64,000 nt of DNA, taken from the NCBI GenBank assembly GCA_010909165.1, contig MU008166.1, positions 868,001-932,000 on the forward strand, read 5' to 3'. Made by a program: the position numbers and the translations under genes. The notes beneath the pieces are model-generated. The model searched no databases, was not told the origin of the DNA, and saw only the letters and a list, made by a program, of their open reading frames with translations. Positions 1 through 64,000 of this stretch are shown here, piece after piece; the first letter of the stretch is position 1, and every line of letters starts with the position of its first letter. Origin of the DNA: Anthoceros angustus (taxonomy: Eukaryota > Plantae > Anthocerotophyta).

Positions 1-3000
1 CTCAACAGTGTCACAGTTTCGTGATGCAGCGTCAGCATTAAAAGGAGCAAGGCATATGGTAAGTGGGCACTTTATGAGATAATGTGTAGGTGCTATGGTT
101 GGCACTGGTCTCAGTATAGCACATGAGATTCATTTGAATGCCGTGGCATGGAAAATCCCAGGTAGCTGTGGAGATCTTCTCTGAGCCTGCATGTCGGGAA
201 TATGTGAGGAATGTGTTCAATGAGCGATGTGTGTTATCAACAAAACCCACGGTGGATGGCAACACTTCAATCGACTCCTTCCATAAATATGGCCCTGTGA
301 AGTGGCTGTGCAATAAGCCAGTCAGTGCTTTTGTTGATGGCCAGTGGCTTTTGATTCAGAAAGCAGAAGAGGAGAAGCTGCTGACTGTGAAGATGGGCTT
401 GCCTGAAGAGGTCATTCAGACTGTGGTGATGCATGAGTTTGAATCGTGCTATATTAGTGATGGTGTAAGCAAAGCTGCCCAGGCATGGAACGAACAACGA
501 AAGCTGATACTCAAAGAGGCATTGCACTCACATTTTATTCCATTTATGGAAAAGGAGATGAGGATGGTTCTGGCTGCCCGTGCAAAGCAGTGGGTGGCAA
601 TGCAATGTGGCTTGGAACTGTGGAAGAAGGTATCTGTTGCTCCGTATCTCCGAGCCAAGATGGAATCTGAGGATCATTTAGAGGTTGAAGGTGCGCCTGT
701 CTTGGCCTGCTGTTGGGGTCCGGGGAACCCCCCTACCACGTTTGTGATGCTGGACATGGCTGGCGAGATGATAGATAGGATTGAGACTGCACATATGCAT
801 GTAAGGTCACAAACTGCCCCTTCTGACCTACAAAAGAAGAAGGCTAGGAACCAACGAGACCTGCTGGAGTGCATGAAAGTTCATAAGCCACACGTGCTTG
901 TTGTTGGAGCAGCAAAACTTTGTTGCCGGAATTTGAAGGAGGAGATAGTGTCCGAGGTATCTCAAGTCTTCCTCGTCTCTACTTTCTTGCCTCTACACTT
1001 CTTGTGTGACTGGGATTTTGAAAGCTCCTTGTTATCTTTGGCAGGTGATCTTCAAGATACTGGAAGAGTATCCACGAGAGCTGCCAGAAGGGCTGGAGAT
1101 CATTGACCATGTTTTTGCTGATGAAGCTTTACCATCTCTATTTGAAAATTCTCGAGTTTCTGAGGAGCAGATACCAGGGCAGCCAGGTTCGTGTACATCA
1201 CTGCAGGCAGTGGGTCGGCATAGTTGCGGTCGCCTTGGCTCAAATGCTAACCTGCTGTGGACTTCGTGTATTGTTGTTTCTCTTTGCCCACAGGCATAGT
1301 AAGGCGTGCAGTCGCTCTAGGACGATACTTACAGAATCCTCTGGCTATGGTGGCTTCCTTGTGTGGTCCGCGCAAGGAGATATTGTCTCTTAGGTTCCAT
1401 CCTTTTCAGGAGTACCTCTCTAATGATGAGGTCTATGAGGCATTAGAGGAGGTCATGATAACAGTCACAAATCAAGTTGGTGTGGATATCAATATGGCAT
1501 CGTCTCATGAATGGCTCTTTGCACCTCTACAATTTGTCTCTGGCCTTGGACCACGTAAAGCAGCATATATCCAACGTTGCTTCCGTGGTCAACGACTAAA
1601 TACAAGAAAGGAGATGATTGCATCCTACAACCTTGTCGGCAGAAATGTCTTCATTAATGCTGCTGGCTTCATCCGTGTCCGTGGAGTTGGCCTTGGAGCT
1701 TCAGGTAGCCAAATTATGGATGTGCTTGATGATACTCGAATTCATCCTGAGTCCTATGATCTTGCAAAGAGGTTGGCAGAATTTGCCTGTGCTGAGGATT
1801 ATGGGAATGACAGGGATGACGAGGAAGATTTGACAGCAGAAATGGCCATAGAGCGTGTGAAAGAGAATACAAGTTTACTTACAAAGTTGGACGTGGAGAA
1901 GTTTGTGTCAACCTTGCAAGATAAGGGTGACAAGGGTCCTGGGAAAAAGCAAGAGACTGTGCAACTGATCATCGCAGAGCTGCTTGAAGGCTATCGGGAA
2001 TGGCGTGCACCATATACAAAACCATCTGATGATGCTGTATTTGACATGTTGACAGGGGAGAGCGAAGATAGTCTGGGTGTGGGTAGACTTACCCATGCCA
2101 CCGTCAGAAAAGTTCAGGAGAACCGAGTGCTCTGTAATCTGGAGTCTGGACTGATGGGGATTGTCCAGAAAGAAGAGCTTTCAGATGAGAAATGCATGGA
2201 TCCCTCAGAGAAGGTTTCTGAGGGGAGTGTAATTACGTGTAGAATCAAAGATGTCAACAAAACCAAATTCCTTGTAGAATTGACTTGCAGAGGTAGTGAA
2301 CTAAGGGATGAGCAGAGACATGCCCGATTCCCAGAAGACCCCTATTACCGCGAGGATACAAGCGTGTTGCAGCTGCAGGTGGACAAGGTCAAGGCCAAGA
2401 AGGAAGAGAAGCGCAGCCAAGGTGTCAGGCCTCGGATGATAGTGCATCCTCACTTCCAAAATATATCAATGGCTGCGGCAATGGAGGTAACTCCCATTTT
2501 TTGTACCTTGCAGCTTAAAAGTCTTGTTCACGACCAGAGTCTGAAGTAGCTTTTTATTTCACCTCAGGCTCTTAAGGACAGAGACGTGGGGGAGGTGATT
2601 GTGCGACCCAGCAGTAAAGGGCCCAGCCATTTGTCAATGACTCTTAAATTCTATGACGGTGTGTACACACACATCGATATTGTGGAGAGTGGGAAGGAGG
2701 TCAGGGATCTGACTAGTTTTCTTCGACTTGGCAAGATACTCACCATTAATGACGAGACATATGAGGATCTTGATGAGGTGAGTGAGTGTGGAAGATGCTC
2801 CTTTTGGTGAGGAGTGCAATGATGTTGTCCTCCTTTTGGTGGAAAACCTTTCTTTTGATGGATGTTGCCGTCTGATTTGTTGTTGCCTTGCATTCAGGTC
2901 ATAGCAAGATACGTCGATCCTGTCAGCAACCTGTTGAAAGAGATGTATCGATACAGGAAGTTCAAACGAGGCACAAAAGCAGAGGTGGATGAGGCCTTGC

Positions 3001-3749
3001 ATATGGAGAAGTCTACCAATCCTATGAGAATCGCCTACTGCTTCTCTGTGGCATTTGATCATCCAGGGGCATTCATGCTGACTTTTATCCGCAGCATCAC
3101 TCCTCACCACGAGTACATATCAGTCGGTCCAAAAGGGTTCAAGTATCGGAAGAGGTTTTTTGAGAGCCCTGACCGGCTTGTATCATACTTCCAGAAACAC
3201 CACAACGACCCTATGTCTGAAGCCCCCCCAAGACGGGCACTTGCTGCCATGGTTCTTCCTCGAAGTCCAGCTCCTGGGAACTCCGCCATGCCTTCAAGTG
3301 GTTGGAGCAATGGCACCCCCAACTCATCAAGCATGTGGAACAGGCCTCCTGGATCTGTTTCCTCCAGTGGGTGGGGTTCAAGCAAGACGACTTACGACCG
3401 GTCTGACCGAGGACGAGGCGCCAGTGACATGGCGACTGCTGGATCTTGGCAACAGCCGGCAGAAAGTGCGGGCCAGTTCAGATCAGGTTGGGATATGGAG
3501 GCTACCACCAGGAGCAGTGGCTGGACCGCCTCACCCATGAATAGCAGAGATACCACCAGCGGATGGGGTAGCACGCCGAACAGCTCCTGGGGAAATAAAC
3601 CCAAGGAGTCTGTGGATAGCTGGGGAAGCAAATCCAAGGACAACTCGGATTCTGGCTGGGGCCAGCCCCCGAAGTCTCAAGGAAGCAGATGGGAGGACAT
3701 AGAGCCAGCTGCACCCGGTACTGGCGAAACAACTGGTTGGTCGAGATAA
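1..3749 (+). CDS. SPT6: Transcription elongation factor SPT6-like (5' part outside window). Exons approx <1-58, 162-956, 1045-1186, 1294-2486, 2568-2777, 2898-3749
   Basis: YqgF region (VLACCWGPG), HhH (FVSGLGPRKA, LDDTRIHPESY), S1 domain, tandem SH2 (RPSSKGPSHL; YCFSVAFDHPGAFML), GT-AG introns that join the ORFs in frame, and a GW/SW-rich C-terminal tail. Confidence 0.95.
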
Positions 3750-4278
3750 GACTACTACGCTTCCGGCCGGTAACTCCTCCCGACATAACCTGTTAATTTG
3801 CCTTCTATAGCTAAGCTAGGATTCCAGCCCGTGGGACGGAGGGGTTGTTGAACAGTGCCGGGTAGGGCATGGTCTTTTTCCACGTGAGGCCTAACTGATA
3901 ACGGGCTCTAATTTAAGGGTCTGGGGAACGGGATCTTCGTGTCTGGGAATGGAATTGGAGGCTATGCATGCGCGTTCACGGAGTGAATGTCGTTCACATT
4001 CTACTCATGTTCACCCACCCGTTCTTCGGTCATTGAACGGCACTTGTTGATAGTTTTCTGGCCGACACCTGGTCAGGAGAATCAGGCGCCTCGTTTTCGG
4101 GCGAAGTGGAGCTCTCCGGACTTGACCTAATGGGAAATTTGGCCGGCATCAACACGGAAGTCGCCACTTGCTGGCTTCGTCGCGTCGTCAGTTGCTGTCC
4201 AACGCACTAGTCTCCTCCATGCTCATTAGACTGTAGCGTCGGCCTCCGACTCGTTGGCAGCATCCAGCCGCGCTTGCA

Positions 4279-5478
4279 ATGGCTTTGCTGGTGAGATTCC
4301 CTAGCGCCGCAAGGAGTGCTCCTGTGCGTGTCAGGGACAGGATTTTCAATGCCGCCTGCTCTGGGACGTGCGAGCTCCGGACAGAGCTGGCAGCAGCAGC
4401 AGGGCTTGGAGGGAAGGCCTTGGTGTGGAAATTGGACGAGAGCAGGAGTCCGGCGCAGGCGAGGAGGAGGAGGGGGAAAGGCAAGGGAGGAGAGTCGTGT
4501 GTTGCTGCCACCGCATTGCCTTTGGGAGCGGACGGGCCTTCTCCTCTCCGGTCCTTGCCGAACATCTTGGAGAAGGCGGACTGGCTGGACGCCTTCTACC
4601 GCTTCTCGCGGCCGCACACCGTGATCGGCACCGCAATTGGCGTAATTTCTGTGTCTCTGCTGGCTGTGCAGAATTCGTCGGATTTTTCCTTGCGCTTCTT
4701 TCTCGGCCTGTTCCAAGCTCTGGTGCCTGCTCTGTGCATGAATGTGTACATCGTCGGGTTGAACCAAATTTACGATGTGGAAATCGACAAGGTGAACAAG
4801 CCCACTCTTCCTCTGGCGTCCGGTGAATACAATCTGGCTACTGCGGTTACTATAGTGGTGTGCTTTGCTGCTGTCAGCATGGCGTGGGGGCTGCTGGTAG
4901 GATCCAAGCCTTTGTTAGCGGCTCTGACTGTCAGCCTGGTGCTCGGGACAGCCTACTCCATGGATCTACCGCTGCTGCGATGGAAGAAGTCCGCTTTGGC
5001 TGCTGCTACTTGCATCCTTGCTGTCAGGGCAATTGTGGTGCAGGTCGCGTTTTACCTCCACATGCAGTCATTTGTGTTTGGTAGAGCAGGGATTCTGTCA
5101 CGGCCTCTCGTATTTGCCACCAGCTTTATGTGCTTCTTCTCTGTGGTTATTGCTCTTGCCAAGGACATCCCGGATGTGGAAGGGGACAAAATCTTCGGCA
5201 TCCGCTCTTTCTCTGTCAGAGTGGGGCAAGAACGCATCTTCTGGTTATGCGTGTGGTTACTTGAGGCCGCATATGCTACAGCTGTGCTGGTAGGGGCCTC
5301 TTCTCCTGTCTTGTGGAGTAAAATCGCCATGATCGCTGGTCACACAGTCCTGGCAGGGGCTCTCTTACAGCGATCCAAGGCCGTGGACCTGAGAAGTAAA
5401 TCTTCCATCACCTCCTTCTACATGTTCATTTGGAAGCTCTTCTACGCAGAGTACCTCCTCATTCCTTTCATGCGGTGA
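4279..5478 (+). CDS. HPT1: Homogentisate phytyltransferase (UbiA family, tocopherol synthesis), single exon
   Basis: 399 aa ORF with a transit-like N-terminus, AFYRFSRPHT, NQIYDVEIDKVNKP and KDIPDVEGD motifs, and a C-terminal FYMFIWKLFYAEY. Confidence 0.93.
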   Translation: MALLVRFPSAARSAPVRVRDRIFNAACSGTCELRTELAAAAGLGGKALVWKLDESRSPAQARRRRGKGKGGESCVAATALPLGADGPSPLRSLPNILEKADWLDAFYRFSRPHTVIGTAIGVISVSLLAVQNSSDFSLRFFLGLFQALVPALCMNVYIVGLNQIYDVEIDKVNKPTLPLASGEYNLATAVTIVVCFAAVSMAWGLLVGSKPLLAALTVSLVLGTAYSMDLPLLRWKKSALAAATCILAVRAIVVQVAFYLHMQSFVFGRAGILSRPLVFATSFMCFFSVVIALAKDIPDVEGDKIFGIRSFSVRVGQERIFWLCVWLLEAAYATAVLVGASSPVLWSKIAMIAGHTVLAGALLQRSKAVDLRSKSSITSFYMFIWKLFYAEYLLIPFMR

Positions 5479-6041
5479 ACACAGCATTTCTTCAGGCCAT
5501 CTTTTGGGAAGCACTTCTCTTCCCCGAAAGATTGAGATCTGTCATTGATTACCATTGTAAATGAATTCTGTGAGCTTCTCTGGACTCCTGTTATGTTTCG
5601 TCTGTCCTGCCCCGATTGCCAGAAGCATACTCTTGGAAGCGGCCTCTGCTATCCAGACAACATCCTTGCTGTTGTAAGACTACAATAAAAAGTCCGCCCT
5701 GAACAAGTTATTGTCTTCCTCGGCTAGGCATGCATTTGCCTCCGTCCCTTTTGGTTTTAGCAGCGTCCTTGTTTGCTTGATGCTGTGCTGAATGCATACG
5801 GTATTTAGTCCAGTATCTCTCTTTTCAGGGGAGCCTATTTTATTTGAATATCCAAGCTAATTTCGTCTGTATAATTCAATTTTGTTTTACTGGAGGGTAA
5901 AATAGCAATTTCTTGGTGACCTAGGCAACTCAACAGGTGGAGTACGACTCGAGGCGGTCCAGCAGACTCTAGAGTGCTCTACGGGGACAGCGAGGGGATG
6001 CATGACTGCCCTTGGCGAAGGGTTTGTGTTATTGGACTGCT

Positions 6042-7178
6042 ATGCCTGCAACAGCGAACGCGAAGATGGCGGGTGCCGGGACCGGGAGGGCTGGCGTTGC
6101 CGCGGCAGGCCGCAGCCTGCCATCGCAGGAGCTGCTGGATGACTTGTGCAGCAGGTTTGTGTTGAACGCCCCGGAGGAGGAGTTGCAGGCGTTTGAGAGG
6201 ATCTTTTTTCTAGTGGAGCAGGCGCACTGGTTCTACGAAGACAACACGGTGGACCAGAACCCGGGACTCAAGACCCTGACTCTCCGAGAGTTTGCCAGCC
6301 TCATGTTCCAGAGCTGCGGTGCGCTGCGGCCATATATTTCGCACATCGATGACATCTACAAGGACTTCACCACGTACAAGGTTCGGGTGCCGGTGACGGG
6401 GGCCATCATTCTGGACGAGTCGTTCGAGAGGTGCCTGCTGGTGAAGGGCTGGAAGGCTGGGGCTAGTTGGAGTTTTCCTAGAGGCAAGAAGAACAAGGAT
6501 GAGGAGGACCACAGGTGCGCGGCCAGGGAGGTGTGGGAGGAGACAGGGTTTGACATAGCGGGGCTGATACAGTTGAACGATTTCGTGGAGGTGACCATGG
6601 CGGGGCAGAGACTGCGATTGTATATTATTGGAGGGGTGAAGAGTGACACGGTGTTTGAGCCGCAGACCAGGAAGGAGATTAGCGAGATTGCCTGGCACAG
6701 AGTTGATGAGCTTCCCACGGCTAGCAACGAGACGTCCCATAACAGGGGGCCGACAGGGATCAAGTATTTCATGGTTTGGCCTTTCATGGCCGACCTGCGG
6801 AAATGGATTTCGAGCTACCATCCTCTTCTGCCCAAGAGCGATGCTGTCCATGTCGGGAAGACCGTTTGGAAGGTTAAGGCCAACGCAGGTCCTGGAGTCT
6901 CCAACGGCCCTGGAATTTTGGCGGCTCCTGTGGTACCCCAGTTGCCTTCGGCAGCTCCAGCTCCGACACCGGAGGCGCTGGCCGCTCCTCTGCTGCCCAC
7001 CCCCGTCCCCACGGCTGCAGCACGTTCGACGACCACCCCCGATAAGCACAGGTCCAGTCGGGCCCCTCCCGGAAACAGCTTCCGTAGCTTTAGGATTGAC
7101 GCTACGAAAATAGTTCCCTTGGATTTTACTCCCGAGCCTCAAGGTTCAGGTAACAAGTCGAATCTGGCTGTGCAATGA
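6042..7178 (+). CDS. DCP2: mRNA decapping enzyme DCP2, single exon (start ATG at 6042 or 6066)
   Basis: Box A (LLDDLCSRF, EQAHWFYED), Nudix box GKKNKDEEDHRCAAREVWEETG, TRKEIS, and a C-terminal SFRSFRID-type motif. Confidence 0.94.
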   Translation: MPATANAKMAGAGTGRAGVAAAGRSLPSQELLDDLCSRFVLNAPEEELQAFERIFFLVEQAHWFYEDNTVDQNPGLKTLTLREFASLMFQSCGALRPYISHIDDIYKDFTTYKVRVPVTGAIILDESFERCLLVKGWKAGASWSFPRGKKNKDEEDHRCAAREVWEETGFDIAGLIQLNDFVEVTMAGQRLRLYIIGGVKSDTVFEPQTRKEISEIAWHRVDELPTASNETSHNRGPTGIKYFMVWPFMADLRKWISSYHPLLPKSDAVHVGKTVWKVKANAGPGVSNGPGILAAPVVPQLPSAAPAPTPEALAAPLLPTPVPTAAARSTTTPDKHRSSRAPPGNSFRSFRIDATKIVPLDFTPEPQGSGNKSNLAVQ

Positions 7179-7475
7179 CCTGTTGCGAGGTGAGAGGCCG
7201 GAGTTGGAAAGAGGATACAAAGTGCGCACAGTAAGAACTCGCAAGCCGCGGCAGGCGCAGGAACAGGCGGTGGGGAGAGCGCACAAGGCGTGGCTGTCGC
7301 GCCTAGCGATTCTGAAGCCGAGAACTTGTGGAACCAAGGGCCACGAAAGTTTGATAACGACACGGAAACGGCCTACGGAGAAACAAATTGAAACAACAGA
7401 GATGTCAGGGGAGGCCCTTGACCATCTCAGCATATTTGCTCAAAATGGAGCAGGGATCCCTCGCTTTTGAGCTGC

Positions 7476-10391
7476 TTAGAATCGCCGCATGTCTTTGGGA
7501 GGCTTGAAGTGAATGGGATGGGTTTCTGGTGTTGCCGACTCGTCCTCCTTCCACATCTTAATTGTCTTGTCTGCTTCGCAGGTGACGAGCCTGCTTCCAG
7601 TCAAATCGTAGGATAGGGCATAAATTCCAGCTTCACTGTCGAGTGAACCTGCATCCACCATTAGGTCCGAGTTAGAATAGAACAGTTCACATGCACTGCA
7701 ATCACCTGGCGACTATTGACAAGCCAGATTTGTATCGTACCAGGTTGTACAATAGTTTGTGTCTGCTGGAAGTTGTGACCACTTTTCCAGTCCCAAAACC
7801 AGAGACTTCCATTGTCACCTATTCACAACATTTGGGGGGTTAGACGCCTGCTGACCATGGTAATGACTCAGGAGGCCGTGAAATAAATTAGAATCAAGAA
7901 ACTACCAGCCGACACCATAACGTTCTCCTCATTGATAGCCATGCAGTTCACTATAGTCCTCTGTTGCGACCTGTCAATGCGATATCAAAATCAAAATCAG
8001 TTACCACCACAATATTCATGACACTCTTATTACAAGAAGCTGGAGACAAGATCCTTATTGCTCACAGCATGTTATGCAAAAAGTCGCCTTTAGGGAGCCG
8101 AAACTTCTTGATGTTGTCTGCAGATGCAGAGGCGAACGTGTGCCTGTTGGATATGAGCCAAATATTACGACATATCTACACACCAGCTATTGCATAACCT
8201 GATTCAAAACCTTAGGCAACACTGGGCACCAAGAGATCCAGTACAATTACACTGCACTGCAGTATGAAGAAAGTGTTTTGTGTACTTACTCAAATGGATG
8301 CATAGCCAAAGCTCGAACAGATTTCTTGTGGAATGTAAGGGTTGACATTGATTTCCCTGCAGAACAAGATGGCTCTTGTAGTCAGTATCAACTTAAATTG
8401 ACAGTGCAATAGCATTAGGCCCACAGTACAGAGTGCCATGCCTGCTGCAAGATCCCAGAGCTTGATGGTTGTGTCGTGTGACCCTGTCACAACTTGGGGA
8501 TCCTGCAAAATGATCACAGATACTAAGTACATGCAAAACCACATCATGTTATCACAGAGATAGAAGAGGGCCTCCTGTCGTGCCACAAAGAGACATACGG
8601 TAGCCTGCGTGATGACTGAGCAGACAGTGTTTTCATGGCCTGAAAGAGCAAATATTTGGGCTTTCGTCCGCATGTCCCAGACCTGCCAGAGTGACGTCCA
8701 CAAGTTAGCTCAACAACAATGCAGAGATCTTGTAGCCCAGTCCATTAGAGTTTTTAACTTCTCCATACAATAGGGAGCTAAACGACAGTCCCTCTGAAGG
8801 ATCTCATATGGCTGTGTTGGAAAAAGAACGGATGCTGTGAGACACACAGCCCACAAACACAACAGGACAACTTATCTTACCCTGCAGACTGAGTCTCGGC
8901 CACCAGTCATCAGAATGTCCAGAGTTGGGTGAAGTGACAAGCAATAGACTCCACTTAAATGACCATGGTATGAACGGATCACCTGCAACAACAGATAACC
9001 ATTCTAGTCCATTGTCAAAGGCACATTCAGATTCAGAATTATCATTCTCTTCACCAAAAGCCATGTCAACAGGGCACGTCACACCCATACCTTGTTATAT
9101 TCGAGATCCCAGCATTTGACCTGCTTATCATCACCAGCAGAGAACATGTAGGGGTGCCTTGTACTCACAGCAAGACCTGTTCTTGGCGATAAGCATAATC
9201 AGTGGCAGAATCCCACAAAGGGCTCACATCCGCAGCAGCCCAGTCACTCCAGCATTACGCATTTCATCTACGTATCCTCCAGCGAGGTAAAAATGATCTC
9301 GCTTCAAGGAGAACTAGAACTATGGACATACCTCGAATCTGCTCAATGTGGCCAGTTAGTGTCAGTTTCAGCTTTCCTGAGGCTGTTTCCCAAATCTGAA
9401 AACAGACACCTCAACGTCAACTCTCATGAGCAAAGGAAAAACGTACTTGAAACACAGAGACATCAGTAAGAGCAGGACACACTTATTGCCCAGGACTTAG
9501 AAAAGGACGCTGCCATGTGACATTACTTTGATAGTCCTGTCTGCAGATCCTGTGCAAAACCATTCATTGCCAGGATCAAACGCTATCGACCTCACCCATC
9601 CAAGATGTCCACTGGTCACCTGCAAAAAGATTACACCGAATGTGAGTGGGATGAAACCAGGGCACTAACTGCTCACACCATGAACCACACCGCCAATACC
9701 GCTTCATACCCTATAATTCACCCAGGGAGGATGCCACACTGGTTTGGGCCATTTGCTAGGAAGCCTCTTCATGACAGAGGCACTAGGCTGGTACCTACAT
9801 TTTCAGGAGTACATTAGCCAATAAAAACTGTCAAACAAGAAACAAGGTCTAGAAAAAAGACCACTGAAACAGGCACTCACCTCTCAACGGTGCCTGGAAG
9901 AGTCCTCTGGTCAGCAGGGTTCGCAGCACCAGGACCTGCACCATTTGCCGCTGGACCTGCTGCAGGGAGTTCAACCGACGGAGGGGCACCAGAAGGTGCT
10001 GCAGGGTCAGGACCAGGCAAAGCAAGGACAGTCGACGTAGAGGGTGCTGCAGCAGGGATTGCAGCAGCCCTTCCCGACACTCCCACAGTGTCCTTGACCG
10101 ACCCATACTCCTCTCGCACCTGTCAGGAGGGCAGCACAACCCTCAGCTTACGACGCGAAAAACAGCTTTGGTGCACCACTATGAGAGTTCACACCCCGTT
10201 CTTCCCCACCAAAGCCCAAGATCAAAGCTCACCTTGCACGATATCCTCACGCTGCGACTGACTGCGTGGCTCACAACCACTTCGGACTGCGACTTCCCGA
10301 AGAGCTCATACGTCCGCTTCAAAGATTTGAGACTCAGTTTCTTCAGTGACTGCGGCTCGATGGAGTCTGGTGCCACCGCAGTGGCAGGCAT
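7476..10391 (-). CDS. PRL1: Pleiotropic regulatory locus 1 (PLRG1/Prp46 WD40 spliceosome NTC subunit), many short introns
   Basis: N-terminus [26 protein letters not shown]; WD exons [13 protein letters not shown]...[33 protein letters not shown]; C-terminus [21 protein letters not shown]...RRF. Confidence 0.93.
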
Positions 10392-10974
10392 CGCGCCCCA
10401 GCCTCCAGGCTTCGTACGCGGTCCACAGACCAAACCAGACGAATTCTCCGAAAACCTATTACGTATCACAAACCTGCTTTTCAGGACGTACCCTCTCTAC
10501 CTTAGACTATTTTGGTTACACCCTCTACGATATACTTACCTATCACTATTTTACTTTTATTTTTCCATATTTAGAAACCAATTCACAAACCTGCTTTTCA
10601 AGACGTACCCTCTACCCTTATACTATATTCATTACAACATTCTCTCTTATATAAAACCAATTCAAGGTCACAAGATAGCCTGGAGTATTTTGGAGTGATG
10701 CCAAAGACAATTCAAAAGCCAAAAAGTTCTCTCTCGATATTTTGGATCTTATCGATCATTAGGGATTTATCGTATGTAAATTATTTTTTTAATCTGTCTA
10801 TCTATCTATCTACTTTTTTATCCAGTTTTTTGTCCTACGTTTGAATTGAAACAGGGTATATATGTATATATATATTATTTAAAAATATATTATATTTTAC
10901 ATGCTATAACTCTCAACTTTTAGGATAACCGGTGGACCTAGTAGCCGAAATCATAAATCGCCATTGCTCAAAGG

Positions 10975-11590
10975 ACAAGGTCAAGAGGAAGAGGATTGAA
11001 ACATTACATAGCACTCCATAGGACACAGAACCTTCAAGAAAGGAGGAGGTGAAAAAGAAGGAGTACAACATCTGACACTGCACCGTGGGGCATGGAACCT
11101 TTAAGAAAGGAGGAGGTCAAAAAGAAGAGGATTGAAACATCACACACCCCACCGTGGGACATGGAACCTTCTAGAAAGGAGGAGGTCAAAAAGAAGAAGA
11201 GTGAAACATCACACATCCGGCCCTGGGACATGGAACATTCAAGAAAGGAGGAGGTCAAAGAGAAGAGGATTGAAACTTCACACACGCCACCGTGGGACAT
11301 GAAACCTTCAAGAAAGGAGGAGTTCAAAGAGAAGAGGATTGAAACATCACACACGCCACCGTGGGACATGAAACCTTCAAGAAAGGAGGAGGTCAAAAAG
11401 AAGAGTGAAACATTACAAACCTCACCGTGGGACATGAAATCTTCAAGGAAAGAGGAGGTCAGAAAGAAGAGGATTGAAACATCACACACTCTACCGTGGG
11501 ACATGGAACCTTCAAGAAAGGAGGAGATCAAAACGAAGATTGAATCGTCACACACCCCACCGTGGGACATGGAACCCTCAAGAAAGATTC
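10975..11590 (+). repeat. Tandem minisatellite, ~9 copies of a 66-69 bp unit
   Basis: Recurring AAGAAAGGAGGAGGTCAAAAAGAAGAGGATTGAAACATCACACACNCCACCGTGGGACATGGAACCTTC. Confidence 0.95.
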
Positions 11591-12054
11591 AACGGCACGA
11601 AAGAAGTACACCACAACCTAACTTGAATGTGTTAGGCGAATCATCCTTAGAACGTGTGAATGACATATCAATCGCGGGGGCTGCAAGGGAAAAGTTTCTT
11701 TATGATAAGATGATGACCAGTGGCGCGAAGCTGAAGGCCAAAGTGCTTCAAGCATGTGCAACACGACGAGAAATAATTGTCTTGAACGTTGACCCAAAGC
11801 TGGAATCGAAATCTCAAGGAAAGAATGCTGGAAAAAAAAAGACTGTTGGAAAACAAAGTGGACGAATTCAACAACACAAACATGTGCACTCCAAGAATAC
11901 TACATCATTTGGTGTTGTTGACCCTATCAAAGAAGCAATCGAAGAGCTGAACGTGATCAAACCTAAGAAGACCACCAAACCCACAAAGATGCAAAAGATG
12001 TTAATGCGGCTAAGAATGGAAGCCAAGGTGGAATGCGCAGTATACAGAAAATAG
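11092..12054 (+). CDS. Unknown Lys/Glu-rich repeat protein (ETSHTPPWDMEPSRKEEVKKKRI)n with a basic C-terminal region; possibly TE-borne
   Basis: 320 aa ORF in an AT-rich island. Repeat units stay in frame, but the upstream-most unit has TGG>TAG. Confidence 0.4.
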   Translation: MEPLRKEEVKKKRIETSHTPPWDMEPSRKEEVKKKKSETSHIRPWDMEHSRKEEVKEKRIETSHTPPWDMKPSRKEEFKEKRIETSHTPPWDMKPSRKEEVKKKSETLQTSPWDMKSSRKEEVRKKRIETSHTLPWDMEPSRKEEIKTKIESSHTPPWDMEPSRKIQRHERSTPQPNLNVLGESSLERVNDISIAGAAREKFLYDKMMTSGAKLKAKVLQACATRREIIVLNVDPKLESKSQGKNAGKKKTVGKQSGRIQQHKHVHSKNTTSFGVVDPIKEAIEELNVIKPKKTTKPTKMQKMLMRLRMEAKVECAVYRK

Positions 12055-14302
12055 CTAGCTCATGAGTACTAGTTAGCTAGCTAGTGTTGATTGGAAGTGC
12101 ACATATAATAGTGTCGCTACTCAAATTGGTTCACTCTTAGACCAAATTTTGAATTTCTCTTGAAACAAATTTATGTTTCGTCGTTGATTTTTTAGTCGAA
12201 ATGACAGTGTTAAAAATGTCAAAACATGGGTTGACTGACATGGTACAAGAGGACAAGAGGACCGACATGACAAGGGACATGGGACAAGAGGACCGACATC
12301 AACGATGCGGACAAACTTAGGGTTTTCAAGATTTCTCTACACTCAACCAATATCCTTTTGGCCTATGTAGATAAAGCCCCTACCATGAAGACATTGTTGG
12401 CAGCAGATTTTCTGCTCTCCTTGCTGGAAAAAGCAAACTAATTATTGCATCCTTTTGCTCTATTGTTTTCCTACTCTATAAACATATGAAAATTATGATA
12501 AATCAGTGAAATAAAAGTGAAATAATCCGCTCTAGATTGAACTAATCCAGTTTCTGTTACAGGGTTTGAGGACTATCAAGCGGAATAATCCGCTTTGGAC
12601 TAGTGAGTATATTGTGGTCCATGCATGTTCTGATGGCACAATCCAAAGTGGAATGATATATTGCATCAAAAAAGAGCAGATTATTCTCTTCGAATAAAAA
12701 AGCATCGGTTTTAGCATAAAAGTCTAGATTTAGTAACGACTTTGCGTCCTGTTGTGGGAGCCTTGGATATCCATGTTTTACCACCCAAAATTTAAATTCG
12801 TGTACGTTTAGAGCTCAAAGTTTTAGCTTTCTTTCCCATGGTTTAGAGAGAGGTGAAGGATCCATCTTAGTGGAATGTCACACATTTTTTTGAAGACTAT
12901 TTATGTTGGAGCACCTTTTTTTTTGGATAGTTCATATTCATGATAAATAAATTACAATGGTTGTAAGAGGTCAAACTCCACTCTTTAGCTACTCATTTAC
13001 TCAGCTCAAGAGGCAAGACCTCTACACATTCCTCTACTCATCTACTCATCATCCCCCTGCTTTGAGGCAGGGAAGGTGGAAGGGGAAAGAATAGCAGGTT
13101 CTACCGCAAACCATCTTTCAATACGCTATTCTATACGAGCTTTCAACAAATCTAAGAGTGTCACCAGCAATTAATTTCAACCAAACCCTGCAATTGGCGT
13201 CGAGTAGCAAAGAGAAGCATACTGTTGATGTTTCTTACATCATTGAACTTATCCGATTGCGAAATCTAATAGGGAGGTACCTAAAGCTATGAAACCGAGC
13301 GTGCTCCATTGTGACCTGCATCGCTGCAATGAGCGCCCGTGCATCCTCCAACAACATTCTATGAGCATCAAAATAAGAGATAAGGAAGCGAGCTTTACGC
13401 ATGAAGGTCATAGGACCAGTTCCTCTCTCCTCGCAAACACCGAAACCAGCCCCAATTTGCATGGATTATCACCTCATCTTGCTCCAGGTCTTGCATCTGC
13501 AGCAGAGCTTCGATTTTAAAACTTGGATTTGCTCCATGTGGAAGCACCATTCGGTCGGGCACTTTTCCTAGCAAGTCCTTAGCTGGTATTTGTGCATATT
13601 TAGTGGTACTTGTGTCATGGCTTGTCCATGATTAGAGTTTTAAATTTCGTTTTTGTATTCTATTCATGCCTCACGATTTGAAGTTTTAAAAAAATTGAAA
13701 TCATTTGGATTAATTTTCAAGGGTTGAGAATTATTTATTAACCCGGGTTTTATTGTGATGGTCTCTTACTGAAGTGACTCAACTCACAGAGCTCCTACCT
13801 ATTTGCAAATTCCAAGTGTGATGAAGAACCAACTTGCGTTACTTATTTGTCGAGCAAAACTTTATTAAATTTTTTTTAATTATTTTTATCTTTGGTCCTT
13901 TGATTGCAAAACTTTATTAAAAAAGATATATTATTTACCATTTTTACACAATTTACAGGTAAAATGATTTTATTGTCTCCTCTTTGGTGGTCCATGTTCA
14001 TGATAACACCATCCAGCTGGAATTCCAGAACAAACTGTTTTACAAAATTCTCAATACGCTGAATTGAGAATATTTTAGACATACAATTCTGAGGTTTGGT
14101 TGTTTCTCTCCATGGGCAGCCTCCTAATACGTCACAACTTGACCTGTCGAAGACCTTATTCAGTGCTGTCCAGTGGCCAACAGTTTTCTAGAAGACGGTG
14201 GTGACAGTACATAGAGGGCAACGCAAGTTCGACGGTTTGATGTACACTTGCACGAGATGGAGTAGAGAGCATGTGATCAAAGGATCCACAAAAATGTTTT
14301 CC

Positions 14303-15509
14303 TTAAAAACTAAACAATCCTGACTTTTCCGGATGTTCGCAAAGTATCCTGACCTGGTGCCCTATTGCGGAAAGCTCAGCTTCCTTGAAATCAAGAGCGG
14401 CTCTGAGGGAGTCATTTTCTGATAAAAGCTTCCCAATCTCAGCCTGCTGCTGCCTCTTTCCAGCCTCCAGTCCAATCACTCGGGAAGTGAGACTGCACAC
14501 AGTATTGCACAAAAAAGATGTGAGTTCGATCCACAGGCACAAGCAAATGCACTCAGAGGGAAAAGAATCCTGTCCAATGCCGTCCAGCAAGAAGTTGAAG
14601 CAAGAAGGGAAATAACCTTTCAGAGACTTTCTCCACATCTTGGATCCTCTTCTCCATGGACCTGATTCGATCCCTAGCTTTCACGAGATTGTCAACACTG
14701 GACCTGAGAATTCCAAAGTCCTGTCTCACTCGAGAAAGTTCCTTCTCATTTTCAGCAGCTCTCAGTCTCTGTTTGGAGGTTTCCAGTTCCATGTCTTCGA
14801 GCTTCACTTGCATCTCCTTCAACACCCCGCTCGTGCCCAGAGCAACCCTCTCCATCTCTTCCACACGGGCCCACATATTCTCAATCTGAGCACACTTTTC
14901 CTTGATCTCATCCTGGCTGACTTTGGATTTTTCTTTCTCCGCGTCTAGCATAGATTCTGCTACAATCGCCCTCTTGATAAGAAGCTCCATCACTTCCGTG
15001 ACCTGCACCACAGCCGTTGCTATTCTCTCCACGTACTCTTCCTCCTCCCTGTCTAGCAACCCTAGAGTGACATCCCCGTTTCCACTCACATTTCCGGCGT
15101 CACCTCCTGAACTGCACTCTGGCTTCAACAAACCCACAACGCCCTCCAGCAATTGCATGTCTGCATCCTCATCCCACTCCGCCATGGGCACACCTCGCTT
15201 GTCCACCAACCCTACACCATCCTCGTGTCTTATCCCACAGGAAGCATGGGCATACGGAGGTATCACCATTATCCTTGCCTTCGACCTCAAGTACCCAAGC
15301 AAGGTATCTGTAGTCTTGATCCTTTTAGACAGGACCTCAACCTCCTGCTTCCTGCTGTCCTCACAGCTTGCCAAACAAACCTTCAACTTCTCCATCTGAA
15401 ACACGAGCTCTGTCTGTTCCGACTCTCTCCTCTCCACATCCGCCTGCCAGGCTTCCTCTGCTTGCTTCAATTGAGCTTTCAAACTATCAATCATCTCTTC
15501 AGGCTCCAT
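14303..15509 (-). CDS. Plant coiled-coil protein, kinectin-related / CPK-adaptor (CAP)-like. Exons 15509-14617 and 14492-14303
   Basis: Motif LLGYLRSKARIM...HASCGI...GVGLVDK, long heptad regions, and a GT-AG intron (14616-14493) joining two ORFs in frame. Confidence 0.75.
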
Positions 15510-17312
15510 GTAGAGATCCTCGCTCCCTCCAGGAGTCTGTCACAATGAGCCCCAACTGCCCAGGTCAAAGACCACCACAGCCAACACAGATCCCGTGTAC
15601 TATGTCACAGCAGCCAAGGAACTGGAACACCTCGGTTAAGCGTGGCATCCATCATCTTACACTGAAGCAAGCCATGAATCTAAGCATCTCATGCCGCTAA
15701 ACCTAGTGCATCACAAGAATGATGACGTCCTCCTGATCATTTGTTAACGACGCAGCAGCACTTGATTGATTCTCACATCCAAGCCAGTCCCAACCCCGAA
15801 CGCCTCCATCCGGCCCGGTCTGTCCCCAACAAAGCACAGCGCACATCAATTAGCAGACGACAACGAGAACACCAACCACAAGGGCAATGCTGGCAACAAC
15901 GACACCTCCCCCACGGCCCGCAAGGACGTCGATCCTACCAGGTATCGTAACTCCGAAATGATCCTGGTCGCAGGACCCGTCCACACGGCACACGGGGGGA
16001 CCCCATTCAACTGCCCACCAAAATGCCGCACCCGGAACCGCCAACAGCCTGCGTTTCAGCGACTCCAGAAGATGGGCGATTCCACAATGCCCATTACTTT
16101 GGGTCTCGGAAGCTTTGCAAGTTGCAAGCCCGGCCGGGAGTTGCAGCAAGACAGGAATGGGAGTTGCAGCACCGGCGTTGTCCGTTTGCAGGTGGGCTTG
16201 GGGCAAGCCGTGTTGGTGTTGTTCACCCAACAGGTGTAGGTGCGTGGCGCCCAGCAGTGCACCTTCTCGGCAGCGGCAGCCGACGTGGTAAGTACGCACA
16301 GATTCCTCCCTCTCAAGAATTTGCGGCCAGGACAACGCTGAGCTTACCTGGCGCCCAACAGTTCACCTTCCCGTCATGGCAGTGGGGTTCCTTGATGAGC
16401 CTCGCAATCACGTGGGGCTATCACGTGTTTTGTTTGGTCTATCACTCGGGGCACTCGCAGCACGTCTCCTCTCCGTTTCTGTAGACAAATGATATCTTCA
16501 GGGAGCTCAGGTTGACAGTCAAAAAAGCATCCGGCTTCTAGAAGTTTCTGCAGACCATGGCATGGCAGGCTGCGTCACATCGACTGGAAGTTGGTTCGGG
16601 AATTTGGTGCATCATCTGTTCATGGAGCCCAAGCATAACCGAGCTACAAATCTGTGAGGAAGAAGGGTGCGATATTCTGCGGGTTAGAAGCAAAAGCAAA
16701 AGCAAAAGCAAAAGCCAGAACATGAACCTGAACATGTCAGCAAAAGCAGAAGACACTGCGTGGGCTTGAATAATGTGGGCGAAACAGACTACCACTTTAT
16801 GTACAACGTGCCCATGTTCCTTCCAAGACTTGTTCACAGACGTTTTGAAGCTGGAAATGGAGCAGGTGTGTCGTTGCTGTTTCATTTCCCACCTGCTGCT
16901 TCGAAACAAACGTGAAAGCTTGAAACAAATCTCTTGGTTGGATGACGGTTTTCAGAACAATGTCTGCTCCACTCGTGACCCTCACCTGCAGGAAAACATG
17001 CTGCTAGATACAATTTCATGCTCAACATGCCTTCCACCATGGACGGCACACCAGATGCACTCAAAAAGATACCAGAACAATGGATCCCAACCTTGCCTCT
17101 CCGGTAACAGCACTGTAAGTATGGAGTCAAGCCTGAGCCACAAAACCCAGCTCAGCTGAGCTAGTTACGCAAATGTTTTCGTGCATATGCAAGTCCGCCA
17201 GTCGACAAAACCTGCCTCCGCAATCTGACGACCAGGTTTCACCTCTGGCCGGCCTGGTGTCCAAACGCTAGTCGAACCCCCTCCTTTCTTGCTTCCGTCG
17301 AGATACAAAAGA

Positions 17313-17958
17313 ATGGAGGCGTTGGCGGCCTGGCTCTACTTGTTGGGCGCTCTGCGTCTTTCGTCAGTCTACTTTGGCTACTTCAACATCTGGGGACTCC
17401 GAACCGCGGTCTACTCTCTATCTTCGTGTAAGTCTTGCTCGCTCTGATGCCATGCCATGCCATGTCAGGCCCTTCTCTTCCTGCCTGAAGCCCTTCTTGC
17501 AGGGCCATCCCTTTTTGGCTTTCGCTCCTGCTTATCACGTGGGTGGCGATGGTGTGCCTCAACAGTGACCGAAGTGCACGGGAGGACATTCGGCATATGG
17601 ACACTGGTGACCTGCACGCTGTGCTTCATGTGTGCTCGGGATCTGGACAACAAAGGACTCTTCATTGTTACTCATCTCTCCTTCTTGTATGCTCTGCTGC
17701 ACTTCACCTCTGAGTATCTCATCTTCAAATCGATGACGTTCGCCAACTTTAGCACCCTGGGCTTGATATCAGGTGAGCCAGAGCTGCTCCTCCTCGACTG
17801 CCTTGGCTTGTCACGGTGGGGTAGGGTTGTACGGTTTTGCTGGATATGGTCCCGGGCGTGATATGGGCATGTGTAATGCAGGTGTATCCACTTTGTGGAT
17901 GCTTCTGTGGAGACTCCAACACGCAGGCACCAAGGAGTCGGGCAAGAAGAAACATTGA
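17313..17958 (+). CDS. ERG28: Sterol biosynthesis scaffold ERG28. Exons 17313-17427, 17566-17772, 17882-17958
   Basis: Spliced product MEALAAWL...FGYFNIWGLRTAVYS...TEVHGRTFGIWTL...C, hydrophobic, ending in a KKKH ER-retention-like signal. Canonical splice sites. Confidence 0.9.
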
Positions 17959-18213
17959 AGACTCCGAAAGATACCGCTAGCATTTTCTAGGCCGAAAGGA
18001 ACTCTTGTAGTCATTTTCGTTTCTGACACCGGAGGAAAGCATTCTGTTCACGAAAGTGATGCTGTACGATGACACATTCTATAGTTTCCGAGAATGTAAC
18101 GGGCTATGCACATGCCATGGTTTTGGCGGCATCTCTGGATCTCTGGATCCGCGCCTCTGTGGTATGTTTGATTTAGGTTGAGCATGCCGAATGACCCCAG
18201 CGTTCAGTGAGGG

Positions 18214-19388
18214 ATGGCTGTAGAAAGTCGAGGAATGGCGTTGCATTGGCATCTGCTGTGCGCGGCATTGGTGCTCGCAGGTTGCAGCTGCTCAGCCGCC
18301 GGGGAAGCTTCGCGCGGGGTGCGCAATGCGGCTTCCATAGACAGCGGGGAGGCGGGAGGTGTGCACTTGGCCGGCACCTACGAGATCCGGGAAGGGGTGG
18401 ATGTGGTGTGGCAGATTCCCGTGAAGCCAAAGGCAGTCTTGTTCATCGCGCACGAGGGAGATGGCTCTGCGACAACCTACTGGGATCCGCATCCCAACTG
18501 TTCCTGCTGCGATGGCTTGCCTGAAAACCGCGCCATCACCTTGGCTGGCATCTCGCGCGGCTACGCCGTCATCACCATCAAGAGCGTTGGGAGCGGCTGG
18601 ATGTTCACGGTCCTCGAGGCAAACCAAGATCTGCGCAATGTGAAGGCCATTCTCAACTCTTGGCGGCAGGAGCATGGCCTCGTGAGCCTGCCTCTCACGG
18701 CGTCGGGAGCCTCCAGCGGCGGGAGATTCGTAGCTCTGCTCGCCATGGAAGTGAAGCTGTTTGCTCTCGTGATAATGATTTCCGGCGGAGACGATGTGGC
18801 TATTGCTGAAGGGAGTAGGACCGGCCGCTTCCCTCCCACCTTGTTCGTACAGGTTGCTTTCTCTCCTTACACCCGAGCTTGTTTAATTAGAGGTGTGTGA
18901 AATCATGGAGTGACGACGGTGGCCGTGTTGGTTTCTCTTTGCAGATGCCACTGGATGCGTTCACAGCGGCGTCCGTGTACGAGAACAAGCAGAGACTGCT
19001 GGAAGGCGGCGTTCCCGCTCTGGATGCAAGGTGTTTTCCATTTCCTCTGTACGAAGGTTACTTCTCCGAGAGGATAGTCGGCCTCTCGGCCAAGATGTCG
19101 GCAGGCATCTTCCTGGCCTTGAAGAACCAGGGGTACCTGGACGAGCACAACTATGTTAAAAACTACGAGGACTGGTGGGCGCTGGTGGACAGCTTGAGGG
19201 TCCTACCTAGAGCTCCTGATGGGGCTTTGCTGTGGGGAGATGGCGTCGTGCAGGAGCTGAGACTGGCCCATGCGTTACACTGTGTTACTAGTCTCCGATC
19301 GTCGGACATGTTCGACTGGCTGGATGGGAGAACATGGGCATCATGGCACCTAAATCTGGAAGGGGTGGCTGGCTACGGAACTCACTGA
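18214..19388 (+). CDS. Secreted or membrane-anchored alpha/beta-hydrolase-like protein. Exons 18214-18852 and 18945-19388
   Basis: Signal peptide, VLFIAH, CxxCxGLPE, nucleophile elbow GASSGG, PPTLFVQ|MPLD and a late His (AHALH). In-frame GT-AG intron. Confidence 0.8.
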
Positions 19389-19466
19389 CGGTAGAGACTG
19401 AGTTCTGCAAAACTGACCTGCCTGTACCAAGCATAGCTTGCTTGGAGCACTCTAGCAGTGAGTGAC

Positions 19467-21302
19467 CTAGTAATTCGTTATGCTCCTGAACCCGGGAGCA
19501 GACATAACCGACAGCACCTCGGTGACGGAAGCCATGGAGCTGAGAGCTGCCTTCAGGACGTCTTCTGGGCACCCTGGCTTGACGATGTCCTTCACCTTGT
19601 CCAGGTAGCCTTGGAGCTCATGTATGCGGCCTATGTAGTCCTGGTCTTCGATGGCTAGGCTGACAGAGCGCAGATCCGCACCTGGCCCTGCGAACTGGAT
19701 AGGGCCAGGGTTCCTGTACAGGTCGTCCAGCAGCCAAGAGTGGACATTCTGCAGCAGCAACTTGTAGGGTTTGCCTTTCAGATCCACTTTGGACGGGTGA
19801 AGAGCCGGTTTGCCGAGCTGTGACACACCAGGTCCCCTGAGCCATCGCTTCACTGACATCATAGCAGTGATGGGGGCAGCCCCGCATCTCCAGTCCGAGA
19901 CAGGCTGCTTTAGATTGGTCACCGTAGCCATGTAACCATTCAGCCCAGCAACCACCAGGTGGAAGGAGATCTGACCTAAGGCATAAGCGTAGTCACAGTC
20001 GAAGTTGGATGGCAGTGAACCTCGTGCCTGGTAGCCGAAGAAATGGCAGATGGCGTTGAACTTCTTGCCTTTATATGTGCCTGCCTTGGTGCGCCTGGTC
20101 ATCTCTGTGTCCACCAGTTGAGCAAGAAGCTTCTCCGTCTCTATCTGAGACAATTGAACTGCTCCATCGGATTCCCTGTCCAGAAGCAGCTGCTTCTGAA
20201 TGAAGGGAGGAAGAAACGCGAAGAGAGCAGAAGCCCAGGGCGACAGGCTGGATGGTATTTGCTCCGCAGCCACCCCCTCTTTCAGTAGCTCATTCAGCTC
20301 CTGCAACAGCGCATAGCACTCTGGAATGCTCTCGATAAGGCCTTCTGGCAAGAGGATCACACCATGGTACTTGTCCAACGTAGCTCTGGCTTCAATCGCA
20401 TCACAAATTTGCTTAGTGACATCAAACAAGGTGAGCTTGGAGGTGGACACCTCCTCTGAGAGGATCACCATATTTGGCTGTGACTGAAGAGCACACTCCA
20501 AAGAAACATTCGAAGACCTCCGTCCCATGAGTCGGATGAAGTAGTAATACTTCTCAGCGGACAGGGCATCGGTGCAGATATTGCTGATGAGCTGAGAGTA
20601 CACCTTAGACGTGGTGTCGAATCCTACATCCGTCTCCACGAACTGGTTCTTCAAATCCCCGTCCAACGTCACCGGAACCCCAACCACTTTCGTCCTGCAC
20701 CCAGACGCTGCAAAAGACTCCGCCACCTGAGCTGCATCAGAGTTGGTCCCGCAGCCTCCCACCAGCACCAGGCCGTCCAGCTCCAAAGCCTCACACGCTT
20801 CCCGCGCATCGTTCACCTGATGCACCGACCTGATTTGGTCCTTTGTCCGACATAGCAAATCATACCCACCTTGGTTCCGATACAACGCCAGGAGCTCATC
20901 AGTAATCTCCAAGCTCTTCTTCGCAAAAAGCCCCTCTGTCCCCTCCACAAATCCAAGCAACACATTTTCCTTGCTGTGCTTCTTCAGAGCATCGAACAAG
21001 CCGCTCACTATATTATGCCCTCCCGGCGACTGCCGACCACAGAACACGACCCCGACTCTGATCGGCCCCCGACTCGCGCCATCCACTCCTTTCTTCTCTC
21101 TCGCTACCAGATGCACCAGCGGCTGGCCGTAAGTGAGCGGAAACGCCCTAAGGATGGCATGCGCATCCGACGGATCACAGGCCGTGGTGGCATCCCCACG
21201 GATCACCTCCACTGCACCTCCGAGTAGCGCCGGAGGCAGCTCCGGCAGGTAACTGATGCGGACTTTCTGCAGCCCCGACAGCTCTCCCACATTTCCAGCC
21301 AT
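19467..21302 (-). CDS. PFP-ALPHA: Pyrophosphate:fructose-6-phosphate 1-phosphotransferase alpha subunit, single-exon CDS
   Basis: 611 aa. [59 protein letters not shown], and the alpha-type C-terminal extension (VKPGC...ALS). Confidence 0.95.
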
Positions 21303-22280
21303 AGCTAAACCTTGCCTTCTTGCCTGCCTTCTCCGTCCTCCTGCTCCTCCTCCCTGCTTTCCTGTCTTCGTCTCTCTGTTTCAAATGCGCGCAACACTAC
21401 TGCATCCACCCCCAATGCCAGGCCGCAGGTTTGATACCTGGAATATGCTGTCCTGGACGAAGTCGGCACAAAAAGAAAAGAAAGCGACAGCAGCCTAGCT
21501 TTCGCCGCGTTTTGGATAGAAATGCTCAATTCTGCTGTCTCACCTACTCACCACCTACAGCGATGAGCGTCCAAGACGGCCCGCAAGCAACAAATCCGGT
21601 GATGGCAGCGAGGGAACGCTCGAGGTTAAGCGCTTCGTATTCTTGCTAAGGACGGAGCTCTCAGCCGATTATCGCTTTAGCCTTTGATGCACTCTGCATG
21701 CGGCCTTGTGGTAAAATCTCATTGGAGGTAGCTTTTTTCCAAACATAGGCATCATTCCGCCATTTGCTACGACCGGATAACACGTCCCTCGCCCCAAGAT
21801 ATTTTCCTTACAATGATCTCATCACCTATAACGGTCGTGCTATATTTAATCAATGTTCTAACTTTAATCTTTTATCATATTCTACTTTAACTATTATTAT
21901 TATGAAAGAAACCACATATCCCAGGAGCCAATCCCTGCCGTCCTCCTAGGCATCCTACATAACAACACAAAAGGCTATTCTAAAACAAGCTAAAAACAAC
22001 AAGGGTGAATTTGGTGCATATGAGGACTTGGACAACATTGTTTCCAAACTTATTGGAACATTGATTTAGGAGGGATCATGTCGAAGTCATGATTTCAAAT
22101 CCACCAAGCAATCCGATTCCATAATCCTGAACAAATAGTCATCTTGGAGAGTCATCATCTTTATCGACACCTATAAGCGAACAACAGGCTAGCTAAAACT
22201 CGATAGTAGAACATATGTTTTTTTTTTGCAATGGTCATAGAACACATTTGACTATACATATATATAGTTCAATCCCAACT

Positions 22281-23075
22281 CTAAGGGCTCGATTGATATG
22301 TACGCATTTCCTCCAATTGTAGAATATGGTAGACTCTATATGGTTCAATTCCAACTCCAGAGGCCCGATTGGGATGTATGCATTTTCTTCTTTTAGAGTG
22401 AGAAATGCAAATATTTTCAATTGGAGACTTTTTTGTTGTAGATAACCCTACCGTCGAAGTTGCAACTGGTTGTGTTGATAAAGCAGTTTTTGGCATATGA
22501 TCATCTTTTGTCAAAGGTGTACTAGGAATTCTGACCAACGTTATACCTGCAAATTCAGCCTTTCCACTTTCTATAGCTTGAGCTTTGCAATTGATAGAAC
22601 AAAACCAAGCTGGTTGATTAGTATATTGCTTTGCTAGTGTTCTGGTACAAAATCTGCACAAGTGTTTTTTTCCTTTTGCATGTTCAACTTGTTTATCAGT
22701 TGCTATAAAATACACTTCAAGACGATTGATAGTAGTAGTATCAATGAGTGACAAATCAATATGTTGAGCATTAAGAACCTTTGCATTCTCCCCAAAGTGA
22801 ATCGATGCCTTCCTCGTAGTTGATCTCAAGTGAAGCACTTCATGATCTTCATGATTCTTCTTCACACATATGGCACAAATTGGTCCCTCACCACAAGTAG
22901 TACAGAATTTTTGTAAACATTTATCTTTTCCAGCATATTTAACATTAGAATTATCATCATGGCGGTGACAAAGGTCTGGCATTTTCCTGGAGGAGTTCGA
23001 TGATTGTGAAGGAGCAAAATACTCTTTTGCCTTACTCACCAATGTTGGAAGCCAGTCGGGAACAACACCAGCCAT
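22281..23075 (-). CDS. Divergent PLATZ zinc-finger protein, intronless and AT-rich
   Basis: N-terminal PDWL; C-x2-H...C...FCTTC...ICAIC...H..H; IDLSLIDT..IN; CRFC.R.L...FCSINCK; C-terminal KRRK...RA. These match the PLATZ motif order. Confidence 0.75.
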   Translation of the reverse strand: MAGVVPDWLPTLVSKAKEYFAPSQSSNSSRKMPDLCHRHDDNSNVKYAGKDKCLQKFCTTCGEGPICAICVKKNHEDHEVLHLRSTTRKASIHFGENAKVLNAQHIDLSLIDTTTINRLEVYFIATDKQVEHAKGKKHLCRFCTRTLAKQYTNQPAWFCSINCKAQAIESGKAEFAGITLVRIPSTPLTKDDHMPKTALSTQPVATSTVGLSTTKKSPIENICISHSKRRKCIHPNRASGVGIEPYRVYHILQLEEMRTYQSSP

Positions 23076-23211
23076 ATTCTCAAGTTTTATATACGCTTAA
23101 CTTGCACCCTTGACGTAGAACTTAACTCTTGCTTATGAACAACACCAGCCATATTCTCAAGTTTTATATACGCTTAACTTGCACCCTTGATGTAGAACTT
23201 AACTCTTGCTT
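23061..23211. repeat. Tandem direct duplication (~75 bp) spanning the PLATZ start codon and upstream region
   Basis: AACAACACCAGCCATATTCTCAAGTTTTATATACGCTTAACTTGCACCCTTGA(C/T)GTAGAACTTAACTCTTGCTTA occurs twice. Confidence 0.9.
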
Positions 23212-23599
23212 ACGTTCGCGACTACCATTGTCTGTGTTTGGCCTAATCTTTCTAATTTTTTGGGGACAGCATGTCGTGACGTCTACCTGTTCTCCACACA
23301 AAACGTAAGTGATTTTTAAGTAGAGGATGATGTAATCTTGATTAAAAGCTTTCCCTTATATATCCTACAAGCTCGTCCTAGCTAGGTAAGTGCTACTTCT
23401 CTAGTCCTTGATAAAGTATAACAAAATCAGGGTACTATTCATAAGTCGCTATGGTTATTTCCTTTATTAGGTTAATTAATAGCTAGAGCTAGAGTTGATT
23501 ATTAAGGTGGTTATATATCTCTTTTCATATTCTATAAATACTATCTTTTGTACATATTGTTTCTGTTCTTACTAGTGACGGAACTGAGCAAAGATTTTG

Positions 23600-24250
23600 T
23601 GTCTCATTCACTTGGCCATCGTGTTCATGGGAACTATGGAACAACATGGGCGGAGGAAGAGGGGTTGTTTTTTAAGGGGAGGTGAGTCGATAGAGTCAAG
23701 CATCCTCATTGTGTGGTGCTAAGAAGAGTTGTGTATTTTTGACCCAGGGGGATCAGATTTCGATTGCTGATGTGGTGGTAACCGATCCCACCCGGGAGAG
23801 TGTCTGCGAACATGTTATTCTTAACCCTCCAGGTTGGGCGGCGGAGGGATGCGCGACGCCAAGGTCCACAAGTACTCTCCTATGCAGATGTCATATGCCA
23901 CGCCCCCCTTGCCATTGAGACTCATGGAGGCATGGGCAAGGATTTTCTAGGTTCGTCAAGGCCTCGCCAAGGCTTATCATAGCCGCAGGAATGGGGTTGG
24001 CCTCCCCCTGTCTTGTATTGTTGCTTTCTTCCGGCATAGGGTTTCCATCGCTCTGCAGAGGGCGTTGGCTAACGCAGTATATAGAACGACAGTGAGGGCG
24101 GGAGATGCAGCTTCTTCGACACCGGTGATTAGTAGGCCTTTTCACATTCCTAACCACGAAGTTCTTCGAGCGGTTGGTAGTTTTGAAATGCGTGTCATGG
24201 GTTAGTCCCATGGCATGGTGCTCTTCATTGGGTTTTTTCCCTTTTGTTTT
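23600..24250 (+). mobile_element. Degenerate 3' fragment of a CRE-like non-LTR retrotransposon (restriction-like endonuclease domain)
   Basis: Frameshifted IADVVVTDP...PPGWAAE...KVHKY...PLAIETHGGMGKDF...RVSIALQR, homologous to 42470-43260. Confidence 0.75.
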
Positions 24251-25655
24251 TGGGGTGAACGAATTTTTCCTCTCTCTATTTTATAATAAAGTCTTCTTTC
24301 CCCCACTGATGCTGAGAACAGCCCGATTAGAAACGAGCACCGCCCTAACTAAACTGAAGTTAGGGTTTCGTCCACGCCACGAAGCGCTGGCTTTGAAGTT
24401 TGGAGAGTCACTTTACGAGCCAGGTTGAGCGCTTGGATGAGAGAGCTAGCTTTGGTTTTGTGTGGAGAATAGATGCGGTAGCCAAGCAGCGTCTATGTCT
24501 AAGATTCCACATTGTACTTTATTGTAAATGAAGAGCAACAGCTTGAGGAGGTGGCCTGCGAGTCGTCAAGGATGCGGGCTGGTTGAAGCTTAGCACGCTA
24601 TTGAGAGGAAGATAGCTTTGTGGGGTTGCACTCCCCTTGAGCTTAGCAGTGAGTTGGCAAGACCCAAGGCCTTGTGTTGCTTTCACCTGTCACAATTTCA
24701 ATGGCGCACAGTAGAGGGTGTCTGAATTATTTATCGATTAAAACTGTAATTTATCCAAAACTACTAAAAGCTCTCCTTCGCGGCAAGAGACAGAAGTCAC
24801 GACACTGTGGATGGGAGTTTGGGGTGTGCCTGGCTGGGGTCCTGCTTTTTGGAGTTTCTTCCTCCCCCTATCAAGGGGCAGTTTCATCTGGACAGGGAAG
24901 CGTGGCTGTCTGATGAGACAGAAAATCCTCTACTATCAACTGGTGAAATGTCACCTAGAAATGACTAGATATGAGCATCTTTGACGAGCGATTGCAGGCT
25001 GGTGAGATGTCCCACCTCTTCAGTTTGCGGAGGCCAGCATTCTCGGTTGGGATGCAGTTTTATACACCTACACAAGAATGACGCAGTCATGCTCAGTAAC
25101 AGCAACAATGCATCCAAGAAAGAGTTAGTAGCCAGCAGCGCACCTTTTCTAATGGAATGCATAGCATCGGGAGGAAATGCGTAGCATTTCCTCCCTTGAA
25201 ACGCTAGCCCACAGTCGAGCCTTTCCACGAGGTCATGCACGTGCAAGCTTCATAATTCCATGGGAACCCTTAAGAAACTTAGGAAATGCACCAACCAAAG
25301 GGCGATCAGGTAAGTGCTGTGTGGGGCCAAGCATGTGGCCCTTCTTTAGCATTGTGCCACCTAGTCAGTTGTCTGTTTCATGCCCAGCTCGTTGTGGGGC
25401 TAAGGGCAGTTAACCCATCGTCTTCGCATCGCAGTAGTTCACGTCATTGGGGTGCTCTGTTGGCGTGGTGTCCCTGTGTGTCGAAGGAAAAGAGGAGTGT
25501 TTTGTGCGTTAGGGACAGCGACGCTGAGGTAGGCTAGCTTTTGTGAACTCTCGTTTCTCGAACTTCCAGGACACCGGGATGGTTTTAAGGAGGTCACCAA
25601 GCTTGCATGTCTCTCAGATTGTGGGCTGATTTTGTGAAGGTGAGGCGAGGCGAAG

Positions 25656-27424
25656 ATGGAGGTCCTTCCTAAATGTGCTGCCAACTATGTCCCTTTGACC
25701 CCTTTGCAGTTCATAGAGAGGTCGGCTCTGGTCTTTCCAGACCGAACTTCTGTCATCTACGGCAATCTGACCTACACATGGGCACAGACCTACGAACGGT
25801 GTCGTCGACTGGCCTCTGCCCTTGCTTCTCGTTCTGTAGTCAGAGGTGACAGGGTGTGGTCTCTGATTCTCTGTCCGATTCTTGATTCTTCAGGGTTAAG
25901 GTTCTGCTGATGAGCCATGTGTTGTAGTACCTGAGCTGCTTGACTGATGTGCAGGTGGCAGTGCTGGCGCCCAACGTGCCAGTCATTTATGAGATGCACT
26001 TTGGGGTGGCTATGGCAGGAGCTGTGCTCACTCCCTTGAACTACCGGCTTGACGCCAATACCATCTCTGTGCTGTTGCGACATTCCGAGGCCAAGGCTGT
26101 GTTCGTGGACCACGCTCTCGTGCCAGTGGTGCATGAAGCTCTGAGCATTTGGCCATCTTTTCAGCGAAAGCCATGGATAGTGGTGGTGTATGACTGGGTG
26201 GATTCTCAAGTGGCTTCCAAGGGGTACGTACTGAGGCATGGAGAATTGGAGTACGAAGCATTGTTGAGTGGGGGTGATGCAAAGTTTGAGATCACGTGGC
26301 CTGAAGATGAGAACTTCCCTATCTCTCTGAACTATACCTCGGGTACCACGGCAAGCCCGAAGGGTGTTCTCTACAGCCACAGAGCAGGATACCTCAATGC
26401 CGTGACATCAGTAATACAAGCTGGAATGCACAGGGGCAAGGACGTGGTGTACTTGTGGTCAGTTCCCATGTTTCACTGCAATGGATGGTGCTTCACTTGG
26501 GGCGTCGCAGCCCTTTCTGGTAAGAATGTCTGTTTGAGGCAGGTAACTGCTGCGACTATCTTCAATGCCATAGCCACGCATGGGGTGACCCATCTTGGGG
26601 GCGCCCCTGTGGTGATGAATATGATCATCAATGCACAGCCGCATGAGCAGAAACCTCTGCCGGGACCGGTAGGAATGACTGTGGGAGCAGCACCGCCACC
26701 TGCTGCAGTTCTTGCCAAGATGGAGCAGGCAGGCTTCGACATCACCCATGGGTATGGGCTCACCGAGGTCGGAGGCCCCGCCGTATTATGCGATTGGAAG
26801 ACAGAATGGGACGTTCTCCCTCTTGAGCAGAGAGCAGCTCTCAAATCCAGGCAGGGTGTGAAGCACATTGGCCTTGCAGATGCTACTGTCATGGATCCGA
26901 CCACCATGACTCGTGTACCCAGCGATGGAAAAACTTTGGGGGAAGTGATGTTGCGTGGAAGCACCGTCATGTCGGGCTACTTCAAGGATGTGGAAGCTAC
27001 CAACGAAACCTTCCGCGGAGGATGGTTCCATACGGGTGATATCGCGGTGATGCATCCCGACGGCTACATGGAGCTGAAAGACAGATCCAAGGATATCATC
27101 ATCTCGGGAGGGGAGAATATCAGCAGTATTGAGGTAGAGTCTGTCTTGTTCTCCCACCCTCACATTCTAGAAGCTGCCGTGGTAGCCCGCCCGGATGAAC
27201 GGTGGGGGGAAACACCATGTGCCTTCGTCACCCTCAAACCTGGTTCTCCCCCACTTTCTGAAGCCGACTTCATTCAGTATTGCCGCACCCATTTGCCTCA
27301 CTATATGGTCCCTAAAACTGTTGTGTTTGGGGATTTGCCTAAGACCACCACAGGCAAGGTTCAGAAATTTGAGCTCAGGGCAAGAGCAAAGGCTCTGAAC
27401 AAGCCACCCATCAGCAGGCTGTAG
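25656..27424 (+). CDS. Peroxisomal acyl-activating enzyme (clade I AAE, AMP-binding). Exons 25656-25853 and 25955-27424
   Basis: ANYVPLTPL, YTSGTTASPKG, PMFHCNGW, HGYGLTE, GWFHTGD, DRSKDIIISGGENISS, PKTTTGKVQK, and PTS1 SRL. Confidence 0.95.
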
Positions 27425-28105
27425 CCGTAAAACTCCTCCCTCGGCTTGGCTGTACGAGTAGATATATTTATTTGTATCGACCAGCTTGATGAGACACATT
27501 TATTTATAACATCCAGAACAATCCATGCACGCTCTGCAATTGCACTTGCCTTTGTCTTCGGAACCATGAGCTCTGATTGGGCAGCCAGAGGAGATGGTCT
27601 TTGTCTATGGGCCGTACTCTTATGCTTGTGATGCTGTGGGAGGAACCACAAGCTGTGAGAGCAATGCCGGACACGGAACGGTCACACGTCCGGATGGTGG
27701 AACCAAAACCTCTCCGGAGCAACCAGAATCCTCGCTTTTCGTGACCGTGAATCAGTACTCCGAAAAGCAAGCAGAACCATTTCTGTGCCATTGTGGTGGA
27801 AGCACCCACTTTGCACAGCAACCGAAGTCTTTTGAGGCTTACAGGGTCGCAGTCCGAGGAATCGCTCTTTCCTGTCCCTTGCACATTTTGATTGCAATTT
27901 GGCAAGATGCTGGGCAGAGAAGCTTTCCAGTTCACTGGGTGATTGGCATCGTTGTGGCGTAGTCAGGGCTGTGGAACTTGCCAAACGCCTGATGCCAGCG
28001 CATGAAATGGGGATGCTGGGTCTCACCTCTGCAGCACCGCAATGGAGCGTGAGGGGTCGGTGCGACTTGTAGGGACGACTCAAAGTGGGCCAGCACTGAG
28101 GGGCC

Positions 28106-30499
28106 ATGGCAGATCCCGTCCACGCTGGGATGCAATGGCCACCGTCAACGGTGTTCGATTGGACGGTGGTCATTTCTGCATACTGCAAGGGTGGACAAAG
28201 TCGGAAGGCTCTGAGTATGTATGATCAAATGCAACGTGCAGGGGTGCAACCGAACAAATACACTTTCAGGAGTGTGCTGAAAGCCTGTAGCAGCCTAACA
28301 GATTTGGAAGTGGGCAGGCGAATCCATGCCGACATTCTCAAATGCAGCACTGCCTGTGATGTATCGGTGAGCACCACTCTCCTTGATATGTATGCAAAAT
28401 GTGGGAGCATGGTGGAAGCACAGCATGTCTTTGACACGATGTCTCACAGAGATGTGGTGTCATGGAATGCATTGATTGCAGGATATACACACCACAATCA
28501 GCCCGAGATGGCTCTGCAAATATTTTCCCGAATGGGAAGGGAGGGTGTCAGGCGGGATGCACGCACTTTTGTCAGCGTGCTGAAAGCCTGTGGCCGTCTT
28601 GCAGTCAGAGAAGAAGAGACGTTTGAAAAAGGCAGACCAGTCAAGGCTGGCTCCCTCAAGCAGGGGAAGATGATTCATGCTGAAGTTGTTCGATTTGGTT
28701 ACATGTCCAATCCTTTTATTGGTAGCACTCTCCTTCATATGTATGCAAACTGCGGGAGCATTGAGCTTGCGAGGGAGGTGTTTGATGGATTGACTAAGCG
28801 GGATGTAGTAGCATGGAATGCAATGCTCGCAGGATATGCTCAGCAGGGGGAGGGTGAAGAGGCCTTGCAACTGTTTGGGGAAATGCGAGAGCAAGGTGTG
28901 GCACCAAATGATCGGACATTTGTCAGTGTGTTTAAAGCTTGTGGCGGTCTTGCGGCCAAAGACAGGAGCACGGTGTTGAAGGGGCCAACTGGCAAGGCAA
29001 TCCTGCAAAAGGCTAAGGAGATACATGTTGAAGCTATGAGACGGGGTTACGAGTCAGATGTATTTGTTGGTAACACGTTGGTGCACATGTATGCAAACTT
29101 TGGGAAACTCGGAGATGCACGAGCTGTGTTTGACTCGTTGTGCCTACGGGATGTGGTCTCCTGGAATGCGATGATCGCAGGATACTCCCAGCAGGAACAA
29201 GGACAAGAGGCATTACAACTGTATGCTCAAATGCGAGAGGAGAACGTGGATCCCGATGACTGGACTTTTGTCAGCTTGATAGCAGCATGTAGCAGCTTGG
29301 CTGCCAAGGAAGGGGATACTCTTGTACATGGCGATCTACTGAAGCAGGAGGCACTGCAAAAGGGAAGGCGGATACATGAGGAAGTTGTCCGACGAGGTTA
29401 CAGGTCAGTATTTTTCCTTTCTAGTGCACTTGTGCACATGTATGCAACCTGTGGAAGCATTGCCGATTCAAGGCGCATTTTTGATACCTTGTCTCAGCGT
29501 GATGTGGTGACATGGAATTCAATGATCGAAGCATATGTGCAGCAGGACCAAAATGATGAAGCTGTCTTACTGTATGCCCAGATGAAAGAGGAACATGTGA
29601 GGCCAGATGAGGCTACGTTTCTGTCTGTCTTAAAAGCATGTGGCAACGCTGGAGCCTTGAAACTGTGCTCTCGTATAAACTGTGACATTGTGGATGTTGG
29701 ATTGCAGCGAAGTGTTATTGTGGGGAATTCTCTGGTTCATGTGTATGGAAAATGTGGAGACACACTCACAGCACGACACATTTTTGACTCTCTGCCTCGA
29801 AAGAACGTAGTCACTTGGAATACGCTTATTGCAGGATATGCTCGCCAAGGGCAATGTGAAACCAGCTTAGAATGTTATGAGGAGATGCAACTAGCGGGTG
29901 TGAAACCAGATGAAGTCACGTTTCTTTCACTCCTCTTGGCATGCAATCATGCAGGGATGGTGGATAACGGTCTGTACTACTTCCAGACCATGGGCCGGGA
30001 TCATGGCATTAGTGCAACCATGGAGCATTATGTCAGTATAGTCGACCTCCTTGGTCGTGCCGGGCTCTTCAGCAAGATTGAAGATCTACTACTCCAAATG
30101 CCTATGCAGCCTGACCTTTCGCTGTGGAAGTCATTGCTTGGGTCCTGCCGGAAGTATGGAAACGTGGAGCTTGGAAAACGAGCTTTCCAGGGAGCTGTAA
30201 GCCTCGATTCCACGAACTGTGCAGCATACGTACTAATGTCAAACATCTATTCTCACGCACTGAGATGGGACGATGCACAACAAGTCCAGCAACTGAGATT
30301 GTCGGCTGTAGGTTGGAAAAGGCCAGGTCAGAGTTGGATTGAGCACGAGGACAAGGTACACACATTTAAAGTGGGAAAGAACTGCCACCAACAAATTGGA
30401 GAGGTCTATAAGAAGCTAAAGGAGCTAAGTGCCCTGGTAGATGATGATATGTACATCCTGTCTAGCGATGAACTACTCAAGGATTGTGAGGCCAACTGA
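28106..30499 (+). CDS. PLS-class PPR protein with E/E+ domain and no DYW (organellar RNA-editing specificity factor)
   Basis: P-L-S triplets (DVVSWNALIAGY, TFVSVLKAC, TLLDMYAKCG), EHYVSIVDLLGRAG, E domain, PG box KRPGQSWIE. The ORF stops before the deaminase signature. Confidence 0.93.
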   Translation: MADPVHAGMQWPPSTVFDWTVVISAYCKGGQSRKALSMYDQMQRAGVQPNKYTFRSVLKACSSLTDLEVGRRIHADILKCSTACDVSVSTTLLDMYAKCGSMVEAQHVFDTMSHRDVVSWNALIAGYTHHNQPEMALQIFSRMGREGVRRDARTFVSVLKACGRLAVREEETFEKGRPVKAGSLKQGKMIHAEVVRFGYMSNPFIGSTLLHMYANCGSIELAREVFDGLTKRDVVAWNAMLAGYAQQGEGEEALQLFGEMREQGVAPNDRTFVSVFKACGGLAAKDRSTVLKGPTGKAILQKAKEIHVEAMRRGYESDVFVGNTLVHMYANFGKLGDARAVFDSLCLRDVVSWNAMIAGYSQQEQGQEALQLYAQMREENVDPDDWTFVSLIAACSSLAAKEGDTLVHGDLLKQEALQKGRRIHEEVVRRGYRSVFFLSSALVHMYATCGSIADSRRIFDTLSQRDVVTWNSMIEAYVQQDQNDEAVLLYAQMKEEHVRPDEATFLSVLKACGNAGALKLCSRINCDIVDVGLQRSVIVGNSLVHVYGKCGDTLTARHIFDSLPRKNVVTWNTLIAGYARQGQCETSLECYEEMQLAGVKPDEVTFLSLLLACNHAGMVDNGLYYFQTMGRDHGISATMEHYVSIVDLLGRAGLFSKIEDLLLQMPMQPDLSLWKSLLGSCRKYGNVELGKRAFQGAVSLDSTNCAAYVLMSNIYSHALRWDDAQQVQQLRLSAVGWKRPGQSWIEHEDKVHTFKVGKNCHQQIGEVYKKLKELSALVDDDMYILSSDELLKDCEAN

Positions 30500-31438
30500 G
30501 ATGACATGCCGCTGATAATTATCTAGCAGTTAGCTACTGATGGAGTTTGAAGCCTATTCTGCTGATAATCAATCATACATTCCTGATGTGTGCTCAAGGA
30601 CTGATGCAACCAAGCTTCCAGAAAGGGCAGGCGTGATGACATCTACATGTCTCAGCATGACAAGGAAAATCACAGTCTCGTATTGCAGGGATAAGGAGAC
30701 ACGGGCATGAGGATCCGAGCAAGGGGTTGTCCACACCCATTTGGGTTTGTTTCCACAACCCTGCCAGAATCTCCTAAAGAAGTCTTCCAGCTTTTCCGCA
30801 TCGCCTTATTCGTGGTCCCTGAGACGTTTGTCTTTGAGACTTGCGGACTATCTCAACAGGCAACCTCCAAAAATGCAGTTCGAGGGCACTAGCCCAGGCT
30901 CTGACCTGACCACTTATTCACAATCTCTGTCCTTCATATGTTTTGTGCCATATCTATGCTACACGATTATGCTAGTGAAACCCACGCTACAGGTTACTTT
31001 GAAGCTGCAGAGTCACTTGTCACCTCCACACGTTTCTACAGCCCAATGTGTCAAACGTGTAGCTGCTTGACTGGTGACTAGCTTCGCCTTGGAGCGCGGA
31101 TTCCTATGTCAGGGGTGGAAGGTCTCCGTTCAGGAATTGCAGGTGATGTGGAAGACTGCTGCTGTTTATCCCTCCGCATGCGATGGAATGCGGAGGGTAT
31201 CTCTTTGCCGTGCTCCGCGGAACACGTCGTGCTAAGTGTAGAAGCTTTTCGATGTGACAAGGAACTGAAATCCTAGCTGAGGCTGGGGGGCTGGCCCTGA
31301 GCTCTTCTTCGAAAGCCCGGCGCGGCTGTAGGACTCAGGAGGATACGTGCGCCAAGAAGTACTGAGGTCGTGAAGCTTCCTGCTCCAACAGCGATCGCAA
31401 CGCTGTACTTGGTCTAAGCGCGGATTCATCGGTTGGCG

Positions 31439-31969
31439 ATGGAAGCCGGAACCCTGGTCTGCAACAGCAGACTGCGTTTGTCTCCGAGAGCATCTGGTTT
31501 CATGTTAGGCCGGCTGGTTCGGGGCAAAGGCAAAAACTGGTCGACAAGTGAAAGCAGGAAGTGCGGAACACAGTGGCTGTGCAAAGCAGGGGATCGCAGT
31601 GGGGATCCGGTGACGGCTGATTCGGAGCTGGCCAAGCCACAGCTTTCCTCGAGCCTGACTGATGGAGATGAACTTGCTTCGGCCGGCAGCAGAGAGGTAG
31701 GAGGGGACAAGTCTAGGGCGTCTGCGAGTGCTCCCATCTCCAAACCTCCTCCAAGCAAATCTTCCCTGCAGTGGCATGCCCTCTATCACAAGGTGCTTAT
31801 GGCCAGAAGGTTTTCCGTGATGAAGGAGCAGGTGGCGACTTTCATGGCTCCTCGTGAGAAAGGGGATATGAGGGATGTTGTTCTCATGAGTCTTTCATTT
31901 GCTGTCCTCGTTTACATTTCTCAGCGCTTGGTCTGTGTGTACTGCCTGCTTCGTTCATCGCACTTCTGA
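31439..31969 (+). CDS. Small uncharacterised protein with a transit-peptide-like N-terminus and C-terminal TM helix
   Basis: R/S-rich N-terminus and a conserved-looking C-terminus PREKGDMRDVVLMSLSFAVLVYISQRLVC. Confidence 0.65.
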   Translation: MEAGTLVCNSRLRLSPRASGFMLGRLVRGKGKNWSTSESRKCGTQWLCKAGDRSGDPVTADSELAKPQLSSSLTDGDELASAGSREVGGDKSRASASAPISKPPPSKSSLQWHALYHKVLMARRFSVMKEQVATFMAPREKGDMRDVVLMSLSFAVLVYISQRLVCVYCLLRSSHF

Positions 31970-32520
31970 TTTTCGTTCGACGCAGATATTTATTATTATT
32001 CATTTGTTCATATGTTAGGCCAGGCAGTCGCTTCGGAGAGTTACTATGTCATTGCCACGAACGTGTGAAGTAGGTATATACCTACTACCGTATGTGCCTA
32101 TGTACCTACCTAGTGGAAAGGTGGCGCGAACGGGCATTTCGCGCCCAACAGCTACGACAAAATAATATGTACACACACCTATTTGATAATTAATTTCTAT
32201 AATATTTTTGTAACAAGTATATATTTAATGATTTTTGTACAACCATAAAATGGTAGCAGCTAGTAACACCCCCTTTTCAGGGAGGTGGGGCAGTCATGCA
32301 GTTAGCGACAAAAACATTATCAGACACCAGCATTAGGCCTCCAAGTGGCCCGCCGTCCTTCCACGGGGACGACTCGCAGTCGGCACGTCTACCGCTGCTG
32401 TTTATTCCAGCAAGAGTCAACAAGAATACATGAGAGATCAGAGAGAGCTCCCCATCTTTGCCTAAGCTAAGAGCTTAGCTCTCTCCCCTCGATCTCCTCC
32501 TCAACAGCTCTCCTCTAGCA

Positions 32521-32780
32521 CGCTCACACTCTAGGCTCCCAAGGCCTCTAGGCACCACAATCCTATCCTCACAAGAGTGTAGCCCCCAAGTGCTAGGATC
32601 CTTCTAGACATGCTCACACTCTAGGCTCCCAAGGCCTCTAGGCACCACAATCCTATTCTCACAAGAGTGGAGCCCCCAAGTGCTAGGATCCTTCTAGACA
32701 TGCTCACACTCCAGGCTCCCAAGGCCTTTAGGCTCCAAAGTCCTATCCTCAAGAGTGTAGCTCCCCATGCTAGGATCACA
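32521..32780. repeat. Three tandem 90-bp repeats within an LTR-like remnant (~32260-32930)
   Basis: GCTCACACTCTAGGCTCCCAAGGCCTCTAGGCACCACAATCCTAT...GCTAGGATC at 32522, 32612 and 32702. Confidence 0.85.
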
Positions 32781-32969
32781 AGATGCTTCCCTAGGGCTAG
32801 CCTCATCTCCTTTTATAGGGAGGCTTACATCATTTCCAAAGTAACTACTAAAAGCAGACTTTCTTCCTTAAGCCCTAAGTTAAGTCTTACCACCACTACT
32901 TACAACTTACTAACTAGATCCAGGGCTGCATGCCTCTCATGCAAGGCTTCTTACTCACCAAGATTTTTG

Positions 32970-33670
32970 GGAACGTAAATTACCCAAAGGGCAAGACCTA
33001 AACGAAATAGTTCCTCCGCACCATGAACTTCAAAATCTCACATTCTTGCAAATATCTTTTAACAATCGTGTGATCTACGGTTGTTAAGATTTGTTCAATG
33101 AAGATTGATGTTCCCCTTTATATAAGTATGGGTGCATGCATGTATATTACGGCGTGTGTTAACAAATGGATAACGAGATTTTCAAATTCATAGCCCGGGG
33201 AAACTATTTCGGTTAGGTGTCACCCTTTGGGAAATTTATGTGCCCTCTAGGGAAACCTGTAGGGAATAAGTAGAGAGGATGAATTCGTTAACACGCGCCG
33301 AAATACACATGCATACACTCATCCCTCTATAAAGGAGAACATCAATCTTCATTGAACAAACATGTAGATCAGAGGATTATTTAAAGATAGTTGAAAAAAT
33401 ATGAGATTTTGAAGTTCATGGCGCGGAGGAACTATTTCGGTTCAGGTGTCGCCCTTTGGGTAATTTACGTGCCCTGAAGGGAACAAGTATTGAGAATGAA
33501 TTCGTTAACACACCCATCCCTCTATAAAGGAGAACATCAATTTTGATTGAACAAACCTTAACAACCGTAGATCACAGGATTATGAAAAGTTACATGCAAG
33601 AAGAATGGATAACAAGATTTCGAAGTTCATAATCCGGAGCAGCAGTTTGGATTTAGGTCTCTCCCATTTA
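32970..33670. repeat. Long inverted repeat / foldback (arms ~32970-33167 and ~33283-33474) plus further partial direct copies
   Basis: ACGTAAATTACCCAAAGGGC...AAATAGTTCCTCCGCACCATGAACTTCAAAATCTCA pairs with TGAGATTTTGAAGTTCATGGCGCGGAGGAACTATTT...GCCCTTTGGGTAATTTACGT. Confidence 0.85.
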
Positions 33671-35167
33671 TACCCCATGAGAAACTACAAATTTGGTAGG
33701 TTTTCACCAGGCCTCCTGTTGGCAACTACCAAATTGGTAATTTCTCAATGGCTGTGTGCCAATTGCTATATTGGCATCTATTCCAGAAAGAGATAGCGCT
33801 GTTGATTTCCGTAAAATTCATTTATATCTAGCATTAATTAATCTAATGACTTATAATTAAGCAAGTAATTAGTATTAATTAATATGAAGTGGTTATGTTA
33901 ATTAAGCATTGATCAGTGTTAATTACACATGGTTAGCAATAGCTAAGTGGATAAACACAAGTTATATGCTTTAGCATATTCCTTGCATATTATAGTGTAT
34001 TCTTTGGATATTTCCGGTATATCCTGATGCCAATAGGATATCTTGGGAATATGCCAATGCCAAGGGCTAGTATATCTATATAAACCCTTTCACAAAGGAC
34101 AAGCTCACATCATAGCTTGTCCTTAGATATACAATGCACGACTGTTGTGAGGAGGCCAAAGTTATCACTCCGAGAGCCATGTGCGAGCAATTTGCGTGTT
34201 GTTCTCGTGGGGAGAGTGTGTTTGTGCCACAACGTGTGAGCTACTCTCTCCTAGGGTTACAAATTGGTTTGCACCTATATTTGCATATTAGATTTGTTTT
34301 GCTTGGTTGTCTGTCGAGGAAGTGCTCACATGAATGCAATTGCTCATCTCATGCGACAGGCCCCTTGGAGTGCGCCGCAATGCATCTGGCGCGGCGCTTG
34401 AGCTTGGTCCTCTCAACCCGAATCCAGGCCTCTCATTTCCTAATTCCTTGGGGATTACCACATCTTTAAGGCCTTCGTCTCGGGCATCGAGGAGGGCACC
34501 TTCCCCTTACATGCTTGTCCTTAAGATTGGCTAGGGGTGTCCTATCCTCTGAGGCTAGGGCGGTCATGCCGCATTCGTCTCGCTTCTGGACAGTCAGGCT
34601 TGGCCTCCCTCCATGAGAAGCGACGCATGCTGGCTCTGCTCCTGGATTTCTCCATTCCTTGACCAAGTTAGAAGTACAGACCGCGTTGGTTATGGTTACC
34701 TTAGCTAAACCCAGTGGTCATACCTTTGGTATCTAGTAGAAGAGGTACAACTCTTCGCATAGGCTATAAAAGCCCACCTCTTGTAATCAATTGTATCAAT
34801 TAGTAAAGCACTAAACCTTGATCAAACGCTCAAAGCACCTCAAACTTGGTATCGAGCATAGTTTGATTACTAAGTTCATCATGCATTATGATGTGAATCT
34901 AGATGTTCTTCTAATATGCAACGCCTTTCCAATGCTTTTGGTATTTGTAATAAGAAGCTATTTTATACTTATTCATAGTTTCTTTCATTCAACCAAACAT
35001 ATTTTACTAATAAAATAGTTTGGCTTCTTCTATGATTAACCTTTATATTCATTAAAGTTTCATGGCTCATTGCCACTCTCTCATTCTTCATCTTATTCTT
35101 TCTAGCATTCTACTCATTCTTCCTTGTACAAGACATTGTTCCTTATTGTTTTACATAAAGTTACAAC

Positions 35168-36232
35168 ATGGCAAGAAGAAACAATCACAAGAGTATTCAT
35201 GCTAAGAGAACTAGAGAATTAGAGAGGGAAAGTAGAAGAATTATGCAGTCTCGTCGATCCTACAAACATAGTCGATTTAATTCTTCTCTTTTCAATAACT
35301 TAGGGAGCAAGATAGCCTACATGCTATCCTACTTCTTCCTAGAAAACAATTTGGTGTCATCATCAGCAACAGGAGCTTTTAGCAAACAAACATCAGCAAG
35401 GCCTTGGTCCACCAGTGATGATCCTGATCTGCTTCGATGCTGTGGAGATATCTCAAGTGATGAGAATCAGAAGTCCTCGTCCTATCATTCACACAACAAG
35501 GAGACCAACTCACCATTTTATTCTCCAACCACACCAGTACAGAGTAATTCTTCGTCACACCATTCTAATCGATCAGGTCAGCATCATTCCACGGTTTCTG
35601 CTAAGAAACTCTATTATGCTGATGGAGCAACACCCTCAGCAAACACTCAACAAGTTACTCACAAAGTACTTCATAATGCAAATTCAACTAATCCTGATTG
35701 TACATGTGGTTCTGAGCGTACGTATGGGCAGCAATGTTTTCAAAACAAGCTCCAACTTGACGACTCACTCGGCCATCTCCTACAGCCTGCAAACCATGAA
35801 ACAACCTATCAACAAGTTCAAGTTGAGATTTCTGCTGCTGCAGATTTTCTTTCTCGATTCCGAAGAAATCAGCATGGTTTATCTCGAGATCTCACCGCCA
35901 CGCCTAGTGCAAATGCCCCATATCGCCATCGCCTTCAGATCAACATATCGGGGGTCCAACCACTGAAATTCAAAAGAAATCATTTGCAAATCCTAACAGC
36001 CATTCTTCTGCAAATCTCCGTCTTGAATCTCCTCACCGCTGCAATCTTACTCCATATGGTGCACCTCTCACGGCGATCGGATCCCATCCAAGACCGGTTC
36101 CAATCTCGAATCGACTCGGATCGAGGCGGTACTCTTCATGTTTTCGAGGCTAATTCGATTCATCGGTTGCGCACAATCTTTGGGCGATGGCGCCTTCTCC
36201 GGCCCCTGCATCTAGCGCCGAGGAAATGGTGA
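35168..36232 (+). CDS. Extra ORF of unknown function inside the copia element, between the PBS and gag
   Basis: 354-codon ORF with a basic N-terminus and S/H/N-rich middle; no recognisable motif. Confidence 0.35.
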   Translation: MARRNNHKSIHAKRTRELERESRRIMQSRRSYKHSRFNSSLFNNLGSKIAYMLSYFFLENNLVSSSATGAFSKQTSARPWSTSDDPDLLRCCGDISSDENQKSSSYHSHNKETNSPFYSPTTPVQSNSSSHHSNRSGQHHSTVSAKKLYYADGATPSANTQQVTHKVLHNANSTNPDCTCGSERTYGQQCFQNKLQLDDSLGHLLQPANHETTYQQVQVEISAAADFLSRFRRNQHGLSRDLTATPSANAPYRHRLQINISGVQPLKFKRNHLQILTAILLQISVLNLLTAAILLHMVHLSRRSDPIQDRFQSRIDSDRGGTLHVFEANSIHRLRTIFGRWRLLRPLHLAPRKW

Positions 36233-36299
36233 AGAGGGCCCCGGATCGATGGAGATTGGTCGGCCCGGGCGGTTGTGGCGTCCAGCGCCCGCTCAACCT

Positions 36300-36403
36300 C
36301 GGCACCCGTTCGCGAACGGTGCCCTAAAAACTCTTTTTCGGCACCCGTTCGCGAACGGTGCCCTAAAAACATTATTTTGGCACCCGTTCGCGAAACGGTG
36401 CCG
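36300..36403. repeat. Three tandem palindromes GGCACCCGTTCGCGAACGGTGCC, 39-bp period
   Basis: Directly visible. Each unit is nearly self-complementary around TTCGCGAA. Confidence 0.9.
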
Positions 36404-39400
36404 TTTTAACCATCATTGGCCTTCGGGATCTTTAGCAAAGTAACATTTGATTTGCTCATATTCAAGCGTTGCTATATATATTTGAAGCCTTCTTAGCTTC
36501 TTATTATAACTTGGAGTTGGCAGTTCTTCTATATATATCTATCTACTTCTATTTAACCACTATTGCTTGATCCTATCATGATGGCCACCTCTCCAAATGT
36601 GCCACCCATTCCCATCATCAATTATATGAATGTGACATCTAATTTTAAGGAGAAGGACCGTTTCGACGGCACTAAGTTCGAAATATGGTCCAAACGTATG
36701 TGTTCTGTCTTAAATACCAGAGATCTAATTGGCATAGTTGATGGAACTGTCTTCAAGCCCATCGGGCCCTCGCCGGCCCTCGACTCTTGGTTGAAACAAG
36801 ACAAGCTTGCTATGCATATCCTTACCCCTCGATGAAGTCACTCTTCATCATTTGATGGGGCTACTACTGCTTGGCGGCTAGTAGATATTTTCAATCTACC
36901 AATGTTATGACATTAGTAACGGCGTAATAATTTTATTCTTACGCATGCATAATAATGAGAGCATTGGTACTTATGTTGGGAAGTTTCGATATCTTTGGGC
37001 CCATTGTCGCTTTAGGCACTCCTTATCGAATTTGAAGCTTGTGTCCAACTCGGCCTCCCTTCCCGCCGACTTTCAAGCATTTGTGTCCTCAATGGCACCG
37101 CTCGAGAGGCTCATCAGTAAAGGCGGCCGCACACCCAACATTTCCATCTCCGAAATTGCCTCCTTCAAGAGGAGGCTTCCAGTTCAACGCACTTCAAGCA
37201 TGGTGGTGAAAGAGTTATGTTCGTTAGCAAAGGCCGTCAGCGTCACTGACGGCCCGGCGTCGTCCTCCTCCACAGCCCTTCCTTCATTCTCCGGCGGTTC
37301 CAGTGCCTGGGGCTGGCTGCAGAAGAAAAGGTGAGCCTCGGCGCCCTTCAAGTCGCCAATATGGCCTCGACCTCCAAGCGAGCCGACATTGCCCTCATAC
37401 CGCTTGGTAGCTTTCAATACAAGACCTCTTGGCTATTGGACTCACCGCCTCGCATATTTGCCGCCATCACCATATGTTTTCGATTATCTCCTACCAAGAT
37501 CAACGTTTTGTTCTTCTCGCGATGACTCGACCTTACTATTGCGGGCACCGCATCAAGTATTTTACTCTTGAAGATGGTTCTGTCCTTCTTTTTGTGACAT
37601 GTTCCGCAAATGGCGAAGAATCTTATCTCCGTCCACTTGGTGAAGGACGGTACTTTCGAGCTAGAGTTGGCGGGCGATTGCCTCCTCACAAGATCTATTG
37701 CTCGGTCGCGTGGTTGCTAGAGGTCGTCGCGGCATGACCTCTATGTCTTCTCCACTGATCACTTTTCCTCGACCACGCCTCCCGCCATGGCCACTGGGTG
37801 AGGAGGAGTTCTCGCAAAGGTGACTCCTATTATGGCATTCTCGGCTTGGACATATTAATCATGATAAGCTTTTAGAGATGTCTAGGCGGGATTTATTTAG
37901 GGATAAGCTACCACACTTTTCAGACTCCTCCGTTATGTGAACCTTGTATATATGCTAAACAACGTAGCTTCCCTATCCTACTCTACTCGCCTCGGCTACT
38001 CATTGGAGTTGGTCCATGTTGATCTTTGTGGTCCACTCCCGGTCCCTTCACTTGGCGACCGCACTTTATGACTATTGTTGATGACTATAGTCGCTATACC
38101 TTTGCTATTCCGCTCAAGTTGAAGAGTGATTCCTTGGCTCCTTTACTCCTTTTGTCACTATGGTGCAAACCGGTTGCAAGCTTGGTGCATTAGATCGACA
38201 ATGCGGAGAATTAAATAACCGCAATTTAAGGACTGCCTTGAGAGGGGATTATCCGTCGGTTCGGTTCCTATACTTCTCAGAATGGGGTTCTTGAAAAGGC
38301 CAGCGATCTGCCCGCCAGCGCCCGCAGCTCCCCAAACCCTTCCGCGACATCGTGCATCGGTGGTTCTTTCAAGTCGGTTCGGCGGACACCCTTTGAGTCT
38401 GGCATGGATATAAGCCTCTTATTACTCATCTTCGGATTTTCACCCGCCTATGCTAATATTCCTCGCCGCAAGCTCGCCGTGTCGGGTATTTGTTGGCTAT
38501 GGCGAGGACCGTAAGGCTTATAAACTGGTTGACTTGGATACCCATGCTATTGTATATGCTCGCACTGTCACTTTTGATGAGGCTCGGTTAGCATCTGCTC
38601 GTTCTGAGTCCATGGATTTCGCTCGGCTCCTTTTACACGCTTCTTCCGACCCAGGTGACCTTATGCACGAGTTTTGACTCCTGCCCTTTCCTGACTGGGT
38701 CCCGCCACTGCTCCATCACGGCCTCTTCACCTCAAGCGGCACCTATACCTATTATCGCCGAGAAGATGAATGTGCCATTGTTGATCCTTATGAACAGAGA
38801 CGACTTTGGTGCTCTTAATTCCACAAGACCCGAGAGCCTCTCCACCTTCTCCGTAACACTTGATCCAGCCGGCGGTATCCCCGCCATCACAACCGAGACA
38901 CCTGGAATGAGATCCCTTTGATTTAGAGTTCAATCAAGTGGCTACACCACCACCGCCGCAGTCATTTCAACGCCTTGATGTTGCCCTTGAGAGGAGATCC
39001 TCTCACTCTTCAAGAGGCATATTTCACGACCGCAACTAAGTGGAAGTTTGCTATTGATGATGAATATAATTCTCTTATCAAAAACAATACTTGGACTCTA
39101 GTAAACTTGCCAAAGGCGTAACCATCAAATGCAAGTGGGTTCTCAAAACTAAATTCCGGAGGTTGAACCTCGTATTCGCTATAAGGCGAGACTAGTGGCT
39201 AAGGGTTATAGAAAGAGGGAGTGGACTATCGTATGATAAGGTTTATTCACCGTAGTCAAGGTCGCCTGTGAGAATGCTCCACGGCTTTATGTGCCGAGCT
39301 TAACTGAAATTTATCGACTTGATGTTTGTACGCTTTCCTTTATGGTCATGCAAGAAGAGATCTATATGGATCAACGAAGACTATGAAGATGAGCAATACC

Positions 39401-39803
39401 CAAACAAGGTGTGTAAACTTATTCGTTCTATTTACTGACTAAAGCAAAGCCCACGTTTATGGTATGAGAGAATGGACTCTTACCTCAAGAAGATAGGGTT
39501 TATCCAAAGTGAAGCGGACACCAATATCTATGTACTCAAGGATGCTCCTTGTGTTGCACTATATGTTGATGACTTAGTTATTCGGCAACAATATTGAACT
39601 AGTTAACAAGATTAAAGTGACCTTAGTAAAGAATTCGAGATGAAGGATCTCGGCAAAGTTAAATATATTCTTGGTATGCATGTACATAGAGATACCATCG
39701 GTGCTATCTATCTCCATCAAGGAAGATATGTAGGTATGTTAAAACGCTTCAATTTGGAGAATGCGGGCGCCCACACCAGGTGTTAAGCTTTCATCGCTAC
39801 ACA

Positions 39804-42800
39804 TCAATCGAGCAGGAAAAGAAAGAGATGGAAAATATTCCTTATCGTATGGGAGTTGGTACTCTCATGTTCTTGAGTAATCGACTGCACTGATATCTCA
39901 AATCATAAATGCTATTGCTCGGTTCTCGGAGAATCCGTGAAAGGATCACGGGTTGCTCTCAAGCGCATCATGCGGTACCTCAAGGGTACTCAAATTATGG
40001 CCTCTGCTCAAGCCTAGCGGAAGAAGCATGCCATCGACATGCTTTGTCGATGCATTTTTGACGACACGAAAAAGTATCTCGACATATTGCTTTCTGGCTC
40101 CATCGTTAATTGGTCTTGTAGAAAACAAGCTGCAATATCACTTTCATCAATGTAATCGAGTACAAAGCACTCACAAGCCACGAAGAGGCGAATGGGAAAG
40201 AAAGCTATGTGAAGATTTGGATATGAAGCGTGAAGGTGCTTAATTGTGACAATATGTCGCCATTGCTCTTGTCGCTAATCCGTCTTTCATGCGAAGCATA
40301 TTGAGATTCAACACCATTATATTCGTCGCTGAGAGAGGAATTGTTAAGGCATGTGTACCCAGCATGACAATACAGCAGAGATATCGACAAAATCCTTGCG
40401 AAGTTCAAACACCGCCCACAGAGAAGGGCTTGGATTGGTTGATCAGAGCTGTCACCACACATTTGGTGAGGCGATCTTATCTCGAGCGTTCGATTACTTG
40501 AAGTTGATGACTATTGTAGACCGCTTGCTTCAATCTTACTTGACGGTGACGATCGGTGAGTTGAGTTTAGTTGAAGACCGTAGTACTTATACAATACTCC
40601 AAATGCAAATGATTATTAGTTCTTTGATTTAGATAACCCAACTAGTCCGAGAGGGAGAGTTAGAAGCAGATCGTTGGTTATGGTTACCTTAGCTAAACCC
40701 ACCGTGGTCATACCCTTTGGTATCTAGTAATCAAGAGGTACAACTCTTGTGCTATAAAAGCCCACCTCTTGTAATCAATTGTATCAATTAGTAAAGCACT
40801 AAACCTTGATCAAACGCCTGCAGCACCTCAACCGACCACCGAGCTCGCCTCCACTCTTGCTCGTGGAAGGGAGCAGTTCATGGCTTCTAGCGCCACCTTG
40901 CATCAAGGTATTTCGAGTCGACTGCTTCTTTTCTACCGCGATGAGGTTCCACTGGTTTGGTCCAACCTTTGGCTGCTCTGTTTAGACACGCCGTAGCCCT
41001 CGCCTCCACCGGTGGGGCGGCGCACGCATCACGCCTCGACGCCATGTTCTCGATGGCCAAGGAAGACCGTTTCGTTGTGGATGGTGTAATGCACCTTGCC
41101 CGGACACCATCTCAAGCATCATCAACCCTCCGGGTTGGGTGGCGGAGATGCGCGACAATGAAGGTTCACAAGTACTCGCCCATGCAAGAAGGGCCACGCC
41201 TTCATCCCCTTGCTATCGAGACTCATGGGGCCATGGGCAAGGATTTCTCCGGTTCATCAAGGCTGTATAAAGCCTACCATGGAATGCGTTGGTCTCCCCT
41301 TTTCTTGTGTGATGGCTTTTTCGTGCAACGCGTGTCCATTGCCCTGCTAGGAGTTCTCCCTGTGGGCGCAAGAAGGTGGACTTCAACAATAGCCGCTTCA
41401 ATCGAGCAGGAAAAGAAAGAGATGGAAAATATTCCTTATCGTATGGGAGTTGGTACTCTCATGTTCTTGAGTAATGTCGGACGATATCTCAAATCGTAAA
41501 TGCTATTGCTCGGTTCTCGAGAGAATCCGAGGAAAGGATCACGGGTTGCTCTCAAGCGCATCATCACGGTACCTCAAGGGTACTCAAATTATGGCCTCTG
41601 CTTCAAGCCTAGCGGAAAGAAGCATCACTCTTGACATGCTTTGTCGATGCAGTTGGGCTTGACACGAAAAAGTATCTCGACATATTGCTTTCTTCTTGGC
41701 TCCATTGTTAATTGGTCTTGTAGAAAACAAGCTGCAATATCACTTTCATCAATGTAATCGAGTACAAAGCACTCAAGCCACGAAAGATGAATGGGAAAGA
41801 AAGCTATGTGAAGATTTGGATATGAAGCGGGAAGGGCCAACGTTGTAATATGACAATATAGCCATTGCTCTTGTCGCTAATCACATCTTTCATGCGAAGC
41901 ATATTGAGATTCAACACCATTATATTCGTGACTGAGAGAGGAATTGTTAAGGTACTGTATGTACCCATGTCTGAGATATCTTGACAAAATCCTTGCGAAG
42001 TTCAAAACACGCTTCCACAGAGAAGGGCTTGGATTGGTTGGTATGTGACTTTTGAAGTGGACCATCACACATTTGGTGAGGCGTATCTTATCTCAGAACG
42101 TTCAGTTACTTGAAGTTGACAGCTATTGTAGACCGCTTGCTTCAATCTTACTTGCGACCGGTGACGATCGGTGAGTTGAGTTTAGTTGAAGACCGTAGTA
42201 CTTATACAATACTCCAGCGGCAAATGATTATTAGTTCTTTGATTTAGATAACCCAACTAGTCTGAGAGGAGAGTTAGAAATGCATCGCGTTGGTTATGGT
42301 TACCTTAGCTAAACCCACCGTGGTCATACCCTTTGGTATCTAGTACCGAAGAGGTACAACTCTTCAGACACAGGCTATAAAAGCCCTCCTCTTGTAATCA
42401 ATTGTATCAATTAGTAAAGCACTAAACCTTGATCAAACGCTTCCGCAAAGCACCTCAAACTGACCAGCTCGAGCTCGCCTCCACTCTTGCTCAGGGAAGG
42501 GAGCAGGTTCATGGCTTCTAGCGCCACCTTGCATCAAGGTATTTCGAGTCGTACCGGCTTCTTTTTCTACCGCGATGAGGTTCCGCCTGGGTTTGGTCCA
42601 ACCTTTGGCCTGCTCTGTTTAGACCTGCCGCCGTAGCCCCTCGCTCTCCAGCTGGTGGGCAGCGCATTGCTACGCATCACGCCGTCTTCGACGTCATGTT
42701 CTCGATGGCCAAGGGAAGACCAGGTTTCCGTTGTGGATGTGGTCGTAACAGACCTTGCCCGGGACACCATCTCAAGTACGTCATCATCAACCCTCCAGGT

Positions 42801-43085
42801 TGGGTGGCAGAGAGATGCGCGACAATGAAGGTTCACAAGTACTCGCCCATGCAAGAAGGGCCACGCCTTCATCCCCCTTGCTATCGAGACTCATGGGGCC
42901 ATGGGCAAGGATTTCTCCCGGTTCATCAAGGCCTGTGCTAAAGCCTACCACAGCCACAGGAATGCGGTTGGTCTCCCCCTTTTCTTGTGTGATGGCTTTT
43001 TTCAGGCAACGCGTGTCCATTGCCCTGCAGGCTAGGAGTTCTCTCCTGTGGACAGCACTGAAAGGTGGGACTTCAACAATAGTCG
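39804..43085 (+). repeat. Tandem duplication of ~1.6-1.7 kb (copia RNaseH + 3'LTR + LINE flank). Copies ~39804-41397 and ~41398-43085; second 3'LTR at 42272-42461
   Basis: TCAATCGAGCAGGAAAAGAAAGAGATGG starts both copies, which are colinear with many small indels. Confidence 0.9.
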
Positions 43086-44599
43086 TTTCCAGCTCTAAAT
43101 GCCAATTTTCCTTCTCGCACGCCGCCATCTTCACACTCCACCTCAAGCCACGTTCAACCTTGCTCCGGCTCATGATTCAAAACATTCGCATACCCTTGGT
43201 GTGATCCTCCCACAAGCACGTTGAGCAGCCCGCTTAGAGCCAGCAGAAATCAGGGTTTGCGAACCCGTCAAGATTCTAACATGCGATTAAGTAACTATAA
43301 TCTTCGTAACTATATAATAAGAAATTGTCACGATGCTATTATGCCATGCTATGAAAATGACCAAAAAGCACTCATTAGCTAAACACGTAGCAATATACTC
43401 TAATCTCAGCTTCACTATATCAATTTTTTGAGTGCTGCTTGCATGGCTTGAAGACTTTTTCACAAGAAAGAGGCACTGAAGAGTGGTTTAATAAAATTAT
43501 GAATAAATTTAAAATAAAATCATTATATTAAAAAATATAATACAAATAAAAATTCTTATATAATAAAATTATTATCTTTTATATATAAGATAGCGAGCAA
43601 AACCAAGAATGGTTTAAAACTTGCTGCGCATCCGGTCTACACTCTTGTTCAAAATGTAACATTGAGTGTAGTAGATCTTTCACTTCGTGTGATATGTTGG
43701 GCCACTCATCTAGGTCCAATCCAGTTATCCATTCTTCTTTTTCGGCATTGAACTCATATCCTATATAAGGACGGTTTCCGGTTAAAACTTTCCGGTTAAA
43801 ATTTCACTTCCGGGACACATTGGATACCTCCACATGGTAGGGAAGATGTTCATTTTGCTGCATCTGCTGATTTGGTTTTGAAGTGATGATTTGAGCCACA
43901 TTGCGGATTGCATGCTGCTAAAAAACGTGAGGGGCTAGGCAGTTTGCCTGGCTAGGAGTTAGAAATCACGCATTTAGGCTGCCCCATCAATCACCATAGC
44001 CTCAAACACCCAAATCACAAGATTCCATTCAAATTTGACAATGTTCTCAAAGGGGTTGCAGAAGAACTCTTCTGGACACAATGCCGCCAGGGTGCAACTT
44101 CAATAACTGCCGGTCTCTACCCTAGCCCTCCTCTTAGCCTCACTGGCACCGCCATCTCCTCGTCCTTGCTGAGATCACAAATACTGTTGAGCACCATCTC
44201 ATGAGCACTGGCATCACCTACACTCTTGCCGCAGTGGCACGGTCCCGGCAGTTGTGGGTTCATAAACCCTCATTCTGATGTAAGCAGTCCTTGTAAGGAC
44301 TAATTCAACTAATTAAGTAAATCAGCCTATGAAACAACTAACATAAGCTATTCTGAAACTAAGTACGTAAAAAGAGACTTAAGAACTTGAACTAACAAAA
44401 CCTCAGCCAGCTAGTGGCTGAGAGACTAAGTGCCAGCAGCCAAGACTTAGGTCGCAAAAGCGATCAGGCAAGATGAGGTCCCAGTAGCCGGGCCTGGGAG
44501 AGTCCCATAGCGCCAGGACTGGGAGAGTCCCGCGACGCTGGCACTGTGAGAGTCCCCTTCACTCTAGAGTCTTCTCCTCCCCATAACTGACGCTTTCAC

Positions 44600-45750
44600 G
44601 ACAGGTGCGTGTAGAGATGGAACTGAAGACTGGATACACCAAGCGATACGATTTCATTTAAATGCCGAAGTACTTGGGGGATGAAGCATTGGCGTGCTAT
44701 CGAGAGTACAAGGCGAGGTTGTTGAGCGGCACATCTAGAGGACCAGTTTATAGCAGTTCGAGCTCCGTTGGAACCAATACATCTGCAGTAGAAACTGGGA
44801 CACCTACGGCAAGAACTAGTACAGACGGAGCAGTAGCACCAAGTGGGCAAGATCTCATTAAAGGGATGTTTGACATCTTCCGGCTGGAGTTTCCTGCAAG
44901 CACGGATGAGAAAATCTCCGAGCTAACACACTTCGAGCTGAAGTCAGGCAAGGTTGCGAAGATGGCTTACCGAAGAATCGACCGGTTGGTACGTGACACT
45001 AAGATCATGAGTGACCGACTAGCTGCGGAGAAGTATTTGCAAGCATTGCCATATGCGTTGCGCATGAAGGTACAACAAGCGGTGCATAGCACGAAGGAGC
45101 AACACTACAGCCTTAAGGAAGTGTACGAGAGATGACTGATAAGATAGGGCCTGCTAACACTTTCTCTTGTGTTATTGCAAGTGATCACTCCAATACAAGT
45201 AGGAGTGGTGGACGACATGATCGATGCGGAGGTCAAAGTGGAGGAGCTCGGCGAGACAAGCCAGCCCACACAGCCCAAATGACGAGCCTTGTATGAGGTG
45301 CCGAGGGACAGACCATTCCCCTCATGAGTGCGAACATGCATTCGGAGGAGTCAAGGGTGAGGAGCCGTGCCCTGGCTGTGGAGGTATGGGAACAATGAAG
45401 TGGCGTGTTGGGAGAAGCATATGGAATTACGGCCTATGTCCGACTGAGCAGCAACCTCGGCCAATGCATCTGCTTCAATCTCATCCACAAAATCAACGAC
45501 GAGGAAAGGTGCCATGGAGGAGGCACCGGCAAAGTCCCGTGGACAGAAGAAACTGGAAGCATCAAAGAAACGATGGACAGCTACGTGACATGCCTCGCAA
45601 AGCTGGAGAAATTGGTGCGGAAGGTGAAGATCAAGGAGAGCAACAGTTCATCATCAAGAAGAAGACGAGCACAAGCTTGGATACATGGCGACATTGACCA
45701 GATCCAAGGGCAAGAAGAAGAAACCTTTAGCAGCTATGAGAGAAGATAGC
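44600..45750 (+). mobile_element. Degenerate Ty3/gypsy-like gag with zinc knuckle(s)
   Basis: Gag-like ORF 44662-45135 (FRLEFP...EKYLQALP), followed by CMRCRGTDHSPHEC (CX2CX4HX4C) and CPGCGGMG, with frameshifts. Confidence 0.65.
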
Positions 45751-45879
45751 TCAGAGGAAGAAGAGGACGTCTTGACACTTGCAGTGCGGAAGACGCGTAA
45801 GGAAGCATCGGGATCCTCTTCATGAACGTATGCCAAGATGCCAAAGTCATTAGATGGGAAAAGCCCATCTTATAGAGGA

Positions 45880-46400
45880 CAATCAAGGGAGACCTTGAGG
45901 GTTGTGGTGAAAAGGAGCACCCCATAGAGGACATCCAAGGGAGACCTAGAGGATCGTGGTGAAAAGGAGCACCTTCATAAGAACTCCACAATTAAGCACC
46001 CTAAGTGTGGATCAGTAGTAGGAAAGGGTGCCAACAACTTGGAGTTTTGAATGGATAGCCAATACGAATGGATAGATAACTCACCATATACGTGGTAAAA
46101 AGGAGCACCTTCATAAGAACTCCATATTTAAGCATCCTAAGTATGGATCAGTACTAGGATGAGGTGCTAACAGCTTGGAGTGTTCTGAATGGATAGCCAA
46201 CACGAATGGATGGATAACTCAGCAAATGCCGTCCTCTCCTTCCTCATCACCTTGAAATCTGTTTTTCTTTCGAGGAGGACAACATTTGATGAGTTATCTA
46301 TCCATTTGTATTGGCTATCCATTCCAAACTCCAAGTTGTTGGCACCCCATCCTAGTATTGATCCATACCTAGAGTGCTTAATTGTGGAGTTCTTATAGCT
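45880..46400. repeat. Tandem copies of a ~135 bp unit followed by an inverted copy (46290-46397)
   Basis: ATAAGAACTCCA..TTAAGCA.CCTAAGT.TGGATCAGTA...GAATGGATAGCCAA...GATAACTCA occurs twice, with its reverse complement downstream. Confidence 0.8.
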
Positions 46401-47611
46401 TGGTATCCAACTCACCCATATCACTCGGCACATCTAGAAATTTGAAGACTATTTGTATAGTGTTTAGGCGCGCAACATAAATACTTAGAGGTTTCACTAA
46501 TCACGATTTAAACGAGTGGAGTGTATTAACCTTGATTGAGGGTTGTGATGTGGACACTAACCACCTTGGAGTGCATGCTTGGACACACTTGATGCGGATG
46601 AAGCTACCAAGCAGCCAATCCATTGGAACGAATTCGAAGTCTTGACTAAGAGAGAGAAGTACGAACACCTCGTTTTTGGTACTAGCTAAAGACACAGAGG
46701 AACCGAGTGACTGAATGAAGAATCTTTCAAGGATTTGTGAGTGACAACACACAAGATACGTTGGTGCCGTCAGGACAACTCGATGGAAGTGACAGCAAAG
46801 AGGACTTGTCTCTAGGAGTCGTCAAGGTGGGAGGAGACAAAGATCGAATGGAGTTGTTCACGGGATGAGCAGGCACCTTGCCATTGAAGGACTTCAACGA
46901 GAAGTGCTTACCTGGTGCGACGTGGACTTAATGAGAGGGAAGAAAGAAGAAGAAGCCAGGAGGAAGAACCCTCTGGAAGGGTAGAGGGGAGAAAGAAGAA
47001 GAAGCCGGGAGGAAGAGCCCTCTTGAAGGGTTTATAGTATTAAGTGTAAATAACGTAATTATAAAGGTATGATTTTAAGGTGTAAAGTAAATCACAGCTT
47101 AACAACACAATAATAAAGACATTGTAGATTTCATGTGACCCGTACCTATTACGTACCCTATTTCCTATGACGCCTTGTCATTAAAGGACTGCACATCCAA
47201 ATGTACCCGTCTCCTAAGTACAAATCAAATCACAAGCATTTCTTCAGATTGTACAACTGTAAGAAGCCCCAAAAATCAAATACGGAATTCTCCAGGTACA
47301 GTATGTACGTAATTGGTAAACAATACTACAAAGATACTACGTTTAGACGTTTACGGAATATCTGGGAGCCGTGTCTCAAGCAGCGGCAGATATGTACATG
47401 AATGGACAAAAATCTCTCCTGCAGACAGGCAAGCGATAGAAGTCCACAACAGAAGGTGCGACAACAGTTCGAACCGATGTGGGTGGCCAAGTATGTACAT
47501 GCTCTAGCTGCCACCCATTCACAGAATCGTACAGCAGCTATGTAGGTACGAAACTTGATCTGTCAGAACGAGACACGGGTGAAGATGGCGGTGTGGAGCA
47601 GGGCAACGTAT

Positions 47612-49144
47612 TTAGGCAGCCAGGGCAAACCCAACACGCTCCTTGCCGTAGTCGAAGATGGTGTGGTAGACACCCATGAACACATCTCCCAATATCCACA
47701 AGGGTCCACTGGGTGGAGGCACATCGAGCCCGATGAAGCCGCTGATGCACTGTGCGTCCTTGTCTTCCCCGATCTGCAGAATGTAGTCCTCGGGCCCCAG
47801 CACGAAACTCTTTCCAGCAATGGTGAAGGAGATCTGGGGCAGAGTGTGCACAACATCACAGCCCACCACCGACTCGCCAGCAGGGCTGGGGAGGTTGTCG
47901 CAGAGGTCATCCAGGTACTTCTCGATCTGGGCCTTGGTCTGGTTCTCCCTCAGCTGGTTTTGGGCCCAGATGACAGCCATCTCACAGACAGTGCATGCCA
48001 CATCACTCCCCACTCCCCCAAGGCTTTTTTGCTCCTCCTCCTCCTCCACCACGGTTTTGATCACAGGGTCGGAGACAGCAGCGTAGCACACCCCAATCTG
48101 CTTGCAAATCTTCCCGGAAGCCACTTGGGCGATGAGCAGGTCGATGATCACATCACTGTACTGTGACACCACCGTCTTGCAAGCCTGGCTCACCACTCCA
48201 GTGGCCCCGATGGCGTGGTTGATCTCCGCTACTATCCCCGTCGGCCCGGCCAGGAGAGAGGTTCCCGAGTCCACGATGGCCTGGCACCCGCCTGCGCAGA
48301 AGCCGGTGCTCTTACCTCCAATTAGCACATCGCCCATATCGATCTGCCAGTACCCTCGCTTGGTGACCGGGGTGTAGGTATGCTCTCCTACGAAGTGGGC
48401 ATCATCCACTCCACCCAACACCAGCTCTCCTCCGGCCTTGCCATTAGGGTCCCTGTTGAGCCAGAAGGAGAAGACTGGTTCTGGCACCAGGTTCTGGTCC
48501 ACGATGTTGTTCCACACAGGCACCACCCCGTCCACAGAGATCTCAGGAAACCCCAGCCCCAGGATTCCGTCGAACTTGGCTGCCAGGAAGGTGAGCCCGG
48601 GCTCCTTGGTGGCCTCGGCGAACACCTGCCCCTTCACCACGATGTCTCCCAGCGTCAGGTCGTCCTGGCTCAAGAAGCCGGACATGGAGCCAGTCCCGTA
48701 CTGAATTGCGAAGGACTTGCCGTTCGCCTTGTAGGTGCTGGACTTGCTGGAAGAATATCTGGAGTGGAAGTAGCAGGCCAGGGACAGATAGCACTTGGCC
48801 GAGGGCACCCACAGGTTGGAGCTCCCCGTGTCGAAGATGACGGTGAATTGCTGCGGCGGAGTCCCCAGCCCGATCTCGCCATAGTACTGCGCATCCAGGT
48901 AGTTGTTCAGGGCCACGTAGTCCGGGGACGAGCCCACCAACCCGTTCTCCGCCCCTTCCAGCCTCTGCCGCAAACCCTGCACCCTCTCCCTCACGCTCTT
49001 GATGGCCGTCTTGACGCCCTTCTCATCCAGCCGCTTCTTGTGCAAGCCCACCTTCACGGCTCCCTCCGCTCCCTCGTGCCACAGGCTGGACAAAAGCAAC
49101 ACACATGCCACCGCCCACCAAAGGCGCACCATAGCCGCGGCCAT
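47612..49144 (-). CDS. Phytepsin-type aspartic proteinase A1 with plant-specific saposin insert, single exon
   Basis: Signal peptide, DTGSSNLW and DSGTS catalytic motifs, PSI cysteines, WILGDVFMGVYHTIFD. Confidence 0.96.
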   Translation of the reverse strand: MAAAMVRLWWAVACVLLLSSLWHEGAEGAVKVGLHKKRLDEKGVKTAIKSVRERVQGLRQRLEGAENGLVGSSPDYVALNNYLDAQYYGEIGLGTPPQQFTVIFDTGSSNLWVPSAKCYLSLACYFHSRYSSSKSSTYKANGKSFAIQYGTGSMSGFLSQDDLTLGDIVVKGQVFAEATKEPGLTFLAAKFDGILGLGFPEISVDGVVPVWNNIVDQNLVPEPVFSFWLNRDPNGKAGGELVLGGVDDAHFVGEHTYTPVTKRGYWQIDMGDVLIGGKSTGFCAGGCQAIVDSGTSLLAGPTGIVAEINHAIGATGVVSQACKTVVSQYSDVIIDLLIAQVASGKICKQIGVCYAAVSDPVIKTVVEEEEEQKSLGGVGSDVACTVCEMAVIWAQNQLRENQTKAQIEKYLDDLCDNLPSPAGESVVGCDVVHTLPQISFTIAGKSFVLGPEDYILQIGEDKDAQCISGFIGLDVPPPSGPLWILGDVFMGVYHTIFDYGKERVGFALAA

Positions 49145-49472
49145 CCTGGAGTGTTGCTGCTGCAGACCCTCGTCCTCGCCCCTCCTCCCGTTCCTTCAAC
49201 GTTGTATGCTTTCTCCGTACTAACTCACCGCACCATCCTGAAGCAAAACCTTCCCACTTTCAGCCCAAATTGTTGTTGCACACACTCCCACACCCCAAAT
49301 ACTACCCACCACCACGATCACCCACAAACACAAGGTAACCGAAGTGCACAACCCACAAGCACAATTCACCCGCAGCAGCCGCTCAAGGATAAGGTAGACT
49401 CGCCCACCGGAGCTGTTCTTCCGAGAAACTGGTCCAGCACGCAACCGGCCTGCTGTGAATGGGAGACGTGGG

Positions 49473-49480
49473 TTTTATAG
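49473..49480 (-). promoter_or_regulatory. Putative TATA box of the aspartic protease, in a divergent promoter region shared with the ASC-1 gene
   Basis: CTATAAAA on the minus strand ~330 nt upstream of the ATG. Confidence 0.35.
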
Positions 49481-49705
49481 GCGAGTATGGCGTGTGGATT
49501 AGTGACACGGCGGCGAAGGCATGTCCTTTCTTGGCGTCGTCGACACCCCACCAACGGATATAGGTCTTAGATGCGTGTTAGGGGGCGGTGCTTCCAAATC
49601 CGGCAAATCAGCGGCCAAATTTAGAGCCGGGCTATGGTTGGCGAGCTTTTTTGACTGCCGGCGACACGAGTTTGCTGGAAAAGAGCAATGACGGGAGCAG
49701 ATGGA

Positions 49706-49787
49706 AAGGAAAGGGAAAGGGAAAGGGAAAGGGAAAGGGAAGGCACTGATTGAGGCCCTTGGGAAAGGGAAAGGACTGATTGAGGCC
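49706..49787. repeat. (GGGAAA)n microsatellite with a short duplicated flank
   Basis: Directly visible. Confidence 0.85.
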
Positions 49788-50442
49788 AGTTCACTTGCAA
49801 AAGCGGTGGAGCAGAGCCTGAGGTGCTTTCGAGACGCCTCGTGAATGTCACTGGGTGGTTGCAGCCCGGGGAGAAGTAGGAATCGGATGTTGGTGATGAG
49901 CATCTAGGGAATGCGGCTCTGCATTTGCGGCATTGCATGTTTCTTGTTGGGCTACGAGAGCAGCGTGCTGGTGGGCAGGGCAAGGCCCACCTTGATGCAG
50001 GACTGTGCTGAAGATGGGCCCACCATCGCTGTCTGTATGGTGGGTGGTGGAGCCGGGCCCACCGATGAACGAAAGAAGGCGCTGTCTGTTTGCCAGAGGA
50101 CACGGTTGTGAGAACCGTAGAAGAGTGCAGTTCACGCTCCAGGTTGTCGTAGTGTGGGGAAGTGGTTTGAACTGGAGGTTGATGAGTGGTGGGCGCTGGA
50201 GCAGCTAGGGCTGCGTCAGACTGTCCATTTGTCGGGGTTCGGGACGGGACCGAGGGGTGGGAAAGGTGAAGATTCTGCGGGGAAAGGGGAGGTGTGAGTG
50301 GGACGGGCCGGGAGTGGGGGCTGCGGGTTTCGCGGAGTTGTTTGAGGCGCTGTTGCTGGAAGGTTCAAGTTTCGGATCTCGGTCGATCGGGAGAAGGATC
50401 TGGGAGAGGGTTTAGATCTTGAGGTTTGGTGTACCGGAGGTG

Positions 50443-53206
50443 ATGGAGCTGTCAGAGACAGCGAGCTGGCTGCAGCAGGCACTTCTGGATCTTTGCTCCG
50501 ACTCGGCTTCGGGCCTGCAGCTGGAGCCGGATGTGGTGACATCGCTGGTGTCCTACTGCGAGCTGGCTTCTCCTGTTGATGCATCGGAGTATATCAGGGT
50601 GAGTTTGTGGGTCCTTGAGGATCTCAGGTGGAGTTGGGAGTTGGGTTGGTTGTTTCTGGAGTGTGACAGTTGGGTGCTGTGTTTCTGTGTGAGGCAGACT
50701 ATCGTTGGGGACAAGCGGAGCAAGGACATTGTAGCAGAGTATTTACGGCGAAGAGGAGGAGGTAGTGACAAGGCGGAAAGTGTAGAGGGGGCAGTGCGGC
50801 CGAAGAAGGGTGTAGACGAATTTTATGCTGTCAGCAGCAAAAAAGGCAGCAAGAATGGGAGCAGACAGAGGAGTGTAGGTTCAGAAGGACAGGTGTCCGG
50901 TAAGGATCGGGGACCTTCTGTAGTGTCTGGAGTGGCCTCATTCATCAAAACAGGGGTGGCGAAGACCAGAGCAGTGACCTCAAAGGCAAAGAAAGGAGGC
51001 AAGTCAGTCTCGCTCTCAGAGGCAGCAGACGGCTCAGTAGTTTTCCGTGGTGGTCAGCCTTGCAATTGCCAAGCTAGCAGGCATGGGCTTGTAAATAATT
51101 GTCTGTCTTGTGGAAAAATTGTGTGTGAGCAGGAGGGTGAAGGACCCTGCAACTTTTGTGGGGCTCTGGTACTGCGGGAAGGCAGTGAGTATGCTGGTTT
51201 GGAAGGTGTTATCTCAGTCGCTTCCACAGACTCGGAAGCTGCTGCCATTAAGTTCAAAAATAGGCTTGTTGAGTATGGGAGGAACTCTGCCCCTCGCACA
51301 GCTGTGATTGATGATCAGACAGACTACTATCAGATGCAAGGGGATGCTTGGTTGTCTGCAAAGGTTTGTCTCTCATTCTAGTTGTCAAGTTGATCACTTG
51401 TGTGGGTTGGTTGTCTTAGAAATAGCAGTCGTCTGTCTCTTCTGACCAGGTTTGCTGTTCTTTGGTTCTTCAGGAAAAGGAGGAGCTCCGGAAGAAGCAG
51501 GAGGAAAACGAGGCGTTGGAAGAGGAACGTCGAAAGAGAGTTGTCGTGACTGTAGATCTACTTGGTCGCAAGGTTTGTGTGCAACTGTATCCTCCTCTGG
51601 TGCTCTGAGCAATCGTTTGTGTGGAGTGATCCCAATTCTTGTTGCCACAGGTGGTTTTGGCTGCTTCGGAAGTTGGAAACCAGAATGGGGAGAGAGGTGT
51701 ATCTATACTCACAGGTGGGGCAGGAGGAGTGGATGGAAGGAATGCAATCCGGATCAGACCTAATCCCTCCCTACAGGAGCAGCCTACTTTTGTTGGTACT
51801 AAGTCACATCAAGGGCGGAGGTCGAAGACCTCTGTTTTTGTTCCCAACACTGGCCGGGTCCAGCATGAGGATCCTTTTCTCAATTCAGTTTTCAGTTTGC
51901 ATGAGAAAGATACCACTGTAAAGGTTGTTGAAGGAAATTGGTGGAACCAAAACCGCAATGGAGTTGACTATCCACCTAGACTGCCAAAGGTATCAGAAAG
52001 GTCTGAAAGACGAGGGGATGAAGATGAAGCTTGCAATATGGAGAGACTGGAGAGCAGAAATGGGGGAGCTACTGCTTCGGTTTCAGGGGCCAGCGAAAGC
52101 AAAAACCCAAATAAGACCGGCAAAGGCAACAAGGAGGCTGATGGCCGGCCTCAACATTTCAGGAGTAAATCTTCTATGGATAACTCGGCTTCTGCACCGT
52201 CGTTTGATATATGCCCACCCCTTATTGAGGGCTCTGATGGAAGAGGGTGGCCTTTAAAATTGGCTGCCTCATTGCTGGATGTGAAGAGGGCCGAGAGGCA
52301 GGAAAGCCTGGGCAGAAGCATCCCGCAGGTGGAGTCTGTGCACCACTTGTCTCCCGGCATTGCCTTCTTGAGAAGTTGGCTAACGATTGGCGAGCAGGTG
52401 AGGCTGGGTGTTCCGTGGCAGGCTGTCATTGCAAGCGCTCTAGCTCCTGTTGCTGTGTGCATATGTGTAATTATGTTCTATTTGTGGCAGGTGGAGATTG
52501 TGAATGAATGCCGCAAGCTTGGGCTTGGTCCTGGAGGCTTCTACACCCCATCCTATGCTGACGGCAAAAGCTTGCACTTGAGAATGATGTGCCTTGGGAA
52601 GCACTGGGAACCCAACACAAATGCCTATGAAGTCAGACGCTCTTATCACGACAACGCAGAGCCACCTCCAATTCCGGCAATTTTTCTGAAGCTGGTAGAT
52701 AAAGCCCTTTCTGCAGCGAAGGCTAAGAATCAAGAGGTTGGAGGAAAAAAGAAGGCCCGAGACAAAGACATCACATTTCCAAGGATGGTTCCAAATATCT
52801 GTGTCGTGAACTTCTATGAGCAGACTGGCAATTTGGGAATGCATCAGGTGAATCCATGTTACCAATTGAAGGCTCTGCTTCCATCTTGTTGTCAGGATCT
52901 GTGCAGCTGAACGAGTGTTGTATTTTGCAGGATAAGGCAGAAAGCCCGGAAACCTTGAAGAGGGGCTCTCCTGTGGTTTCCTTCTCGATTGGAGACTCAG
53001 CTGAGTTTTGCTTCGGAAAAGACAGGGACTTGGAGAACGCTGAGAAGGTGGTACTAGAGTCTGGAGATATTTTCATCTTTGGGGGCCCTGCAAGAATGAT
53101 CTTCCACAGTATTACCAGGGTGCACCCCAAGTCAGCACCTGCTGCCCTTGTTGAGAAAGCAAACTTACGGCCTGGTCGTTTAAATCTTACATTTCGTGAG
53201 TTTTAA
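50443..53206 (+). CDS. ASC-1/TRIP4 (zf-C2HC5) - ALKBH1-like 2OG-Fe(II) dioxygenase fusion. Exons 50443-50598, 50698-51363, 51474-51572, 51651-52397, 52491-52847, 52931-53206
   Basis: ASC-1 part: CNCQASRH..NCLSCGKIVCEQEGEGPCNFCG, RLVEY..RTAVIDDQTDYY, VTVDLLGRK, RIRPNP, TGRVQH. The same ORF continues into FDIC, LSPG, LGLGPGGFY, MMCLG, PNICVVNFY, HQ|D, FHS, RLNLTFR. Confidence 0.85.
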
Positions 53207-53301
53207 GGCTTGCGACGTGAGTCTTAAGGCTTGCGAAATTTTGTTGCCTCAGATAATCTTATAAATGTACGTGTCGTCGTTCGTACCTTCTTGCTTGGGA
53301 G

Positions 53302-56300
53302 GGGAGCTTGGATGCGTGCGACTACAATGGCGCTTCGGGCTTCTCTTCTTTTCTCTGGCATTGCCCTATGGTAAAAGAAGCGCTCTTCAAGATTTAAGGA
53401 TGTCGCTCCAATGAGAACTGTTTCACAGAGCTGTCACAGCATTTCACATTCCCCTGACCACGAGGGTCGGATACACCTGGCCACAGACTACTTTAACACA
53501 CACAATGCTTAGGCTGTGATGGCTATCCAAAGTACAAGACTGATAACTAGTATGCTGAAGGAACCGTTGGCATAACTGCCCTTCGTGATGAGCATCCCTG
53601 CTGTTTTGCACTCAAGGAAGGGTTTAGGGAATGTGTGAGCTAGCCCATAGCCTCCTGCAATCACCTGCTCAAGGCTGTGATATCGCCAATGGATCATGGA
53701 ATACAGGTGAGAAACATTGAGCCGTTTGCTCCATGGGAGAATGAGAATCTTCTCATAGCCAGGAAGGGGAGGTAAGTAGAGAATGTGAGGAAGTCGAACA
53801 CACAGCTCCCTGTCTGACCCATTCCTTTATTAGATTCGCAATTTCTGATATGACAATGCCCAAACCAACGAAGCAGGCCCAGAGCGCTCTTTTGAAAATG
53901 AAAAGGGCCACAGACCCACCCACGCCTGTGCGAGCAGATATCCAAGCGCGTCATCTTCCTGATACCTCACATGAACAACCCCCGGACACAGCCCGGTTGC
54001 AGCTCCGCGATTTCGCGACAGACATCTTACGATGTCTACACTTGTATGTGAACGATTCCCAATCCACCCGCCAGAACGCTGACAGCTTCCGTAAATGAGA
54101 AATCGTCGTCCTGGAAACAGAGAACAACAGTGGTTACGAAGATCCCAAGTCCAAGACCTCGTTAGCTGAGAGGCATCAGCTTTCAGCACCACAAGCTGGA
54201 GGAATCCGCCAGGCAGGGTGCACAGCTATGAACACCTGAACGTGCCTCTACGGAATCCCCACCCAAATATCCCAGATTACCTCACCAGGACAAAATTTGG
54301 TCTGCAGATTCTCTCACATCCATTGTCGACAAAACAGTTTGCCTCCGCAAGAGCTGCAGCGCAAATGCTTCAACAAAGGACGGGACATTCAATGCACCTA
54401 GATTCCAACATCTTCTCGATACACGCGCCTTGCGCATACATTCAGCAGCAAGTCAGCCTCCGTGATGACACTGCTCCCGGTCTCCTTACCGTGTCACAGC
54501 ACTTACGGTTCGATTCACAGACTTAAACAGTCCAGTTTCGGTCCCTGGGCAGACATCACAATGCCAAATTCCCCGTATGTAAAGAGATCCTCGCAAATCA
54601 GAGAAGAAACCCTCAGGAGTGGGCTCTAGATGAGTCCAGAATCTTCACCTTCACCTACTTTCGGCATCACGCACGTACATAATCTGATATTGGTTTTGAC
54701 CATGCCTTGATCGATACGTCTATTCCTTTTCCTGTTCCTTGTTCTTGTCACACCGTGACCAAAGAATGACTAGATGGTTTCAAGGAAATACATCAACATG
54801 GTAGATTGACAACGGACATATCGATCGGCCTTCCTCGTCGGGTGAATCAAGGTGAATCATCAACCCTGCCGGTGTACTGCTAGACTGTGCTGCACGCTGC
54901 AAGTTCATGGCAGCACGGTTTCCCAGGCAGCACGGTTTCCCAGGCAACACAACTTCTAATACTTAAACTTTGCCAGGAACATCCTGTATAGGACATAGTC
55001 ACTTAAGCCACCGGCCATCACTCAGAAATCCTCGGCAAACCTGTACTCCTGCAGCCAGGGACATTACAGGGCGAGGTAACATGTAGTGTGGCCCCCTGCA
55101 GGCTGCAGGAGGAGCGTGACATAATTTTAGGTATGGAATGGGTCGAGGATAGGTATCAGGAACTCCCAGATGAGATGGAGGAGGAGGGAGCTTGGATGCG
55201 TGCGACTACAATGGCGCTTCGGGCTTCTTCTTTCTCTGGCATTGCCCTATGGTAAAAGAAGCGCTCTTCAAGATTTAAGGATGTCGCTCCAATGAGAACT
55301 GTTTCACAGAGCTGTCACAGCATTTCACATTCCCCTGACCACGAGGGTCGGATACACCTGGCCACAGACTACTTTAACACACACAATGCTTAGGCTGTGA
55401 TGGCTATCCAAAGTACAAGACTGATAACTAGTATGCTGAAGGAACCGTTGGCATAACTGCCCTTCGTGATGAGCATCCCTGCTGTTTTGCACTCAAGGAA
55501 GGGTTTAGGGAATGTGTGAGCTAGCCCATAGCCTCCTGCAATCACCTGCTCAAGGCTGTGATATCGCCAATGGATCATGGAATACAGGTGAGAAACATTG
55601 AGCCGTTTGCTCCATGGGAGAATGAGAATCTTCTCATAGCCAGGAAGGGGAGGTAAGTAGAGAATGTGAGGAAGTCGAACACACAGCTCCCTGTCTGACC
55701 CATTCCTTTATTAGATTCGCAATTTCTGATATGACAATGCCCAAACCAACGAAGCAGGCCCAGAGCGCTCTTTTGAAAATGAAAAAGGGCCACAGACCCA
55801 CCCACGCCTGTGCGAGCAGATATCCAAGCGCGTCATCTTCCTGATACCTCACATGAACAACCCCCGGACACAGCCCGGTTGCAGCTCCGCGATTTCGCGA
55901 CAGACATCTTACGATGTCTACACTTGTATGTGAACGATTCCCAATCCACCCGCCAGAACGCTGACAGCTTCCGTAAATGAGAAATCGTCGTCCTGGAAAC
56001 AGAGAACAACAGTGGTTACGAAGATCCCAAGTCCAAGACCTCGTTAGCTGAGAGGCATCAGCCAGCACCACAAGCTGGAGGAATCCGCCAGGCAGGGTGC
56101 ACAGCTATGAACACCTGAACGTGCCTCTACGGAATCCACCCAAATATCCCAGATTACCTCACCAGGACAAAATTTGGTCTGCAGATTCTCTCACATCCAT
56201 TGTCGACAAAACAGTTTGCCTCCGCAAAAGCTGCAGCGCAAATGCTTCAACAAAGGACGGGACATTCAATGCACCTAGATTCCAACATCTTCTCGATACA

Positions 56301-57074
56301 CGCGCCTTGCGCATACATTCAGCAGCAAGTCAGCCTCCGTGATGACACTGCTCCCGGTCTCCTTACCGTGTCACAGCACTTACGGTTCGATTCACAGACT
56401 TAAACAGTCCAGTTTCGGTCCCTGGGCAGACATCACAATGCCAAATTCCCCGTATGTAAAGAGATCCTCGCAAATCAGAGAAGAAACCCCTCAGGAGTGG
56501 GCTCTAGATGAGTCCAGAATCTTCACCTTCACCTACTTTCGGCATCACGCACGTACATAATCTGATATTGGTTTTGACCATGCCTTGATCGATACGTCTA
56601 TTCCTTTTCCTGTTCCCCTTGTTCTTGTCACACCGTGACCAAAGAATGACTAGATGGTTTCCAAGGAAATACATCAACATGGTAGATTGACAACGGACAT
56701 ATCGATCGGCCTTCCTCGTCGGGTGAATCAAGGTGAATCATCAACCCTGCCGGTGTACTGCTAGACTGTGCTGCACGCTGCAAGTTCATGGCAGCACGGT
56801 TTCCCAGGCAGCACGGTTTCCCAGGCAACACAACTTCTAATACTTAAACTTTGCCAGGAACATCCTGTATAGGACATAGTCACTTAAGCCACCGGCCATC
56901 ACTCAGAAATCCTCGGCAAACCTGTACTCCTGCAGCCAGGGACATTACAGGGCGAGGTAACATGTAGTGTGGCCCCCCTGCAGGCTGCAGGAGGAGCGTG
57001 ACATAATTTTAGGTATGGAATGGGTCGAGGATAGGTATCAGGAACTCCCAGATGAGATGGAGGAGGAGGGAGCT
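53302..57074. repeat. Near-identical tandem duplication of ~1.88 kb (53302-55185, 55186-57074)
   Basis: Identical small ORFs in both copies. GGGAGCT occurs at the start, junction and end. Confidence 0.95.
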
Positions 57075-58249
57075 GCTTGTGCGCAAAGCTACATCACATA
57101 CAGTTCGATGAAGCCAGGGACGAAGCCCTGGGAAAGCTGCGCATACAGTTGCTGTGGGTAAGCCAGAGGCTGGAATCCATCCGAAAATACGTCGCTTGCT
57201 AACTGTGTTTGGACATGTAGCGGCCCGTCCGATGCCCATGGCTAATAGTAAATCAAGATTGGTAGGGCAACGAGCGCGACGAAGATCAATCTGCAGCAAC
57301 CAGCAAATGCATGGTACACTTTTGTTACTGCTCCGTGTCCAGCATTCCGGTGGATTGCAGGTGATGCAGTATTTGGGGACCAGAATTCTCACGCCCACAC
57401 AACTTTTTGCAGCTCTGCACTCCTACCATTTGTCAGTTTGCTCTGTTGGTGTTCCAGGAGGGACGTGGAACACTCGTGACCCGACAGCGGGGGTTCGAGT
57501 TCCAGATCGCAGAGGCCGGATGCGGTTGAATCAACGCACAAGGTCATGAGGATGTTTGGTGAAACAAACTCGAAAGGCTCGAGTTTTTTCTGTCGGTGTC
57601 TGTAGCTTGTGAAAGTTCTCCATGCGCTGTCGGCTGGGAAGACATCACTGTCAGCCGCGTAGTTGAGAAAGTTGCAGTCACACCACGCCGTGTCCGCCGC
57701 TGCCAGTTTGCCTAAAAGCTGCGTGAAGCAACCCGCTTGGCGTGGCTGCAACACTGCCAACCAGACACCCTTGTATTCAAAATAATATAAACATTGAAAA
57801 TATATATTGTATATTAGAGGGTTGCAGTCACCTGCTTGAGAAACAACGCTTTTCAAACCGTCCTCCTCCATCCCCATACCCAAGTCCACAAGCGCTTGTT
57901 TTCGCTCTTGTTATGGGAAAGAGGTGCAAGTTGCTACTCTGGCTCCTCCATGGATATGTGGATTCGCCCCTGGATATGTGGATTCAGATGGCATCAGTAT
58001 CTTTCACAATTACGGTGTGATTATGCCTGGGCTTGGTGCAGCCACCAGCTTCTTCACTCCAAACCCGAGAGTGCATGTCTGCCCTTGATGATCTCCTTCA
58101 CTCCTAATCCAGGAGTGCAGTTTTGCCCTTATGTGCGATACATGTTGTTGATTGATTTTAGAGATGCGATACATGTTGTTGATTGATTTTAGAGAGAGCG
58201 TGAATATCTACTTAGAGATGAGAAGCTCAGGGCTAACTTGTACCTCGTC

Positions 58250-58370
58250 ACTTTGTCCATGGCGACTAGGTCTTGATGGAGGATGTGGTGGTTTCTGATG
58301 TATCGAGACACCATCTTTGCTAGGGTCATCACTAATTATGTGGTGGTCACGGATCCTACAGGAGACCCCA
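58250..58370 (+). mobile_element. Short decayed fragment(s) of the same CRE-like RLE element
   Basis: GGATGTGGTGGTTTCTGA...GACACCATCT and TGTGGTGGTCACGGATCC resemble 42736-42772 and 23770-23790. Confidence 0.45.
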
Positions 58371-61220
58371 CCTCCTCAAGGATAAATCCTTAATTGTTCA
58401 AACTCTCAAGGTTCGGAAGTACAATGGGATGCAAGTAGGCTATCTCTTCGCTCCATTCACCTTGGGAAGGTATGGGCTATGGCTAAGGACTTTGATAAAT
58501 TTATCGAGTCCTCTACCAAAGCTTACCATGCTCGTAGGCATGATGTAGCACGGTCCCTTTCTTTTTTTATGCCATTCTTTCGTTAGCGCGTATCTATTGC
58601 CCTCCCATGCGCACTCCCAACGATGATCCTTCAAACGGCAATGAGGGCAGGTGACGCAGCCTCCTTTTCCTCTGCAGCATCCTCCATCTTCCTCTATAGC
58701 ATCCTGCATCTTCATATGAAGTAGACTAGCTCTCTTTCTCTCTTCCTTTGTAGTTGCATGTTGTTTATTCTTCCTGCGTATGATATTATTGGTGCGATAG
58801 ATGACTTTAGATAGGAGCTTAGCTACATGTGACATTGTTGGCACAATAGATGACTTTAGGTTCTGAGTTTAGCTGCTCCTATTGTGTGACCCTCATGCCC
58901 GTACTGGATGGGCAATACCCATCATTGTTTTCCCCTCAATAATATCTTTACCTGCGATTTTTATGTTAGATACGGTTTCAGTTCGTACGAGAATCATGTC
59001 CACATATGTACGATATTTTTATATTGGATACGGTTTCAGTGCGAGCATATACACACGTATGACAGAAAAGGGATTTGTGCCAGAACTGACCACGCTCTCG
59101 ATATAGCAACTGGCTACTACCCGGAATATGCGTACCGCAGTATGGTACGAACATGCCTTGATGAGATATGGACATCACAGAAGTAACGGGTTCTGTTAAG
59201 GGACGGCCGACCAACAGACGGAGATGAACGGAGCTCGAAAATCGAGACTATCGGCCGCTCAAAGGTCGAGGCAAACAGGCACACGGCAGTGTTTCTACAG
59301 GAGGGGAAGGAGAAGCAGGATCTTGTAACAGACTCGGAATGAGTTAACGCAGGCGTTATCTGGTCTGAAGGCGATGGAAGGAGCCCTGGCTGTTGCCAAT
59401 TTGCTATGAGGATATAGGCACATGGCGAAGGCTCCGCATTGGGTATTGGGTCCCAGCCGCAACAAGGGCCAGGCTCCGGGAACCCCGGGCCTCACAACCA
59501 CCTGGTCCTAGTGCTCCGGCCTCGTTATCTGCAGTGCAGGGCAGAGGGCACTGGAGCAATGTGGCCCCGGGCCCCCTACTTGCCTCATTCAGCAGCTTTG
59601 AAGGGGTCAGCATTGAAGCATTGAAGTGGACCAGGACCAAGCTCGGCGTTACGCACTTGTGATCCGCAATCGGTACGAGTATCTCACACAATCAGAAGCG
59701 GGCAGAGGAGGAGGTATAGTGGCTAGGGCTGAGAAACTTGGATGGATGCAATGTTCGCGCGTAAACCCTTCTAGGTTCACAGCCCGGTCCGGTGAACCGC
59801 ATCTTGCAACTTGCCCTGACGCAGTTCAGCTCGGTGTCTGCCGAGGTGTTCTCATCTGGTCTGATGGACAGCATTTGACCACAAGCCCCCGACCGACGCT
59901 CACGTCAGAGGCAGGGCTCACGTCTTGCCGTGTGGCTGTATTACAGGATGTGCTACAGTGGTGAGTGGATTGGACTACATTGTGTGTACAGCATATGGGT
60001 ACCAGTTGCCCATGTACATATGTTTATGTGTCACATACCGTGTAGGCCACCAATGCGTTTGAATGAAACTATGAAGGCTGTGAGATGGTCAGGTCATGGT
60101 GGCCAGTGCTTCCGCCATCTCTGGGGCAGGGAGCATCTGTTTGGGAGCTGGAAGTATGGGATCTGATCATTGTTTATCGTAAGATACTGTCATGGCTTCC
60201 GACCACAGGAGGGTTTTCGGGGAGGGCGGCGGGAAGAGGTGGAATGTTGGGAAGGAAGTTGAAGGAACTCCGGGGACGACTGCTTGGGCAGCCTCCTGCA
60301 GGCTGCCAATACTGTTCAAAGGTGGAGGCAAAAGTATCACATGTGGGGCCTTCTGCTTTCTGCCCGATTTGTGTGGTGACTTAGGTTCGACACAAGGTAA
60401 ATACAGCCTGCTGTCAATCATTCAAGGTTGCTGGAACACGCTGGGTCTTGAGTCGCAATGTGGGCTAAAAATACAGGCTGCCTAAAGCAAAAAGCTCTGA
60501 ACACAGGGCTCGAGTCCCAGGATCCCAGAGAGGCTCTGCTATTTATAGGGTTGAGATGCTAAAGTGATGAGTCTGCTGCAGGGCGTTTCAACCTTCATCA
60601 ACGGCAAGTTTGGACGTGGCTTGCTTCGCTTCAGGCAAGTCGGAGGTGGAAGTCTGGAATCCTGGATAGATCGTAGCAGACTGGAAAAACAGGCATAACC
60701 CATGAACAGTAGGAGCCACTGCAGGCATCTGGAATCTGGACACGTGCCCATCGTATTGGAGGCTGCGGTTCTGCAGTCAGAACAAGCTCCAAGCAGCTTT
60801 CCAGCAGCTGATCCGAAATCCTGATGGGACTCTATTCGAAGGTGGAGGGCCTGGCCTACCAGGCCTTCCCATCAAGCCGTCCCCACCACTGCCGCCGTTC
60901 GTTCCCTCCTTGCTCCTTTTCAAGGCCTGGATGCAACACAGAGCTTCAGTTCTTCCAACAATCGCAGCAGGACTGTCTGAACAGCCCAGCCCTCCCTGCT
61001 GTGTGAGCCTCAGTGTCGGTGAAGCCATCTTTCTTGGTCTTCCGCATGCTGTCGTGCTCTCACAACTGGTTTGTAGTATTGTGCTAGCGTGCCTGAAGTA
61101 CTACTCATTTCCTAGTCAATCTGCCGGAGGCTGTTGCCGTTGTTGGAAAACTCCCTGCGCCTGTCTTCTATTTGCACAACATAAGATATATCCACAGGAG
61201 CTAGGATCAGAATCAGAGCA

Positions 61221-63632
61221 ATGTTTGTAAGCGTAGTTGAAGGGTCGCAGTCTGCTGGATGGCTTGCCACCACGGTTGCAGCAGTCACTGTGTGGTTGGC
61301 AGTAGCTTGCCTGCAGTGCTTCCTGCGTTTCCATGGTGTGATCGGCGATGGGGTCGCAAAGGTACTCCCCAGTGGCAGGAAGGTTGGGCTGCCTCCAGGC
61401 CGAATGGGCCTGCCCCTGGTTGGAGAAACCTTCCAGTTCGTCAGATCCATTCGGACTCGAGGCCTTCGGGACCAGTTCATCCTTCCTCGACGCCAACTGT
61501 AAGCTGCTTTCCTTCCTCAGGCTCTCGAATTCGCCTCCCTTCGCCTGGAATCCAGGATTGGTCATAGTTCCTCTCCCGACTTCATTATTTGTGCAGGAAT
61601 GGAGCCAAGGTCTTCAAGACGCATGCCATGGGTGTACCCATGGTGGTGGTGTCCGGCCCTGAGGCCCACAAGCTCGTTCTGGGCGGGGAATACACGAGAG
61701 TGGACACCATGCTCTTCAAGAGCATGAGAGACGTGCTGGGCGTTCGTAGTGTGGTGAATGCTGTAGGAGATGTGCACAAGTACCTTCGTCGCATGCTGGT
61801 CGACCCAATGGGGCCCCTCACCATGAAGAAAATCGCACCGAGGATCGAGGAATCCGTCATCCAGACCCTTCTGGACTGGGAGGCGAAGGGGGAGCTGTCA
61901 GCATATCAAGCTTCTCGCAAGGTGAGCTACCCACCCAGCCTGCCTCTGCCGAAGCCCCGCAACCATACCAGTGAAGCAACCAGTGCCAACTTGAAGGCTG
62001 AGCCATGATCGTTGCCTGCGCAGTTCACGTACGGCGTCATCCTGGATGTGCTCTTAAGCGTGAGATCGAAAGAAGGGTTCCAGAAATACTTCTCCAACAT
62101 CGAACGAGTCGTCCCCGGTGCGCACAACGTGCCGCTCATGATTCCGGGAACACCATACTACAAGGGCATGAAGGTTCGTGCCTTCACATCACTCCATACC
62201 CAGCCACAGCATGCGCTTCATCACCTGCAGCTTCTGCCCCTTCACATGGCCCCTCCTGTGAGTCCAGGCGCGGAAGGACATGCACGCAGCAATCGGCGCG
62301 GAGATTTCGTGGAGGAGGAAACTGGAGCAATGGCAGTGGCCCAAGGATGTGTTATCGCACATGATGGCAGCCGTAGACGAGGATGGCGGGAAGTTCTCCA
62401 TCGCCGACCTCAAAGACACGGTAGTGACCATGATGTTCGCAGGCTACGACACAACCTCCACAACCCTAGCATGCCTCATCGAATACGTGTACCGGCACCC
62501 GGACGTCCTCTGCCGACTCCAGGTACGCGCTCCTCCATCCCCCGGCGTCCTTGAAAATCCAGAGACGCAACCAATTTTCGTCAATCCCATCCACCATGTC
62601 TGCCTGCCTGCCTGCGCAGGAGGAGAACGACGCTCTCCGAGCGGAGCTAGGGCCGGAAGGAGCTCTCTCATGGGACGTCATCAAAGGCCCCCAGATGCGC
62701 TACACCCACATGGTCAGTCACGTTGTTGCCCCCGTCGTCTATGTGCCAATCTTATATAGCTGTACGATGCTACTTAGTTCATTCGAAATCTACTTGCATA
62801 CAGTTGTGGCCAATCCCAGTGGTAGTCGTGAGCCAGCAGCCATTACAAAAATCTTTGTCTGCTTCTTTTCTTCCTCTGTCACGACACTTTCTTCCACTTC
62901 AGTTCAATCTTCAGTCGTGAATACTCAACAATATTGCATCCTTGACCTTGCAGGTCATCCAAGAGGCCCAAAGGCACCTCAGCCTCGCTTACGCCATCCT
63001 AAGGGCTGCCAAGCACGACATGGAGTACGACGGTAATGTTTGTCACATACTGTGCATGACTATTTCATGCAGTAACGGTATCTCGGTGTCTCGTTCGGCT
63101 ACTGAGATGTCCCTTCCCCACTGCAGGCTTCCTTATCCCCAAAGGCTGGTATGTGCTGCTGGACGTGACTTCCACCCACCACGACCCCGCCATCTTTGAA
63201 AACCCCTCTCAATTCAACCCTTCCAGATTCGAGGTGGGTCAACTACCTCCCCTTGCGTCACTACGTATGTCTCTTCAGTGGGAGATATATATTTTTTTAC
63301 CTGCTCCGCACTGTGCCTGCAGAAAAAGCCACCTCCGTTTTCTTTCATTCCCTTCGGCCTGGGACCTCGAGCGTGTGCGGGGCAGGAGCTGGCCAGCGTG
63401 GAGCTCGTAATGTTCCTTCACCACCTTGTCACCAAATACAGGTATGGTTTTGCCTGATGCAGGTTTCTGGGCTGTATGAAGCAGACTCCGCACAGTTGTA
63501 CGATTGAATCGTTGGGTTGTTGTCTGCTGCAGCTGGGTGGTGACTGCTGAAGATCAAGGTATAGATTTCGGTCCTTCCGTCGGGAAGCCCAGGAACAAGG
63601 TGCCAATTCGGATTCAGCGACGTTGCCAGTAG
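61221..63632 (+). CDS. Cytochrome P450, CYP85 clan-like, 9 exons (61221-61498, 61597-61921, 62024-62173, 62268-62522, 62620-62712, 62954-63032, 63127-63233, 63323-63441, 63533-63632)
   Basis: TM anchor, [20 protein letters not shown]-helix AGYDTT, EAQR (ExxR), FNPSRF, heme motif [10 protein letters not shown]. Canonical splice sites. Confidence 0.92.
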
Positions 63633-64000
63633 GCAGCATTGGGGAGCTCTACTCCTGAGGTCCAGTCCAGCCTAGTGTAAATTAGTCAGATGGGTTGTAC
63701 ATCGCCACTTGTGTGACTTCTCCATTGAAATATACCACGTGTTTATTTGCGTGCTAGTGTACCTGTATCGAGGGATGGGGTGGAGTCTACTTGTACAAAA
63801 GGATGCTCCCAGCTGAGCACGGGTTATGGAATCCTGCTTTGTCCAATGCTCTGAAGAATGTTGTGCTCACGAACTTTGGAAACTGCTAGGCACATGCACA
63901 TGGGGCGCGAAACCAGCTTCTTCTTGAATTTAAAGAACCAGCTGATTGTGTCTGTAGCCATACGCAGGAACGGCACATTGTGGCATCGAATGGGCTGGCA

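What the first reader, a model, noticed from the sequence alone, without database searches (positions are those of the whole stretch)
50443..53206. ASC-1/TRIP4 zinc finger fused in frame to an intact AlkB (ALKBH1-type) dioxygenase
Seen: one stop-free frame (ORF 51639-52910) carries the last ASC-1 motifs (RIRPNP, TGRVQH), a ~100 aa disordered linker and the start of the AlkB domain (FDIC, LSPG..LRSWL). The fusion therefore needs no speculative splice between the two domains. The HxD (HQ|D), distal H and RxxxxxR ligands are intact. Known: in angiosperms the zf-C2HC5 gene and ALKBH1-type genes are separate. In animals ASC-1 belongs to the ASCC complex, whose ASCC3 helicase recruits ALKBH3 for alkylation repair, and its yeast homologue Rqt4 acts in ribosome quality control. 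Inference: this is a Rosetta-stone fusion tethering a different AlkB paralogue to the ASCC/RQT machinery, possibly for nucleic-acid dealkylation at stalled ribosomes or polymerases. I do not know of it being described.
Basis: partly seen in the sequence, partly recalled or inferred. Interest (0 to 1): 0.88.

Follow-up and report, generated by a model that had tools for sequence, protein, structure and literature searches.

The report
TRIP4–AlkB fusion gene, ancestral in green plants
This plant gene really does join the helicase-docking half of the TRIP4/ASC-1 protein to an intact AlkB demethylase in one transcribed reading frame, but the fusion is the old, conserved form of TRIP4 from green algae to conifers rather than a local novelty, and nobody has yet studied what it does.

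Summary
A six-exon gene (50443-53206, + strand, 766 codons) encodes the TRIP4/ASC-1 N-terminal domain, the C2HC5 zinc finger and the TRIP4 third domain. Exon 4 (51651-52397) then carries the last TRIP4 motifs, a roughly 110-residue linker and the start of an AlkB dioxygenase, with no splice between them.

Intron-free contigs from three related species run from the zinc finger to the 3'UTR. A more distant relative (L001) has the same single exon, and replacement changes are far rarer than silent ones, also in the linker. All eight zinc ligands and the HxD, H and RxxxxxR catalytic residues are present.

The fusion is not new to this genome. The same architecture occurs in chlorophytes, zygnematophytes, liverworts, mosses, a lycophyte, ferns and conifers, already deposited as "hypothetical protein". 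A 2026 Ginkgo paper mentions it in passing. Green-lineage TRIP4 has no ASCH domain; AlkB sits in its place.

Angiosperm AlkB-only ALKBH1C/D (OsALKBH1-type "6mA demethylases") nest inside the fused clade as sister to the gymnosperm fusions.

Best reading, inferred and not tested: a dealkylase tethered to the ASCC3/RQT helicase.

The joined spliced protein was never built or searched.

The parts
50300..50442 (+). 5'UTR. This is the upstream limit of the transcript contigs. It contains no upstream ATG.
   Evidence: Contig record 1 of run X1 starts at 50300; sequence.
50443..50598 (+). Exon 1, 52 codons: the start of the TRIP4 N-terminal helical domain.
   Evidence: 63% identical to residues 12-57 of Diphasiastrum P0004. 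Helices 8-76 in the orthologue model. The GT..AG joint 50599-50697 is removed in contigs.
50698..51363 (+). Exon 2, 222 codons: a K/S-rich disordered stretch, the dual zinc finger and the first part of the TRIP4 third domain.
   Evidence: Pfam. Matches human ASC-1 chain 8alz_A at 2e-24 over residues 136-213 and 265-303, and yeast RQT4 at 5e-5.
51055..51177 (+). zf-C2HC5 dual zinc finger. All eight ligands (C, C, H, C, C, C, C, C) are present.
   Evidence: PF06221, E 7e-13. Residue-by-residue alignment to the human TRIP4 zinc finger. Ligand positions are invariant or nearly so in 17 fusions. Ligand numbering is from PMC10076317.
50999..51132 (+). Alternative GC..AG intron of 134 nt inside exon 2. 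Its removal deletes the first half of the zinc finger, shifts the frame and gives a stop at 51138-51140.
   Evidence: The joint 50996>51131 can slide by up to 3 places and is seen in X1, X6 and X16, with only 27 letters on its shorter side. Translation after the joint.
51474..51572 (+). Exon 3, 33 codons: the second half of the TRIP4 third domain (a helix).
   Evidence: PF23134, E 8.5e-9. 67-76% identical to orthologues, matching them from one exon boundary to the other.
51651..52397 (+). Exon 4, 249 codons: the junction exon. It carries the TRIP4 tail, the linker and the AlkB N-terminus in one exon.
   Evidence: Stop-free. Covered without a break by one contig per species in three species. 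The orthologous single ORF is L001 4665-5426. Replacement changes are far rarer than silent ones in all three sub-parts.
51750..51866 (+). RIRPNP...PTFV...TGRVQH. This is the counterpart of the start of the human TRIP4 'lasso' peptide that wraps the ASCC3 winged-helix domain.
   Evidence: Profile-profile alignment of plant fusions against animal TRIP4 runs up to RIKPNP..PVFV = VNPNI..PxWVD. P351, P353, P359, R388, Q390 and H391 are invariant or nearly invariant in the fusions. Lasso residues 375-424 are from PMC10076317. The match of RVQH to animal RIQD is my inference.
51876..52202 (+). Low-complexity linker of about 110 residues, predicted disordered.
   Evidence: The corresponding part of the orthologue model has pLDDT below 50. 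pN 0.35 against pS 0.68 versus L001. The two other species carry a 45-nt in-frame insertion here.
52203..52397 (+). The AlkB domain begins here (FDIC ... LSPGIAFLRSWLTIGEQ).
   Evidence: F491, D492 and C494 are invariant in the fusions. The same FDIC start is present in the AlkB-only angiosperm protein P0011.
52491..52847 (+). Exon 5, 119 codons: the AlkB core, ending in H-Q of the HxD iron motif.
   Evidence: Matches rice OsALKBH1 (5xeg) at 2e-31; alignment A3.
52931..53206 (+). Exon 6, 91 codons plus TAA: the D of HxD, the distal H (53105-53107) and RxxxxxR (53177-53197).
   Evidence: PF13532, E 1e-22. Matches 5xeg at 1e-30. H670, D672, H730, R754 and R760 are invariant in 17 fusions.
53207..53327 (+). 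3'UTR. The main transcript contig ends at 53327; a thin contig reaches 53459.
   Evidence: Records 3 and 4 of X1.

Best explanation
Shown here: a single, expressed, selectively maintained gene encodes a 766-residue protein. Its N-terminal half is a TRIP4/ASC-1 (yeast Rqt4) orthologue: helical N-domain, dual C2HC5 zinc finger, third domain and a lasso-like tail. Its C-terminal half is a catalytically complete AlkB Fe(II)/2-oxoglutarate dioxygenase of the plant OsALKBH1 / ALKBH1C-D clade, and it stands where animal TRIP4 carries its ASCH domain. This is the ancestral TRIP4 architecture of the green lineage. Angiosperms carry the two halves as separate genes.

Inferred mechanism: in human TRIP4 the zinc finger docks on the C-terminal cassette of the ASCC3 (Slh1/RQT2-type) helicase, and the lasso places the C-terminal domain at the nucleic-acid exit. 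By analogy, the flexible linker of about 110 residues would hold the AlkB domain where the single strand leaves the helicase. There it would oxidatively remove N-methyl groups: m1A/m3C-type alkyl damage, or N6-methyladenine as reported for its angiosperm relatives.

That would unite in one polypeptide the two partners, TRIP4 and ALKBH3, that compete for ASCC3 in humans. Whether the substrate is DNA (repair or transcription) or RNA (collided ribosomes) remains open.
For: Gene and transcript:
- Exon model, phases and GT..AG sites.
- Intron-free contigs in three species, one contig in each running from 51131 to about 53300.
- The orthologous locus L001 has the same upstream neighbour and the same single junction exon.
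- pN 0.23-0.35 against pS 0.68-1.0 across the tail, linker and AlkB start.

Domains:
- Pfam; human ASC-1 at 2e-24 and yeast RQT4; OsALKBH1 at 2e-31 and 1e-30.
- Profile-profile match to animal TRIP4: probability 100, E 6e-47, running up to the start of the lasso.
- Zinc ligands and HxD/H/R..R are invariant in 17 fusions.
- In the model of an orthologue the AlkB domain fits OsALKBH1 (TM 0.86) and E. coli AlkB (TM 0.73-0.81), and the linker is disordered.

Distribution:
- Fused proteins occur from chlorophytes to conifers.
- No green-lineage hit carries ASCH, while the animal hits do.
- The AlkB tree follows the species tree, with angiosperm AlkB-only proteins nested as sister to the gymnosperm fusions (100/98 and 99/93 support).

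Mechanistic frame from PMC10076317:
- The zinc finger is necessary and sufficient for ASCC3 docking.
- The lasso and ASCH domain sit at the DNA exit.
- TRIP4 and ALKBH3 bind ASCC3 mutually exclusively.
Against: - No binding to an ASCC3 orthologue was tested, and no ASCC3 sequence of this organism was available.
- The profile alignment with animal TRIP4 stops at the start of the lasso. The groove-inserting segment is matched only by a short motif (RVQH against RIQD).
- The plant linker is about 110 residues, whereas in humans ASCH follows the lasso directly, so the placement at the exit could be loose.
- The characterised relatives (OsALKBH1, AtALKBH1D) are reported as DNA 6mA demethylases without any known link to ASCC3.
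- Angiosperms, Selaginella and gymnosperms have TRIP4 copies without AlkB, so the tether is dispensable in some lineages.
- The transcript evidence is contigs, not full-length reads.
Confidence: 0.55

Rival explanations
1. A transcription- or chromatin-linked DNA N6-methyladenine demethylase. The TRIP4 half serves as a coactivator-type targeting module that brings the OsALKBH1-type enzyme to transcribed genes, without any need for helicase coupling or ribosome quality control.
For: The AlkB half is closest to OsALKBH1 and to the angiosperm proteins named DNA N6-methyladenine demethylase ALKBH1C/1D. OsALKBH1 and AtALKBH1A/1D are reported 6mA demethylases. TRIP4 was first described as a transcription coactivator.
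Against: In the cited human work, TRIP4 lacking the N-terminal region that holds this zinc finger no longer co-precipitated ASCC1, ASCC2 or ASCC3, and the finger alone bound the ASCC3 helicase region. The conserved parts of the plant N-half are exactly the zinc finger, the third domain and the lasso start. The in-vivo importance of 6mA removal by this clade is not settled; one paralogue is called a likely pseudogene and another nearly inactive.
Confidence: 0.25
2. The AlkB domain is retained mainly as a nucleic-acid-binding module. It would replace the ASCH domain's strand-handling role on the helicase, and catalysis would be secondary or lost.
For: It occupies the position of ASCH, and the role of ASCH in human TRIP4 is DNA binding at the helicase exit.
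Against: Every iron and 2-oxoglutarate ligand is invariant across 17 fusions, from algae to a conifer, and is present here. That pattern is not expected for a purely structural domain.
Confidence: 0.07
3. These are two neighbouring genes joined only by read-through or by contig assembly. A TRIP4-N gene would end near 52000, and an AlkB gene would start at the internal ATG at 52039-52041.
For: Contigs cannot show transcript ends, and overlapping transcripts could assemble into one contig (the caveat). Angiosperms do have the two halves as separate genes.
Against: The junction lies inside one exon with no stop. The linker is under purifying selection, and its indels keep the frame in four species. 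Full-length fused proteins and transcripts occur in dozens of green-lineage taxa. The exons match the fused orthologues from one exon boundary to the next.
Confidence: 0.03

Closest known systems
Human TRIP4/ASC-1 (subunit of ASCC and of the ribosome-quality-control trigger complex) and yeast Rqt4
   Same: An N-terminal helical domain, a dual C2HC5 zinc finger with all eight ligands, the third domain and the start of the lasso peptide are homologous.
   Different: Animal TRIP4 ends in PF23135 plus an ASCH domain. The green-lineage protein has no ASCH and instead carries a linker of about 110 residues followed by an AlkB dioxygenase.
Human ASCC3-ALKBH3 alkylation-repair module
   Same: It follows the same logic: an AlkB-family dealkylase coupled to the ASCC helicase machinery, which supplies the single strand.
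   Different: In humans ALKBH3 is a separate protein that competes with TRIP4 for ASCC3. Here the AlkB domain is covalently joined to TRIP4 and is a different paralogue: ALKBH3 ranks 46th among the structure matches, behind OsALKBH1, E. coli AlkB, ALKBH1 and ALKBH2. The coupling is inferred, not shown.
Rice OsALKBH1 (PDB 5XEG/5XOI) and Arabidopsis ALKBH1C/1D, reported DNA N6-methyladenine demethylases
   Same: These are the closest sequences and structures for the AlkB half (E about 1e-30 for each exon; TM 0.86 for the orthologue model), with the same FDIC start and the same catalytic residues. They belong to the same clade in the tree.
   Different: The angiosperm proteins are AlkB-only (about 400-560 residues) and lack the TRIP4 half. 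In the tree they are a derived, detached branch of the fused family.
Deposited fused orthologues, for example Diphasiastrum KAJ7531020.1, Marchantia AXG93_857s1170, Ceratodon M758_10G151100, Ceratopteris KP509_18G051500, Cryptomeria SUGI_0242230 and Closterium CLOM_g18939
   Same: They show the same three-domain architecture, the same order and the same invariant residues. The window's exons map collinearly on them.
   Different: All are unnamed or 'hypothetical' proteins, and no function has been assigned. The window's copy is the hornwort-type representative, 30-68% identical exon by exon to the lycophyte and liverwort proteins.
Fungal SAD/SRA-AlkB fusions (Iyer, Zhang and Aravind 2016)
   Same: They are another case of an AlkB dioxygenase fused to a nucleic-acid-targeting module.
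   Different: The partner domain and the lineage differ. That review discusses TRIP4 and its ASCH domain but does not mention the green-lineage TRIP4-AlkB fusion.

Membership tests
TRIP4 / ASC-1 / Rqt4 | C2HC5-type dual zinc finger with eight zinc ligands | tested here: met
   PF06221, E 7e-13. Aligned ligand for ligand with the human TRIP4 zinc finger. The positions are invariant or nearly so in 17 fusions.
TRIP4 / ASC-1 / Rqt4 | TRIP4 third domain and N-terminal helical domain homologous to animal TRIP4 | tested here: met
   PF23134, E 8.5e-9. hhalign of fusions against animal TRIP4: probability 100, E 6e-47, columns 32-362 against 20-394.
TRIP4 / ASC-1 / Rqt4 | Lasso peptide that wraps ASCC3 (human residues 375-424) | tested here: inconclusive
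   The profile alignment reaches RIKPNP..PVFV = VNPNI..PxWVD at the start of the lasso. The later RVQH/RIQD resemblance is at motif level only.
TRIP4 / ASC-1 / Rqt4 | C-terminal ASCH domain (animal form) | tested here: not met
   No PF04266 or PF23135 in the window's ORFs or in any green-lineage hit. The animal hits have both.
ASCC / RQT complex subunit | Physical binding to the ASCC3/Slh1 helicase | not testable with these tools
The claim is inferred from human data.
AlkB family of Fe(II)/2-oxoglutarate dioxygenases | 2OG-FeII_Oxy_2 domain with the HxD...H iron triad and the RxxxxxR 2OG-binding motif | tested here: met
   PF13532, E 8e-12 and 1e-22. H-Q|D, distal H and R..R are in the sequence and invariant in the fusions.
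AlkB family of Fe(II)/2-oxoglutarate dioxygenases | Double-stranded beta-helix fold of AlkB type | tested here: met
   Tested on the model of the orthologue P0004, not on the window's own protein. Foldseek gives OsALKBH1 TM 0.86 and E. coli AlkB TM 0.73-0.81.
Plant OsALKBH1 / ALKBH1C-D clade | Falls inside that clade by sequence and tree | tested here: met
   The best PDB hit for both exons is 5xeg. In the careful tree all fused and ALKBH1C/D-type domains form one family that follows the species tree, and the window's exons fall among the bryophyte, alga and lycophyte fusions.
Mammalian ALKBH1 orthologue | Closer to ALKBH1 than to other AlkB proteins, with the ALKBH1-specific extensions | tested here: not met
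   Exon 6 matches E. coli AlkB and ALKBH1 equally (about 5e-6 to 1e-5). The orthologue model fits E. coli AlkB (TM 0.73-0.81) much better than ALKBH1 (TM about 0.4-0.47).
AlkB family of Fe(II)/2-oxoglutarate dioxygenases | Demethylase activity and substrate (DNA or RNA; m1A, m3C or 6mA) | not testable with these tools
   This needs enzyme assays.

The most novel reading that the evidence does not exclude
The green-lineage TRIP4-AlkB protein is a helicase-fed dealkylase. It would be the plant and algal counterpart of the animal ASCC3-ALKBH3 module, built into the TRIP4 subunit of the ASCC/RQT machinery. On this reading the angiosperm 'DNA 6mA demethylases' ALKBH1C/1D are its detached catalytic half, and they would still work with ASC-1/ASCC3 on alkylated or methylated single strands at stalled polymerases or collided ribosomes.
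Probability: 0.35. Interest if true: 0.75.

Novelty: new member of a known kind. Interest (0 to 1): 0.55.

Why it matters
The gene itself is an orthologue of proteins already deposited for many green plants and algae, so it is not a discovery of a new kind.

What this work adds is evolutionary context that I did not find in the searched literature:
- Green-lineage TRIP4 ancestrally carries an AlkB dioxygenase where animals carry ASCH.
- The fusion has been kept from chlorophytes to conifers.
- The angiosperm ALKBH1C/D enzymes, currently discussed as DNA 6mA erasers, descend from it.

In humans TRIP4 and ALKBH3 compete for the same helicase. A natural covalent TRIP4-AlkB protein is therefore a strong guilt-by-association hint for where this plant AlkB clade acts. 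It can be tested directly in Marchantia, Physcomitrium, Anthoceros or Chlamydomonas-type algae, and the result would bear on plant alkylation repair, ribosome quality control and the disputed biology of 6mA.

Tried and rejected
- Two genes or read-through: rejected (see rivals).
- Exon 4 alone against solved structures: no hit even at E up to 1. The TRIP4 tail could therefore be tied to the human lasso only through profiles.
- Rfam on 46-58 kb: nothing.
- No run is on record as RNA. RNA origin was deduced from the exact removal of the GT..AG introns in contigs. Depths were not used to rank isoforms.
- Literature searches for the fusion gave only one passing mention, in the Ginkgo paper. The 2016 review of adenine methylation and the 2026 ASCH preprint do not mention it. 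The 2006 ASCH paper is not in the library and was not read, so an earlier remark there cannot be excluded.
- The joined, spliced protein has no reference, so it was never built, searched or folded. All searches were made exon by exon or with stored orthologues. The structure model is of Diphasiastrum P0004, not of the window's protein.
- A stand-alone TRIP4, ASCH or ALKBH3 gene elsewhere in this genome could not be looked for. A word search of the scan's notes found none, which proves nothing.
- The backbone of the TRIP4-N tree is unresolved and the gymnosperm fused copies sit on a long branch. The 'seed-plant duplication followed by complementary loss' scenario therefore rests mainly on the AlkB tree and on Cryptomeria and Ginkgo each having two copies.
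Full report
**The observation.** ORF 51639-52910 is stop-free. Reading the sequence gives a six-exon model on the + strand:
- E1 50443-50598
- E2 50698-51363
- E3 51474-51572
- E4 51651-52397
- E5 52491-52847
- E6 52931-53206 (TAA)

Every exon has a length divisible by three, no exon contains a stop, and all five introns (99, 110, 78, 93 and 83 nt) are GT..AG. The sum is 766 codons.

Pfam finds zf-C2HC5 in E2 (7e-13), TRIP4_3rd split between E2 and E3 (8.5e-9), and 2OG-FeII_Oxy_2 in E4/E5 (8e-12) and E6 (1e-22). Exon 4 alone, 249 codons, holds RIRPNP, TGRVQH, a low-complexity linker, FDIC and LSPG..LRSWL.

**Transcripts.** No run holding the stretch is labelled RNA. When contigs of four runs were laid on 50200-53600, three runs had every one of the five introns removed exactly at the GT..AG sites, so they derive from spliced RNA. 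These are X1 (no differences from the window) and X6 and X16 (two related species, roughly 93-95% identical). The fourth run, X18, is genomic DNA of a relative and keeps the introns.

In each of the three species one contig runs from 51131, inside the zinc finger, through exons 3, 4, 5 and 6 into the 3'UTR (about 53280-53327). The relatives carry a 45-nt in-frame insertion in the linker. Contigs cannot show transcript ends, so additional shorter isoforms are not excluded. The continuous form exists in all three species.

**A fourth species and selection.** The exon-4 translation has a 253-residue relative (P0001, 53% identical) on a 6.8-kb genomic contig, L001. L001 has the same upstream neighbour as the window: an intronless phytepsin-type aspartic protease on the minus strand (window 47612-49144). 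It also has the same gene, and the junction exon is again one ORF that runs from the TRIP4 tail to LRSWLTIGEQ.

Codon comparison of the two junction exons gives these values:

| Sub-part | pN | pS |
|---|---|---|
| TRIP4 tail | 0.27 | 0.91 |
| Linker | 0.35 | 0.68 |
| AlkB start | 0.23 | 1.0 |

Silent sites are saturated while replacements are held down, also in the linker, and both sequences keep one open frame. The whole exon is coding sequence under purifying selection.

**What the two halves are.** E2 matches human ASC-1/TRIP4 (8alz_A, 2e-24, residues 136-213 and 265-303) and yeast RQT4 (5e-5). The zinc finger aligns ligand for ligand.

A profile of 17 fused plant and algal proteins aligns to a profile of animal TRIP4 with probability 100 (E 6e-47). 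The alignment runs from the N-terminal helical domain to RIKPNP..PVFV = VNPNI..PxWVD. By the numbering of Jia et al. 2023 (PMC10076317), that is the start of the lasso peptide (human 375-424) that wraps the ASCC3 winged-helix domain. The next invariant plant motif, GRVQH, resembles the animal RLRIQD segment. That equivalence is my inference, not a statistically supported alignment.

E5 and E6 each match rice OsALKBH1 (5xeg) at about 1e-30. The next hits, E. coli AlkB and mammalian ALKBH1, are equal at about 5e-6 to 1e-5. The iron triad is H-Q|D, split over E5 and E6, plus a distal H. The RxxxxxR motif is also present. All of these residues are invariant in the 17 fusions.

An AlphaFold model of the orthologue P0004 (not of the window's own protein) shows:
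- a helical N-domain;
- a weakly modelled zinc finger, since no zinc is included;
- two long helices, which form the third domain;
- a disordered stretch from about residue 301 to 517, covering the lasso and the linker;
- a confident AlkB domain.

Foldseek matches that AlkB domain to OsALKBH1 (TM 0.86) and E. coli AlkB (TM 0.73-0.81), and only then to ALKBH1 (about 0.4-0.47), ALKBH2 and ALKBH3. 'ALKBH1-type' is therefore right in plant nomenclature, but the domain is a compact AlkB-like module rather than a mammalian-ALKBH1 orthologue.

**Distribution.** An exhaustive HMMER search with ORF 51639-52910 returned, above the many AlkB-only proteins, long proteins that Pfam shows to be zf-C2HC5 + TRIP4_3rd + 2OG-FeII_Oxy_2. 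With names attached, the fused proteins come from:
- chlorophytes: Dunaliella, Edaphochlamys, Astrephomene, Gonium
- zygnematophytes: Mesotaenium, Closterium
- liverworts: Marchantia, Riccia, Calypogeia
- mosses: Ceratodon, Sphagnum
- a lycophyte: Diphasiastrum
- ferns: Ceratopteris, Psilotum, Adiantum
- a conifer: Cryptomeria

In all, 41 of the 399 proteins fetched by then carry both halves. The window's six exon translations map collinearly on the Diphasiastrum and Marchantia proteins, from one exon boundary to the next. No green-lineage hit has an ASCH domain, while all the animal hits have PF23135 plus ASCH.

Angiosperms, Selaginella, Ginkgo and Cryptomeria have proteins of about 420 residues named 'activating signal cointegrator 1' that carry only the zinc finger and the third domain. 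The one whose sequence I read (Selaginella P0168) ends where the linker begins in the fusions.

A 2026 genome-wide paper on Ginkgo notes, without comment, a zf-C2HC5 domain in GbALKBH1B (PMC13296198). I found no paper that discusses the fusion.

**History.** A careful maximum-likelihood tree of the AlkB domains follows the species tree:
- Chlorophyte fusions sit at the root that I imposed.
- Next comes an unresolved group of zygnematophyte, bryophyte and lycophyte fusions.
- Then come the fern fusions.
- Last is a seed-plant clade (100/98) in which the gymnosperm fusions are sister to the angiosperm AlkB-only proteins (99/93). Databases name these angiosperm proteins DNA N6-methyladenine demethylase ALKBH1C/1D.

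Cryptomeria has both a fused copy and an N-only copy. Ginkgo has an N-only copy and a second model of the fused type, truncated in the version I saw.

In the TRIP4-N tree the N-only copies of gymnosperms and angiosperms form one clade (support 96), and the N-halves of the gymnosperm fusions form a separate long-branched clade. The backbone is unresolved.

The simplest reading has three steps:
- The fusion is ancestral in Viridiplantae.
- The gene duplicated before the seed plants radiated.
- One copy lost AlkB and became the angiosperm ASC-1, while the other lost its TRIP4 half in angiosperms and became ALKBH1C/D.

The tree has no AlkB outgroup, and the rooting on chlorophytes is an assumption.

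**Mechanism.** Established in humans:
- The lasso and the ASCH domain then sit at the nucleic-acid exit and stimulate the helicase.
- ALKBH3, the dealkylase that uses ASCC3-generated single strands, binds ASCC3 mutually exclusively with TRIP4.

The plant protein keeps the docking elements and puts an AlkB enzyme on a flexible tether where ASCH would be. I therefore consider a helicase-tethered dealkylase the most likely mode of action, at roughly one in two. The process (DNA alkylation repair, transcription-linked demethylation, or RNA repair at collided ribosomes) and the substrate (m1A/m3C-type damage or 6mA) remain open.

The main rival is a DNA 6mA demethylase targeted by TRIP4 as a coactivator module, independent of the helicase, at about one in four. 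It rests on the reported activities of OsALKBH1 and AtALKBH1D. A purely structural AlkB domain is unlikely given the invariant catalytic residues. A two-gene artefact is very unlikely.

**Verdict.** The added value is the evolutionary framing and a concrete, testable hypothesis for the plant ALKBH1C/D clade and for green-lineage TRIP4.

- The joined spliced protein has no reference and was not built, searched or folded. Everything was done exon by exon or with stored orthologues.
- Read laying was given 3401 letters.

Noticed in passing
window 50999-51132: An alternative 134-nt GC..AG intron lies inside exon 2. Its joint appears in contigs of all three species, at a depth comparable to the retained form. 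Removing it deletes half of the zinc finger, shifts the frame and gives a stop at 51138-51140, so this may be a conserved unproductive (NMD-type) isoform. The evidence is a short contig with only 27 letters on one side of the joint.
   Followed up: partly
window 53350-57110: Directly after the gene's 3'UTR, a non-coding unit of about 1.88 kb is present twice in tandem (53350-55230 and 55231-57110) at 97-100% identity. This could be a recent tandem duplication or an assembly artefact. It has no Rfam match.
   Followed up: partly
window 47612-49144 (- strand): An intronless 510-residue ORF that looks like a phytepsin-type aspartic protease with a saposin-like insert, divergently oriented to the fusion gene. 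The orthologous ORF in L001 (593-2137) carries the Pfam domains Asp, TAXi_N, SapB_1 and SapB_2; the window's ORF itself was not scanned. The neighbourhood is conserved in L001.
   Followed up: partly
window 49700-49800: A GA/CT-rich microsatellite (it reads as GKGKGK in one frame and PFPFPF in another) lies in the roughly 1.15-kb intergenic region between the protease gene and the fusion gene.
   Followed up: no
window 44660-45750: ORFs with a retroelement gag-like look, including a CX2CX4HX4C zinc-knuckle-like motif, lie downstream of the Copia element that another note places at 34661-42466.
   Followed up: no
Riccia fluitans proteins P0010 (R1flu_002774) and P0153 (R1flu_002776): Two loci away from the liverwort's TRIP4-AlkB gene there is a second AlkB domain of the same clade, annotated as fused to a Ufd2P_core fragment. 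This is probably a tandem AlkB duplicate merged with a neighbouring gene in the annotation.
   Followed up: no
Cryptomeria P0402/P0462 and Ginkgo P0252/P0165: Gymnosperms carry two TRIP4-type genes, one fused to AlkB (or of the fused type) and one without AlkB. The N-half of the fused copies evolves much faster, sitting on a long branch in the TRIP4-N tree.
   Followed up: partly
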